Source of the DNA: Neoechinorhynchus agilis
Taxonomy: Eukaryota > Animalia > Acanthocephala
Assembly (NCBI GenBank): GCA_051530055.1
Contig: CM121341.1
Location: 6,674,784-6,738,783 of the forward strand
Reading direction: 5' to 3'
Length of the DNA: 64,000 nucleotides
Below, piece after piece: positions 1 through 64,000 of this stretch. The position numbers were made by a program, and so were the translations under genes. How positions within the stretch are numbered: position 1 is the first letter of the stretch; every line of letters starts with the position of its first letter. The notes beneath the pieces were generated by a model. That model was given only the letters and a program-made list of their open reading frames with translations, was not told where the DNA came from and made no database searches.

Positions 1-145
1 AGTGCAGTTTGGAGAGGTGAAATTCGCTGCTTGGTGTATTTAAACTAAAAAATAATAATTAGAGCTTGTGTTCTCGTAGTTCTGTTATCAAGCAGACCTC
101 ATTCATCTTTACCTTAGATAAATCACATCCTAATCAACCGTTATA

Positions 146-1712
146 ATGGATTACATTAGACAAACAGTCTTCATGGCAAAAGGGTTTTCTGAGTTCACAA
201 AGTAAGTGGTCCTTAATTTGGATTTATGTTAAATTCGCCTCTAGAGGTGGATTTCAACGGTCATCAAAGAAATTTAAGACGAATGAAGTAGTGGTTTATA
301 TGGCGGGTAAAAATGTTCTCATCACAGGAGCGAACTCGGGCATTGGATTTGAGACAGCCAAGGCTTTGGCGGCTGAAGGGGCTCGAATTCATCTCGTCTG
401 CCGAGATGCAGAAAGAGGGCGCACGGCTTTACTGGAAATTATGGCAAATTCTCATTCCGGAGTATCGCCTACGCTATCTCTCGCAGATCTATCCAAACCT
501 GAACAAATCATCGAGTTCTGTAAGAAGTTCGCGGGTGAAAATAAAGCATTAGATGTTCTCGTAAGTATTAAAAAATTTAAATGTCTTTTAAAAGAATCTA
601 TAAATTCATATATATTGGCGTTTCCGTTTCAGGATTCGCTAAATAATACGAAAAATTTAATGATCTTCATTAAAAGTTCGATAATTACACATTTAATCTT
701 CATAGATAAATAATGCCGGTTGTATGGTGGATAAATGGAGTTTAAGTGAGATTGGGAAGTTGGAAACAAATTTTTGTACAAACACGTTCGGTTCGTATAC
801 ATAATTTTTCTTCTAATATATTCGAACTCTCTTTAAGCACCATACGCCATAACGACGAAGCTTTTGCCACTTTTGAAAAAGTCCAAGGATCCGAGAGTGG
901 TAACCGCGATACGAGAATAATGATTTGATCTATCAAAGTACTTTAAGATTACCGTTTCATCTGGAGGGATGTATACGGAGAAACTGAATGTTGATGATTT
1001 CAATTCACATAATTCAACCTATAACTCGACAAAAGTTTACGCTCAAAACAAACGACAGCAGGTTGTTATGACCGAAAGGTTCGCTGGTCAACATCCGAGT
1101 GTTTTCTTCGCTACAATGCATCCCGGTTGGGCGGATACTCCAGGTATTAAATATATTCGATCTCCGCGCTTTCACAGTTAATTTTCTATGTTATTTTTGA
1201 TCGCCTTTAATGGTTTCTACACTTTTAGAAATCTGTTTCTTTGATATTTAAGCTTCCCAATTAAATCAATATTCTAAAGCACCTTTGAACTTAGCTTACA
1301 ATACATATTTTTAATTGCAGTTTTGAAATTCGGTGATTTTCGTCGTTGTTGTTTTTCGCTAAACAATATATCCTGATTTCACACTTAGCTGTCCGAACCA
1401 GCATGCCCAAATTTTACTCCAATCTAAAAAAATATTTACGATCACCAAGTGAAGGAGCGGATACCTTGGTTTGGTTAGTTAAACTCGACAATATAAAAAA
1501 GCAGTATCCGAATGGGATGTTTTTCTTCGGTGAGAATTAATGATTTACTATGGTGTATTATCTCGATTCTGTGTTTAGATAGAGAACCAGTAGCAAAGCA
1601 CTTGTGTTTTAGCAGAACTCAGTCCAATCCAGGAGACGAGGACAGGCTGATGCTTGAGCTGGAAACGATGCTTCGGAATATTGAATTTGAAATGAATAGC
1701 AATAACTCGTAG
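146..1712 (+). CDS. DHRS12: Short-chain dehydrogenase/reductase DHRS12-like, multi-exon
   Basis: Spliced translation: MDYIRQTVFMAKGFSEFTK|GGF..., TGANSGIG (Rossmann motif), INNAGCMV, ITVSSGGMY, VYAQNKRQQVVMTERF, MHPGWADTP, RSPSEGADTLVWL, DREPVAKHL. These are colinear with DHRS12 as I recall it. Canonical GT-AG introns include 202-244 and 561-705. Confidence 0.9.
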
Positions 1713-2019
1713 TGAGTTTTCGAATAAAAGATGTTGTGATTAGTAAACCACTTTAATGTCAAAAATGCGAATTTATTGTTTCAAGAAACGATTGGCGTTT
1801 TATAGTCAATAAAAAAGGTCATTTTAAATATCGAAAAGATAGAAAACTTGTTTGGACAACGATAATTATACAGTTTCTCGCCTATGGAGTTTTTAGATCT
1901 ATATGACCATATTGATATTCTGTTTAAACAAGCAACTATTTATTTTCTTACTAGATCACCACAGAAATGATCATAAGATATTCAGGTCAATAGACAAGTT
2001 CGCGCTTAGAATATTCTCA

Positions 2020-2220
2020 AATGTTTGAAGATTGAACTATTTATGTTTATTTATGGCATAAAAAATTAAAAGAATCTATTAGATCCGATTGTTTTGGAGC
2101 CACAATCTTGTACGCATTTATCAAGGTTTTTAAGGGCGAATATAACATTTAAACTCGTTTTGATAAAGACGTACAAGATTGTGCCGAAATATCGAATCTA
2201 ATAAATTCTTTTAATTTTTA
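2020..2220. mobile_element. Palindromic MITE-like element, family shared with 60280-60445
   Basis: Imperfect inverted repeat: aaaaattaaaagaatctattagatccgatt...cacaatcttgtacg versus cgtacaagattgtg...aatctaataaattcttttaattttt. The same arms occur at about 60.3 kb. Confidence 0.6.
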
Positions 2221-5044
2221 CGCCGTCGTTTATTTTTCCTGTGATTTGTGCTGCGTTCAACGTAAAATCGTTGAAATTGAAACTAACGATCGCCGCATGC
2301 ATCTTGGACCGATCGTTCACTTGTTCGGCTGGAATTTGAACTAGATCTCATCGAAAAGATTATCGATCCTGAAATTAATCACCAAGAGAAAATCCTTCGG
2401 GATGATAGAATTGAAGATGTTGTGATCATAAAGCCGGGCGAGGCTTGATCCAATAAAATGTATTTTTTCCGGCATTATGAAATTCTTTACTGGTATATTC
2501 AATTGCGCTTAATACTAAAGATTTATTATTTCTTGTCATGGTACTCCCAAGGTAGAACCTTAAACCACAATGAAAAATTAATGACTAAGAATCTAATAAT
2601 GATGATCACTAATTGTTTACATTGACAGACGACATTCGATTTATTGTAGCGAAGAAGAGAATTGTACTTTGCTTGCTACTAAAGTGGCCGTGGAATCTAA
2701 TTTGGTTGCGCAATGACTGAATCCGCATTGTTGTTTTCAGGCTTTTGTTGTAGGCTATCGAAAACTTTAACCGAATATAAGAAATCGATTGGTTTCACAA
2801 TGATCTTATCGGTTTATTAGTAATTCGTTATCATAAAATCACATTTTAATACAAATCTATTATTGTTAGGCGAAAAAAATCTCATTGACTCAAGATCTCA
2901 ATAAGAAAATGAAAAGTTCTCTCGATGATGATAGTTTTTATGAAAATAACTGGGCCATTTTGGAAGCATTTTAAAGCCTTGGTGGTATACAGGTTCTAAA
3001 GGGAAATAAGCTCTCAAGCAAGATTGAAGAATGTTTTTACCAAAAATCTAATTAGCTCTACGAAATAGCGCCATTTATTTTGTTGCATTCATTAGTGCAA
3101 GTTAAAATTTTAAAAGGTCTGCAATAACTTTCTCTTAAACGCCATTTTATTTCAGTTCGGCTTTTATTAAGGTAATGCGATTAGAAATCACGGTTCCTTT
3201 TTTATTTGACTGTTGTTTGTTTTCGTTTTTAAGGCTTGTGAGCCGGGAACAATTTTATGTCACACAATTGGAACGCTTGTAATGTTGGTTAAATACTGGA
3301 ATTAAAAAAAGGGGTGTTTGTTCAATGCGTCGATGGCGAAAATGCACTAGCGTTGTGGATAACACTTTTTTACGAATTCTAAAGGCGGTTATTTTTCCAT
3401 ATCTCGATTTTCCAATAATTCATCACGGTCACAAGGCTGGGTGTCAAGAAATTAATGCAAAATGAGTTCCATAAGAGCTTCCGAAACAATCGCCGATTCT
3501 GTACCGTAGACGTTTTTTCCAAAACGATGTTCTAAAACATTTTATACTTGGGTGAAAGTCTTGGTCTTGATGTTATGACTAAACTCTCGCCTTAAAGCGT
3601 AACAATACAAGATGTAGAGTCAAAAAGGAAAACTGTAAAAAGATACATTAAATCGTCTTTGACCGGAAAGCGAAATGAACAATGGAATGCCAAAGTCAGT
3701 AAGTTAACACTATTTTCAATCAGAAATGGTACATTTCCATAAAGTAACATTTGTTCGGATTTAGAGCATGAGAGATGTAGTTTTTTTAGTCCGGACACCT
3801 CTCGTCGCGCAAATTGAGTCCGAAAAAACCACTTCTACAATACTGTCTCAAACAAGTAATCGTGCATGACATTTTATTGTTCGCGTTTCGATTCTGGTTG
3901 ATATGAGAATGCTTAAATTCAAAGTGGCAGAACAAAAAAACGGGTTGGAATCTTATCTAGTGAAGGAATATCGGTCAATAATGGCGCTGAGATCCTAATT
4001 TTAATGGCATATATTCGTAGCCGATAAAGGATTTGTTACTATTTCTTAACGGAAGGATTTATTCGCAAGCTGGTGCGCTTGGTAAACTTGTAGTACGGGG
4101 TTATCAGAATTCGGGAACCTTCTCTTTATTCTATAAAAAGAGTAGTTGCTTATTGAAGTATTTGAGACCCTCAATGGTCATATAAAATAGAAAAAGGCAA
4201 CACTTTAAGTTTTATATTCGGAAATTGACACTTGGAAGAGGATAATGATAAAGAAAAACATTTATTTACGAGCTTTCGTCGTTTCTGAAGATGCTATAAG
4301 ACGGCAATAGCTTTCGAAAATAAAGCTCTTTTTTTATCATTTCCCAGTTACGAAGTATTCATTAAAAACTTGATCATGCGATTTAAAAATCAAGTACATA
4401 TTTCACATAATTCGGAAATGGTTCAATTAGATCACAGGAAGGCAAATGCAAAGAAGAAATGGCAAGAGCGAGTCGGAGCTTGCTTTTGTAGAACAAATCT
4501 TATAGGAAAGGTTATTGGAAAAAATCAATGGCAGTCTCAAATAAGTGCAGCATCTTCCAACCGATGAACATGGCGTTTGGGATCTTTCGAAGATGTGGGC
4601 ATCCTTATAGAACACCAAGGGGATCCCAGGCAAATTCTTAAAAAAAAGGCAAATTGATAAATTTCCCTGTGATCGACGGGGATTATTTTTAGAAGATAAT
4701 GGAGATTGACCGGAAAGCACACGAAATGCGATTTGACTTACATTCCTCGGGGATATCGGGTACAGAAGTTTATAATACGCCTTTTATCACCATCGCCACA
4801 AATAATCTCGTCCGCTTTGTTTTCAAAAAAACTTTGTGGCATACCGAATACCAGGCTAAAATATTTTTTAGGCTCGTAATTTCAGTGATGTGTGTTCCAT
4901 GAATCATTTGCATTTACGACATCGGAACAGAATACAAATTTAGTGGGTTTTTTGAACTTCGTTTTCATCTTTTTCCCTTTACCGAATTCGACCTTCAGAG
5001 TAAGTTTTTTTTTAAAAAGATTCATTTGAACTCTTTAGACAAGA

Positions 5045-5809
5045 ATGGAGATGGCCACCGATAAAAACCATTCGAGTACATCAATTCCAGGACAGTTGAC
5101 GACAAGTGAACAGAATTTTGTACCTCCAAATCTTGACATGGAGACCGATATTCTCAAAGAATCATTTGATAAGACAGCTCTCGTGAGACTGAGAAAACAA
5201 TTGGACATTGACATCGATGATAGGACCCTCGCAAGGTTCTTTATTGGTGCTGAATACGACGAAAAGATAGCTTTTAAGCGTATTCAGGAAAACGCTGAAT
5301 TTCGACGAATGCGGAAACCGCATGCCGTCCGGATCGAAGAAGTCGAACGATTGTTGAAAACGAACCAAGCTAGTATATTGGACAGTAAGGATAAATTGGG
5401 AAATAGCGTTGTCTACTGTCGATTTCATCTACACGATCCAACTCTTTATCCCCTTAATGAAGAATTTGAACAATACATTTTCTATGTTGTTGAGAACGCT
5501 ATCAAGTCATCAAATACGAGCCGGGTGACAGCTATTTGTGACATTGCCGAAGTGGGATGGAAAAATGTCAATCTTAAACTAATGCGAAGCAATATTCATT
5601 TGTATAATAATCATTATCCGGAAACACTGGGATTCTTGCTAATTCTAAGACCAGGATATATTTTTACTTATTTATTCAGAATCGGAAAACCTCTGCTAGG
5701 ACCACGGACAATCTCAAGGATACATCTTATAAATACCGAAACCGAACTTGAACATTTTATCGACCTTTCCATACTACCAAAGGACTGCTGCTTTGCCAAA
5801 AGCGAATAA
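5045..5809 (+). CDS. CRAL-TRIO (Sec14-like) lipid-binding protein, 254 aa, intronless CDS
   Basis: CRAL-TRIO_N-like DDRTLARFFIGAEYDEKIAF, plus ICDIAEVGWKN and NHYPETLGFLLILRPGYIFTYLFRIGKPLLGPRTISRIHL. A candidate 5'UTR intron lies at 5000-5038. Confidence 0.9.
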   Translation: MEMATDKNHSSTSIPGQLTTSEQNFVPPNLDMETDILKESFDKTALVRLRKQLDIDIDDRTLARFFIGAEYDEKIAFKRIQENAEFRRMRKPHAVRIEEVERLLKTNQASILDSKDKLGNSVVYCRFHLHDPTLYPLNEEFEQYIFYVVENAIKSSNTSRVTAICDIAEVGWKNVNLKLMRSNIHLYNNHYPETLGFLLILRPGYIFTYLFRIGKPLLGPRTISRIHLINTETELEHFIDLSILPKDCCFAKSE

Positions 5810-5884
5810 GTATAAAAGAAATTTTAAAACTTTACTGGATAAAATACATAATTTATTAGAAACAAAAACGCGCGACGTTTTTCC

Positions 5885-8164
5885 TTACACATTAGTCATT
5901 GTGGACACTTCACTATGTGGCACATCGACGAAACTGTAATCTCCTTTGTAGATACTCAAATTGCCAAAATGCCGTTGCTTCCTGTATCGAGATAGCCAAG
6001 GATTTTTAGCTAGCATCGTAAACAGGTAGAACCTGAACATAACTCGTCTCCTCATAAAGTATTTTGCCATTTCCCTATTTATCACTAAGCCACAATTTCC
6101 TCCACGTTGGAATTTTAGACGACTAACGAGGGCCTGTCGCTCGGACCGTTGATCAGCAATGCTGAGCTTTACCAAATCGCAAAACACTAGCACTGAAGGA
6201 TTCGTCTGCATTGATTCCAGATGAATCCAGCAGACGTAAGAAGAATATCCTTTGTCGTAGACCTCCAATCCTCGTCCAAAAATACTCTGATCGATTCTAG
6301 GGAGGAAGATAATCGATGCCAAGGCGGTCTGAGCGATTCTCGAAAAGCACACAACCATTCCAACAAAGCAGTCGAAGAAAAGGTTGAAGAAATTGAAGAT
6401 AAAGAGGAGTTGGGTATTGTGGATTTCTGGACTGTTCCCATAGTTTGAGGTGAACAAAGTATTGGTCAGTATTTTGATAAGGACGAGCTTAAGGACGAGA
6501 AGGACCGTCATAGGTAGCATTGAACGGACAATCAACTCAAAAACATTCACGACATTCATCAGATTTCTGAAGAAAACATAAAGAATGAACATCATTGAAA
6601 GGATAAGAACGTAACCCCAAATGACATATCCGATCATGAATCCTGGAAAATGAAGTGCTCTTGTAAGGACACTTCTATTTTTGAATTTTCGTCTTTCAGG
6701 AATATCCACGAATTTTCCTTTATAGGCGTTCAACAAACATCGACGATATTTCCTCATTCCCGCGATCAGCTGAACGCTACAAACTAAAGCGCAAATCACA
6801 TTAATAACGCGGAGATCCCGTACCATTTTTTGTCTTACTTTTTCTTCAAGATCAAAGACTTTGATTCCAGGAAATATTTGAATTAATGAATTGACTGTGA
6901 CGAACTGAAGGATACTATAGATTTCATCGATCACTTTTTGGGAGTTTTGTAATACCCAGAAGGAAAATTGGTAAATTAATGTAAATGAAATGAAATACAG
7001 ATGCAAGATTTGTTTTGAGAATTTGAAACTGATTTTTTGTCCTTTGTTCATTAATTGGTTAACGTGACGATACTCTGATTGAAGATCGTCGTCCTTTAGA
7101 AGCCAAGACACAAAAGATTGCTTGTTTGTTTTCCGTTTAAAGTCAATCAAAGTGGCGAAGAAGAGAACTGTGAGACGAATGGCGAGTATGCAAGAGTAAA
7201 AGTAGTACGGCATTTGTCTTAACATTTTTAACTTGAGTGCATCCTTGGAGAGTGGAAGACAACTCTGGCACATTGTTTCTCTTTTTTGAGAAACGTTTGT
7301 GAATGTTGCACTTAAATTATTGCTTTTAATTAAAAAAATCTGCCTTGATTTAGGACAATAAGCATCCATTGCTGTTTGAAAGAAGATCTCTGTCCACATA
7401 AACAATGCGCTTAATCCGTAACAAATAAAATTGTGCGGCCTAAGTTCAAGAGACATGAGAATCGGTAGATACCGAATTCCTATAAGAACGACTATTCCTG
7501 CTTGTCTGAAAAGATTTAAAAGCGGACCGTGGTCGTTTGTCGTAGTTATTATTAATTTCTCAAAGGAATGCAGCACTTCCAAAGCCAAGATTCCATAAAT
7601 GCACACCGAGTCGAAACGATTCGTTTTTGTAAAAGGATTGTAGACAAATCTTTTTGACATTCGTCCGCGACTTTCTGATCGCATTCGGATCATCTTGAGA
7701 GAACTGTACAAGGCCAGTATCAGAAATATTGGAAGGGTTATCTTATTGATTGGTGTTCTATAGAACTCAATGAGAGAATCGATTCGCGCAAAGGTGCATA
7801 TCGGCAGAAGTTCCAAATGATCATTGTTTGTTTTCTCCAATTGAATTCGTCTTGATTGGTAAATAAAAGTTATGCATAAAATCACAATCATCATTGACAT
7901 AAACATTGGCAAAGTCTTTACAAGTCCTCGCTTTAAATTTATAAAAGTAGTCCATCTTCGTGCATTCGGAATGCAGCCCTTTTCCTCGACGCGAGAATAA
8001 ATCTCGATTCTGGACGAAGGTTTCCTTCCGAATGATTCTGGAATTACACTGTAAACTTGTTTTTCGCTGCCCATTGCATCCATGAATAACTTATTGAACG
8101 TTTCTTTTCTGTGCTCGAATTGAGTCGCACCGAAACAACTGACGGGTACGTTTTTCGCGTCCAC
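5885..8164 (-). CDS. STRA6: STRA6/RBPR2-like multipass membrane protein, copy 1, intronless. ORF track starts at GTG; first in-frame ATG is at 8083.
   Basis: Multiple hydrophobic helices. C-terminal STRA6-family motifs: HFPGFMIGYVIWGY, PRIDQSIF..GLEVYDKGYSSY...LESMQTNPSVLVFCDL, and RVMFRFYLFTMLAKNPWLSRYRK. AATAAA on the minus strand at 5852-5857. Confidence 0.88.
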   Translation of the reverse strand: MDAKNVPVSCFGATQFEHRKETFNKLFMDAMGSEKQVYSVIPESFGRKPSSRIEIYSRVEEKGCIPNARRWTTFINLKRGLVKTLPMFMSMMIVILCITFIYQSRRIQLEKTNNDHLELLPICTFARIDSLIEFYRTPINKITLPIFLILALYSSLKMIRMRSESRGRMSKRFVYNPFTKTNRFDSVCIYGILALEVLHSFEKLIITTTNDHGPLLNLFRQAGIVVLIGIRYLPILMSLELRPHNFICYGLSALFMWTEIFFQTAMDAYCPKSRQIFLIKSNNLSATFTNVSQKRETMCQSCLPLSKDALKLKMLRQMPYYFYSCILAIRLTVLFFATLIDFKRKTNKQSFVSWLLKDDDLQSEYRHVNQLMNKGQKISFKFSKQILHLYFISFTLIYQFSFWVLQNSQKVIDEIYSILQFVTVNSLIQIFPGIKVFDLEEKVRQKMVRDLRVINVICALVCSVQLIAGMRKYRRCLLNAYKGKFVDIPERRKFKNRSVLTRALHFPGFMIGYVIWGYVLILSMMFILYVFFRNLMNVVNVFELIVRSMLPMTVLLVLKLVLIKILTNTLFTSNYGNSPEIHNTQLLFIFNFFNLFFDCFVGMVVCFSRIAQTALASIIFLPRIDQSIFGRGLEVYDKGYSSYVCWIHLESMQTNPSVLVFCDLVKLSIADQRSERQALVSRLKFQRGGNCGLVINREMAKYFMRRRVMFRFYLFTMLAKNPWLSRYRKQRHFGNLSIYKGDYSFVDVPHSEVSTMTNV

Positions 8165-8599
8165 GTGACCCGTAAATCGTTGGTTTTTTCACTTATTTTT
8201 GTGGAACATTCCATGATACGAAACTGAGAAAAACACTTATAATATTTGGGATCAGGCCATGACTCGATGCTTTGCATCGCTCAACTCCTAGAAAGGTTGC
8301 TGTTTTGCCTGGTTCTCAATAAATCCTTTTACGGCTTTGGAATAAACGACGCACAATGTCGATCATTGCGGCCCGGAGAAAGCATAACTCCTTTGCTGCT
8401 TTTCTAAAAGCCCTTAAAAATTATGCTCTGTGATTTGAGAAAATAATAACGACACATTTATTTGCACAAAGAATGGGAACCGAGTACCTTTGGACACTCT
8501 ACACATTTTTTGAATGAATGTTGATTTTGGAGTGGATAACAGGTTCGGTCGGGTTCGAAAGTTTATGGTTTTTGTTGGAGAGTTTGTGAGGTTGGGTCT

Positions 8600-9290
8600 T
8601 TCCTTCTGTTCATTTCGTGTTAAGATATCCGAGATAAGATTGGGCAGTAAGGAAAACGGAGCGGAGGTACAAATTATTGGAGGATGAAATGATTTGGGAT
8701 TACGAGTGTTGTGCTCATGTGAGAAGGGGACGACATGTGATGAGAGGATTTTTGATTGTTTTATGAAAATAGTATCATGGCATTCGGTGAGCGGGCGAAA
8801 ATCAGCTGTGCAAATTTTAGAGACTCTTCTGTGAAATGTTTAGAAACGACGGATTTGCGGTTTGGACAGGCCTCAAAGGACGGGATAGCCGTATGTGAGA
8901 AAGGAGGGTAAAATAAAGCTGATGTAAAATTTGGAGAGATCGGGAAAGGGACCTCTGAATGGTGGAGACGTTTTAGTTAGTAAATTTTAAGGGTATTGCG
9001 TTTGGGAGAGACTGAAATGTGCGAGTCCCGTGTCAAGTTTGATTGAAATTATCGACCCAGAATTCTGAGGAATGTGACTCGTTGGATGTCATTTTGAAGC
9101 TCGGGGTAGGATATGGGGTTGCGGGAGAGTGAGGGGATCATTTCGAAGCATTTGGAGAAGTTCAGATATAGACTACAATTGGTGCAGAATTCTTTGATGT
9201 GGATGATTTCGTTAGATGTTAAGGAGAGGTAGGATGGTAACATAAAGCGAAGTAAAATTTGGAACATGATACCCGAGAAGATCGGGCAGT
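8600..9290 (-). mobile_element. Decayed non-LTR retrotransposon (CR1/L2-like) RT C-terminal fragment, copy A
   Basis: Minus-strand remnants with stops: IKEFCTNCSLYLNFSKCFE, FYISFILPSFLTYGYPVL*GLSKPQIRRF, HEHNTRNPK. It is a diverged direct repeat of 9300-9960. Confidence 0.7.
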
Positions 9291-9299
9291 ATTGAAAAA

Positions 9300-9960
9300 G
9301 TAGCTAGATATGGGAAGGTGCGAGGTCAAGCTAGGATGAAGCGAATTGGAATTACGAGTGTTGGGCTCGTGTGAAAAAGTGAATAAAAGGTTACAAAAAT
9401 TGTGGCGGTAGAGTTGATAGGTGTTTTGTTTGTTTGACGAAAGTTTTATAAAGGCATTCGGTGAGAGTAGGAAAATCTGCTGTGCAAATTTTAGATTCTC
9501 TTCGATGAAACATTGCCGGCGAAGGGATTCTTAAATGGCGGAGACTTTGAGTAGGTAAATTTTAAAAGTATTACGCTTAAGGGAAAATGTAATGTGCGAG
9601 TTCCATTTCAGATTTGACTGAAATTGGAGACCAAGAATTCTGTAGGAGGTGACTCGTTGTTTATCGTTTTGAATCTCCGCGCAGGATATGGGGTTGCAGG
9701 AGATTGTGGGGATTATTTCGAAGCATTTAGAGAAATTCAGGTAGAGTTTGTGATTCGTGCAGAATTCTTTGATGCGGGTGATTTCGTTAGATTTTAAGTA
9801 GAGGGAGAGATGGGGGTGATATCGTCGCCATATAAGAAAAGCATAGAGTGACAGGAGAGAGGTTTAAGGAGGTTTAGGAAAATATTAAAAAGGATTGGTG
9901 ACCGCACAACAACATGAGGTACGCATTTGGTGAGGGAAACTTCAACAGCGATCCTTCTAG
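9300..9960 (-). mobile_element. Decayed non-LTR retrotransposon RT fragment, copy B
   Basis: CVPHVVRSPILFNIFLN...LFLYGDDIT (degenerate GVPQGS...LF...YADD), followed by IKEFCTNHKLYLNFSKC...RVTSYRILGLQFQSNLKWNSHI. Confidence 0.8.
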
Positions 9961-10746
9961 TCTCCGTCCAAGTTGATCAAATCTTTGCAGTCTGGCGAGA
10001 ATCTCGATGCATGGCTTTCGTGCAAGGATTACAGTACCATTCATCTGAGGAATGATAAGCAGTCCGCCCGGTTGTTTCTCTTAACCGCCCAATTGTATCC
10101 ATTGCACTGAGCATCTGCTTCAATTCATCCACTTCAGTCGTCTCCTTGTAGGACAGTAGTGCGTTGTCCACTTACCTCAGCTTAGCTTATTTTTCGGCAA
10201 TGTGTGGAAAAATATGCCCTCCTTCTATGAAAAGGAGAAAAAAATGTGGTGAAATATGTGGTGGTGGTGGTGGTAGTAAGGTTAAGATGTTTTTTGTTGA
10301 AAATCTCATAAAGACATTCGGTGAGTGGGGATAAATCGATTTCATTGTTCATTTCGATTGTTTTTGCTGTTCAAGGAAATTAAAAATCAATAAAGCGTTC
10401 ACAGGAGCAAGCATTTGACCCGTCTTTAATCAAAATGGTAAGTTTATACACCTTTGTCCAAAAAGTCAGACTTAATTTTTTGCTTTTTAGGGCAAAAGAA
10501 TTGTGTGCATCAGTAATTGCTTAACGGCGAGTAAATGTTTTGTTAGAGTACAAAATTAATAGGCAACGTGATCTCGTTGTTTAACTATTGTTTACTTTAT
10601 CACGGGTCGTATTTATCCAACGACAGCAAATAACCATTCTTGTTTAGAAACACGAGCAACCAAAATGAAGATAAGATTGAAGGAAACTCGCCTACTGAAA
10701 GTCCGTCCTTATTAAATGCTAAGCATCCCGTTCTCAAAGTTACTGT

Positions 10747-12315
10747 TCATGCGTTCATCAGATCTTCGATCGCTCGTTGAAAATCGAGGGCTGATTCTAA
10801 GGCTTCACGGAGCCCAGCAATGTGCTTATGATTTAATATAGCCATTTGACGTAGAACTTCAACTTCATTTCTGGTTCTGGTTCTACCGTTCATTCGAGAA
10901 AACAAGTGCTCATTGATGTTAAGACGGGAACTGTCATAATACTCGTCACGGTTTCTTGAGTTTGTTCTAGGTTGCCTGATCGATTCGCGCATGACAGACG
11001 AGTTTTGCCGGCTATGTATCGGTGTTAGTTCACGTGATCGAGACCTACGGTTGGTACGGTTCGGAAAATGGTGACTGTCAAGGGAAGAGTTAGATGATTG
11101 GCACTGATCGCTTTCCGGCGGAGAGGCCTCGTTTGTAGAATCAGAAGCAGTGGATGGATTTAGGACGCGCCGGCTGGACTTTGGTGAAACAATGTATTTG
11201 CCTTTGGTTCTCTCTGTCATCGTACTCTGAATCACTTCAGACAATTTCTTCCCATTATTAAGGATACCATCAAAATGCTTTCGATCAGGAGATAAATAAG
11301 TCAGTTTGAATTCCTTATCTTCAGTCATCCGTTTGAAATTAGCTAAATCGTCTGGTTGAAAATGCAAACTATCCGTCCCAACTACTGCTATTGTCTGAGT
11401 ATAGTAATCTACGTCCTTCCAACGTTGATTCATTTTCTTTAAAGTATTTGTCTTAACTTTGGACTTTCCTCCAACATCCATGAAGTGAACCTGACAGAAA
11501 TCATCTTGCAATAAGCTGAGAACTTCAACTCGAAAGTAGACTCCATCATCGAATTCCAGAACGACGTCACCCGGCGCAACGGATCGACAGTTTTCCAGTT
11601 TCGAAATGTCTTCTTGTCCGAGAGCTAACAATTCGGATACATGTCCAGAAGCAGCAAACACAACTGCTTTTGGATCGTCTGCGTTAGTGATCAAAAACTT
11701 TCTGCCTTCGTCACTTCTATAAATTTTTCGGTGCTCGAAATCGGTGAACTTCTTGTGAGTTTCCAATGGTGGATTACGTTTACGTCTTGCATCATGACGT
11801 GATGATTTAGGAGATTCTTTGAGTCGGCAGTAACGCTCACTGGAGTTTAGTGAAGAATCGCATCTCTTTGCCTGACGTCTTAACTGCGGAGTAGATTCCT
11901 TTTTAATATCCGGACGGGGCGAGGTTACATCCCGAAATCCCGAATTCATTAGTGAATCATCCCAATTCTCACCTTCATCAACAACATTACTCACAATGTC
12001 GCTATCGTCACACCGACGTGAACGTTCACTGCCTCGATCATTTCGATTATTCCTTCGTTCATCCGGTTTCTTTGACAGTGACACAAAAATCTTAGTATTG
12101 AGGACAGTATGCGGATTTGCGTCCAGAGCTGCTTTCACATCTTCTGAATTTTTGAAAAGAATAAATGCGAATTTCCTGTTTCTATCTGCGCTCGTTTTCA
12201 CTGTGCAATCCTCAAGCTCGCCAAACTCACTGAAAACTTTATCCAGGTCCTGGCTTTCGCAATCGAGCGGTACTCGACGTACGAACAGCTTACGTTCGTT
12301 CAAGTCATCCGACAT
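10747..12315 (-). CDS. RRM + Tudor domain protein with Arg/Ser-rich regions (TDRD10-like architecture), 522 aa
   Basis: N-terminal RRM with RNP2 KLFVRRV and RNP1 RKFAFILF. Extended Tudor APGDVVLEFDDGVYFRVEV...VHFMDVGG. Candidate 5'UTR intron at 12318-12419. Confidence 0.85.
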   Translation of the reverse strand: MSDDLNERKLFVRRVPLDCESQDLDKVFSEFGELEDCTVKTSADRNRKFAFILFKNSEDVKAALDANPHTVLNTKIFVSLSKKPDERRNNRNDRGSERSRRCDDSDIVSNVVDEGENWDDSLMNSGFRDVTSPRPDIKKESTPQLRRQAKRCDSSLNSSERYCRLKESPKSSRHDARRKRNPPLETHKKFTDFEHRKIYRSDEGRKFLITNADDPKAVVFAASGHVSELLALGQEDISKLENCRSVAPGDVVLEFDDGVYFRVEVLSLLQDDFCQVHFMDVGGKSKVKTNTLKKMNQRWKDVDYYTQTIAVVGTDSLHFQPDDLANFKRMTEDKEFKLTYLSPDRKHFDGILNNGKKLSEVIQSTMTERTKGKYIVSPKSSRRVLNPSTASDSTNEASPPESDQCQSSNSSLDSHHFPNRTNRRSRSRELTPIHSRQNSSVMRESIRQPRTNSRNRDEYYDSSRLNINEHLFSRMNGRTRTRNEVEVLRQMAILNHKHIAGLREALESALDFQRAIEDLMNA

Positions 12316-12559
12316 ATCTACAATTAATTAAGATTGAGGCAAAAAAACGTAAAAGAGCGAACAAACCCGTATTTTTTGGTGAAAATACCCCCGGTCACCA
12401 AAATTATACTTTGACTTACCCGAAGGATTCTAGATCGATGATAAACCCGCACTTGATTCTCATAAAGAAATCAAAATTACATAGCCCGAAAAATTAAATG
12501 AAACTGCAACTCGGCGGATGACCAACGACAAATAATCCCAGAAAGGTCGATCGGACCAA

Positions 12560-14250
12560 ACATTGTTAACACGAAAGAAAGAGAATGCTTCCAATAATGA
12601 CGTATCAAGTAAAAGAATCAGAATTGAAACACTCAACCAATAGCAAAAAAACAAATAAGAAGCACGTTTAAAAAACCCAATATTACAAGAAAATCCGGAG
12701 AAAAAATTTGAACACGAAAGAAAGAGAATGCTTCCGATAATGACGTATCACGTAAAAGAATCAGAATTGAAACACTCAACCAATAATGACGTATCAAGTA
12801 AAAGAACCAGAATTGAAACACTCAACCAATAGCAAAAAAACAAATAAGAAGCACGTTTAAAAAACCCAATATTACAAGAAAATCCGGAGAAAAAATTTGA
12901 ACACGAAAGAAAGAGAATGCTTCCAATAATGACGTATCAAGTAAAAGAATCAGAATTGAAACACTCGACCAATAGCAAAAAAACAAATAAGAAGCACGTT
13001 TAAAAAACCCAATATTACAAAAATCCGGAGAAAAAATTTGAACACGAAAGAAAGAGAATGCTTCCAATAATGACGTATCAAGTAAAAGAATCAGAATTGA
13101 AAAACTCGACCAATAATGACGTATCAAGTAAAAGAACCAGAATTGAAACACTCAACCAATAGCAAAAAACAAATAAGAAGCACGTTTGAAAAACAAATGT
13201 GACCAGAAAAAACCGAAAAAAGAAAAAATTTGAACACGAAAGAAAGAGAATGCTTCCAATAATGACGTATCAAGTAAAAGAATCAGAATTGAAAAACTCG
13301 ACCAATAATGACGTATCAAGTAAAAGAACCAGAATTGAAACACTCAACCAATAGCAAAAAAACAAATAAGAAGCACGTTTAAAAAACCCAATATTACAAG
13401 AAAATCCGGAGAAAAAATTTGAACACGAAAGAAAGAGAATGCTTCCAATAATGACGTATCAAGTAAAAGAACCAGAATTGAAACACTCAACCAATAGCAA
13501 AAAAACAAATAAGAAGCACGTTTAAAAAACCCAATATTACAAGAAAATCCGGAGAAAAAATTTGAACACGAAAGAAAGAGAATGCTTCCAATAATGACGT
13601 ATCAAGTAAAAGAATCAGAATTGAAACACTCAACCAATAGCAAAAAAACAAATAAGAAGCACGTTTAAAAAACCCAATATTACAAGAAAATCCGAAGAAA
13701 AAATTTGAACACGAAAGAAAGAGAATGCTTCCGATAATGACGTATCAAGTAAAAGAATCAGAATTGAAACACTCGACCAATAATGACGTATCAAGTAAAA
13801 GAATCAGAATTGAAACACTCAACCAATAGCAAAAAAACAAATAAGAAGCACGTTTGAAAAACAAATGTGACCAGGAAAAAACCCAAAAAAGAAAAAATTT
13901 GAACACGAAAGAAAGAGGATGCTTCCGATAATGACGTATCAAGGAAAAGAATAAGCATTGAAAAACTCGATCGATCACAAAAAAATAAGAAACGCGTTCA
14001 AAAAACGAATATTATCAGATAAAAATCTGAAAAAGGCTGATCGAACCGAACATCTAAACAGGAAAAGAGAATGCGTCCAATAATGACGTAGTGAGTAAAA
14101 AAAGAGAGCAATCGATCACGATTTGAATAAAAAAACGTTCAAAAACCCACCAGGCCAGATTAAAAATCTGGAAAAAGATTTGATAGAACATTTGAATACA
14201 AAAGAAAGAGAACTCTTCCAGTAATGACGTGATAAGTAAAAAAAAGAGAG
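12560..14250. repeat. Tandem array, 143-bp unit with optional 46-bp internal duplication (189-bp variant), degenerating rightwards
   Basis: aacacgaaag recurs at 12568, 12711, 12900 and onward. The subunit ccaataatgacgtatcaagtaaaagaa(c/t)cagaattgaaacactc has 46-bp spacing (tgacg at 12741 and 12787). Confidence 0.95.
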
Positions 14251-14289
14251 CAATTGATCACAAATTTTTTTTTAAAAATAAATCTTTTT

Positions 14290-15690
14290 TATCATAAAAT
14301 AATAAAGTACAAAACTTGCAATCACCACCGTCCGCAAAATTGGAGCTTCGCTCCTTCCTCGGCTGTCGCTATCACGCTAGCAGCATTGCCTCGTTGTACT
14401 GTCGCCGGTCGTTTCTCTCAATTTCTTCGAGAGATCCTGGAGCAGAGTGCCAATCTGCCAAGCGCTCCAAACGTCTCTACTCCGAAGGAGACAAAATAAT
14501 GGGCCCTTGTTATTCTCTATGTTTCCGTACCTTCCTCCCTTCCGCTGTACCTCCAGGGATTTCGAGAGAGTAGGGAATGTTGCTTACGTGGCGTCCCACA
14601 GAAGGCATTTGCATTCCCGCCACGGAAAGACCGAAATTTCGACAAGATGGGCGGCTTCCAAGATGTTGGGAAAGTTCGCCGTTCTCAACGCCCGAGAAAT
14701 TGCGTTATTGATTTCAGAATGGCGTGAGAACCTTCCTGCTGACCAACTGCAGACGAGACCGTGTCGCCCGAAGGCATCAACCAAAGACCCACATCGACAG
14801 CGATGGGGCGTGCATATCGGGAGACCAAGTCTTAAGGATACTGCGATCCTCTTTACCTCATCAGTGAGAAGTGTTCCAACTGATGCCAGAGGAACAGCCT
14901 CCAACCACGCCCCAGATTCTCGTGTCGAAACTGCCAACAGTCTAGCTCGGACGACCCCACCGCGAGAACCTGAAAGTAGAGAGCTGCGAGCTCTCGCGAC
15001 GAGAGGTCTGTCCCAGATCGACTGTCTGAGGCCATTCACGGGAACATTGTTAAAGCCTGTCTGCTGGCAGCATTCTTCAACTACCACCACGAAGTCTTGG
15101 CCAAGACAAAACTTTCCCCTCAGAATTTTCTTCGCTATTGGATGACTCCTCTCATACGATCCAGGAAAGGCTGGCAAGGCAAGGTCTACTGGCGCCCGGA
15201 TGCCCAATCCCCCAAATGACACAGGCAATGAAGCTTGTCGCCACGCTTCATCTGGAAGCTGGACATTTAAAATTAGCTCGAGACAAGCCCTCACCTTGCC
15301 GTCGAGCCTAGCCAATCCTTCCTTATGTTTGAAAAATGTTGTTGTGCGGACCTTATATAACAATTTGGGGATAAAGAGTGCATCCTTTATCAGAAATAAC
15401 GCATCCTGAGCCGAGAGAGCGCTCATCCTATCGCACTGCAACGAAAGTTCCGGTATGATACGGCTGAGCTCAGCTTCCACATTTGAATCAAAGACGCAAC
15501 TACCCAGAAAGCTCGGTTGCTCTGGGGTCATGAGTTTCAGACCTGGAGCTACGGCCTCGGACCCATCCATTAGTTCTTTGACTTTGGCGGCGTCACCAAT
15601 ATTCAATACAAGGAGCTCACATTTTCCAGCATTGAGCTCAATGCCCATCTTCGAGGTCTCCCTAATCAGCGTCTCTAAATCATTTAAACA
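14290..15690 (-). mobile_element. 5'-truncated, decayed CRE-clade-like non-LTR retrotransposon (RT C-terminus, CCHC knuckle, RLE endonuclease)
   Basis: ASLPVSFGGLGIR, GAWLEAVP, LRLGLPICTPHRCRCGSLVDAFGRHGLVC...RFSRHSEINNAISRAL, PW..KCLLWDAT, then frameshifted FGVETFGALG...LSKKLRETTGD...RGNAAS. Confidence 0.85.
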
Positions 15691-15980
15691 AACAAAAAGC
15701 ACGTTCAAAAAATCTATCAGGCCAGATTAAAAATCTGGAAACGACTTGATAGGATATTTGAATACGAAAGAAAGATAATGCTTCCAGTAATGACGTAATA
15801 AGCAAAAAAAAGAGCAATCGATCACGAATTGAATTGCGACAAACGAAAAATTAACACATTCAAAAACCCACAAAAAAATCTGGAAACGACTTGATAAAAA
15901 ATTTGAATACGAAAGAAAGATAATGCTTCCAGTAATGACGTAATAAGCAAAAAAGAGAGCAATCGATCACGAATTGAATA
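15690..15980. repeat. Diverged units of the 143-bp satellite resuming after the CRE insertion
   Basis: gaatacgaaagaaagataatgcttccagtaatgacgtaataagcaaaaa...gagcaatcgatcacg occurs twice and matches the degenerate units at 14050-14250. Confidence 0.85.
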
Positions 15981-16889
15981 CTAATTCATAAAGTGTGGGA
16001 GAGATAAGTCGTACCAGACATTTGAGCTTGTCTACTTTCTAATCCTTGATCGATTCCATGAAATTTTACAGCATTTGTTTCCAGTGTCTGTTATCTCGCG
16101 ATGCCGAAGTAGAATTAGGTTCTGTTTGTAATTTGTCTGGTTGCAAGATTCGATCTATACAAGTTGATTAAATTGTGGTGAAACCGGAACAACGGGTTTT
16201 AATCAACTTGTAAGTTTGCTGCAAAACCGCACACAAAAAGCCACCACAATAACAATCGATACACGCCAACACGCATTTTACGTCATTTTCCCCATCTTTG
16301 TTTTTTCCTTTTTTTTCGATTGTTTTATTGCGGATACTTCAGCGGCACCTTTTTAATTCTTGTTTATCTGCGCAAAAGGGGAGGTTCTTTAAGCTCTTCC
16401 GTAAAACACGTTCAGAAATATTCTCCGACCAGATGAAAAATTCTGGAAAAGAATTGATAGAACATAGTCATTCGTGGACTTGGACTCATTGAAATGCACA
16501 ATTTGGGGCATGTTGCGAAGTCCTTAAAAAATATGAGTCTCCCAAACGCAGATATAGGGTTCAAGCTTATTAACAACATATTTTGGATAACCATCGAAGT
16601 TGAGCCAAAATTACACCTCAGTGCACTTATGCCTTCGATCTTTTCGTATTTAGGCATTATAAAAACAATTTGCGCAATCTTTTAGAAGCAAAAGTACGGT
16701 GAGTGTTTCGGCTCTGTCTAATTGCATTGAAAAGACAATCCCGATACTTGCGATCAATAATAACTTTTAATGATTGGTTTTAAAACGCCCATCTATCATG
16801 ATGCAGTCGAATTTAAAAGCCGATTTTACATGCATCTCTGACATTATACAATTGCTATTCATTTGTCGTATATAGAGGAATTTTGACTG

Positions 16890-17183
16890 TTAGTGAAAAT
16901 AATCCCGGTTAAAAATCATTTGATTGTAACAGGGGAGCGACGTGAGAGGATTTTCCTGATCCAAAGAATAAGCCTCGCAATCCAACGAGGAAATGCGGTC
17001 AGCGTCCGGGGGACGATTTAATCTAACATTGAAATAATGGTTCTTAAAAAAAATCAAAAAAATAGTTAAATATTTCGAAAAAGGAAACGTCGTTTCTTTA
17101 ATCATCTCAAAAATTTTGGTTATGGTTTTTTTTATCTTTTGTCTGATAGGCTCGAGTTCTAACCGGGTGATTATCTTCACCAC
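16890..17183. mobile_element. MITE with about 25-bp terminal inverted repeats
   Basis: Left end tagtgaaaataatcccggttaaaa; right end ttctaaccgggtgattatcttcaccac. The same TIR occurs singly at about 17835-17859 and 31236-31262. Confidence 0.65.
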
Positions 17184-17212
17184 TGGATTTTCTCGATATG
17201 AAATATTGGTTA

Positions 17213-17399
17213 GGAATTATTGTTCAGGTCTACACCCGCGGTAAATGATTATTTATTAAAGACGTTCTACGAACATCGTCGAGTTCATCATCAGTTTGTG
17301 TCTGTTACTAACAAACTGATGATGAACCCGACGAGGCTCCACTAACGTTTTTAATCGAAATAATCATTTACCGCGGGTGTAGACCTGAACAATAATTCC
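17213..17399. mobile_element. Hairpin (foldback) MITE
   Basis: About 42-bp perfect TIR ggaattattgttcaggtctacacccgcggtaaatgattattt, plus inner arms gttcatcatcagtttgt / acaaactgatgatgaac. Confidence 0.85.
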
Positions 17400-19012
17400 A
17401 TTGATTTTCGTTATGGGCGTGAGAAACCTCTAAGTGCGATTCGGATGCGTTTCTAATGATAGTTCACCCCACCCCGTGGTTCCTGCACTCAAATATTCTA
17501 ATTAAAAGCGCTTCTTTTTTTAGAGAAGATGACTGTAACCAATGATCGCACTAAGAAGGAGTCCGTACTCGAACGAATGTTCCCGAATGGTTGCGTTAAA
17601 GTTCGCTCCAAGTGTGATATTCGGTCTGACGTTCGTAAACTAAATGAGACTCGTTTGCGTGAAATTCGTCTTATTGCCTTCCATTATATTGGCCGCAGAG
17701 ATGTGCAAGGCCTCAAGAACAAGACGCCTTCTATGCGATAAAAATAATTCTCGTATAGTTAAAAGAAAAGCAACGGAGAAAAACCAACTAACTCAACAGA
17801 AGTTCACCTGAAGATATTTTACTTTACCTGATTTTTAACCGGGTGATTATCTTCACCACAAGTCAAAATTTAAAATCCCGATGGATTTTCTCGATATGAA
17901 TACAGAGTGGCGTTTGATACGTAATCAAAGTTGCATTTTATAAAGGGATACAAAACCTGGGTATACATGATGGGGCACCTTCAGGAACCCCCATGAAAAA
18001 GATGGGCATATGACCTAATCTTAGAAGCGAAATATGATTGGTTGTGATGGCGTAATAAAAAAAGCTCTCTCATTAGGCAGAGAGCGATGCTAATGTTGAC
18101 CGTGCTATTAAACAGCGCAGTTGGGCAAAATGTGTGTTTTCGACAAGTATTTGCCGAAAAAGTGATCCAAAATTGTAAAAAATGCTGAGTCTTATGACGT
18201 AAGCAAAGCTTTTGTGTTTCACTGGGTTCAAATCCTGGACATACATTTGGGGCTCTCTCTTGGTCATAACACCTAAGCTATGACGCGAAGAGGTGCATGT
18301 TGATTACGTCATTGAACGCTCTCTGAGGCTGGCAGAGAAGCTTGCGGTATTGGTTGCTGATTAAAACGTACGATGTTAAAAGTCATTGAACTTTGAAAGA
18401 GCTGGGTATAGACTGAACGGTCGTTCTGGTTGGCGATACAAAAATATCGGGTAAGAAATATTGAAAAAATAAACGGATTGAATGAGCGGCACCGATTATT
18501 GGATTAATGCTACTGCTAAAAACGAAAGTGGTCGATGTAGAACACCACACGAGTGGTTGGTTAAGTTGGGCGAGAATTATTGGCGGCAAATGCCAATTGA
18601 TGACGTAATGTGCACTTGAACTGTAATGATGGCAATGCTGAGTTGATAAAATTGTCTGACCTACGGGTTAGTTAAAAAGCCGGGCGTCTCATATAAATGG
18701 CGTGATTGCTGGTTGCTGTTTCGGGTTTGTCTCTTCTAATTAAGATGAAATCGCCATTGTGCTGTAATGTATTAACCAATAGTTGATTTTTCTTTGGAGC
18801 TTTGTTGATATTGGATATAATCACGTCACCGCTGACGGCGTTAGTCATTGGCCAATGATGGGTTTTAACCATCAAAATTACGTTCGTGTTAGTTGTTGTT
18901 GGACATAAGATCCGCAATAACTGGAAGAATTTTCGGGTCAGAATCGGAAGCGTTGCTATATTACAAATAAGTTAAAAGACGCCTTGACCTTACTGCTGAA
19001 GGATTTCAGATA

Positions 19013-20031
19013 ATGAAATCTCCGAATTCGATTATTATTTGTGAAGATGGTTCTCCTACATGCGCACGACTTTACGAGAGCAACGTCTTTCTGGGAACAA
19101 ACAAAGGTGGATTACTTGTGTACGATAGACATAGCAATCGTCTTCGAACTAAATTCTCGGTTCATGACTCTGTGTTACTAAGTATCGGTCTCATGGATAA
19201 CGACATCTACACTCTCGGCAAAGATTCTAAACTCAAACACTTGACTCTAAGAGACAATGGTCAGTCAATAGACGAGATTTCGTCGTTAAAAATCAATCAT
19301 CTTAGTTTCTCCAACATCGCCATTGACAAACGTCGCCAAATTATTTTCCTACCAGGCGAAAATTTGGGTTCAATTGAGTGTGTAGATTGCCGGTCATTTA
19401 AATCGGTAAAGACATTGAATAACGACGGCAGTGGTATGCTCATGAGAATAGTTTTAGCGAGTGACGGGTTGCTTTATTGGTCGAGAATATCTTGTGATTG
19501 TTATTCTCGGTCCTTTATGCTGGACATGAAAACGGAAACCTTAATGTTTTTGACACTTTTGGCTTTGGTTCACGCCCGCTGTACAAATATGAAGTGTTTC
19601 AAGGAACTCATGAATGCCATCCTTTATCAGCATTTGACTTAAATGCCAGTAAGAACCAAATTCTATGTGGAAGTTGTTCAAATTCGGCAAGCCTACGCTG
19701 CCTAAAATTCAATGAAATGATGGAATTAATAAACAATGAACAGGTTGTTGTTGGAGCATCGGCCAAAAAGTCCAGTGTCGCTTTTTTATTTAATTTGGAC
19801 GAATGGAGGTTCGTAGCTGGCTTCGTACGTCCACGAGGCGATGACAAAACTCCAGTGAATACCATTGCATGGTTCAAAGAAGAATATGACGGCGAAATTC
19901 AACAACAAAGCGGCACTTCCATGTTTCATAAAGGAAAGTGCAAACTCACTTGCGGCGATTATGATGGTCGTGCACTTGCTTGCGTTTCTTCGGATGGAGT
20001 TTTATCCTTGTGGAATATACAAGAAAGTTGA
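19013..20031 (+). CDS. GNB1L: WD40 protein, GNB1L/Asa1-like, split over two reading frames at about 19460-19510
   Basis: WD repeats; GMLMRI followed by LYAGHENGNLNVFD resembles GNB1L GMPMCL...LLAGYEDGSVVLWD; ends in SSDGVLSLWNI. Confidence 0.6.
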
Positions 20032-20271
20032 ATTATGTCTTCTGATTTATTTCTATACTTGGTTACTTTATATTCTTAAACATCTCTTCTACTTTTTTCT
20101 TATCGTCTACAAACCAATTTGATGTGTTTTAAACACTATGCTGGTTTCCTGGTCTCTTCTTGATAACTAAAATTAATCCGATTTGACTCATGCTACAGGT
20201 CAAAATCAATGTTAAAATGTAGGGATTTAATGCAACTAGTCCACGTGATTATTGATATTTTTGCACTTTCG

Positions 20272-21378
20272 TTAACACTCCTCTCCGCACATTTTCTGCA
20301 GATGATAGTGATCGTACTTACCACCGACAACATTCCTTAATCCTGTAGCTGAATTTTTCCAATCGATTTCAATTACACACGGTGCCATAAGGACCGGTTC
20401 TCCATCTACCTTCATCGGAAGTGCTTTCATTGTTGTTAGACAAGCTCGTCTACATTGAGCAAGCCGGTGACCTCTTTGGCCCGTCATAATATCAGCCATT
20501 TCTTCAATGGAGTAAGCAATTACTTCAATGAGACCGTCATCTGATCTATTGACAGCCCATTTTTCGTGATAGGGTATCAGTGAGAACTCTTTTCCAGATC
20601 CCCATGGCTTGCATCCACCAGCGTAGCTTTTTATATTTAGAAAGAGAATCGTATCTGGCTTTAGGTAATCTAACCGTTCCTTCATATTATTGCCGTCGCA
20701 CTCAAGTATTATAGTTTCGTCTAATGATTCATACGGCCCAGCCATTTTGTGCAAACATGATCCTAGGTATTGCTCAATGTATTGAAGCCGATTTGTAAAC
20801 CATGATGTATGCCTTCCATCATTATGGCGCTGTTGATGGAACCGAAGTGCCATGCCAGCGTCAGCTCCTACGCAAAGGTAATTGTTGAGAACTTCGTAAG
20901 GAAGTTTTTTATCTGCATCTACGTTCATTGTGTCTACTATGCCGGGCAATTGCGATACACTCACATTCCATCGGTCGATGTTAACAAGTTGACCGCAAAC
21001 TACGGATTTAACAAAGTCCCTTAGATAGGACTCGGTTATTGTCGCTCCGCCGTAGCCCCATTTTAAAAATCCAGCCATGTCGTTGCCAGTCCCAAGCGGA
21101 AGTACTGCAACGCAACTGCGGTCCAGACCGTCAACCTTGTCGAGAGCATAAAACATCCATGCAGCCGTTCCATCTCCACCAGCTGCGATAATTCTCAAGC
21201 TTGAATTTTTGCCAAGTAAGTTCTTTAAGATATCCTCGGGCCGATGCCCTTCAATTGTCTCTAAGGGGTATACGTTTTTCGTCCCAATTATTTCGCCTAA
21301 AAGTTTAAGCACTTTTTCGCCTTGCTGGCCACCGCTTTTCCGGTTCACGAAGGCTACAATCAAATATTTGTCTCTCAT
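20272..21378 (-). CDS. Diacylglycerol kinase, catalytic and accessory domains only, intronless
   Basis: FVNRKSGGQQG, IIAAGGDGTAAWM, LPLGTGNDMA, NIDRW, NNYLCVGADA, FLNIKSYAGG, DDGLIEVI, PMKVDGEP. The ORF is open up to 21501; the likely ATG is at 21378. Confidence 0.9.
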   Translation of the reverse strand: MRDKYLIVAFVNRKSGGQQGEKVLKLLGEIIGTKNVYPLETIEGHRPEDILKNLLGKNSSLRIIAAGGDGTAAWMFYALDKVDGLDRSCVAVLPLGTGNDMAGFLKWGYGGATITESYLRDFVKSVVCGQLVNIDRWNVSVSQLPGIVDTMNVDADKKLPYEVLNNYLCVGADAGMALRFHQQRHNDGRHTSWFTNRLQYIEQYLGSCLHKMAGPYESLDETIILECDGNNMKERLDYLKPDTILFLNIKSYAGGCKPWGSGKEFSLIPYHEKWAVNRSDDGLIEVIAYSIEEMADIMTGQRGHRLAQCRRACLTTMKALPMKVDGEPVLMAPCVIEIDWKNSATGLRNVVGGKYDHYHLQKMCGEEC

Positions 21379-22189
21379 GGATTCAGTATTGGAGTCAAGC
21401 AGAGTGCTCCGAAAAGAGGACGAATGCAAGCAATGATTGATGTAAAGAAGAAAAAGATACTGATTCATCAAATTCTTCTTTTGCGCCGTTTTGAAGAACA
21501 CTTGTTGAATCGTGAATCACTGTTCAGGCATATTTCCACCTACTATTTCGCCGCTAACACAACCAGGTTACAAGATTTTGTTGATTAAACAAGGTTCATT
21601 TAAAAACGTGAACTTTTTTCCCAGTTTAGGTGACAGAATGGAAACTAAATAGAGGCACATAGCCAGGGTTATCGGAATGAAAAACCCTAATTGAGGTCAC
21701 TGTTAAAGAAGCGATCTTTTAAGAATGACTCTTGGCAATTAACATTTTATATTTGTTCTTAAACACGACTTTCCGTTGGCCCTGATCTTTTTCGCAAAAC
21801 TTAATTAATACATCCACTAATTTATCCATCATTTCACATCGTATGATAGCACTCGCGTTCAATTCCATCGATTGTGATAAAAATTATTTTGTTGAGTTCA
21901 ATCAAAACGGCTCTCCGGTGAATCAAAGGGCATTCGGAAACTAATGGGATAATCTGTTGGTTTCATTAATCGCTTAACTCTTTTCTCCGTTACAACGCGT
22001 ATACCTGAGATGCAATCTTACAAACTTTACATGCAAGGAGAGTGCTCCTCGAATCTCTTATTACTTTGCGTAACCCCTCCAAATTGTCATTGATCCGAAT
22101 TTTTAATTCCCGAGTCTGTGTAAAACCACCGTTGTATAAAGATAGATCACCTTTTATTGTAACGAGCGCTTTCCTTGTAGGCTTGAGTC

Positions 22190-22320
22190 GTTTACGGATT
22201 TGCCTTTCAAGACACTGTTTGTTCACAATCTGATAGTATATTGACAGCTCCCGCCTAGCTAGTTCCCATTCTAGAGTATTGTGCGGACTTTCCTTTTGCC
22301 CCTTGTAGGGGTTCAGAAGC
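22190..22320 (+). mobile_element. Possible highly decayed CR1-like RT C-terminal remnant
   Basis: FKTLFVHNLIVY*...LVPILEYC resembles the CR1 LVRPxLEYC motif; the match is short and frameshifted. Confidence 0.3.
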
Positions 22321-22334
22321 TGAATCGTTCTATA

Positions 22335-22880
22335 TTAAAACATCAATAAGTGCCAGATCAAATTAACTTTTCTAGATCTACTTTTGACGCTGAATTCACC
22401 TGCGATAACGGTTTGGTGTGGCTTGTTAAATTTTTACACTTCGTTTTAGGATTGAAGTTCATAAAAGACACCTGAATTAAATTTGTGGTGCTTATAAGTG
22501 GTTATGAACTGGTAAAACATTTTGAGCATTTCTGATGCGCCGATTTCAACGGTGTTATCAAATTTTAATGAATCCTGCAAATTTAGTGATCTTTCACTCT
22601 TGTGACTTTTGACTAAGTATAATAATGCGATTTTCGACGCCAACAATACAGCTGTAGTTTATTGATTATATTCATTTAGTACATCCCAACGCGCTGATTC
22701 CAGATCTGTTTTCGGATTTGCGATAGCTTCATAATTCTTGAGTTATTCGTCTTTCAATTTTAAGACCAATAACCTTGATTATCCATATAAAAACATCAAT
22801 AAGTGTTAGATCAAATTAACTTTTCTAGATCTACTTTTGACGCAGAATTCACCTGAAATAACGGTTTCTTGTGGCTTTAT
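22335..22880. repeat. Dispersed direct repeat of about 90 bp (22335-22430 and 22788-22880)
   Basis: aaaacatcaataagtg(cc/tt)agatcaaattaactttt-ctagatctacttttgacgc-gaattcacctg occurs twice. Confidence 0.85.
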
Positions 22881-23059
22881 AAATCTCTGCATTTAGTTTT
22901 TATCAAGCAGAGAGATATTTTGGATGAGCGATGGCTTTAGCCACGCTTCACATCGAACTATTAGAGATAAGGTTTTTAAACATAAGAAAATGTAGGCCGG
23001 TTTGGACGTTTTTAGACAATACATAATTTATTAGAAACAAAAACGCGCGACGTTTTTCC

Positions 23060-25339
23060 TTACACATTAGTCATTGTGGACACTTCACTATGTGGCACAT
23101 CGACGAAACTGTAATCTCCTTTGTAGATACTCAAATTGCCAAAATGCCGTTGCTTCCTGTATCGAGATAGCCAAGGATTTTTAGCTAGCATCGTAAACAG
23201 GTAGAACCTGAACATAACTCGTCTCCTCATAAAGTATTTTGCCATTTCCCTATTTATCACTAAGCCACAATTTCCTCCACGTTGGAATTTTAGACGACTA
23301 ACGAGGGCCTGTCGCTCGGACCGTTGATCAGCAATGCTGAGCTTTACCAAATCGCAAAACACTAGCACTGAAGGATTCGTCTGCATTGATTCCAGATGAA
23401 TCCAGCAGACGTAAGAAGAATATCCTTTGTCGTAGACCTCCAATCCTCGTCCAAAAATACTCTGATCGATTCTAGGGAGGAAGATAATCGATGCCAAGGC
23501 GGTCTGAGCGATTCTCGAAAAGCACACAACCATTCCAACAAAGCAGTCGAAGAAAAGGTTGAAGAAATTGAAGATAAAGAGGAGTTGGGTATTGTGGATT
23601 TCTGGACTGTTCCCATAGTTTGAGGTGAACAAAGTATTGGTCAGTATTTTGATAAGGACGAGCTTAAGGACGAGAAGGACCGTCATAGGTAGCATTGAAC
23701 GGACAATCAACTCAAAAACATTCACGACATTCATCAGATTTCTGAAGAAAACATAAAGAATGAACATCATTGAAAGGATAAGAACGTAACCCCAAATGAC
23801 ATATCCGATCATGAATCCTGGAAAATGAAGTGCTCTTGTAAGGACACTTCTATTTTTGAATTTTCGTCTTTCAGGAATATCCACGAATTTTCCTTTATAG
23901 GCGTTCAACAAACATCGACGGTATTTCCTCATTCCCGCGATCAGCTGAACGCTACAAACTAAAGCGCAAATCACATTAATAACGCGGAGATCCCGTACCA
24001 TTTTTTGTCTTACTTTTTCTTCAAGATCAAAGACTTTGATTCCAGGAAATATTTGAATTAATGAATTGACTGTGACGAACTGAAGGATACTATAGATTTC
24101 ATCGATCACTTTTTGGGAGTTTTGTAATACCCAGAAGGAAAATTGGTAAATTAATGTAAATGAAATGAAATACAGATGCAAGATTTGTTTTGAGAATTTG
24201 AAACTGATTTTTTGTCCTTTGTTCATTAATTGGTTAACGTGACGATACTCTGATTGAAGATCGTCGTCCTTTAGAAGCCAAGACACAAAAGATTGCTTGT
24301 TTGTTTTCCGTTTAAAGTCAATCAAAGTGGCGAAGAAGAGAACTGTGAGACGAATGGCGAGTATGCAAGAGTAAAAGTAGTACGGCATTTGTCTTAACAT
24401 TTTTAACTTGAGTGCATCCTTGGAGAGTGGAAGACAACTCTGGCACATTGTTTCTCTTTTTTGAGAAACGTTTGTGAATGTTGCACTTAAATTATTGCTT
24501 TTAATTAAAAAAATCTGCCTTGATTTAGGACAATAAGCATCCATTGCTGTTTGAAAGAAGATCTCTGTCCACATAAACAATGCGCTTAATCCGTAACAAA
24601 TAAAATTGTGCGGCCTAAGTTCAAGAGACATGAGAATCGGTAGATACCGAATTCCTATAAGAACGACTATTCCTGCTTGTCTGAAAAGATTTAAAAGCGG
24701 ACCGTGGTCGTTTGTCGTAGTTATTATTAATTTCTCAAAGGAATGCAGCACTTCCAAAGCCAAGATTCCATAAATGCACACCGAGTCGAAACGATTCGTT
24801 TTTGTAAAAGGATTGTAGACAAATCTTTTTGACATTCGTCCGCGACTTTCTGATCGCATTCGGATCATCTTGAGAGAACTGTACAAGGCCAGTATCAGAA
24901 ATATTGGAAGGGTTATCTTATTGATTGGTGTTCTATAGAACTCAATGAGAGAATCGATTCGCGCAAAGGTGCATATCGGCAGAAGTTCCAAATGATCATT
25001 GTTTGTTTTCTCCAATTGAATTCGTCTTGATTGGTAAATAAAAGTTATGCATAAAATCACAATCATCATTGACATAAACATTGGCAAAGTCTTTACAAGT
25101 CCTCGCTTTAAATTTATAAAAGTAGTCCATCTTCGTGCATTCGGAATGCAGCCCTTTTCCTCGACGCGAGAATAAATCTCGATTCTGGACGAAGGTTTCC
25201 TTCCGAATGATTCTGGAATTACACTGTAAACTTGTTTTTCGCTGCCCATTGCATCCATGAATAACTTATTGAACGTTTCTTTTCTGTGCTCGAATTGAGT
25301 CGCACCGAAACAACTGACGGGTACGTTTTTCGCGTCCAC
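23060..25339 (-). CDS. STRA6: STRA6-like protein, copy 2 (protein identical to copy 1)
   Basis: The ORF-track translation is identical to 5885-8164 at offset 17175. One synonymous difference was seen (6746 a versus 23921 g). Confidence 0.88.
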   Translation of the reverse strand: MDAKNVPVSCFGATQFEHRKETFNKLFMDAMGSEKQVYSVIPESFGRKPSSRIEIYSRVEEKGCIPNARRWTTFINLKRGLVKTLPMFMSMMIVILCITFIYQSRRIQLEKTNNDHLELLPICTFARIDSLIEFYRTPINKITLPIFLILALYSSLKMIRMRSESRGRMSKRFVYNPFTKTNRFDSVCIYGILALEVLHSFEKLIITTTNDHGPLLNLFRQAGIVVLIGIRYLPILMSLELRPHNFICYGLSALFMWTEIFFQTAMDAYCPKSRQIFLIKSNNLSATFTNVSQKRETMCQSCLPLSKDALKLKMLRQMPYYFYSCILAIRLTVLFFATLIDFKRKTNKQSFVSWLLKDDDLQSEYRHVNQLMNKGQKISFKFSKQILHLYFISFTLIYQFSFWVLQNSQKVIDEIYSILQFVTVNSLIQIFPGIKVFDLEEKVRQKMVRDLRVINVICALVCSVQLIAGMRKYRRCLLNAYKGKFVDIPERRKFKNRSVLTRALHFPGFMIGYVIWGYVLILSMMFILYVFFRNLMNVVNVFELIVRSMLPMTVLLVLKLVLIKILTNTLFTSNYGNSPEIHNTQLLFIFNFFNLFFDCFVGMVVCFSRIAQTALASIIFLPRIDQSIFGRGLEVYDKGYSSYVCWIHLESMQTNPSVLVFCDLVKLSIADQRSERQALVSRLKFQRGGNCGLVINREMAKYFMRRRVMFRFYLFTMLAKNPWLSRYRKQRHFGNLSIYKGDYSFVDVPHSEVSTMTNV

Positions 25340-25784
25340 GTGACCCGTAAATCGTTGGTTTTTTCACTTATTTTTGTGGAACATTCCATGATACGAAACT
25401 GAGAAAAACACTTATAATATTTGGGATCAGGCCATGACTCGATGCTTTGCATCGCTCAACTCCTAGAAAGGTTGCTGTTTTGCCTGGTTTTCAATAAATC
25501 CTTTTACGGCTTTGGAATAAACGACGCACAATGTCGATCATTGCGGCCCGGAGAAAGCATAACTCCTTTGCTGCTTTTCTAAAAGCCCTTAAAAATTATG
25601 CTCTGTGATTTGAGAAAATAATAACGACGCATTTATTTGCACAAAGAATGGGAACCGAGTACCTTTGGACACTCAAAAACAGCCGACTACACATTTTTTG
25701 AATGAATGTTGATTTTGGAGTGGATAACAGGTTCGGTCGGGTTCGAAAGTTTATGGTTTTTGTTGGAGAGTTTGTGAGGTTGGG

Positions 25785-25900
25785 ATCTCCTTGCGGTTTG
25801 GACGGGCCTCAAAGGACAGGATAGCCGTAAGTGAGGACAAGACGCCAGCAACGCCTATGGTGAAGGATAGAGCGATCGAGGATCTTGCAGTTAATGTATT
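25785..25900 (-). mobile_element. Fragment of the same LINE family as 8600-9290
   Basis: ttgcggtttggacgggcctcaaaggacaggatagccgta matches 8856-8895 (ttgcggtttggacaggcctcaaaggacgggatagccgta); minus strand reads LTYGYPVL*GPSKPQ. Confidence 0.7.
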
Positions 25901-26019
25901 ATTCGCGATTGTGAAGATAAGACGCGAGCCAGCGGATCTGCTACAAGTTGCGATCAAAATTGCAGCAGGCCCGGAGAAGGAGTGAATGATCCGCGGTGCC
26001 GTAAATGCATCTGTTGCAC

Positions 26020-26845
26020 ACAAAACTAACAAACATATAATGATGAATACAGGCTTCTAAGCGAATTATCCAAATTCAATCGAATATTTTTTATCGAAGT
26101 TTATGATCAAAACATCGCGAACAAAGTATTATTCATCCAGAGAGAATCCTTCAAGGACGATAAAGTTGGCGATGTTGAGATCACAATCCCTTAGACAAAA
26201 AATATTTTATTGAATTAAGATATTTCGCAAAGAAAACTTCGTCTCGTCAGAACCCACGTCATAAAAACTAACAATGAATGATACAACCAGGCTTCTTCGC
26301 AAATTATCCAAATTCAATCGAATATTTTTTATCGAAGTTTATGATCAAAACATCGCGAACAAAGTATTATTCATCCAGAGAGAATCCTTGAAGGACAATA
26401 AAGTTGGCGATGTTGAGATCACAATCCCTTAGACAAAAAATATTTTATTGAATTAAGATATTTCGCAAAGATAGCTTCGTCACATCAGAAGTTACGTCAT
26501 AAAAACTAACAATGAGTGATACAACGAGACGTCTTCGCAAATTATCCAAATTCAATCGAATATTTTTTATCGAAGTTTATGATCAAAACATCGCGAACAA
26601 AGTATTATTCATCCAGAGAGAATCCTTCAAGGACAATAAAGTTGGCGATGTTGAGATCACAATCCCTTAGACAAAAAATATTTTATTGAATTAAGATATT
26701 TCGCAAAAAAACTTTGTCTCATCAGAACTAACGTCATAAAAACTAACAATGAATGATACAACCAGGCTTCTTCGCGAATTATCCAAATTCAATCGAATAT
26801 TTTTCATCGAAGTTTATGATTAAAACATCGCTGACAAAGTATTAC
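26020..26845. repeat. Tandem array, about 238-bp unit, about 3.4 copies
   Basis: aattatccaaattcaatcgaatattttt recurs at about 26065, 26302, 26540 and 26777. Confidence 0.95.
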
Positions 26846-26909
26846 GATACTTCTTCCGTACTGCTTCCTAAATAGCGTCGTTCGTCGTGGTTAGAACGAT
26901 TATTTGAAA

Positions 26910-27494
26910 ATGTTTTCTCAGCGGGGTGATTCCAATGCGACGAACGCGGTGGTGGTTTCACCTTCAAAGGCTTCTTCGGTTACCATAAAGGATTTCCGCG
27001 GGCTACAGGAAGCTTGTGACGGTTGGGCCGAGGATCTTAGTCAATTGACAGAAGATTTTGATTCGATGGCTCAGATGGTTCGTGATCGAGAGGATATCAT
27101 TTTAAAGAACGAGGAGAAGATCAATGAGCTTGAGATGGAAATAAAGAAGCTGAGGGATCTTAATGGAGGTTTGAAATCGTTTGTAAGCTACGTCAGTATG
27201 GAACGCAAGGAGTTGGATGGTTTAATGGACGATGCAGAAACTCGGTTTGAGCAGGTTTATGGAAGTGCTAGTTTATGCTCGACTGAACAAAGACAAGAAT
27301 GTTACGTTCGTTTATTGGATCTCAATAAATGGTCACTGGAGTTTGGCGAATCTCTTGAACGTTTAGAAAAGAAGCAGGAGGGATTACCAGACGGGACTGA
27401 TTCTTTAAATCGGACTATCGAAGGTCAATTATGCGCGATGAAGGCCATAGAAGACAAAGTGGAAGATTTGAAGCGCAGAATGGATGATGGTTAA
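26910..27494 (+). CDS. NUP62: Nup62/Nsp1 C-terminal coiled-coil-like protein with no FG repeats (194 aa)
   Basis: FRGLQEACDGWAEDL...FDSMAQMVRDREDIILKNEEKINELEMEIKKL...VSMERKELDGLM...EQRQECY...TIEGQLCAMKAIE follows the pattern of the Nsp1_C domain. ATG at 26910. Confidence 0.6.
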   Translation: MFSQRGDSNATNAVVVSPSKASSVTIKDFRGLQEACDGWAEDLSQLTEDFDSMAQMVRDREDIILKNEEKINELEMEIKKLRDLNGGLKSFVSYVSMERKELDGLMDDAETRFEQVYGSASLCSTEQRQECYVRLLDLNKWSLEFGESLERLEKKQEGLPDGTDSLNRTIEGQLCAMKAIEDKVEDLKRRMDDG

Positions 27495-27869
27495 TTTAGT
27501 GTTACAAACGTGTAAGGAAAAATTGCTGCAAGTCAAATTACACACTTTCGACCATCTTAAATTTTGTTGACGGCCGATATAATTCTAACACGGCTTTTTC
27601 GCGATCCGAATTGATGTTAGCCAAATTCAATCGGTTGATCGCTGATATCAAATCAGCGCTTTATTTTATCACTAGAAGTGCGCCCATTCATTTATTAAGG
27701 CATCGCTGCTTAAAAATATCATAAATCTCAGAGGAAATGCTGAAGTCTTTTATTGATGCTATAACGCATCTTGTTGAAAAATACCTTAGTTTTTATCCCT
27801 ACAAACGGTTCGGAGATTCGTCAGCTTTCTCGTCTATGTGTTCCTGAGTAGGAGATCAATCCAGTTATT

Positions 27870-28546
27870 GTTTAGGTCGCTTGTTGACACCCGAGGGAGA
27901 TCGCGTTAAAGACGAATGTATACATTTCTACTGATTGAATCGGCCATTGTCAATTCAATCTAAAATAACACAGGGATTCGTCACAACACACAAGATTGTT
28001 TCCGTTTTGACTCGTGACCCGGGATCATCAAACCCGTAAGCGAAGACCAGCCTCCTTAAGTGTGTTTAGGCAAACTGAAGGTAGTTGGAGGGATTCCATA
28101 TTGCTGGCCATCTCGATGTATATCGACTCTTTTATCAGTCGTTGGAATTTTCTCTTTTCCGTGGACGTATGTGGCGATGCGACTTCATCGATTCTAAATC
28201 ATGCTCATCGGACCACACACTCAATCGGATTCGACAAGACCGACGTCCTCTACACGGAAAAGAGAAAATTCCAACGACTGATAAAAGAGTCGATATATAT
28301 TGAGATGGCCAACAATATGGAATCCCTCCAACTACCTGTTGCTAGCCTAAACACACTCAAGGAGGCTGGTCTTCGCCTAGGGGGTTGATGATCCCGGGTC
28401 ACGAGTCAAAACGGAAACAATCATGGATGTGTTGCGAAGAATCACACTGTTATTTTAGATTGAATTAACAATGGCCGATTCAATCAGTAGAAATATACAT
28501 TCGTCTTTAACGCGATCTCCCTCGGGTGTCGAAAAGTGACCTAAAA
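27870..28546. mobile_element. Penelope-like element remnant forming an inverted repeat (arms about 294 bp, loop about 90 bp)
   Basis: 27870-28163 is the reverse complement of 28253-28546. The loop plus right arm encode a GIY-YIG C-terminus: SSILNHAHRTTHSIGFDKTDVLYTEKRKFQRLIKESIYIE. Confidence 0.85.
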
Positions 28547-29072
28547 AAACACATCCAAGCACCCGAATGCAATCCTTAACCTAATATTGCTTTCCTTCAT
28601 AAAAGAAAAGCAGGGAATGTGGACAGCGAACGCCTGCGAGCATCTTACCGAGATCCGATTTCTTCACCTTGGAATTCCGCACTATTCATGGCATAACTTG
28701 ACGGTCACAATGGTCACCGGAATTCCGTCTATCTTTTGGTAATTTTGTACAACCGTCCAGGACTTTTACCAACTACACTTTAGCTTACTAAAATGTTCAG
28801 TTCCCACGTAGAAGGGCCCATAAATCCCCAAACGGCATTTTCACCACGGAGAAGCGGTGTTGGATTTCTAAGTGCAAAATTTTTCATTTTCCAACCGACT
28901 TTTTTGTTCGTAAAAAATGTGCCGATAATGTTTTTGCATGTTTTTGTGCCTTAACAAAAATGATGGTTCCCTTTTTACTCGTTTGTGGCTGAAAATCTAT
29001 TGCAACAGCCAAGTTCACGGATAAACGACACCTCGTTGAAATTCTAGCATAAAAAATCTTGTGCCACTGCAG

Positions 29073-30114
29073 ATGATGACCACTGACGAGTTTTCGAAGC
29101 CTCCATTTGAGCATCTAATAATTGATACCAGCGGTCTAATCAATAGTATTCGATTTGAGGTAAGCATTTCTTACCTATTTTTCTTAATATCACAGCTCGC
29201 AATTTTAGTCAATCTGTCAGAAAGCGTACACGACACAATCTGCACTTAATGAAGTAAAAAACAAACAACTCCGGAAACGGTTAGCCACATCAGCTTTAAC
29301 GTGTCCGATTATATTGAGAGAACCATCCGAAGAGTCGTGTGCGATTGTTCGAGCAATCGCTCGTCGCTCCGGTGAGTATCGAAGTCTAAGTAAAATCGAT
29401 ATCGAACTAATGGCACTCACTTACGACATTCATGTGGAGAATGGTGGTTTACCTTTTCGGGCACCATCTCAACCTCCTATCTCAAGAGGCAACGCTTTAT
29501 TCAGAGTGATTGATCCTCGGAAACGGTGCAAAAGCGATTGGTTAGATGTTTGTCGTGTTATTGATCGTTTACTGTCTAAGGTGACTATCATAGTGGACGG
29601 TCCACCTTTGAACAAATCTATCGGTCAAGACGAATGGATAGGTCCTTCCAATCTTCATATGGTTCATTTTATCGACGATACACGTACAACCGCATGCCTT
29701 ACAACCGATTTTGCAATGCAAAATTGTCTGAAGCAAATGGGACTTGGCGTGACTGATGGTGGATCCGGAAAGCTTATTCGCCATACATCCTCTTATGCTC
29801 TCCGATGCCCTTGTTGTTCAACCATCATTCCAGAAGTGGACCGACGTGCGTGCTGGACGTGCGGAGCAACTAATCTGGAGCGGATATGTGCGAAATCAAA
29901 CTCAAGCGGGAAAGTCTATTATATATTGCCAAAGTATCCGGCTAAAAGTAAAAAACCTTCATGCCCAATAAATATGCCGAGTACAAAATGTCAAGGACGA
30001 TCTAAACCGAATAATCGAAAAGCTAGCAGAAAGGAAAATTTGTTTGGACGAGACGCAATCTATGATAACTTTGATGGAAGTGGTGTTTACGGAAATAATC
30101 GGTTTAGAAAATAA
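29073..30114 (+). CDS. NOB1: NOB1 (20S pre-rRNA D-site endonuclease), 2 exons (intron 29160-29208)
   Basis: PIN domain EHLIIDTSGLI...YTTQSALNEVKNK...REPSEE...SGEYRSLSKIDIELMALTY; CLTTDFAMQNCLKQMGL; zinc ribbon YALRCPCC...CWTCG. Confidence 0.92.
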
Positions 30115-30189
30115 GCGGCGGCAACGTTTTGGAGGAGACGATTTGACTAGCTTTTGCTACACGTTATATTAATAACAACACGTTTTATT

Positions 30190-31231
30190 AATGAACAAAG
30201 AAGAAGACCATTTAACCCCTTTTTTAGAGCAATCTTAACTGGAAAGTGGCGTTTTTTAGCTTTGGATTACTTTGGCTTTTCGGAGTCAAAAAGCTCATGT
30301 TAGACATGAACTAAAAGCTAATCACTGTCGCATCGAGCGAAAATTTATGGATATATAAATTAGTTTGTCAAAACGAGTTCGTTTTGCTGCATAATCATTT
30401 TGGCAAATGAACAAAGAAGATCCATGTAACCCCTTTTTTAGAGCAATCTTAACTGGAAAGTGGCATTTTTTAGCTTTGGATTACTTTGACTTTTCATGGT
30501 CAAAAAGCTCAAGTTAGACTTAAACTGAAAGCTAATCACTGTCGCATCGAGCGAAAATTTATGGATATATAAATTAGTTTGTCAAGAGTTCGTTTTGCTG
30601 CATAATCATTTTGGCAAATGAACAAAGAAGATCCATGTAACCCCTTTTTTAGAGCAATCTTAACTGGAAAGTGGCTTTTTTAGCTTTGGATTACTTTGAC
30701 TTTTCATGGTCAAAAAGCTCAAGTTAGACTTAAACTGAAAGCTAATCACTGTCGCATCGAGCGAAAATTTATGGATATATAAATTAGTTTGTCAAGAGTT
30801 CGTTTTGCTGCATAATCATTTTGGCAAATGAACAAAGAAGATCCATGTAACCCCTTTTTTAGAGCAATCTTAACTGGAAAGTGGCTTTTTTAGCTTTGGA
30901 TTACTTTGACTTTTCAGGGTCAAAAAGCTCAAGTTAGACATAAACTGAAAGCTAATCACTGTCGCATCGAGCGAAAATTTATGGATATATAAATTAGTTT
31001 GTCAAGAGTTCGTTTTGCTGCATAATCATTTTGGCAAATGAACAAAGAAGATCCATGTAACCCCTTTTTTAGAGCAATCTTAACTGGAAAGTGGCATTTT
31101 TTAGCTTTGGATTACTTTGACTTTTCATGGTCAAAAAGCTCAAGTTAGACTTAAACTGAAAGCTAATCACTGTCGCATCGAGCGAAAATTTATGGATATA
31201 TAAATTAGTTTGTCAAAAAGAGTTCGTTTTG
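30190..31231. repeat. Tandem array, 210-bp unit, 5 copies
   Basis: atgaacaaagaaga recurs at 30191, 30407, 30618, 30828 and 31038. The last unit abuts a MITE TIR. Confidence 0.95.
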
Positions 31232-31235
31232 ACCT

Positions 31236-31265
31236 GTGGTGAAGATAATCCCGGTTAGAAATCAT
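31236..31265 (+). mobile_element. Solo terminal inverted repeat of the 16890-17183 MITE family
   Basis: gtggtgaagataatcccggttagaaatc is nearly the exact reverse complement of 17158-17183. Confidence 0.7.
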
Positions 31266-31864
31266 CCTATTGTGATGAAACCTCTTGGCAAACTGCCTAT
31301 CAGTGCGCAGATTTTAAGCTCTTTCGGACGATCAGCGAACAAAAGCTTCTGAGCACAGTTCGAGGTTAAAAAATCCTTCCTCGATTAGCTGAAAAGAGTT
31401 ACTCAAGGCTTTTAAAGGAAACCTGGGCACTTAAAAATTGGATGATTAATAGGTGAATAAAAAATAGTCAACATATATTTCAGTTATTCAATATTTAAAA
31501 ACCTTTTCCTCGACGGCTTCGGCGTTACATTTTTAATTTATGAAGAGTTGACTTTCGATAGATTACACCCAGTATTCATTTGTTGCATTATCAGCTGATT
31601 TTCTCGACCGCATGTACACATTTATTTTTTTATTGATCTGAATTAGCACTTTCGGCGGTCGGAGAAATTCTCCGATCAGATTGAAACTGTTTATTTTTTA
31701 CAAAAGTGTGAATCGCTGCTTGATTTTCCAGTCGAATGTCTTAATTTTAATTTGACAAAACTTATTTGCTTAGCTTTCGTCGTATTACGGCTTCGAATGG
31801 GCTGACCAAAACCATTTTTAAAGTCTCAATTTTTTGAAAAAAAACTTTTTTTCTAGGTTTTACA

Positions 31865-32055
31865 GTAATAAAGTACAAGACGTGCAATCACCACCGTCCG
31901 CAAATTCTTAGCTTCTCTCCTTCTTCGGCTGTCGCTATCACGTTAGCAGCATTGCTTCGTTGTACTGGGAGATATTTTGTCGCAGGAATTCACCAGCTCG
32001 TGCGTCGCCGGTCATTTTCTCAATTTCATTGAGAGATCCTGGAGCAGAGTGAGTG
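31865..32055 (-). mobile_element. 3' end of a CRE-like element, same family as 14290-15690
   Basis: taataaagtacaa...tgcaatcaccaccgtccgcaaa...tcggctgtcgctatcacg-tagcagcattgc-tcgttgtact...gagagatcctggagcagagtg aligns with 14299-14450. Confidence 0.85.
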
Positions 32056-32179
32056 CCGAGTACCGTAGAAATATGGTTACGCGATCATCAAATATCGATT
32101 TGGTTTCTTCCGTATTTTCTTTTCTAGTAAAACTGCGACTTGGGACTAGAACCCTTCTTCAAGTCTTTTGGTTAATAAA

Positions 32180-32995
32180 ATGCCGTCTAAGAAAGCTCCG
32201 GGGACAGTTGGTTCAGCGCAAGCGGTTCCTGCTAAGCCTATAGATCCGTCGAAGCCGTTAACTCTCAAGCGACTCCCGCGTGTACCGGAGATCCTGTTGC
32301 TTCGCCGCAAGCAGCACGCCAAATCTCACCTTCTGAATCTCAAAAAACAAGCCGCTCAGCGAGCTAGGACTTCAAAGCGAAAACAAGAGATCTTCAAACG
32401 GGCTGAAAGATATGTTCAAGAATATCGGCGTAGTCAACGTGATCTGGTACGAGTAAAACGCCAGGCTAAGATGGCCGGCAATTTCTATGTGGATCCAGAG
32501 CCCAGACTGGCTTTTGTAATGCGGATTCGTGGTATTCTCGGTCTTCATCCTAAAGTCCGCAAGGTCCTTCAGCTTCTACGTCTTCGTCAAATCAACAATG
32601 GAGTCTTTGTTCGAATCAATAAGGCCGTCGTCAACCTGCTCAGAATCGCAGAACCTTACATTACATGGGGATATCCTAACCTCAAGACTGTTAGAGATCT
32701 GATCTACAAAAGAGGATATGGAAAGATCAATCGACAAAGAATTCCTCTGACGGACAATAAACTTATCGAGGATAATCTTGGACCAAAACATAATATTATA
32801 TGTATGGAGGATTTAGTTCATGCGATTTACACGGTCGATGACGACAAATTCAAAGCCGCTTCCAACTTCTTGTGGCCGTTTAAGTTGAATAATCCTAAAG
32901 GAGGATGGCGCAAAAAAGTCAATCATTTCGCGGAAGGAGGTGATTTTGGCAACCGGGAAAAGTATATAAATCATTTACTCCGAAAAATGATTTAA
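32180..32995 (+). CDS. RPL7: 60S ribosomal protein L7 (uL30), intronless CDS
   Basis: [103 protein letters not shown] at 32180. Confidence 0.97.
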
Positions 32996-33412
32996 TCTGG
33001 TTTTTCTTTGGGAAAACGTATTGGTATTTAGAGTGTGTTTGGAGGCGAGCAGGGAAATGTGTGAGAAGTGGTTTCGTCACTTTAACAATCAGAGCACTCG
33101 ATTGGATGCATGAACACGTCCGTATGCCCAGTAAAAGTAAATTTGGTTTATGAATCTAGCAAATTTCATCTTTCCTTGCTTAAATATACCGGAGTTTTTG
33201 ATGCTTCGAGCTTGTTAATTTCTGCATTGTCTAAAAACTCTAAGTTGATTATGTAATCTTTGCAAACGGTCAAACTGAAATTATTTAAATTTCAGCAAAA
33301 TGGACATTTAATATGAACGCTATCCAAAGTCTCCATTTTTTACCGCCAACGATTTTTTATTTGCTTGAAAAGTCTTCAAATTTCATATATCTGTGAATTA
33401 GTTCTTCATAGT

Positions 33413-33715
33413 CTTCCTTGGAGCCGAGGGAAGTGCCTCTTATGGGATGCAACCTGCACCGACACCATGGCCAAGTCCTTCGCTGATTTAGCCAGCAAAG
33501 GCCCCGGTGCTGTAGCGACCGCAGCGGAGCGTCGGAAAGTGGCGCTTCTATTTTGTGCCTTTCGGGATCGAAACGTTCGGGGTCCTCGAAGAATCCGCAA
33601 TTCAGCTGTTTTCAGATATAGCAAAGAGGTACATGGCGACGAAAAGGGACCCGCATGCGACAGCATCTCTCTCGCAGTACAACGAGGGAATGCTGAGAAA
33701 GCGTGAGGAAAACCG
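33413..33715 (+). mobile_element. CRE-like RLE endonuclease fragment (different subfamily)
   Basis: PWSRGKCLLWDATCTDTMAKS...AATAAERRK; PFGIETFGVL; SISLAVQRGNA. Confidence 0.8.
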
Positions 33716-34129
33716 CGGCTCCACAGATCATTATCTTCCAAAACTTGTAAATTTTATCAAATAAATTTTCTTGCCATTTATCGAAACCAATCCGGTTTCC
33801 ATCTTCATTCAATGTCAAGAAAGATCTTTATTTCCTTCCTTATTCTCCATCTTCTTATTTCGGATAATTCTTTATCTCAACTCACGATAATTTTCTCTCC
33901 CTCGAAACACTTCAGGATTTGAAATCGATAAATCGTCTATCGGCAACCAAATAAGCCTTCTTTCTCCATAAAGTTGAATCATGTTCTGCTTTACTTTGAA
34001 TCTAAATCCGATTTGCATTGAAGAATGTGAAAAATAAACTTAACTTCACTTGTTTTGAGCTCACGAAAATACAAGGAAGTAACTGAAATTTTTTAGACGA
34101 CAGATTGATACAGACACCCAATAGAAATC

Positions 34130-34320
34130 AGAAATCGCCCTTCAAAAAGGTTGGTTAGTGACGTCACTTTTTAAATTTCCGTTCGTACGCGCGCTTAAAA
34201 GCAAGAAGAAAGCATTGTGGATTACACTAAACCGGAAGAAATCTGTGTTAATAATGACGTGTAATCGTGTCTGTCTATAGGATAATTGCATCCGTTCGCT
34301 CTGATTGGCTCCATTTATTG
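34130..34320 (+). promoter_or_regulatory. Candidate housekeeping promoter of PDCD2L
   Basis: Palindromic TGACGTCA (34159-34166), ETS-like CCGGAAG (34232-34238), TGACGT (34255-34260) and reverse CCAAT ctgattggct (about 34300) all lie within 170 bp of the ATG. Confidence 0.5.
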
Positions 34321-34324
34321 AAAG

Positions 34325-36311
34325 ATGTCTATTCTTATTGGTTATTTGGAAAAGTCAGAACCGAATAAGACGGCCAAAAGTGAAGAATGTACAACATATT
34401 TTGGCCATGGTCCGGTACGCCAGACTCCAAAGCTCTGGATCGCTAATCGATGAACGTAGAGCACCTTGACGCCCAATGGCATCATTGACGAACTACGAAC
34501 TTGTGTTGAATGCAAGCAGAAACTTTGTTTTGTTCTCCAAATGTCTTGTCCATTGGAGAATGTGGATTTCGAGCGACACTTGTACGTGTTTGCTTGCGAA
34601 AATCCGAACTGTCAGGGCAAACGGAACAGGTGATTGTCTCAGTTAAAAATATTTTAAAAATTTGTTGTTTTTGTCGACAAAATTCGAGCTAACCGAAATA
34701 ACAGATCATTAAAGAAGAATACGTATTTCAACTGATTTTATGAGTCATTTTATCGATTCAATTGATCGAATAAATTATAATTATTGGCTCATTGAAGTTG
34801 GAAAAAATAGATTCGACTTTAATGATCTTTGATTTTATGAATCATTTTATCGATTCAATTGATCGAATAAATTATAATTATTGGCTCATTGAAGTTGGAG
34901 AAAATACATTGGACCTTAATGATCTTTCTCCGGTGTCGACAGCCACCCGGATGCAATCCTTAATAAAAAAAATGTAATTCCACCAAATACATCGATATCA
35001 TTTGAAATATTAAATTCTCTAACAACATAGAAATTTAAAATTGTGGTGATTACACTTTCGCATAAAATGTATTTTATTGTTACCAAATATTTTTGAATGA
35101 GCAAGCTTCGCCTCTAGATCTAGTCGATTTGATTAATTTTCCTCTTTCGAAATACTTCGTAGCAATAAAATTCATTTTATGCGAAAGTGTAATCACCACA
35201 ATTTTAAATTTTTTTCTCCCGGATTGTTGTTAGTGTTGATCATTTATTTTTAAAATATTTCGTAACCTTTTTGCTAACCTCTTCAGTTATTTTCCTTGTA
35301 AGTTTTAAATATGACAAAGAAAGTAACTGAAGAGGTAAGCAAAAAAAGCTTACGAATATTTTAAAAACAAATGATCAACACGAACAACAATCCGGAGGAA
35401 AAACATCGCTAAACTCGAATAAAACTTTAAATCTTCGCTCAAAATACCAAGGGGTTTTTCGTTTTAATGCACAAAAATACTGATTACAAAAACAGCGAGC
35501 AATATTATGAATTTATAAATGGAAACAATTGTGATTTTGACACTTAAGAACGTTGGAATAAATCGACTTTTTCACTCTCCGCATTACTTAGTTGGACTGT
35601 TTTCCGTGACCAATCGATATCTTCCAAAGTATTTTATTATGACGCGATTCCCAAATCCACAAAGAACCACACAGTATTGCCATTTCGACCGCTTTCATCC
35701 CAAGTCGAAGAATTCGTTAATCCAATCGATGAAAAGCACATAAAAGAAACTCTTTGTATGGTGGACACCATGTAAGTTGACGGTTGCTTTATTAAACGTT
35801 TTCGTTAGGTTTTTCTTTGTAAACAGAGATAGTTCTGAGTATGAGCAAACAGATCCAAATCACGGTGATGTTGTGTTTCATAAGTTCTTGAGCCGAGTAA
35901 ACTACAACCCTGATCAAGTTTTAAGGTTTGTTGTTGTTGATATAATCAATATGGAAAATGTTAACACTTTTAGATACGAATGGAATGGAAAACCTCTTCG
36001 ATACACTGCTAAATCACCTGAGGAATACGTAGCGACAAAATGCACGTACTGTGGATCCGATCGGGTATTTGAATTTCAGCTCATTTCCACCCTGGTGAAT
36101 TATCTAAAAAGAGGAAAACGGACAGGTATTGTTCTTTTTAAACGCACCGAGGATTTTTTTCACAAAAAATTTAGTCATTGAATTTGGTACTATAAATGTG
36201 TTTACTTGTCGTAAAAGTTGTTGGAGTGCAAACGATGTATTGCCAAAAAAAGAGTTCGTCAACGTTGAGTGCGATCCAGATTTCGATGCCGTTAAAGCCG
36301 TTTTTAAATAA
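34325..36311 (+). CDS. PDCD2L: PDCD2L/TSR4-family protein, multi-exon
   Basis: Exon 1 (34325-34414) MSILIGYLE...TTYFGHGP; exon 2 CVECKQKLCFVLQMSCPLENVDFERHLYVFAC; C-terminal EYEQT..GDVVFHKFLSRVNYNPDQVLRYEWNGKPL, CTYCGSDRVFEFQLISTLV, EFGTINVFTCRKSCW. Confidence 0.9.
34733..34905. repeat. Direct repeat of about 97 bp, 2 copies, in a PDCD2L intron
   Basis: tgattttatga-tcattttatcgattcaattgatcgaataaattataattattggctcattgaagttgga at 34733 and 34830. Confidence 0.9.
35031..35398. mobile_element. Two adjacent foldback elements in a PDCD2L intron (35031-35211 and 35215-35398)
   Basis: aaatttaaaattgtggtgattacactttcgcataaaatg pairs with cattttatgcgaaagtgtaatcaccacaattttaaattt. ccggattgttgtt-gtgttgatcattt...cttcagtta pairs with taactgaag...aaatgatcaacac-aacaacaatccgg. 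Confidence 0.8.
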
Positions 36312-36689
36312 AATAATAAGCAGCAGTTGCACAATCATGTGATTTCTCAAGAACCACCAAATTTACACAAAAATCAGGTCGATTTTCGTGGCCTTATTGA
36401 CAAGTAAAAAAAACCACGTTTCTAAATTCCAAAGTGTGCGGATTTTAAAATCTCAACCTCGCATATTGATAATTTTTCACCTACATCAAACCAAACTCTC
36501 GCAGCAAGTTTATTTTGCGTCTCTTAGTTTTGTTAGTGCACACGATCAAGAATCATAAATATATTATCCTGATGACGATTTCGGACTCTATAAAAGCTTT
36601 ATAAGGTTGTTGTTTTTTCAAGACGAAGTATTTATTATTATTACGTTTTTTAAGCAAGCATACATAATTTATAGTTTCTTCAACGCTCC

Positions 36690-36870
36690 CATTCATCGGC
36701 GCTGGCGAAAATGCTAGCCGCATTGCCCCACTGCACCGCAATGCTTATTTTTTGCGCCAAGAACGAAGTCGATCTTGGCTCTCCAGTCGCCGCGTTGATT
36801 CGTTTCCCCAAGTCCTTCGGGAGGGCCACGGGCGACCCTCCCAAGGTGCGTTTCCACACCGAAGGGGACA
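36690..36870 (-). mobile_element. CRE-like element C-terminal fragment
   Basis: LPKDLGKRINAATGEPRSTSFLAQKISIAVQWGNAASIF. Confidence 0.75.
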
Positions 36871-37031
36871 AAATGGTAGTCTCGGATTAGCTCCCTGTAT
36901 TTTGAGCAACCTGCTAATCTGAATAACTGCTAAAATGAATCTCTTCTGCCACGATTTTCTATTAAAAATTCGCCCGTTTTTCACAAAGAATTCTCATATT
37001 TAACATTGGATGAAGAATTAGTCAATTTGAA

Positions 37032-37935
37032 ATGAACGAAAAGATGCGGTTCTATCTTTTATTCAAAAATCGAACGGTACAACGAATCTTTGATTTCACT
37101 GGCTTTTGATGAGCAACACATAGTTTTTCGCTAAAGCTTTTCTGATCTTATTTTGTGTGTGTGTCATTGAGACAAAACTTCCCATTTTAGATGTTTATGC
37201 GTAAAGAAATACCATCGGACAATAGCTGTATGTTTAACAGTTTCTACTATTGTCTAAGTAACGGTCAGCCGTTAGAAGATGCAAGTCCCAGTTACCTTCG
37301 TAGTGCAGTCGTCGATTTCATAAAGAATTGGCTTAGAGATGATAAATGCGCTGAGAGATTTTGTAAAGCAACGCTTGGTCGTGAACTGGACGAATATTTC
37401 AAGTTCATTATGGCCCCGGAATCCTGGGGTGGTGCAATCGAGCTCAGCATTTTGGCTGAGATATTTTGTGTTCAAGTGAAAGTAGCCGATATTCAATCAG
37501 GGAATATTTATGCTTTAGGTGGAGAAGATGGTCTGGGACGAGACGAGGGGGCTCATGCTCCAAGGACTTGCATGTATCTTCTATACGACGGTGTTCATTA
37601 TGATGCCGCTTACAAGAAAATCGATGGCCAAGGAGTCATAACCATATTCGATGTGGAGTGAACATTCTCTGAAAGTTCTTTGGAAATAGAGGATATTCGC
37701 TAAAGATGACAAGGAAACGACTGAAGGGATCAGGAACTTGATTGAAAGACTAAAGAAAGCTAGACAGTACACCGACATATCAAATATTAATCTTCAGTGT
37801 GGACAGTGCGGAGCAAAGTTGATTGGTGCTGATGGTGCCAGGTCTCACGCTAAGAGCAGTGGGCATGTTTCGTTCCAGGAGTATTCGTGTGGAGAATTAA
37901 ATGCTCTCGAAAAGATTGCTTCCAAACCGAATTAA
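37032..37935 (+). CDS. YOD1: OTU1/YOD1 deubiquitinase (OTU domain and C2H2 zinc finger)
   Basis: IPSDNSCMFNS (catalytic Cys), SWGGAIELSIL, LLYDGVHYD (catalytic His), RQYTDISNINLQCGQCGAKLIGADGARSHAKSSGH. Exon 1 (37032-37076) is tentative; the last exon starts at 37690. Confidence 0.9.
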
Positions 37936-38270
37936 ATGATGGTTGCTAAAATGCGATTTTATTAAATAATATTTTTTCATGTGGAATTAAGGGCGACCCA
38001 CAAAAAACCTTATTTAATCTGCCCTTATAGATTTTAGATCAATTGACTATTGGATGCCTTCTTTCCTGAATTACTGTCTATTTACTCTGCATGGTCTGAG
38101 TTTTAATAAATAAAAAATAAATAGATTTAAACAACTACGTGATAAATCAATATAAAAATGCGTGTGGTGGCACTGTTCACAACCTGCACTGCTTGTCACA
38201 AATCGTTTTAGCCCTTCACGAGCGGTAACTGTCATTATATTTTACTTTTAAACACAAAAACAAGAGAACA

Positions 38271-39392
38271 ATGACTGAAGTAGTTCAACCAGCGAACGAT
38301 AATCGAGATTGTGTAGGGGAGCGTGAAAATCCAACGACAAAATCAGTTCCAACTCAGACAAGGTCAGAGATCTCATGTACGTTTAATGATTATAGTCACA
38401 TTCGATATCCTCATTTGGAGAACGTTCATCCGTTCTTACGAATCGCCTCGATAATCGATGAAGCTCGACAATACTACCCCGATCATGGTCGCGATGAGTT
38501 CATCCAGATGAGAATGACCGAGATGAGCATGAAATCCATTTTAACAAGTTTGCCACCCGCTGGAAACCCATTTTTGTATCATGGATTCAGTCAAATCAAA
38601 TACGTTCACGACTTGGTGGTCCCTGAAAACCAAGAACCCCTTTCATACCTCCGTATTATGAACAATTCCATAAAGATTATTTACGAACACATCTCTCGTC
38701 TATACATTCATTGCTGTTTTACTCCGGACTCAATAAGTGATGTTGAGGATATGTATTTACACATGGACACAGCAACTTGTCTTTTAATAAATCTCAAGCA
38801 ATACGAACCGAACTGTGGAATCCACGATAGGATTCGGGCTTTTGTAAGTTTTTATCGCGAAATTTTTATTTATCAAGCAATCCGACTCTTGGGAAATAAT
38901 CCAATGAATCTACTCGAAGCCCGCAGTATAGTGAAGCGAGCATTGCAATCTACACCCGAATGGCTAGAATCTGTCTTCCACATCCTGGTCATCGTTGATA
39001 TGAGTTTTGTTTTAAAGACTTTTATAATAGTTGATACCGACTACAACACCCTGTTACACTATTGTGTAAAAGAGAAAATTGCAATGGATTCCGACGTATT
39101 TCAGTGTCTCATTGCCCTTTGTGGATCAAGTTTTCAAAATATCAAATCTCAAACTCCTCTTGACATTGCGTTAAGACTCTCCACCGACGAACATTCCAAA
39201 AGTATGATAAAGCTGCTGGCTAGAAATCAAGCGAAATTGAGCATTCAATTGATTGCTTATTTTGCAGAACATGTAGATAGGTTCAGACCGATCGATGATC
39301 TCACCCGGGAAATTCAGTGGTCAGAAAATTACGAATCTATGCAGCAGTACAAGGAAAGCACTGAAGGCAACGCCGAAGAGCGCAATGCCTGA
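38271..39392 (+). CDS. Uncharacterised 373-aa protein with a C-terminal ankyrin-like repeat (weak FEM1-like C-terminus)
   Basis: Long clean ATG ORF; DTDYNTLLHYC...LIALCGSSFQNIKSQTPLDIA resembles an ankyrin repeat. Confidence 0.6.
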   Translation: MTEVVQPANDNRDCVGERENPTTKSVPTQTRSEISCTFNDYSHIRYPHLENVHPFLRIASIIDEARQYYPDHGRDEFIQMRMTEMSMKSILTSLPPAGNPFLYHGFSQIKYVHDLVVPENQEPLSYLRIMNNSIKIIYEHISRLYIHCCFTPDSISDVEDMYLHMDTATCLLINLKQYEPNCGIHDRIRAFVSFYREIFIYQAIRLLGNNPMNLLEARSIVKRALQSTPEWLESVFHILVIVDMSFVLKTFIIVDTDYNTLLHYCVKEKIAMDSDVFQCLIALCGSSFQNIKSQTPLDIALRLSTDEHSKSMIKLLARNQAKLSIQLIAYFAEHVDRFRPIDDLTREIQWSENYESMQQYKESTEGNAEERNA

Positions 39393-39645
39393 CTATGTGC
39401 GCAAGAAAATTCTTGGTTTTTGTTTTATGCTTTAGGACGTTTTTAAAATAATTGGCTTGGTTACAAAAATGAGCTGACGAGTACGGGTGAAGGGGAGCGG
39501 ATTTCATTTTGAGAAATTGATTAAGATTTTTTGTACCACAGTGTCAGAGCTCGTCCGAGAAAATTGGTAGTTGGTTGCAGATCATCTCAACGTTTGTCAG
39601 TGGTTTTTTTCCATGAATCCGATCAAATATACTTTATTTTCAAAT

Positions 39646-40278
39646 TCATGTTTGTTCCATCCGTTCGGGCGCAAATACACACGTATCTTCGTCTATCCTT
39701 CTTCCCTTCATAATGCTCTGACAAGCTTCTCCAATTGAGTTCCACAGAGCTTGGAAATACTGACTGAACTCTCGAGCAATCTGCCTTCCTTCTCCGTTTT
39801 CTCTCCCCATAACAACTACATTTTCGTAGTTTCGGAGACTGATGTCGGTCATGTTCATTGAACCATTGAACACTACGTTTTCATCAATAATGATGAATTT
39901 ATGGTGCAATATGGGAGGATGTGGCGGTGTACGAATTACGACTCCGGCAGCGTACAATTCTTCGAAATTCTCAGACCTTGTTTGCTCTTGAAGTTGGCTG
40001 AAATCACATATCATTCGGACTGGAATATCGCGATATCTACACTTCTTGATCGAATTGAGTATTTCAGTGGAATCAATAGCAAACAAGGCGATTTGGACAC
40101 ACTTCACAGCATTCTCAATGGACGCACTAAGATCACGCATGAGTTCAAATGAGTTAGTGGGACAGAAATAGACTCGATCACCACATGGACGGTTCCTTTT
40201 GTGCTCCGTAGGGGAATATCGGGACAACGAAGGTAATCGTTTTGTAGCAATCGGTAACGATTCGTCGATTGATTTCAT
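39646..40278 (-). CDS. PLD6: PLD6/Zucchini/Nuc-family single-HKD nuclease or phospholipase
   Basis: LHHKFIIIDENVVFNGSMNMT...NYENVVV; IALFAIDS; PVRMICD; FSQYFQALW. Confidence 0.8.
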   Translation of the reverse strand: MKSIDESLPIATKRLPSLSRYSPTEHKRNRPCGDRVYFCPTNSFELMRDLSASIENAVKCVQIALFAIDSTEILNSIKKCRYRDIPVRMICDFSQLQEQTRSENFEELYAAGVVIRTPPHPPILHHKFIIIDENVVFNGSMNMTDISLRNYENVVVMGRENGEGRQIAREFSQYFQALWNSIGEACQSIMKGRRIDEDTCVFAPERMEQT

Positions 40279-40507
40279 GATCTAGAAAAAATCAAGCTTT
40301 AGCTTCTTTTGAAAAAAAAGACAGCCAAAAAAACATTTTCTAATCTATGTTTACCTATCACAACGAAGACAAATCTCAAAAAGTTGCATAAATGTATTGT
40401 CGGCGATTAAACATTTTTAAGAATAATATAGTCAAGATGCGACATCTCTGTATTTCGACGAATTTCGAACTAATTTTTTTAAGAACTGTGGCGTAATTTT
40501 TTTGCCA

Positions 40508-43500
40508 TTATATCCCAACATAGTTAAAGAGATTATATTTTAACATTCTAAACACTTTACCAAAGGCTATTTGGAAAGCCTTTGAAACTTGTCTAAGAAA
40601 ATAAATCTGTTCCTTTTCCGCGAGCTTGGTTTTGATTTGGTATGTTTTTATTGATCCTGATTCTACTTTTACGTGGAAATTACCTATCGTTACACATTTA
40701 AAGCAAAAATAAAAAAATTCCAATATACCCAAATCAATATTTTTGACACCATTTCCCGCTAAGAAGGTTTCGTTTACTTGAATTATTTGTTCGATTGACG
40801 AAGGAAATAAATCCTTTTTTTTGCAATGTTTGAATAAATCATCTAAAAACAATAAACTTACTTGCAAATTAAAATTAATTGCATTTTTGTCGTGCTTGAC
40901 AGGATCAATATGCTCCAATCGCAAGAGATAAACATTGGTGTCCCGATTCCTTAAGATTACTTCAAAGGACAGAAGATGGAGATTATACGGTAACGGTTGA
41001 ATTTTTGGCAAAGGTATAATCTCAAGTTTTTCTTTTTCTAAAAACACGATTGGGGTTGCTGCTTCGATGATCGCAAGTCTTCTTTGATTTGTTTCAGTGT
41101 TCTCAACAGGTCCAACAATAATCAAGTGTCGAACTAAAGAAGCTAAACGAAATTGTCAACAACGCATGCCGCTCACATAATACAGCTGATTCCTTTTCGA
41201 TGCCATCTTTCGAACCAATCACAGTCTCATTAAGCACTTCGTCAACCCCAAGTCCGTCATCTTTTACAGTGCGTCGATTTATCATGAGTTCGATTGTATT
41301 TCCTGGTTCATATGGTCGTTTGAACGAGTATCCACCTTGGGTCCGGTCGGTAACGACTCCGAAATGCGTTCTAGTATCGTTAATGCTGATTCGGTTGCAC
41401 ACTGGATAATAGTTCCCAGATATCGGTTCTGATTGATTAAAGGGATATGATCTAGAGTTTAACAAACGTTTTTGCATGTATCGGCAGTTGGAATCAGTGT
41501 ATTGTCGTTGTATCTTTATACAAAAATAACTGACTGTAAATTAAACTTGCATTGTTGGGAAACCCGAGGCCGAGAAAGTGCACATTTTAAAGAAATTGCA
41601 GGAAATGAAGAAGCTCAATCTCTCCGAAGATACGGCGCTTCTAAAACTCCTCTCCAGAATTTATATCCGTTGCGTATCTTATAAAAGCATCTCTTGAAAT
41701 GTTCGGGTTTAATCCCATATTACCGAGCACTCCAATAATCTCAACGAAATCCGAATTGCCGTAAATATTGAATGTAAGATTCGTAGAGAATGACCGACTA
41801 AATTGTAATTGTATGCTTTGTATCAATTTATTGGATGAACAAATCAATTGTTTTGGTCGTCCAAGTACTCGTTCTTCGCCTGAGCAGAATAGATACATTC
41901 CATCACAGTGACCACCTTAATGTTTAATTCAAACATTAAGTTTACAATTTTTATACCTTACCTTCGTAAGCTCCTACTTCAATTGATCCTTTGGTGCGCC
42001 GCAACGATTTTTTATCAATTAACTCAAATTCAAATTGGTCGATTTTTAATAAAATATTCTTTAGATCGCTATTTAAAATATCAAGATTTTAGTGAAATAT
42101 GACTAACCTCATTTTCAATAGTACATTCAAACTCATGGGTACAAAAATCATTGAAAGGTTCACTGCCGTCCACTTTACAAAGAAGATGTTTGAGGGAAAA
42201 AATGAGCAATTTGAAACTCACGTTCCATAGAAATATCGAAGGTAGAAAACGATAAAGGATCCAATTCCATTTCAAATATCAGCTCATGATTCGAATTAGA
42301 TTTCCTTTCCTCGATATATTTCACGTCATTTCGAGCAATCAACTTTTTTTCACTTTTTCAATATCTAACTAAATTTCCGAGACTATTACCTCGTTCTCAA
42401 CTCTTTGACCGCTTTCTTGATTCCTTACTGAGTATCGCAATCCGCTCACTGGGAGTCTTATAAGTTTTGTCACTTTCCATCCAGTAGGATTGAAGACAGC
42501 GACAGAAAACTAAATCATTTAAAAATGTGCGTATTGCTAGAACTTTACCTTTCGTAATTGCTCGCTTAACCAGCACTCGCTCACGTTCAATGTCGTTGAA
42601 CAAGTTGTTAGTTTTACAGATGTTAAATTTTTATTCAAAGAGACGAAATTAACCTGAAATTAGCAAACGACTTTTTGGATCTATTACTTAAATGCGAATT
42701 TCACCTCTGCTTCTTCCAAAGACTTGCATATGCGGCCAAGATAATCATTGGCTACCTTTTGTTTACAGGTTCCACTGAAAAAAAGATGAATATCTCTAAC
42801 TTAATTTACGTCTTTAAAGTAGCCAATCCCCTTTGACACGATTAAAAATATTATAAGTAAAAGATTTTGTTAACAGTTTTCTTGCATAAGCGGCTAAGAT
42901 AATTTTTTCTGGCTTTTGTTTACAGGTTCCACTGAAAAAAGATGAATATCTCTAACTTAATTTACGTCTTTAAAGGAGCCAATCCCCTTTAACAAAAAGT
43001 ATAGACTGCAAGTTTTGAAATACGATTAAAAATATTATAAGTAAAAGGTTTTGTTAACAGTTTTCTTGCATAAGTGGCTAAGATAATTATTTTCTGGCTT
43101 TTGTTTACACGTTCCACTGAAAAAAAGATGAATATCTCTAACTTAATTTACGTCTTTAAAGTAGCCAATCCCCTTTGACACGATTAAAAATATTATAAGT
43201 AAAAGATTTTGTTAACAGTTTTCTTGCATAAGCGGCTAAGATAATTTTTTCTGGCTTTTGTTTACAGGTTCCACTGAAAAAAGATGAATATCTCTAACTT
43301 AATTTACGTCTTTAAAGGAGCCAATCCCCTTTAACAAAAAGTATAGACTGCAAGTTTTGAAATACGATTAAAAATATTATAAGTAAAAGGTTTTGTTAAC
43401 AGTTTTCTTGCATAAGTGGCTAAGATAATTATTTTCTGGCTTTTGTTTACACGTTCCACTGAAAAAAAGATGAATATCTCTAACTTAATTTACGTCTTTA

Positions 43501-46500
43501 AAGTAGCCAATCCCCTTTGACACGATTAAAAATATTATAAGTAAAAGATTTTAACAGTTTTCTTGCATAAGCGGCTAAGATAATTTTTTCTGGCTTTTGT
43601 TTACAGGTTCCACTGAAAAAAGATGAATATCTCTAACTTAATTTACGTCTTTAAAGGAGCCAATCCCCTTTAACAAAAAGTATAGACTGCAAGTTTTGAA
43701 ATACGATTAAAAATATTATAAGTAAAAGGTTTTGTTAACAGTTTTCTTGCATAAGTGGCTAAGATAATTATTTTCTGGCTTTTGTTTACACGTTCCACTG
43801 AAAAAAGATGAATATCTCTAACTTAATTTACGTCTTTAAAGTAGCCAATCCCCTTTGACACGATTAAAAATATTATAAGTAAAAGATTTTGTTAACAGTT
43901 TTCTTGCATAAGTGGCTAAGATAATTTTTTCTGGCTTTTGTTTACAGGTTCCACTGAAAAAAGATGAATATCTCTAACTTAATTTACGTCTTTAAAGGAG
44001 CCAATCCCCTTTAACAAAAAGTATAGACTGCAAGTTTTGAAATACGATTAAAAATATTATAAGTAAAAGGTTTTGTTAACAGTTTTCTTGCATAAGTGGC
44101 TAAGATAATTATTTTCTGGCTTTTGTTTACACGTTCCACTGAAAAAAAGATGAATATCTCTAACTTAATTTACGTCTTTAAAGTAGCCAATCCCCTTTGA
44201 CACGATTAAAAATATTATAAGTAAAAGATTTTGTTAACAGTTTTCTTGCATAAGTGGCTAAGATAATTTTTTCTGGCTTTTGTTTACAGGTTCCACTGAA
44301 AAAAGATGAATATCTCTAACTTAATTTACGTCTTTAAAGGAGCCAATCCCCTTTGACACGATTAAAAATATTATAAGTAAAAGGTTTTGTTAACAGTTTT
44401 CTTGCATAAGTGGCTAAGATAATTATTTTCTGGCTTTTGTTTACACGTTCCACTGAAAAAAGATGAATATCTCTAACTTAATTTACGTCTTTAAAGTAGC
44501 CAATCCCCTTTGACACGATTAAAAATATTATAAGTAAAAGATTTTGTTAACAGTTTTCTTGCATAAGTGGCTAAGATAATTTTTTCTGGCTTTTGTTTAC
44601 AGGTTCCACTGAAAAAAGATGAATATCTCTAACTTAATTTACGTCTTTAAAGGAGCCAATCCCCTTTAACAAAAAGTATAGACTGCAAGTTTTGAAATAC
44701 GATTAAAAATATTATAAGTAAAAGGTTTTGTTAACAGTTTTCTTGCATAAGTGGCTAAGATAATTTTTTCTGGCTTTTGTTTACACGTTCCACTGAAAAA
44801 AGATGAATATCTCTAACTTAATTTACGTCTTTAAAGTAGCCAATCCCCTTTGACACGATTAAAAAAAGAATAAGTAAAAGGTTCTGTTAACGGTTTTCTT
44901 GCATAAGTGGCTAAGATAATTTTTTCTGGCTTTTGTTTACAGGTTCCACTGAAAAAAGATGAATATCTCTAACTTAATTTACGTCTTTAAAGGAGCCAAT
45001 CCCCTTTAACAAAAAGTATAGACTGCAAGTTTTGAAATACGATTAAAAATATTATAAGTAAAAGGTTTTGTTAACAGTTTTCTTGCATAAGTGGCTAAGA
45101 TAATTATTTTCTGGCTTTTGTTTACACGTTCCACTGAAAAAAGATGATATCTCTAACTTAATTTACGTCTTTAAAGTAGCCAATCCCCTTTGACACGATT
45201 AAAAATATTATAAGTAAAAGATTTTGTTAACAGTTTTCTTGCATAAGCGGCTAAGATAATTTTTTCGGCTTTTGTTTACAGGTTCCACTGAAAAAAGATG
45301 AATATCTCTAACTTAATTTACGTCTTTAAAGGAGCCAATCCCTTTAACAAAAAGTATAGACTGCAAGTTTTGAAATACGATTAAAAATATTATAAGTAAA
45401 AGGTTTTGTTAACAGTTTTCTTGCATAAGTGGCTAAGATAATTATTTTCTGGCTTTTGTTTACACGTTCCACTGAAAAAAAGATGAATATCTCTAACTTA
45501 ATTTACGTCTTTAAAGTAGCCAATTCCCTTTGACACGATTAAAAAAAGAATAAGTAAAAGGTTCTGTTAACGGTTTTCTTGCATAAGTGGCTAAGATAAT
45601 TTTTTCTGGCTTTTGTTTACAGGTTCCACTGAAAAAAGATGAATATCTCTAACTTAATTTACGTCTTTAAAGGAGCCAATCCCCTTTACACGATTAAAAA
45701 TATTATAAGTAAAAGGTTTTGTTAACAGTTTTCTTGCATAAGTGGCTAAGATAATTTTTTCTGGCTTTTGTTTACAGGTTCCACTGAAAAAAGATGAATA
45801 TCTCTAACTTAATTTACGTCTTTAAAGTAGCCAATCCCCTTTGACACGATTAAAAAAATTATAAGTAAAAGGTTTTGTTAACGGTTTTCTTGCATAAGTG
45901 GCTAAGATAATTTTTTCTGGCTTTTGTTTACAGGTTCCACTGAAAAAAGATGAATATCTCTAACTTAATTTACGTCTTTAAAGGAGCCAATCCCCTTTAA
46001 CAAAAAGTATAGACTGCAAGTTTTGAAATACGATTAAAAATATTATAAGTAAAAGATTTTGTTAGCAGTTTTCTTGCATAAGCGGCTAAGATAATTATTT
46101 TCTGGCTTTTGTTTACACGTTCCACTGAAAAACGTTAAATATCTCAAAAAAATTTTAGGTCTTAATAGCAGCAAATCCCCTCTGACAAAAAATATAGACT
46201 GCAAGTTTTGAAATACGAGTACAAAATATTTGAAATAAAAAAATATAATAATTAAAAATTTAAGATAATCATTTTCTGCCTTTTGTTTACAAGTTCCACT
46301 GTCGAAAAGATGAATAACTCTAACTTAATTTATATCTTAAAAGCAGCCAATACCTTTTCATCAAAAATATAGATTGCAAGCTTTGAAATACGATTACAAG
46401 CATTTGGAGTTAAAAATATTCAAATTAAACGTTTTGTCCGCAGCTTTCTTGTAAGTAAAAAGAGTGAAAACTTACGGAATGGCATCATGATGTTGAACAA

Positions 46501-48544
46501 CCGCATGACTTTCCTCTGTCAAATGTATAATTAAAGATTTGAAACGTTTTCTATTCACGTACCTAGGCTGAAATAATCCCAATCCTTGTTATCATTTAAA
46601 GTAAATCTTGATTTGATCATTTTATAAGCCTTCGATTTGGTTTCGGTAACATAAATGTTTCCCTTCATTACACTAACCCTTAAATAATCATATGCAGTCC
46701 GAATAAGTTTTTTGAGACCTGGTCGACTCGTGTAGTATCCCGTCCAGTACAATCCTTGTGAATGAGAATGCGGAACGAAATCGTTCCATCTTCTAACTAC
46801 ACTAATATTTAAATCCTTTAAGGATCGATAGACACTTTCCATAAAGCATGCTGGAGTCGAATAGAAGGCTTTAATGCTTGAATTGACCTATTGGTTCAAT
46901 TGTGCAGACGAAACTAAGTAAAAGGCGACCAACGAACCTGCTTGTTATTGAAAGCCTTGATAAGTTTATCCAGACTCTTGAACGAGTGCCAAGCATTTTG
47001 ATAATGAAAATCCGAGCCCATCGGGATCATAACGTGTCGAGAACTCGTTTCTTCGCTCTAGAGACAATAATTTCGAATATGTACTGAAGAGCGTCGAGGT
47101 CGACAAAGTCGTCTATAGGTAGAGCTGATTCAATCGATCTATCAGTATATTAAAAGATGGCAACGAAATATTTAAGGCGCTCTTTCAGTCCTATAGAAAT
47201 AAACTCTGAGTGAGTTGTGCTAAACTTACAATAGACATAGCTTCAACGGTTAGCGAATCAAGTTTGTCATCAATATTAGAAAATGAACTTTTGTCATCCT
47301 AAATGGAATATTAGCATCTACACAAAATATCTTGTGTTTCTTACAATAACAGGATCTTCATTGCAGAACTCATCAAAACATAAATTTTTGGGAGGGTTGT
47401 AGTGTCGTGGTATGTGAATAGTGTTGATTTTCCTCTCACGATCCGGCATCCACAAAAACTCGTGACTTCGAGTGTTGGCCATATTTTGAGCAGCGTAATG
47501 ATCGATCCTATTAATGAACATTCCTTTAAAACCCATATCATAAAATATTCTCGCGTGTTCAATGGAGTGTCCGAACGGATCGATTTGCCATGTCACGTTT
47601 GGCACATAGTTGAAATTAAGGTTCAGAAAACGCAATCCGAGTGCCATTTGTTCAATCACGCTCCCATAATGCGCACATGCTTCATCGTTGGAAACCCAGC
47701 CGCCTCCGACGATTTGCAACTGACCTTATTGAATGAAGAGAGTCTTGATTCAAAGAGTTCACAGTTACAAAAAAAATATTTGACTCTTAATCTATATACA
47801 AAGATGGCATCTCGAAAAATACACAATTTTAACTCATTAACTACACAGGCAGCAGTTTTCAGCCATTAATTTTTTGCGGGGAAAACAACTGCTGAAAATG
47901 AACGAACAACATAGTCGATTAAGCGACAAATAAGCTGCAAGATAATTTTAAAACTAGCCTTAATTGTTTAAGGAAGCAAATTATGGTCTATAATGTCGCA
48001 TAATACTTATTCTATTTGAATTTCCCGAGATTGCACGATTTAAAACCTACATAAGACACTGTGAAGTGTGTGTGTTAAACATTAAAGCATTACACTCGAT
48101 CATGGTCAGTACAAACCATTAGTTAGAAGCGATTTGACAGTGTGCTTCGTTGAATTCGATTGCCGCATCCACCATCTCCAAAAATAGGCCATTTCACAAA
48201 ATACGAATGTCTTATCGTGGTCCAATGTAAGCTCCTTCACAACAGAATCGAAAATGAACTGCACACCAGCATGTTGTATTTGATCGTTTACTTAAACGAT
48301 ATAGCAGTATAGAAAAATAATAAGATCTTCAAACATACGACCATAGTAATATTCTTCAACAGTTTTAAGCCATCCAACATCCATATGGGAATGTGGAATA
48401 ATATGGATGTTAAGTAGAGCATCAGAATTATGGATACATGTCTGAAAATTGGATGAAATGAGAATCACTGGAAACAAAAAGAAATCATACCTTCAGGGTA
48501 AAGATTAAAGAGGTCGTCAAAAGTAGTATCAAATAAGGTTTCAT
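40508..48544 (-). CDS. MAN2B1: Lysosomal alpha-mannosidase (GH38, MAN2B1-like), many exons; possibly disrupted by an insertion
   Basis: Signal peptide MKPYLILLLTTSLIF; IHIIPHSHMDVGWLKTVEEYY; GGGWVSNDEA; WQIDPFGHS; YWTGYYTSRP; QHHDAI|PGTCKQKVANDY; YTDSN; EPISGNYYPV; TDRTQGG; ELMINRR..KDDGLGV; LLRLEH. Confidence 0.9.
41500..41643. mobile_element. 140-bp insertion with TA target-site duplication inside a mannosidase coding exon
   Basis: On the minus strand, GEEF|TA-insert-TA|(Y)TDSN splits the conserved FYTDSN motif. TA lies at 41500-41501 and 41642-41643. Confidence 0.7.
42775..46420. repeat. Intronic satellite with alternating units of about 157 and 185 bp (higher-order repeat of about 340 bp), about 21 units
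   Basis: gttccactg recurs about 22 times between 42770 and 46300. The long units carry an extra aacaaaaagtatagactgcaagttttgaaa. Confidence 0.97.
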
Positions 48545-49879
48545 CTGAAACAAAATTTGGAATTACATTACCGGGGATATATGATCAAAAGTGTTGCTTA
48601 GAAGTCTTCACCTAATAATTTTTTTATTAAAAACCTTCCAACGAAGTTCGAAACGTCCTTAATAAAAATATTATTTACCAAGTAAAGACTTCTAAATAAC
48701 ACTTCTAACGAACATTTAGACAAAAATCTATAAACGACTTTCATTTTCGGGTAACAAGAGAAAAAAAACTTGAATTGACCAATTATTTCTCATCGAGTCT
48801 TGCATAGTCGTTGCAAATCTGTCAGCAATCAAGACGCCTTTCAAAAAAATTCTGTTAAATTTCCGCCACAAAAAAAATTAACAATTCAATCTTAAAACAC
48901 TTTTAATTTTGTGCGACTCTCCGAATGGAATTATGCCGCAAACTGACTCTCAATTATATATTCCATAACCTCTTTAAAAAGGCTTTCTATAAGCATATAA
49001 TCTTATTAAGTTGTTCGCTGTATTCTCGTCTATATGTCATCTATATTGATTTTTTTCTTTTAATATCATTTACAAGTTATTGAGCAACTTTATGCTCAAT
49101 CGATGAACACTTGATAGAATCCAAAAATGAGAGAATTGCGAAAATCTCTTACATGGCGATGACAATAAAAAAATCCTCGATAAAAATATAAACGTTCAGT
49201 AGCCAACATTTTTAGAAGAACTGTGATTTTATTTGACCCAAGAAATTAGTTGGTGTTTTTCATAGAATAATAAATCGTATCATGAGTGTGAAATGCTCCA
49301 AGACGAGAGATGGACACTACGAGTATAAGGACTTTCACAAATAAGAAAATGAAGAAACAGATCTAAATAAAGAGGGAGCGGTGGATGCATTGAATTATCG
49401 AAAACAAAGATACGAAAAAGGATGAAGTATCGTCTACGAGCACCACAATTTGTGAACAATATATGAAAGTTCTGTAATTTGTAAACCTTTCTCGTATAAA
49501 ACGTCTTTATTTGGATTTTATAGAATCTACTTTCGATACCCTAAGAGAAAAAAATCGCACTGGAGTTCGATGAGAAGCAACATAGATCCTGCGAAGGTGT
49601 TTAGTATAAAAATTCGTTCAGAGATTCAGATAATCCTGCCAATGAATACGTAATTCATTGAGCAACACTCCGTAGCTTCACTCACGTATTGTGGGGTTCA
49701 GTTTTTGTCTTTCACGCAAAGAGCTCTGCCAAGTACGTGGAAGTACTTAGAAGTGAAACGCAAATCTGTGAAAGCAATGATAGATCCTTGACACGATGTA
49801 TCATCCATTTTTGTATTCCCTTTATTTTGAATTTTGCCTTCTTAAATCTTTAGGACCTCTACGTCTCGTTGAATCATTC

Positions 49880-50250
49880 AACTCATCGGTTCAGTCTTCA
49901 ATATTCCAGTCTTTCCCCACTTTCCATCCCTTCTCCTTTCTTAGAACTTTCAGCATCCCCTCATTCACTTTCCCTTCCATCTCTCTTGCCTCAGTTTCTC
50001 CGTTCTCATCCTTTCGCAAAATCCTTCCTTGTAAACCTTCTCCTTTTTCACTATTCCAGTCTTTCCACCCCTTCTCCGCCCTCAGAACTTTTAGCATCCC
50101 CTCGTCCAGTTTCCTTTAGTTCACTTTTGTCCCAGCTTCTTCATTCTCATCCTTTCCCCCCCCACCAACCTTACCCATTTCCTTCTCCCTTTTTTTGGCA
50201 TTGGCAACTCGAATTTCCATCCTCTTTCACTAAATCATCTATATTTCCAA
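49880..50250. repeat. Pyrimidine-rich low-complexity tract with an imperfect internal duplication
   Basis: tattccagtctttcc...cagaacttt-agcatcccctc occurs at about 49900 and 50050, with strong C/T strand skew. Confidence 0.6.
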
Positions 50251-50748
50251 TATAAAACGTGAAATACGAATTGACTCGTCGAGTGTCATTTGAGATTACG
50301 CACCGATTGTATTTCCAGTCCTGATTATCGAAAAATCTCATTCCGGGTTCGTTATTTTAAGCGCTCTTAAAAAAAAGCGCACCACATAGCAAAACCATTA
50401 AAGTGTCAACAAAAAGGAAGAGTTTGATCACATATTTCAAGAAAAAACCGCTTTGTACGCTTAAGAGTTTCGTCTTTTTAAAGAGGTCTTTGGTGATAAG
50501 ATCTCGTTTCAACAAAATTAAACCCGATATGGACAATCGACCTCGCCAAGTGTAAACACATTTATGTGATGGCGGTTTGTGGTGCCGGCCACCGACGAAT
50601 GCTACACCACTTTGCTACTTTTAGCCTATGACTGCTGTCAACAGTGTCTACAACACACACCATTAAATCCAATCCAAACGTCAGTCTTTCTCCCTCTCGC
50701 AGAGAATAGCCATTCTTATTAGTCTCTAAGACCAACAAGTCTAAGCAA

Positions 50749-53700
50749 ATGCTCTGTCGGACACTTCTAATTGTATTGACTTTTTGTATTTGTCTGAAAG
50801 ATTGCCATGTAAAAATTAGAAAAGGTTGAACCGATCTCTTGCAACTTCTTTTGTGGTTACTTTAACTTTTAGTGTTCGACGAGTTCGGAGTGGACGGTGG
50901 AGATTATCGGATTATTGTTATTGACAATAATTCTTCAAGTATTCTAGTCGGCGGAAAGTAAGGCGGATTTCAATTGAAAATTTTTCTTATTTTGTCGCAC
51001 ATATAAAAAAGAGAACGAATATATCGACTATCTATCGATAGAATATCTAACACAAAATCGCCGGTAAATACGAGTGCGCACTTTTTCTTCTTCAATCTTT
51101 TTGTTTAGGTTTTTGCTACAAAATTGGTAAAATCCAGATCGGAGATCGTCGAAAACTGTCTTGTTTTCTCAAATCGAAACGTAAGACTATTCGATGCATT
51201 TGGGGTTTATGCCAAAATGGAATCAAAACCGAATTAAACTTTTGGTCCAATTTAATCTCGATTTTATTCTGATAATTTACTGAGTGCTCGTGAGAAAAAA
51301 TTGATCAAAAAAATTCATTTAGAACAATTTTGAGTGTTTTTTAAATAATTTTTTAATCGACGGATGCAGCACTATTAAAGCGTGTCGTCGATAATAAATA
51401 TCAATTCTGGACAAAAAATTAATCGCTATGTTACACTGAGGTGTCCAGAAAGTTTCCTAAAGTGACAAAAAAATCACGCTATGATCGATATGCATCACTA
51501 CTTAATTGGATTTTTTCTTCTTTTAATTTTAGGTGTACCAATGTGCCAATCACATTCGATTGATTCTTCCAATACACGACGGATCAATATTGGTATGTGG
51601 TACGAATTCATTCGAACCAATTGTGTACAGATTAAAGGTTTGAAAAGTCCACCAATTATGAATGTGTTCATAGTGACGAATTCTAAGCTTGATTTAAACG
51701 ATGAATCACCTTCAACATTTGAGCCAGGATACTGCTCACCCAATCCGTACGACCGAACGGCCGCGATTTGGTCAAAAGATGGCACTCGGCGGGAGTCATC
51801 GCCTTATATTGGGACGGTGGTTAGCTCCAGTTCATCAAGTGCGACTGTATATCGCCCTCCCAGTGAATCTCGGAAGTTTCTAACGGTACCATCAACACGC
51901 ATAGATTGGCTGCTAGGTACGTTTTCGATAGAAAACATAAAAATACATTTTGAACTCCTAACCTTTTTTGTATAGAGCCAAAGTTTATAAAGGCTTTCGA
52001 CCAACCTGATTCCGTCATTTTCTTTGTTGTTGAAAAGTCCGTTGAAGTGTGGCCGATGTGTGCAGTACAAGAATCCAGTTCAATTGGCCTATATTCGTGT
52101 TTTCATTCCCGAGTAATCCGTATCTGCAAGGTATAATGTTTTTGGTTCAACCTTATTTGTCGGGAAAATTAGTGCTAATTTCACTAAAAGTGTAGAAAAA
52201 CATTATAAATTTGCTAAGGGGCAAACGTTTGACTTCATTCTTCTTAGCTTTGTAATTTTCGCAATCAGTTTGTTGCATTAAATCTTTTTATCTACTCTAA
52301 TCCTTTTTTAAGGACGATCGAGGAGGATCGAAGTTTCCATTTTCAAATGAATGGATTAGCTTTAGAAAAGCCCGGCTTATATGTACGGACTCTGGTGCCA
52401 ACCGTACATCGGCAATGTTTGATCATATGGGTAAAAAGATTTCAACAGACCTTTATATATCATTGATTGCTCTTCCTCTCGAATAGTCGATGCGGTCAAA
52501 ATCAAATTAAAGAAAACAGGACAGGAGATTATCTACGCCGCATTTGTGATTAAGATTGAACATTCACATGTTTCAGTGATATGTCGTTATGATTTGGACA
52601 ATATTCAAAAATTATTTGACAATGGGTACCTGAAAGTCGCTGATGATCGAGGAATTTGGCATCGTTCGACATATCCATCGGGAATGAACGTGAGTATTTC
52701 TTATTTTAAGAAAATGGCGTCCAGGATTTCTTTTACAAAAGATACGTATTGACGGATCATTAGTTTGTAAAGAAAATATTTTAGCCAAATCGATCCGTTT
52801 TATTGCGAAAATGATGCACATAGTCTTAATAATCGACAGAGAAAATCCTTTGGGGATAATCGAGTTAGACTCGTATGCGCGGGATCGCCATTCCCGAAGT
52901 TCGGGGACCGTAAAATGTAACAACTTTTAAGACGACTAAAGAGGTGAGGTTACCTCGTAAAATATTTTTCTAATAAATCAAATATATCATGCCCGGCTAA
53001 GTATGTCCACCAAAATGCAATAACTATTTAAAAAAAGTATACGAAGAACATTTACATGTTTTCGGGTTTATGTCAGCAGAATACTTTGATTTGCACTTTC
53101 TTATTGTTTTAGTGTCAGAAATTAAAAAGCCAAACGACCGTAAAAGAGAATGAAACGAGAGAGCGGCATGTCATCTTGGACGATGTCATTAATCCATTAG
53201 ATGGAATAGTGTTCCGCGTCGATGCAGAGATTACTCAACTGGCATCAAAAGAACTTGAAACTGATGAAATCGTGATCATGATTGGAACTTCGGATGGTCG
53301 TGTCATAAAGACAATTTCAGACACCGATAAGAATCTATGGATCGCAGCCGAATGGCAACTTGGAACACCGATTACGTCCTTATCTATATCTACCACAAAT
53401 CGATACGAAAAGGTTTGTTTTCTTATGGCCAGGTATAATCATTCCGGCTATTAAAAGTCCTACTCTCGATTTGTCTACGCCGGAACTCAAAATCGAATCT
53501 ATCAACTCAGCTTTGTGGATCAATGTGCTGGATATCGAACACAAACGGCATGTTGGCGAGACGTCGATTGTAGCTGGAATTTATGCGACAAATCATGTCT
53601 TTACACACCGAAGATGAAAAGGTCTAAGCTGCAGCCTGAATGTGTGGCTGTGAATGGGGATACGGCTGCACCAGTTGAGACCGTCAATATGGGATTAATA

Positions 53701-54434
53701 TCCCTGACTCAAACCCCGGTGAATTTGGTTAAGCTCCTTTGTAGTGAAGGACTGAATTCAGAGTGGAAAAAGGATGGAGTTGTGTTAAGTGGCGATAATA
53801 TCATTTCTTCAGAGGAAGGTAAAAATTATAGGCATGTTAAACATGAGCAGTAGTAGGTCTAAGCAAGAATATTTTGATTAGTGAGTTTTGAGGATTACAT
53901 TCGGGTTCTTGGATATGGTATTTTTTTGAGCCCGAAGGAGATCGCGTTAAAGACGAATGTATTAATGACGACCGATTGAATCAGAGTCATTTGATCAATT
54001 GGTTGTAAGTTTTGAAATATACACAAGCTTACATATTTCAAAGTTGGAAAATACGTTCGTCTTTAACGATTTCCCTCGGGTTTCCACAAGCGACCTAAGT
54101 AACAACAAAATTGAGTTTTCATAGCCAAAATTTAAACCAACTCCATTGTATTGATTTAGGACTGGTTTTGACATGGACTGACGACCTGACTGCGAGTTTC
54201 CTCGCGGGAACCTATACATGCTTAGACCAAACTGGAAGGCTGATTTCTTCGTATAAATTAGAGTTGACGGAAACTAATGCTTCAAAAGGCATGAATGGTA
54301 ACTTGACTGTAAGAAACGAGAAGTGCATCGACGATAAAATGTTTCTGGTCCAATATAATCGATGGTGTGAGCAACTTGAACGATACGAACATGAGTACTT
54401 GAAATGGCAGAGCACAAAGGAAAAGGTTTGCTGA
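50749..54434 (+). CDS. Sema2: Secreted class-2 semaphorin (Sema + PSI + Ig), multi-exon
   Basis: Signal peptide MLCRTLLIVLTFCICL; QCANHIRLI...VCGTNSFEP; GYCSPNPYD; HSRVIRICK|DDRGG...WISFRKARLIC; PSI DQCAGY..QTACWRDVDCSW; Ig GTYTC; C-terminal YNRWCEQLERYE..W resembles the Sema2a tail. Confidence 0.85.
53930..54000 (+). mobile_element. Terminal fragment of the 27870-28546 element in a semaphorin intron
   Basis: cccga-ggagatcgcgttaaagacgaatgta...gattgaatc matches 27890-27940. Confidence 0.7.
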
Positions 54435-55169
54435 AATTGCGCGATTTTGACAGTTACCTTTAAGTATAGAAGTGCGAACTAATCAATGAAGAATTGAAAT
54501 CATCATTCTAGTTTCGTGGCATTAAACGATTCAAATGTATCGTCGATGTTAATCAGTAAACCTTACTAAAACAAATTTCGAATGAAAGAGTAAACGGACG
54601 TATTTCAGCATTTCACATACATCGATTTTTTTGCTAGTTAGTAACGAAAGTTTCCGTTTGTCAGGGTAGGAACCACTCTAATTTAAAGAAACGTCCTACT
54701 TCAACTCCTTTTTAGTCCTAGACAAAATAAGATTTAAACTGGAATTAAACCACAAAATTCACAATGCTTCTTATTTATAATTGCCGCTTGATATTTATGT
54801 TCGTGCGTTACTAAGAGATTGCCAGAATGTCTTATGATTCGGAAAAGCTATCAAATTTCACTATTTACACTTCAATTTTGAGACAAACATCGTTCTTTAC
54901 CGATATCAAAAGATTAACTGATCACAAATTAAAGTTGTTTTTTATAAACTTTTAAAAGTGATTTTCGGTGATAATACGATTTTAGGGGGGTTGAACAGGA
55001 GTCATATTTCTAAAAACGTGGAAAATTCGATAAGACAATTAAATTTCTAACCTGAATGCAATCCTTTACGTTCATCAGTAAGATACTCCAGAGCTTAGTG
55101 TGTAAATTTAACCTCAATAATCTCCTTGATCGTTTTCATCGAGATTTTCCCGTGATTTGCCAGGATAGC

Positions 55170-58100
55170 ACGGAATATGGAAAGGAATAAAACCGAAACC
55201 TCCACAAAAACGAGTAGCTTTAAGAACTTTCAGAATTAATAAAATAATTTTACTAGAGCGAACATTTGCTACTTTTAAGAATGTTTAATCCTAGAGACTA
55301 CAAAATAGAATTTTAAAACGGAGCTTCGGTAATTCAGCATCTAAACGCTCTAAGGGGATTGTCGGTGTTAATTTTTTTTATAAAACACCATTGTTTTGGC
55401 ATCCAATTGTTCAGGTTAAAAGTCAAAGCATGAAATTACCTGTGCCGTGGATGCGAGTAAATGAACTTTAAAATACCAATCAACTATCTTCACTTTTCCG
55501 TGTTGGTTCAATTACGACCTTTGTCACTCAGAGCAACAGCAATCATTGAACCAAATGGTAAAAAACCGATACCTCCACAAAAACGAGTAGCTTTATGAAC
55601 TTTCAGAATTAATAAAATAATTTTACTAGTGCGAACATTTGTTACTTTTAAGAATGTTTAATCCTAGACTACAAAATAGAATATTAAAACGGAGCTTCGG
55701 TAATTCAGCATCTAAACGCTCTAAGGGGATTGTCGGTGTTAATTTTTTTATAAAACACCATTGTTTTGGCATCCAATTGTTCAGGTTAAAAGTCAAAGCA
55801 TGAAATTACCTGTGCCATGGATGCGAGTAAATGAACTTTAAAGTACAAATCAACTGTCTTCACTTTTCCGTGTTGGTTCAATTACGAGTTTTGTCACTCA
55901 GAGCAACAGCAATCATTGAACCAAATGGTAAAAAACCGAAACCTTCATCAAAAACGAGTAGCTTTGTGAACTTTCAGAATTAATAAAATAATTTTACTAG
56001 AGCGAACATTTGTTACTTTTAAGAATGTTTAATCCTAAAGACTACAAAATAGAATATTAAAACGGAGTATCGGTAATTCGGCATCTAAACGCTCTAAGGG
56101 GATTGTCGGTGTTAATTTTTTTATAAAACACCATTGTTTTGGCATCCAATTGTTCAGGTTAAAAGTCAAAGCATGAAATTACCTGTGCCATGGATGCGAG
56201 TAAATGAACTTTAAAGTACAAATCAACTGTCTTCACTTTTCCGTGTTGGTTCAATTACGAGTTTTGTCACTCAGAGCAACAGCAATCATTGAACCAAATG
56301 GTAAAAAACCGAAACCTTCATCAAAAACGAGTAGCTTTGTGAACTTTCAGAATTAATAAAATAATTTTACTAGAGCGAACATTTGTTACTTTTAAGAATG
56401 TTTAATCCTAAAGACTACAAAATAGAATATTAAAACGGAGCTTCGGTAATTCAGCATCTAAACGCTCTAAGGGGATTGTCGGTGTTAATTTTTTTATAAA
56501 ACACCATTGTTTTGGCATCCAATTGTTCAGGTTAAAAGTCAAAGCATGAAATTACCTGTGCCATGGATGCGAGTAAATGAACTTTAAAGTACAAATCAAC
56601 TGTCTTCACTTTTCCGTGTTGGTTCAATTACGAGTTTTGTCACTCAGAGCAACAGCAATCATTGAACCAAATGGTAAAAAACCGAAACCTTCATCAAAAA
56701 CGAGTAGCTTTGTGAACTTTCAGAATTAATAAAATAATTTTACTAGAGCGAACATTTGTTACTTTTAAGAATGTTTAATCCTAAAGACTACAAAATAGAA
56801 TATTAAAACGGAGCTTCGGTAATTCAGCATCTAAACGCTCTAAGGGGATTGTCGGTGTTAATTTTTTTATAAAACACCATTGTTTTGGCATCCAATTGTT
56901 CAGGTTAAAAGTCAAAGCATGAAATTACCTGTGCCATGGATGCGAGTAAATGAACTTTAAAGTACAAATCAACTGTCTTCACTTTTCCGTGTTGGTTCAA
57001 TTACGAGTTTTGTCACTCAGAGCAACAGCAATCATTGAACCAAATGGTAAAAAACCGAAACCTTCACAAAAACGAGTAGCTTTGTGAACTTTCAGAATTA
57101 ATAAAATAATTTTACTAGAGCGAACATTTGTTACTTTTAAGAATGTTTAATCCTAAAGACTACAAAATAGAATATTAAAACGGAGTATCGGTAATTCGGC
57201 ATCTAAACGCTCTAAGGGGATTGTCGGTGTTAATTTTTTTATAAAACACCATTGTTTTGGCATCCAATTGTTCAGGTTAAAAGTCAAAGCATGAAATTAC
57301 CTGTGCCATGGATGCGAGTAAATGAACTTTAAAGTACAAATCAACTGTCTTCACTTTTCCGTGTTGGTTCAATTACGAGTTTTGTCACTCAGAGCAACAG
57401 CAATCATTGAACCAAATGGTAAAAAACCGAAACCTTCACAAAAACGAGTAGCTTTGTGAACTTTCAGAATTAATAAAATAATTTTGAGCGAACATTTGTT
57501 ACTTTTAAGAATGTTTAATCCTAAAGACTACAAAATAGAATATTAAAACGGAGCTTCGGTAATTCAGCATCTAAACGCTCTAAGGGGATTGTCGGTGTTA
57601 ATTTTTTTATAAAACACCATTGTTTTGGCATCCAATTGTTCAGGTTAAAAGTCAAAGCATGAAATTACCTGTGCCATGGATGCGAGTAAATGAACTTTAA
57701 AGTACAAATCAACTATCTTCACTTTTCCGTGTTGGTTCAATTACGAGTTTTGTCACTCAGAGCAACAGCAATCATTGAACCAAATGGTAAAAAACCGAAA
57801 CCTTCATCAAAAACGAGTAGCTTTGTGAACTTTCAGAAGCAATAAAATAATTTTACTAGAGCGAACATTTGTTACTTTTAAGAATGTTTAATCCTAAAGA
57901 CTACAAAATAGAATATTAAAACGGAGCTTCGGTAATTCAGCATCTAAACGCTCTAAGGGGATTGTCGGTGTTAATTTTTTTATAAAACACCATTGTTTTG
58001 GCATCCAATTGTTCAGGTTAAAAGTCAAAGCATGAAATTACCTGTGCCATGGATGCGAGTAAATGAACTTTAAAGTACAAATCAACTATCTTCACTTTTC

Positions 58101-58900
58101 CGTGTTGGTTCAATTACGAGTTTTGTCACTCAGAGCAACAGCAATCATTGAACCAAATGGTAAAAAACCGAAACGTTCATCAAAAACGAGTAGCTTTGTG
58201 AACTTTCAGAATTAATAAAATAATTTTACTAGAGCGAACATTTGTTACTTTTAAGAATGTTTAATCCTAAAGACTACAAAATAGAATATTAAAACGGAGC
58301 TTCGGTAATTCAGCATCTAAACGCTCTAAGGGGATTGTCGGTGTTAATTTTTTTATGAAACACCATTGTTTTGGCATCCAATTGTTCAGGTTAAAAGTCA
58401 AAGCATGAAATTACCTGTGCCATGGATGCGAGTAAATGAACTTTAAAGTACAAATCAACTATCTTCACTTTCCGTGTTGGTTCAATTACGAGTTTTGTCA
58501 CTCAGAGCAACAGCAATCATTGAACCAAATGGTAAAAAACCGAAACCTTCATCAAAAACGAGTAGCTTTGTGAACTTTCAGAATTAATAAAATAATTTTA
58601 CTAGAGCGAAAATTTGTTACTTTTAAGAATGTTTAATCCTAAAGACTACAAAATAGAATATTAAAACGGAGCTTCGGTAATTCGGCATCTAAACGCTCTA
58701 AGGGGATTGTCGGTGTTAATTTTTTTATAAAACACCATTGTTTTGGCATCCAATTGTTCAGGTTAAAAGTCAAAGCATGAAATTACCTGTGCCATGGATG
58801 CGAGTAAATGAACTTTAAAGTACAAATCAACTATCTTCACTTTTCGTGTTGGTTCAATTATGGGTTTTTGTCACTCAGAGTTATAGCAATCATTGAACAA
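55170..58900. repeat. Tandem array, about 373-bp unit, 10 highly homogeneous copies
   Basis: aaccga(a/t)acct recurs at about 55190, 55564, 55934, 56307, 56680, 57053, 57425, 57793, 58166 and 58538. Confidence 0.97.
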
Positions 58901-59317
58901 AACGATAAGCAAGATTTGCTAACAGACGATTGAATTTAATTGCCGGCCAAAAACTGCGCCACTTCCATGATGGCCATCGAAAATATTCCGCCATTATTAA
59001 ATTCAGTCAATCACGAAAATTGTGAAATCCAAACAAGAAAGTTAAGAGTAAATCTGAACACAAGGAAATGGCGCAGAGTAAACCCGATATTTCTACTCAA
59101 ATGCTCCTCGCTAAAACTAGAAGTTTGAAGATTGAATTGTTCATGTTTTTTATAGCGGAAAAATTGAAGGAATTTATTAAGGCCGATATTTCCGAACAAT
59201 TTTGTTTGAAGCCCAATTCTGTATCGAATTGTTGGACATTTTTCGGTTATAAAAACGAGATTAAAGATGTCGAATATATATTTAACATTGCTGATAAAGG
59301 TGAAGAAAATAAGAACT

Positions 59318-59911
59318 AAGAAATTCGATTTTATTGTGAATTTTCGGCGTTAGCGTAGGCCTTCTTCAGACTATTTAAAATGTATCAGTCGCAAATCGCA
59401 TGTCCTTTTGGAACGATATCTGGCGGAACGCGTATCGCCTCCATCGTCGTTCTTGTGTTCACCGAGACTTTCAACGGAAAAGATTGGCATCTTTTAGATC
59501 GCATTCGCTCATATCCTTACGGCATCGCTCAAAGGTGTCTTTGAAAAGTATCTATTGAGATTCGATCAAACTTCTTTTATTACATTTGAAAACTTAAATC
59601 TTATAGTATTTCCGATATCGCTCAAAGGTTCCTTTAAAAAGTATCTATTGAGATTCGATCAAACTTCTTTTATTACATTTGAAAGTCCGCGATTGTACAT
59701 CATACGATTGAGAGTGGACACCAAATCGATTTTGGAGCAACTGAGGTTCTCGCAGAGTGTAGAAACCGACGGGATAGAACGACGATGGAGGCGATACGCG
59801 TTCCGCCAGATATCGTTCAAAAAGGACATAGGATTTGCGACTGATACATTTTAGATAGTCTCAAGAAGGCCTACGCTAAGGCCGAAAATTCACAATAAAA
59901 TCGAAGTTCTT
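59318..59911. mobile_element. Second Penelope-like remnant forming an inverted repeat (arms about 140 bp)
   Basis: 59318-59457 is the reverse complement of about 59767-59911. The plus strand encodes KSAIVHHTIESGHQIDFGATEVLAECRNRRDRTTMEAI (GIY-YIG C-terminus). There is an internal direct repeat of about 70 bp at 59523 and 59617. Confidence 0.85.
59335..59375 (-). ncRNA. Minimal hammerhead-ribozyme-like core in a Penelope pLTR
   Basis: Minus strand reads CTGAAGA-a-GGC-ctacgctaac-GCC-GAAA (core 59342-59369). Stems I and III are not convincingly paired. Confidence 0.5.
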
Positions 59912-60279
59912 ATTTTCTTCACCATATTTTATCAACAGCTTAAAGATGTATACGAAAGAAAAGTGAAATGCAAATAGTGACGAAATGCCCGTCTGATCGA
60001 ATTCGATTAAGAGAAAAGATACCGTGCTTTTACCTGAAAACTCGGAGTCGCCAATTGGAGCATTTATCCTAGATCGCAACTTCAGGATTTTTGCCTGAAG
60101 GCTACTCCTCTATAATCTTTTAAAGTCAATGTTTTAGACTAATTGATGATTAAAGCTATCGAAATAAGAAGCTAGTGATTGTTTTAGCTTTATTATAATG
60201 TCCCAATAGATTTCTTAAGTATAAATGAGCAATGTCTAACTTAAAGTTTGAGAATAGAGAATTTTTTTCTGGTTTATGG

Positions 60280-60445
60280 CTTAAAAACTTAAAAGAATTT
60301 ATTAGATCCAATTGTTTTCGGAGCCACAATATCAAGTTTGTGATAAACGCGTACAAGATTGTGGCTCCAAAAACAATCGGATCTAATAGATTCTTTTAAT
60401 TTTTTACGCCATAAACAAGCATGAATAGTTCAATGTTCAAACAAT
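60280..60445. mobile_element. Palindromic MITE-like element, family shared with 2020-2220
   Basis: aaaagaatttattagatccaattgttttcggagccacaat...attgtggctccaaaaacaatcggatctaatagattctttt. Confidence 0.7.
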
Positions 60446-60478
60446 TGATTTTTACGGAAATTTAAATATGAAACAGAT

Positions 60479-63400
60479 TCAAGATGCACTTCGTTTCTGG
60501 TTAGTTTCATCCTGATATTCACTTATTAGTCGGTCACTAGTTTCCTTGGAGACTGGTGCACATTTGCTGTATTCCATTGTAAACTCCCCCTTTCCTTTGG
60601 TGACCGACCGAAGAGCAGTTGAGTACCCAAACATTTGTGCCAATGGAGCCTAAAAGAAATACTTTCACCGATGAAAATGTAAAAATTGGCGTACGAAAAT
60701 ACGAACCTCACATTCAATCACAGTAATGTCTTGTTTATTGTGTTGACCTTTAATCAATGCTTGGATTCTAGCCAGTTGTCTGGTAACCTCCGAGGTGTAT
60801 TCACTTGGAACCGTGATCTCAACTAGCATCCAAGGTTCAAGTATATGCCATCGACCTTGTTCAAATGCCTGTCGCATCGCACCTTTAGCGGTCAATATAA
60901 ATGCAATCTCGGTACTGTCCACTATGTGGTGGTCGCCATCCTGAAGACGAATCTTGATCCCGGACACCTTGTTGCCCGATCGACCGCCGCATTTTAGGCT
61001 TTCGCTAAAACCCTAAGCGATTTGAAGACAATGTACATCAGTTTAAGTGAAATAAATATGTCTAAGAACCTAATTGACCAAATTAATGTGTATTGGATTT
61101 CATTTTACGGCTATTTTATTGATAACAATTAGCTGAAGCGTAGGAATAGTAGACCTCTGCCCTAATGTTAAGACTTATTTTGCCCTCAATTAAACTGAGG
61201 TAGCAAAAAATCGGGCCTGAATCACATACCTTTCTTATTGCTGGCACATGCGACGATGGTATGTGCGTTCCGATAAGTTCATTACAGCGCTGAATCTCAG
61301 TGAGTATAGCTGAACACTAAGAATCGCCGCCACTTACTGAACTCGACATCTAGGTAACGTGATTGCGGTAGAGGCTAGAAACCGAAAACTGAATAAATGT
61401 GAAACCTTTACGTATCTGACGAACCTCGATGATTCCAATGACTCGTCCATATTGGCCTTGACCTCCAGTCTGCTTTTTATGAAGATGATCGAATCTAAAA
61501 TGTTTAGGGAAAATTAAAATTAAAAAGTAAAATGTACCTAAATGGTTCGGCAATAGTCTCGATGTATGCAACTTTGGGATTTCCCAGTTTAATCTTTACG
61601 CCGTATTCACGCTCGACTCGGGTTGCGTAAATCTCCAAATGAAGCTCACCCATTCCAAGAGCAAGAATTTGCTTGGTATCCTCATCATACCGAATCCTGA
61701 ACGTCGGATCTTCCTTTTGAAACCTACCACAGGATTCAAAGAGCATTCGTTTTATTATAACAAAATTCACCTGTTCACTGCTTTGGAAAATGATTCAGCC
61801 TGGTTTTTATCAGCCGGCTCAAAGGTCATCGATATTACCGGTTCAGCCACGCTGATCGATTCCATACTGTACATCACGCTCCGATCACTCGTCAGCGTGT
61901 CTCCGGTCGACGCCTCAGCACCGGCTATTGTACAAATATCACCGGCGTATGCGTTTTCGATTTCCTATGAAAACGATACACGTAAAGATGTTATCCATAG
62001 ATTGTTTTGGTCAAGCAGACTTTAAACTTACAAGCAATTCTGAGGAATAAAAACTAAATTATTTTCTTTATTTCGCCTTGAAAAACAGAAAAAGGTAATG
62101 ACGACCTTTTTTATAATTCAGGTCAGAAAGCGCTACAAAGAATGAACAAAGAAAAGTTTTTCATCTTTTTGACCGACAATTTTAGTAAGAACGGCAAACA
62201 TTTTATATTTTTCTAACGTATGAGAACTCTATTTCTCGATGCTCCTTTCGCAGTGGACGCTTCGTTACCTTTCTGGAATTAGTCAAATAACCTTGATAAA
62301 GGCATGCGATTGTGCTCAAAAAAACGGATTCAATAAATTACTTCAATTTTCCACACCATATAAAACCAAATGGTTAACTACAAGTCAAAAAAAGCATTTG
62401 GTATGAAAAGTGATCGAGATGTAATTTCGAGTTTTAAGGATTTGATACCTACCTCCATCTTATCAGCGTGCATTCTGTAGAGTTTTGCGATCTTTGTTCG
62501 TTTCCTGGTTCTCACGTTATGTACGTATTGATTTTTGGTTAAAACACCTTGGTATATCCGAAGATAGGTCAATTGCCCGAATTTGCCAAGCTTCGTGGCA
62601 AAAAAAAGAACTTGAACGCCATCAACTAATGTAGACTGGTTACCTCGAGTTTAAAGGCGAACGCCAATAACGGAGAGTCGGCCTCTCTGGAGGAATTGCA
62701 ATTCACGTAAACCTTTTTATCATCACTACACAACCCCAAAGATAAGTCGTAATCGTCTTAACGATAAACTCACGTGCTTGCGTTATTATCGATAGCCTGA
62801 TTGATTCGTTCGGAAGGATTAGGAAGAAAGTCGATAATCCCATTTAAGACGCATTGAACTCCTTTGTTCTTCAGCGCAGATCCAACGAATACTGGTACGA
62901 ACTGTTGAGCAATGACGCTACGCCTGATGCTAGTTTTTAACCGATCCGTTTCCGGTCTGGTGTCATTTAATACCATTTCTCCGATTTCTTCGTCCGTCTC
63001 AGCGACGTGACCTACACTCGTTCAAATGGTTCATTGTTTTTAAGGAAATATACCTATCAGGTCATCTAACATATCACTCGCCTTCTCCCGGTATTCCAAT
63101 GGAATATCGTCCTCGACAATCTCTTCCCTTTCAAAAAACAAATCGTCCGAATATACATTAGAACTAGACTTTAGTACCCATATTGCCCTTTGAAATACAT
63201 CGCGCACTGCCTGATGAGATCAATAATCCCTGTTATCTCGCCCTCTTTTCCCATCAAAATGTTCATAAGCGCTACGTTTTTGTTCAAACGTCCCCTATAA
63301 AAATAGACATGTATTAATTAATCGATTGCGTATTTGACGGACTAAAGCCGCAAATTGAAGCAATTATTCTTAGTGAAATTGTGAAGAGTTGCAAAAAGGC

Positions 63401-63887
63401 GAAAAACGGCTATTTTAGACTCGAAAAATTGATCCGACATTTTTATAGCACTCTAGGGATTTTCAAGAATAAATTCTTTCAATTTTTCGAGCATAAAAAC
63501 ATGAACAATTACATCTTCAAACAATTTTAAAAATCGTGCGAACCTTATATCTCTCATCGTCCTGTTTACACTCGCATTTGGCCTGTCTAACTTATTGATG
63601 AAAATAAGGTGCGGAATAGAATATCGTTGGATTTGTCGGTGCACCGTCAATGTCTGACATTGAACTCCACTCGTTCCACAGACCACAAGAACGGCACCAT
63701 CCAGTACCCGCAAAGCCCGTTCGACTTCCACAGTGAAGTCCACGTGTCCAGGAGTGTCGATCAAATTAATGTTATGTTTCATCCATTCCACTGAAGTGGC
63801 TGCTGATTGAATGGTTATGCCACGTTGCCTCTCAAGTTCCATCGAGTCCATGGTGGCACCGACGCCATCCCGCCCTTTTACCTTCAT
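60479..63887 (-). CDS. GFM1: Mitochondrial elongation factor G1, multi-exon; N-terminal exon(s) outside the window
   Basis: [131 protein letters not shown]; TGA at 60479-60481. Confidence 0.95.
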
Positions 63888-64000
63888 GAACGAACAATTA
63901 AAATTTTGTTATTTTTTTGCTCTTCAACATAATTTCGAGGAAATACAAGGAGGTACAAAGGAGGGATGTAGTCTACGATGTTTCTTGTACCAAAAATGCA

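Follow-up and report, generated by a model that had tools for sequence, protein, structure and literature searches.

A tandem array of acceptor and exon-start copies in intron 9 of the GH38 alpha-mannosidase gene of the acanthocephalan Neoechinorhynchus agilis

The closest precedent of the array described here is the 37-bp minisatellite in intron 7 (IVS7) of human F7, where a donor-side row of pseudo-sites is intrinsically functional and was shown by experiment to be silent (Borensztajn et al. 2006, PMC1557585). Both are tandem repeats whose terminal element lies across an exon-intron boundary and which present a row of identical intronic pseudo-sites. The F7 repeats belong to a donor, whose authentic copy precedes the pseudo-sites, whereas those of N. 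agilis belong to an acceptor, whose authentic copy comes only after them. At 156 and 185 nt, the N. agilis units are also larger; there are 21 of them, organised with a higher-order dimer, and by sequence they contain a branch region of their own and a donor-like site.

A second group of related systems are the decoy exons of SF3B1 intron 4 and OGT (Parra et al. 2018, PMC6097662; PMC7373989), i.e. cryptic, non-productive exons with real splice signals, located in retained introns longer than 1 kb, whose terminal splice sites they could engage; the candidate signals of the N. agilis units might do likewise. Decoy exons described so far occur singly or in small numbers, are conserved among species, bind U2AF and promote intron retention; the N. 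agilis copies, by contrast, number about 20, are near-identical and very young, derive from the neighbouring exon and are known from sequence alone. The pathogenic duplication at the exon 8-intron 8 junction of FGG (PMC9052919) likewise is a small junction duplication that creates competing identical splice sites, but such cases are single duplications in patients, whereas N. agilis has a 21-fold array in the reference genome of a wild species. Finally, in the Rogers model introns are created or enlarged by tandem genomic duplication (Hellsten et al. 2011, PMC3265369; potato RdRp, PMC4974935).

The DNA analysed here (the window) is a 64-kb stretch of chromosome CM121341.1 of Neoechinorhynchus agilis (Acanthocephala). 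Exons of the host gene were defined by threading of the annotated protein P0001 combined with manual modelling (Table 1). An earlier note on this DNA had spoken of an enzyme with an HHD motif, and the domains Glyco_hydro_38N (1.9e-65) and Alpha-mann_mid (9.5e-13) found with Pfam, together with PDB matches to 6b9o (2e-110) and to chains A, C and D of 1o7d, identify it as a GH38 alpha-mannosidase. Full-length homologues could be aligned with the gene model over its entire length (34-35% identity), and the model retained 183 of 183 invariant columns; its C-terminal 554 aa matched full-length homologues at 1e-47 with 96-99% coverage. Among the invariant columns are H35, H37, D39, D159, H401, H402 and D403 (motifs HxHxD, D and HHD), which we take to be zinc ligands as in the bovine and human LAMAN structures. 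The reading frame of about 975 aa is open in all 20 exons, and the introns are GT-AG throughout. In protein searches this was the sole GH38 protein found for N. agilis; no transcript-derived N. agilis protein was found in the protein collection searched.

Table 1. Coordinates of the host gene, intron 9, its repeat units and flanking features in the 64-kb window. A slash marks the exon-intron or intron-exon junction.
Feature	Position	Strand	Remarks and basis
GH38 lysosomal alpha-mannosidase gene	40508..48544	-	20 exons, ~975-985 aa; last two exons approximate
Exon 9 (40 nt)	46476..46515	-	3' end ...EESHAVVQHHDAIP, phase 2; threading of annotated protein P0001
Intron 9 (3,701 nt)	42775..46475	-	donor cc/GTAAGT, donor G at 46475; true acceptor tttttttcag/
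Segment I0 (177 nt), donor to first acceptor	46299..46475	-	looks like the ancestral intron; alignment
Unit 1 (174 nt), oldest decoy	46125..46298	-	exon copy GTCKQKAENDYL; 72-80% identity to other units
Unit 2 (185 nt), diverged long type	45940..46124	-	90-98% identity to interior units
Homogenised array, units 3-21	42775..45939	-	mostly ~341-nt dimers; TRF and identity matrix
Donor-like sites 1-10 (G of GT)	45973, 45817, 45662, 45506, 45321, 45166, 44982, 44826, 44642, 44486		
Donor-like sites 11-20 (G of GT)	44329, 44173, 43987, 43831, 43646, 43493, 43307, 43151, 42965, 42809		
Last of the 20 donor-like sites, gac/GTAAATT	42803..42809	-	position weight matrix, 6.9 bits
True exon 10 (70 nt)	42705..42774	-	encodes (P)GTCKQKVANDYLGRICKSLEEAE; flanks tttttttcag/ and /gtgaaa; tblastn of homologues; alignment
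Intron 10 (51 nt)	42654..42704	-	donor gag/GTGAAAT, 7.6 bits; position weight matrix

The 17 other modelled introns of the gene measure 39-392 nt. A typical length near 45 nt, as assumed previously, applies to 14 of them (39-51 nt) but not to the remaining three (117, 172 and 392 nt). Intron 9 shares its position and phase with an intron of Saccoglossus kowalevskii, while no intron was found at this position in Rotaria or in the fish Merluccius; the position of intron 10 is kept in Rotaria and in this fish. Because it is shared with Saccoglossus, the position of intron 9 is, on this comparison, ancient, and the intron was enlarged rather than newly created.

When both strands of the window were searched, 22 copies of CAGTGGAAC were found, all on the minus strand between 46301 and 42777, and none outside this interval on either strand. 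They correspond to 21 decoys and the true acceptor. The earlier note's description of a 3.7-kb intron built of some 21 copies of its own acceptor and exon start, the one closest to the donor being diverged, thus proved accurate, as did its coordinates of the intron and the true exon. In the order of transcription, units are 174 and 185 nt long, followed by mainly alternating lengths of 154-157 and 184-185 nt. Tandem Repeats Finder (TRF) reported periods of 156, 185 and about 341 nt across 42723-46230 with 93-99% matches. The 156- and 185-nt periods (93-97% matches) define a head-to-tail tandem satellite, and the period of 340-342 nt (96-98% matches) a higher-order repeat. Short units have an exon copy with a 1-nt deletion, and long units retain a 29-nt spacer segment. 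Two types differing by 1 nt in the exon copy had been described and were seen again; their alternation, however, is imperfect in that units 3-5 are all short and units 10 and 12 are hybrids.

According to the identity matrix, long units 6, 8, 10, 14, 16, 18 and 20 are approximately 100% identical to each other, and so are short units 17, 19 and 21. Identity among interior units is 95-100%, as opposed to the diverged edges of the array, where unit 1 also has a weakened acceptor (ttttcgacag). Linked variants are consistent across units, with two types and with sub-variants common to units 5 and 9. Satellites of the alpha-satellite type are organised as higher-order repeats. The array resembles them in its two alternating subtypes arranged as a dimer, its homogenised interior and its diverged edges, but it is just 3.5 kb long, intragenic and derived from a coding junction. 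The units have no Rfam family, stable fold (z = +1.05), tRNA or inverted repeats. Other arrays, with units of 140-370 nt, occupy about 16% of the window and all lie between long open reading frames; array birth therefore seems to be a mutational tendency that the region has in general.

Both parts of the unit could be traced to the immediate surroundings, which supports the earlier note's view of a satellite born from a coding junction. The spacer resembles the first 177 nt of the intron (I0): 114 of 138 aligned bases (82.6%) are identical between I0 and the spacer of a long unit, with homology starting at about base 28 of I0, and GACGTAAAT of the unit corresponds to GATATAAAT in I0. The remainder is homologous to bases 1-52 of exon 10 with 43/52 and 44/51 identical positions (83%), by which the roughly 50 nt of coding similarity noted before are confirmed and delimited. 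Residues encoded by the exon part are conserved across animals, which makes the exon the source of the unit. Sequences at the junctions read ...ATGCAAG/AAAACTG in the unit, ...TTACAAG/AAAGCTG in I0 and ...ATGCAAG/TCTTTGG in the exon. An internal AG/GT (AAAAG/GTAGCC) is kept in the true exon only; units have AAAAG/CC, and unit 1 has AAAAG/GC.

From these alignments we infer the following order of events. An ancient intron of about 177 nt, located between the codons for HHDAIP and GTCKQK, would have undergone tandem duplication of a block of about 200 nt comprising the last ~150 nt of the intron and exon bases 1-52, probably by way of the microhomology CAAG common to both breakpoints. Only the last copy would have kept its connection with the remaining exon sequence and the donor and hence be the real exon, whereas upstream copies presumably turned intronic and drifted, with VANDY changing to PENNY and the short type losing one base. 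Much later, unequal crossing-over probably amplified a dimer of one long (185 nt) and one short unit (156 nt, shortened by a 29-nt deletion) to about ten dimers. Judging from the identities among units, this amplification is very recent. As in the Rogers model, exon-containing sequence was duplicated in tandem and is spliced out, and duplicated exon sequence became intronic. Here, however, the intron is old and merely enlarged, the duplicated block spans the 3' splice site, and the internal AG/GT survived in the true exon only. Intron gain of the Rogers type was rejected because of the Saccoglossus intron, the derivation of the spacer from a pre-existing intron and the loss of AG/GT from the units.

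Splice signals were scored with a position weight matrix built from 15 other introns of the gene only. On this scale decoy acceptors reached 5.9-7.0 bits compared with 7.0 bits for the true acceptor, and the donor of intron 9 scored 4.7 bits. The exact 18-nt context of the true acceptor occurs at five decoy sites, and 14 differ from it by one T. No difference separates the true acceptor from decoy 20 in the preceding 436 nt. The last unit continues into exon 10, whose bases 1-19 are identical to short-type decoys; the terminal repeat element thus crosses the intron-exon boundary on the acceptor side and not on the donor side. Between bases 20 and 52, exon 10 differs from the units at eight sites and retains the conserved VANDY. 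The only splice signal without a counterpart in the decoys is the donor of intron 10. Absence of a donor from the units, as claimed before, holds for the exon's own donor but not in general: 20 units carry the donor-like sequence GAC/GTAAATT, which at 6.9 bits falls within the range of the real donors of the gene (5.6-11.3 bits). With this matrix, decoy acceptors and donor-like sites bound candidate pseudo-exons of 119-123 or 150-151 nt. The distance from a donor-like site to the next acceptor is 33-35 nt, which is below the shortest real intron seen (39 nt).

If used, each of the 21 decoys leads to a stop after 12-85 codons, in agreement with the prediction of truncation just after the HHD motif. 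The decoy peptides quoted earlier were reproduced, namely GTCKQKPENNYLSHLCKKTVNKTFYL followed by a stop for the in-frame type, as distinct from the frameshifted type, which has 1 nt less, and GTCKQKAENDYL for the oldest copy (46298). Decoy-spliced transcripts would presumably either disappear or yield an enzyme that is truncated and inactive, and a productive mRNA would require that the donor at 46475 is paired with the 22nd acceptor, at 42775. Exon definition or recursive splicing had been proposed to achieve this. Recursive splicing is not supported, as the junction ...ATTCC/TGGAAC regenerates no 5' splice site; the first GT lies 8 nt inside the decoy, and its use would add 8 nt. Because the 436-nt flank and exon bases 1-19 match decoys, the true site can, as far as its sequence tells, only be distinguished by what lies downstream of exon base 19. 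Candidates for its recognition are the diverged exon body, the donor of exon 10, situated 70 nt further on, and the 51-nt intron after it, which is itself spliceable. Selection of the true site would probably be of the exon-definition type. It is not obvious, however, that the true exon would be preferred by simple exon definition, because the donor-like sites of decoys score like real donors. In a genome with introns of about 47 nt, both intron definition and the order of co-transcriptional events should give the advantage to the first acceptors and not to the last.

Taken together, the array is probably a locally born intronic satellite, a by-product of replication and recombination that is likely tolerated or mildly harmful and that presumably has no adaptive role. 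It is doubtful, yet plausible enough to be taken seriously, that the recent amplification instead crippled or killed the gene. The locus would in that case be a pseudogene of very recent origin or else a strong hypomorph, in a lineage that is known to have lost genes. Most transcripts would then use a decoy acceptor or retain the intron, in which a TAA lies two bases in, and the product would be a fragment of about 406 aa or no protein at all. This would fit the approximately 20 decoys with full-strength acceptors and plausible donors, the lack of time for visible decay given units that are up to 100% identical, and the fact that acanthocephalans lack many conserved genes (PMC12690905). It would also fit the published RNA-seq-guided BRAKER annotation, in which model ACOME3_001556 ends with ...HHDAIP, reads into the intron 9 donor (CCG TAA) and stops there, no gene model covers exons 10-12, and the C-terminal half is broken up and joined to a PLD-like gene. 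The break may, however, have a technical cause, as repeats were masked before the BRAKER run; it may reflect repeat masking alone, or few reads crossing the intron. Against a dead gene speak its 20 of 20 open exons, canonical splice sites and complete set of invariant residues, and the fact that loss of the only GH38 protein found would abolish lysosomal alpha-mannosidase. Moreover, unit 1 and I0 are 17-28% diverged while VANDY was retained, which argues for long survival with at least one or two decoys. Because VANDY and the frame of about 975 aa are intact, the gene was under selection while at least one decoy existed; because the amplification is so recent, the same intact frame cannot prove that the gene still works with 21 decoys.

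The rheostat idea of the earlier note, by which the array would be an adaptive trap whose decoys engage the donor, direct transcripts to decay or intron detention and tune enzyme output by copy number, is quite improbable. With acceptors of 5.9-7.0 bits, a donor-like site of 6.9 bits and lengths of 119-151 nt, units do resemble complete pseudo-exons, they reside in an intron of more than 1 kb, which is the setting of the decoy-exon model (PMC6097662), and copy number in such arrays is easily changed. Yet nothing points to conservation, regulation or polymorphism, the very recent amplification bears the signature of ordinary unequal crossing-over, similar arrays abound between the open reading frames of the window, and such tuning would hardly be expected of a lysosomal hydrolase with a housekeeping role. 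An assembly error in the array or its copy number is highly unlikely. The MaSuRCA hybrid assembly was made from a pool of about 50 worms with ONT R9.4 reads and very little HiFi, and T6 versus T7 homopolymer differences between units could be errors; but ONT reads were filtered to at least 5 kb and so exceed the 3.7-kb array, its flanks are unique coding exons, and linked unit variants and diverged edge copies could not be created by collapse or expansion. Chance insertion of a dispersed repeat or transposon fragment that merely resembles the exon is extremely unlikely: the local intron start and exon bases 1-52 recur colinearly in the unit, in matching order and orientation, its last copy continues seamlessly into the real exon, its exon part encodes conserved residues, and it was absent from the rest of the 64-kb window (best chance match E = 0.2).

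The intron 9 array of N. agilis is a real and unusual natural splicing puzzle: the intron grew from about 177 to 3,701 nt and places 21 look-alike acceptors ahead of the real one. That the array is a working, copy-number-tunable acceptor trap, in which some 20 pseudo-exons of full strength capture the intron 9 donor and commit transcripts to decay or nuclear detention, is improbable. If it were true, rapid gain and loss of units would set the level of lysosomal alpha-mannosidase in a parasite with a streamlined genome of 46 Mb, and the F7 system would gain its first natural counterpart on the acceptor side. The array would also show by what means the last of 22 identical 3' splice sites is picked out by a spliceosome that is adapted to introns of 47 nt.

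The repetition of the intron 9 acceptor and the start of exon 10 in the α-mannosidase gene was borne out: CAGTGGAAC occurs 22 times between 46301 and 42777, on the minus strand only. The true exon (42774-42705) comprises 70 nt, the donor G lies at position 46475 and the intron measures 3,701 nt. The structure had been described correctly in the earlier note, and the peptides quoted there were reproduced from the window sequence. Counted from the donor, the first two of the 21 decoy units are 174 and 185 nt long, followed by units of ~156 and ~185 nt mostly in alternation; Tandem Repeats Finder reported periods of 156, 185 and 340-342 nt. The view that the unit is local to this intron holds for the window, which was the range covered and contains no dispersed copies. 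The intron 9 array is real and well defined, and its structure is unusual.

By Pfam and by comparison with PDB entries 6b9o and 1o7d, the host gene encodes a GH38 lysosomal α-mannosidase. In the N-terminal half, threading of the annotated protein onto the DNA gave eight introns (46-50, 172 and 392 nt), while the C-terminal half was built by hand with tblastn guidance, giving introns of 51, 39, 47, 49, 49, 46, 117, 43 and ~48 nt. The resulting model of ~975 amino acids aligns end to end with the rotifer, fish and ant enzymes (34-35% identity) and keeps all invariant alignment columns, including the HxHxD and HHD motifs. No lesion was seen in the gene. An in-frame TAG at 41643-41641, where one BRAKER model ends, was considered as a pseudogene signal and dropped, as a systematic scan found that a canonical GT-AG intron at 41647-41531 keeps the frame. 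This intron (117 nt, minus strand) is the sole frame-keeping GT-AG option, and its putative junction adds about nine residues (DYFCIKIQRQ) with no counterpart in homologues. Two further introns on the minus strand, at 47725-48116 (392 nt) and 47058-47229 (172 nt), are unusually long and lack internal duplication. No junction duplication like that of intron 9 was found in the other long introns, and the intron 9 array is the only one within the gene.

The origin of the array is reconstructible in detail. I0, the 177 nt between the intron 9 donor and the first acceptor, is 82.6% identical to the long-unit spacer over 138 nt, and only its first 22-27 nt are unique; exon bases 1-52 and the exon copy within the units share 83% identity. 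Where two units join, exonic ...ATGCAAG abuts intronic AAAACTG..., and the matching intron site reads ...TTACAAG/AAAGCTG, so that CAAG is common to both breakpoints. The array would have started with one tandem duplication of a ~200-nt block across the 3' splice site. Exon bases 53-70 with their donor have remained joined to the final copy alone, consistent with this copy serving as the real exon. I0, unit 1 and unit 2 share a 29-nt segment with the long unit, so that the short unit is a deletion derivative. Unit 1 shares 72-80% identity with the other units, while identity reaches ~100% between interior units of like type. The diverged edge and uniform interior are the pattern of unequal crossing-over and mark a very recent amplification of a dimer.

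Rotaria (L002) and the fish Merluccius (L003) carry a single 110-nt exon that matches exons 9 and 10 of N. agilis, as would be expected if intron 9 had been gained in a single lineage. This explanation was ruled out by Saccoglossus kowalevskii, in which an intron of ~123 nt (L004, 7246-7368) matches it exactly in codon and phase. Intron 9 is therefore ancient, and it was enlarged rather than created. Among Rotaria, Merluccius and Saccoglossus, only the last shares the HHDA-x/GT intron with N. agilis, implying that rotifers and teleosts lost it independently. Many other mannosidase intron positions are common to N. agilis and Rotaria.

Splice sites were scored with a PWM derived from 15 of the gene's other GT-AG introns. 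The true acceptor scored 7.0 bits, compared to 5.9-7.0 bits for 19 homogenised decoys and 7.3 bits for the acceptor of unit 2; two further decoy acceptors are weaker, the oldest (4.9 bits) and that at 45134, which has a one-base deletion (4.4 bits). The upstream flank of decoy 20 matches that of the true acceptor without a single difference over 436 nt, and exon 10 and the short decoys show no difference in bases 1-19. Thus, nothing upstream of exon base 20 can mark the real site. Past base 19, the true copy differs from the units by eight substitutions in bases 20-52, and its own donor at +70 (7.6 bits) is followed by a normal 51-nt intron. Of the two splicing mechanisms proposed earlier, selection of the exon from downstream sequence is supported by these data. 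Recursive splicing cannot occur in the form proposed, since the junction CC/TGGAAC regenerates no 5' splice site. Contrary to the earlier statement, the units are not devoid of donors: 20 of them carry GAC/GTAAATT (6.9 bits; real donors, 5.6-11.3 bits), which is found neither in I0, where GATATAAAT stands instead, nor in unit 1. From this site to the next acceptor there are 33-35 nt, and the shortest real intron seen here has 39 nt. On sequence grounds, the units resemble pseudo-exons with lengths of 119-123 or 150-151 nt, the stretches between them being shorter than all real introns observed. Whichever decoy the donor is joined to, a stop follows after 12-85 codons, in agreement with the truncation foreseen in the earlier note.

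The pentapeptide VANDY, conserved from plants to vertebrates, is kept in the true exon; in the units, this stretch reads PENNY or is out of frame. Divergence of the old copies amounts to 17-28%, yet the reading frame of ~2.9 kb is intact, which indicates that the gene stayed functional over a long period in the presence of one or two decoys at least. This argument does not apply to the present ~21 copies, as the jump to that number is too recent. Exon and units differ at 0/19 versus 8/33-35 positions in the two segments, which is only marginal (Fisher p = 0.04). There is no support for the idea that array size acts as an adaptive rheostat of enzyme output. A hidden RNA gene in the units was ruled out, as they contain no Rfam match near the gathering score, no stable structure (fold z-score +1.05) and no tRNA. 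RNA looping via inverted repeats was likewise rejected, the units holding only 14-nt chance matches. The polyadenylation signals AATAAA and ATTAAA are absent from intron 9, which is uninformative given that the intron effectively amounts to ~340 nt of independent sequence.

N. agilis is an acanthocephalan parasitic in fish. A hypothetical protein of this species gave the best protein match to the gene, and the 22 kb surrounding it on chromosome CM121341.1 (GCA_051530055.1) show 100% identity to positions 58544-36472 of the window. The α-mannosidase gene is split among three public models across 39646-48544 on the minus strand (see table). The MaSuRCA assembly of the 46.2-Mb genome (31.6% coding sequence) combined Illumina reads with ONT reads of 5 kb or more from ~50 pooled worms; BRAKER annotation followed masking by RepeatMasker (PMC12690905). 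Repeat masking is sufficient as a technical cause of the annotation break; few reads across intron 9 would also yield the identical picture. Protein searches for transcript evidence yielded nothing from this species beyond the BRAKER fragments, and no mannosidase entry was found in the supplement of the genome paper.

Gene models, junction sequences and smaller tandem arrays in the window
Feature	Position	Strand	Description
ACOME3_001556	48544-46472	-	406 aa; C-terminus ...HHDAIP; CCG TAA read into intron 9 donor
147-aa BRAKER model	42228-41641	-	middle α-mannosidase fragment
ACOME3_001554	41477-39646	-	last mannosidase exons fused with neighbouring PLD-like (PLDc_2) gene
Exons 10-12	42774-42390	-	without any gene model
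True junction (predicted)			exon 9 end ...GATGCCATTCC + exon 10 start TGGAACCTGTAAACAAAAGGTAGCC
Decoy 2-21 junction (predicted)			...GATGCCATTCC + TGGAAC[C/G]TGTAAACAAAAGCCAG
Decoy 1 junction (predicted)			...GATGCCATTCC + TGGAACTTGTAAACAAAAGGCAG
Unspliced exon 9/intron 9			...ATTCCGTAAGTTTTC
Tandem array	12568-14014		periods 46/143/189/332 nt; between ORFs, beside RRM-Tudor ORF
Tandem array	26050-26844		period 238 nt; between ORFs
Tandem array	30190-31231		period 210 nt; between ORFs, beside NOB1-like and RPL7 ORFs

A second large array (55189-58902) consists of ten 373-nt units with 98% identity; it lies ~0.7 kb downstream of a semaphorin-domain gene, has no gene model and is unrelated in sequence to the intron 9 unit. 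Together with the intron 9 array and the three smaller ones, it occupies ~16% of the window; the genome itself has been described as very compact. In addition, a 2.77-kb segmental duplication (5843-8599 and 23018-25788; 99.4% identity) was found, each copy of which carries an intronless 759-aa ORF of the retinol-binding-protein receptor family (STRA6-like, PF14752, 5.7e-33).

The nearest precedent is the 37-bp minisatellite in IVS7 of human F7, whose first repeat extends across the exon 7 donor, giving rise to pseudo-donors that are identical and functional, but silent (PMC1557585). The N. agilis array is its mirror image, being on the acceptor rather than the donor side; its units are far more numerous and longer, and the authentic site comes last instead of first. 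An acceptor-side junction satellite was not found in the limited literature searched, which is not proof of novelty. Intron gain by tandem duplication shares the principle of duplicated exon sequence turned intron, but is not applicable here because intron 9 pre-existed. The decoy-exon model (PMC6097662) describes a possible mode of action of the array.

The locus records the stepwise seeding of a satellite by a coding junction, in the course of which an intron was inflated ~20-fold, and it exemplifies how arrays of this type break automated gene models. Further, the array represents a natural experiment on 3' splice-site choice: in a host whose introns normally measure ~47 nt, 22 acceptors offer the same branch regions, T-runs and AGs, and only the last can yield working enzyme. 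If all decoys are indeed skipped, this would reveal information used by the spliceosome.
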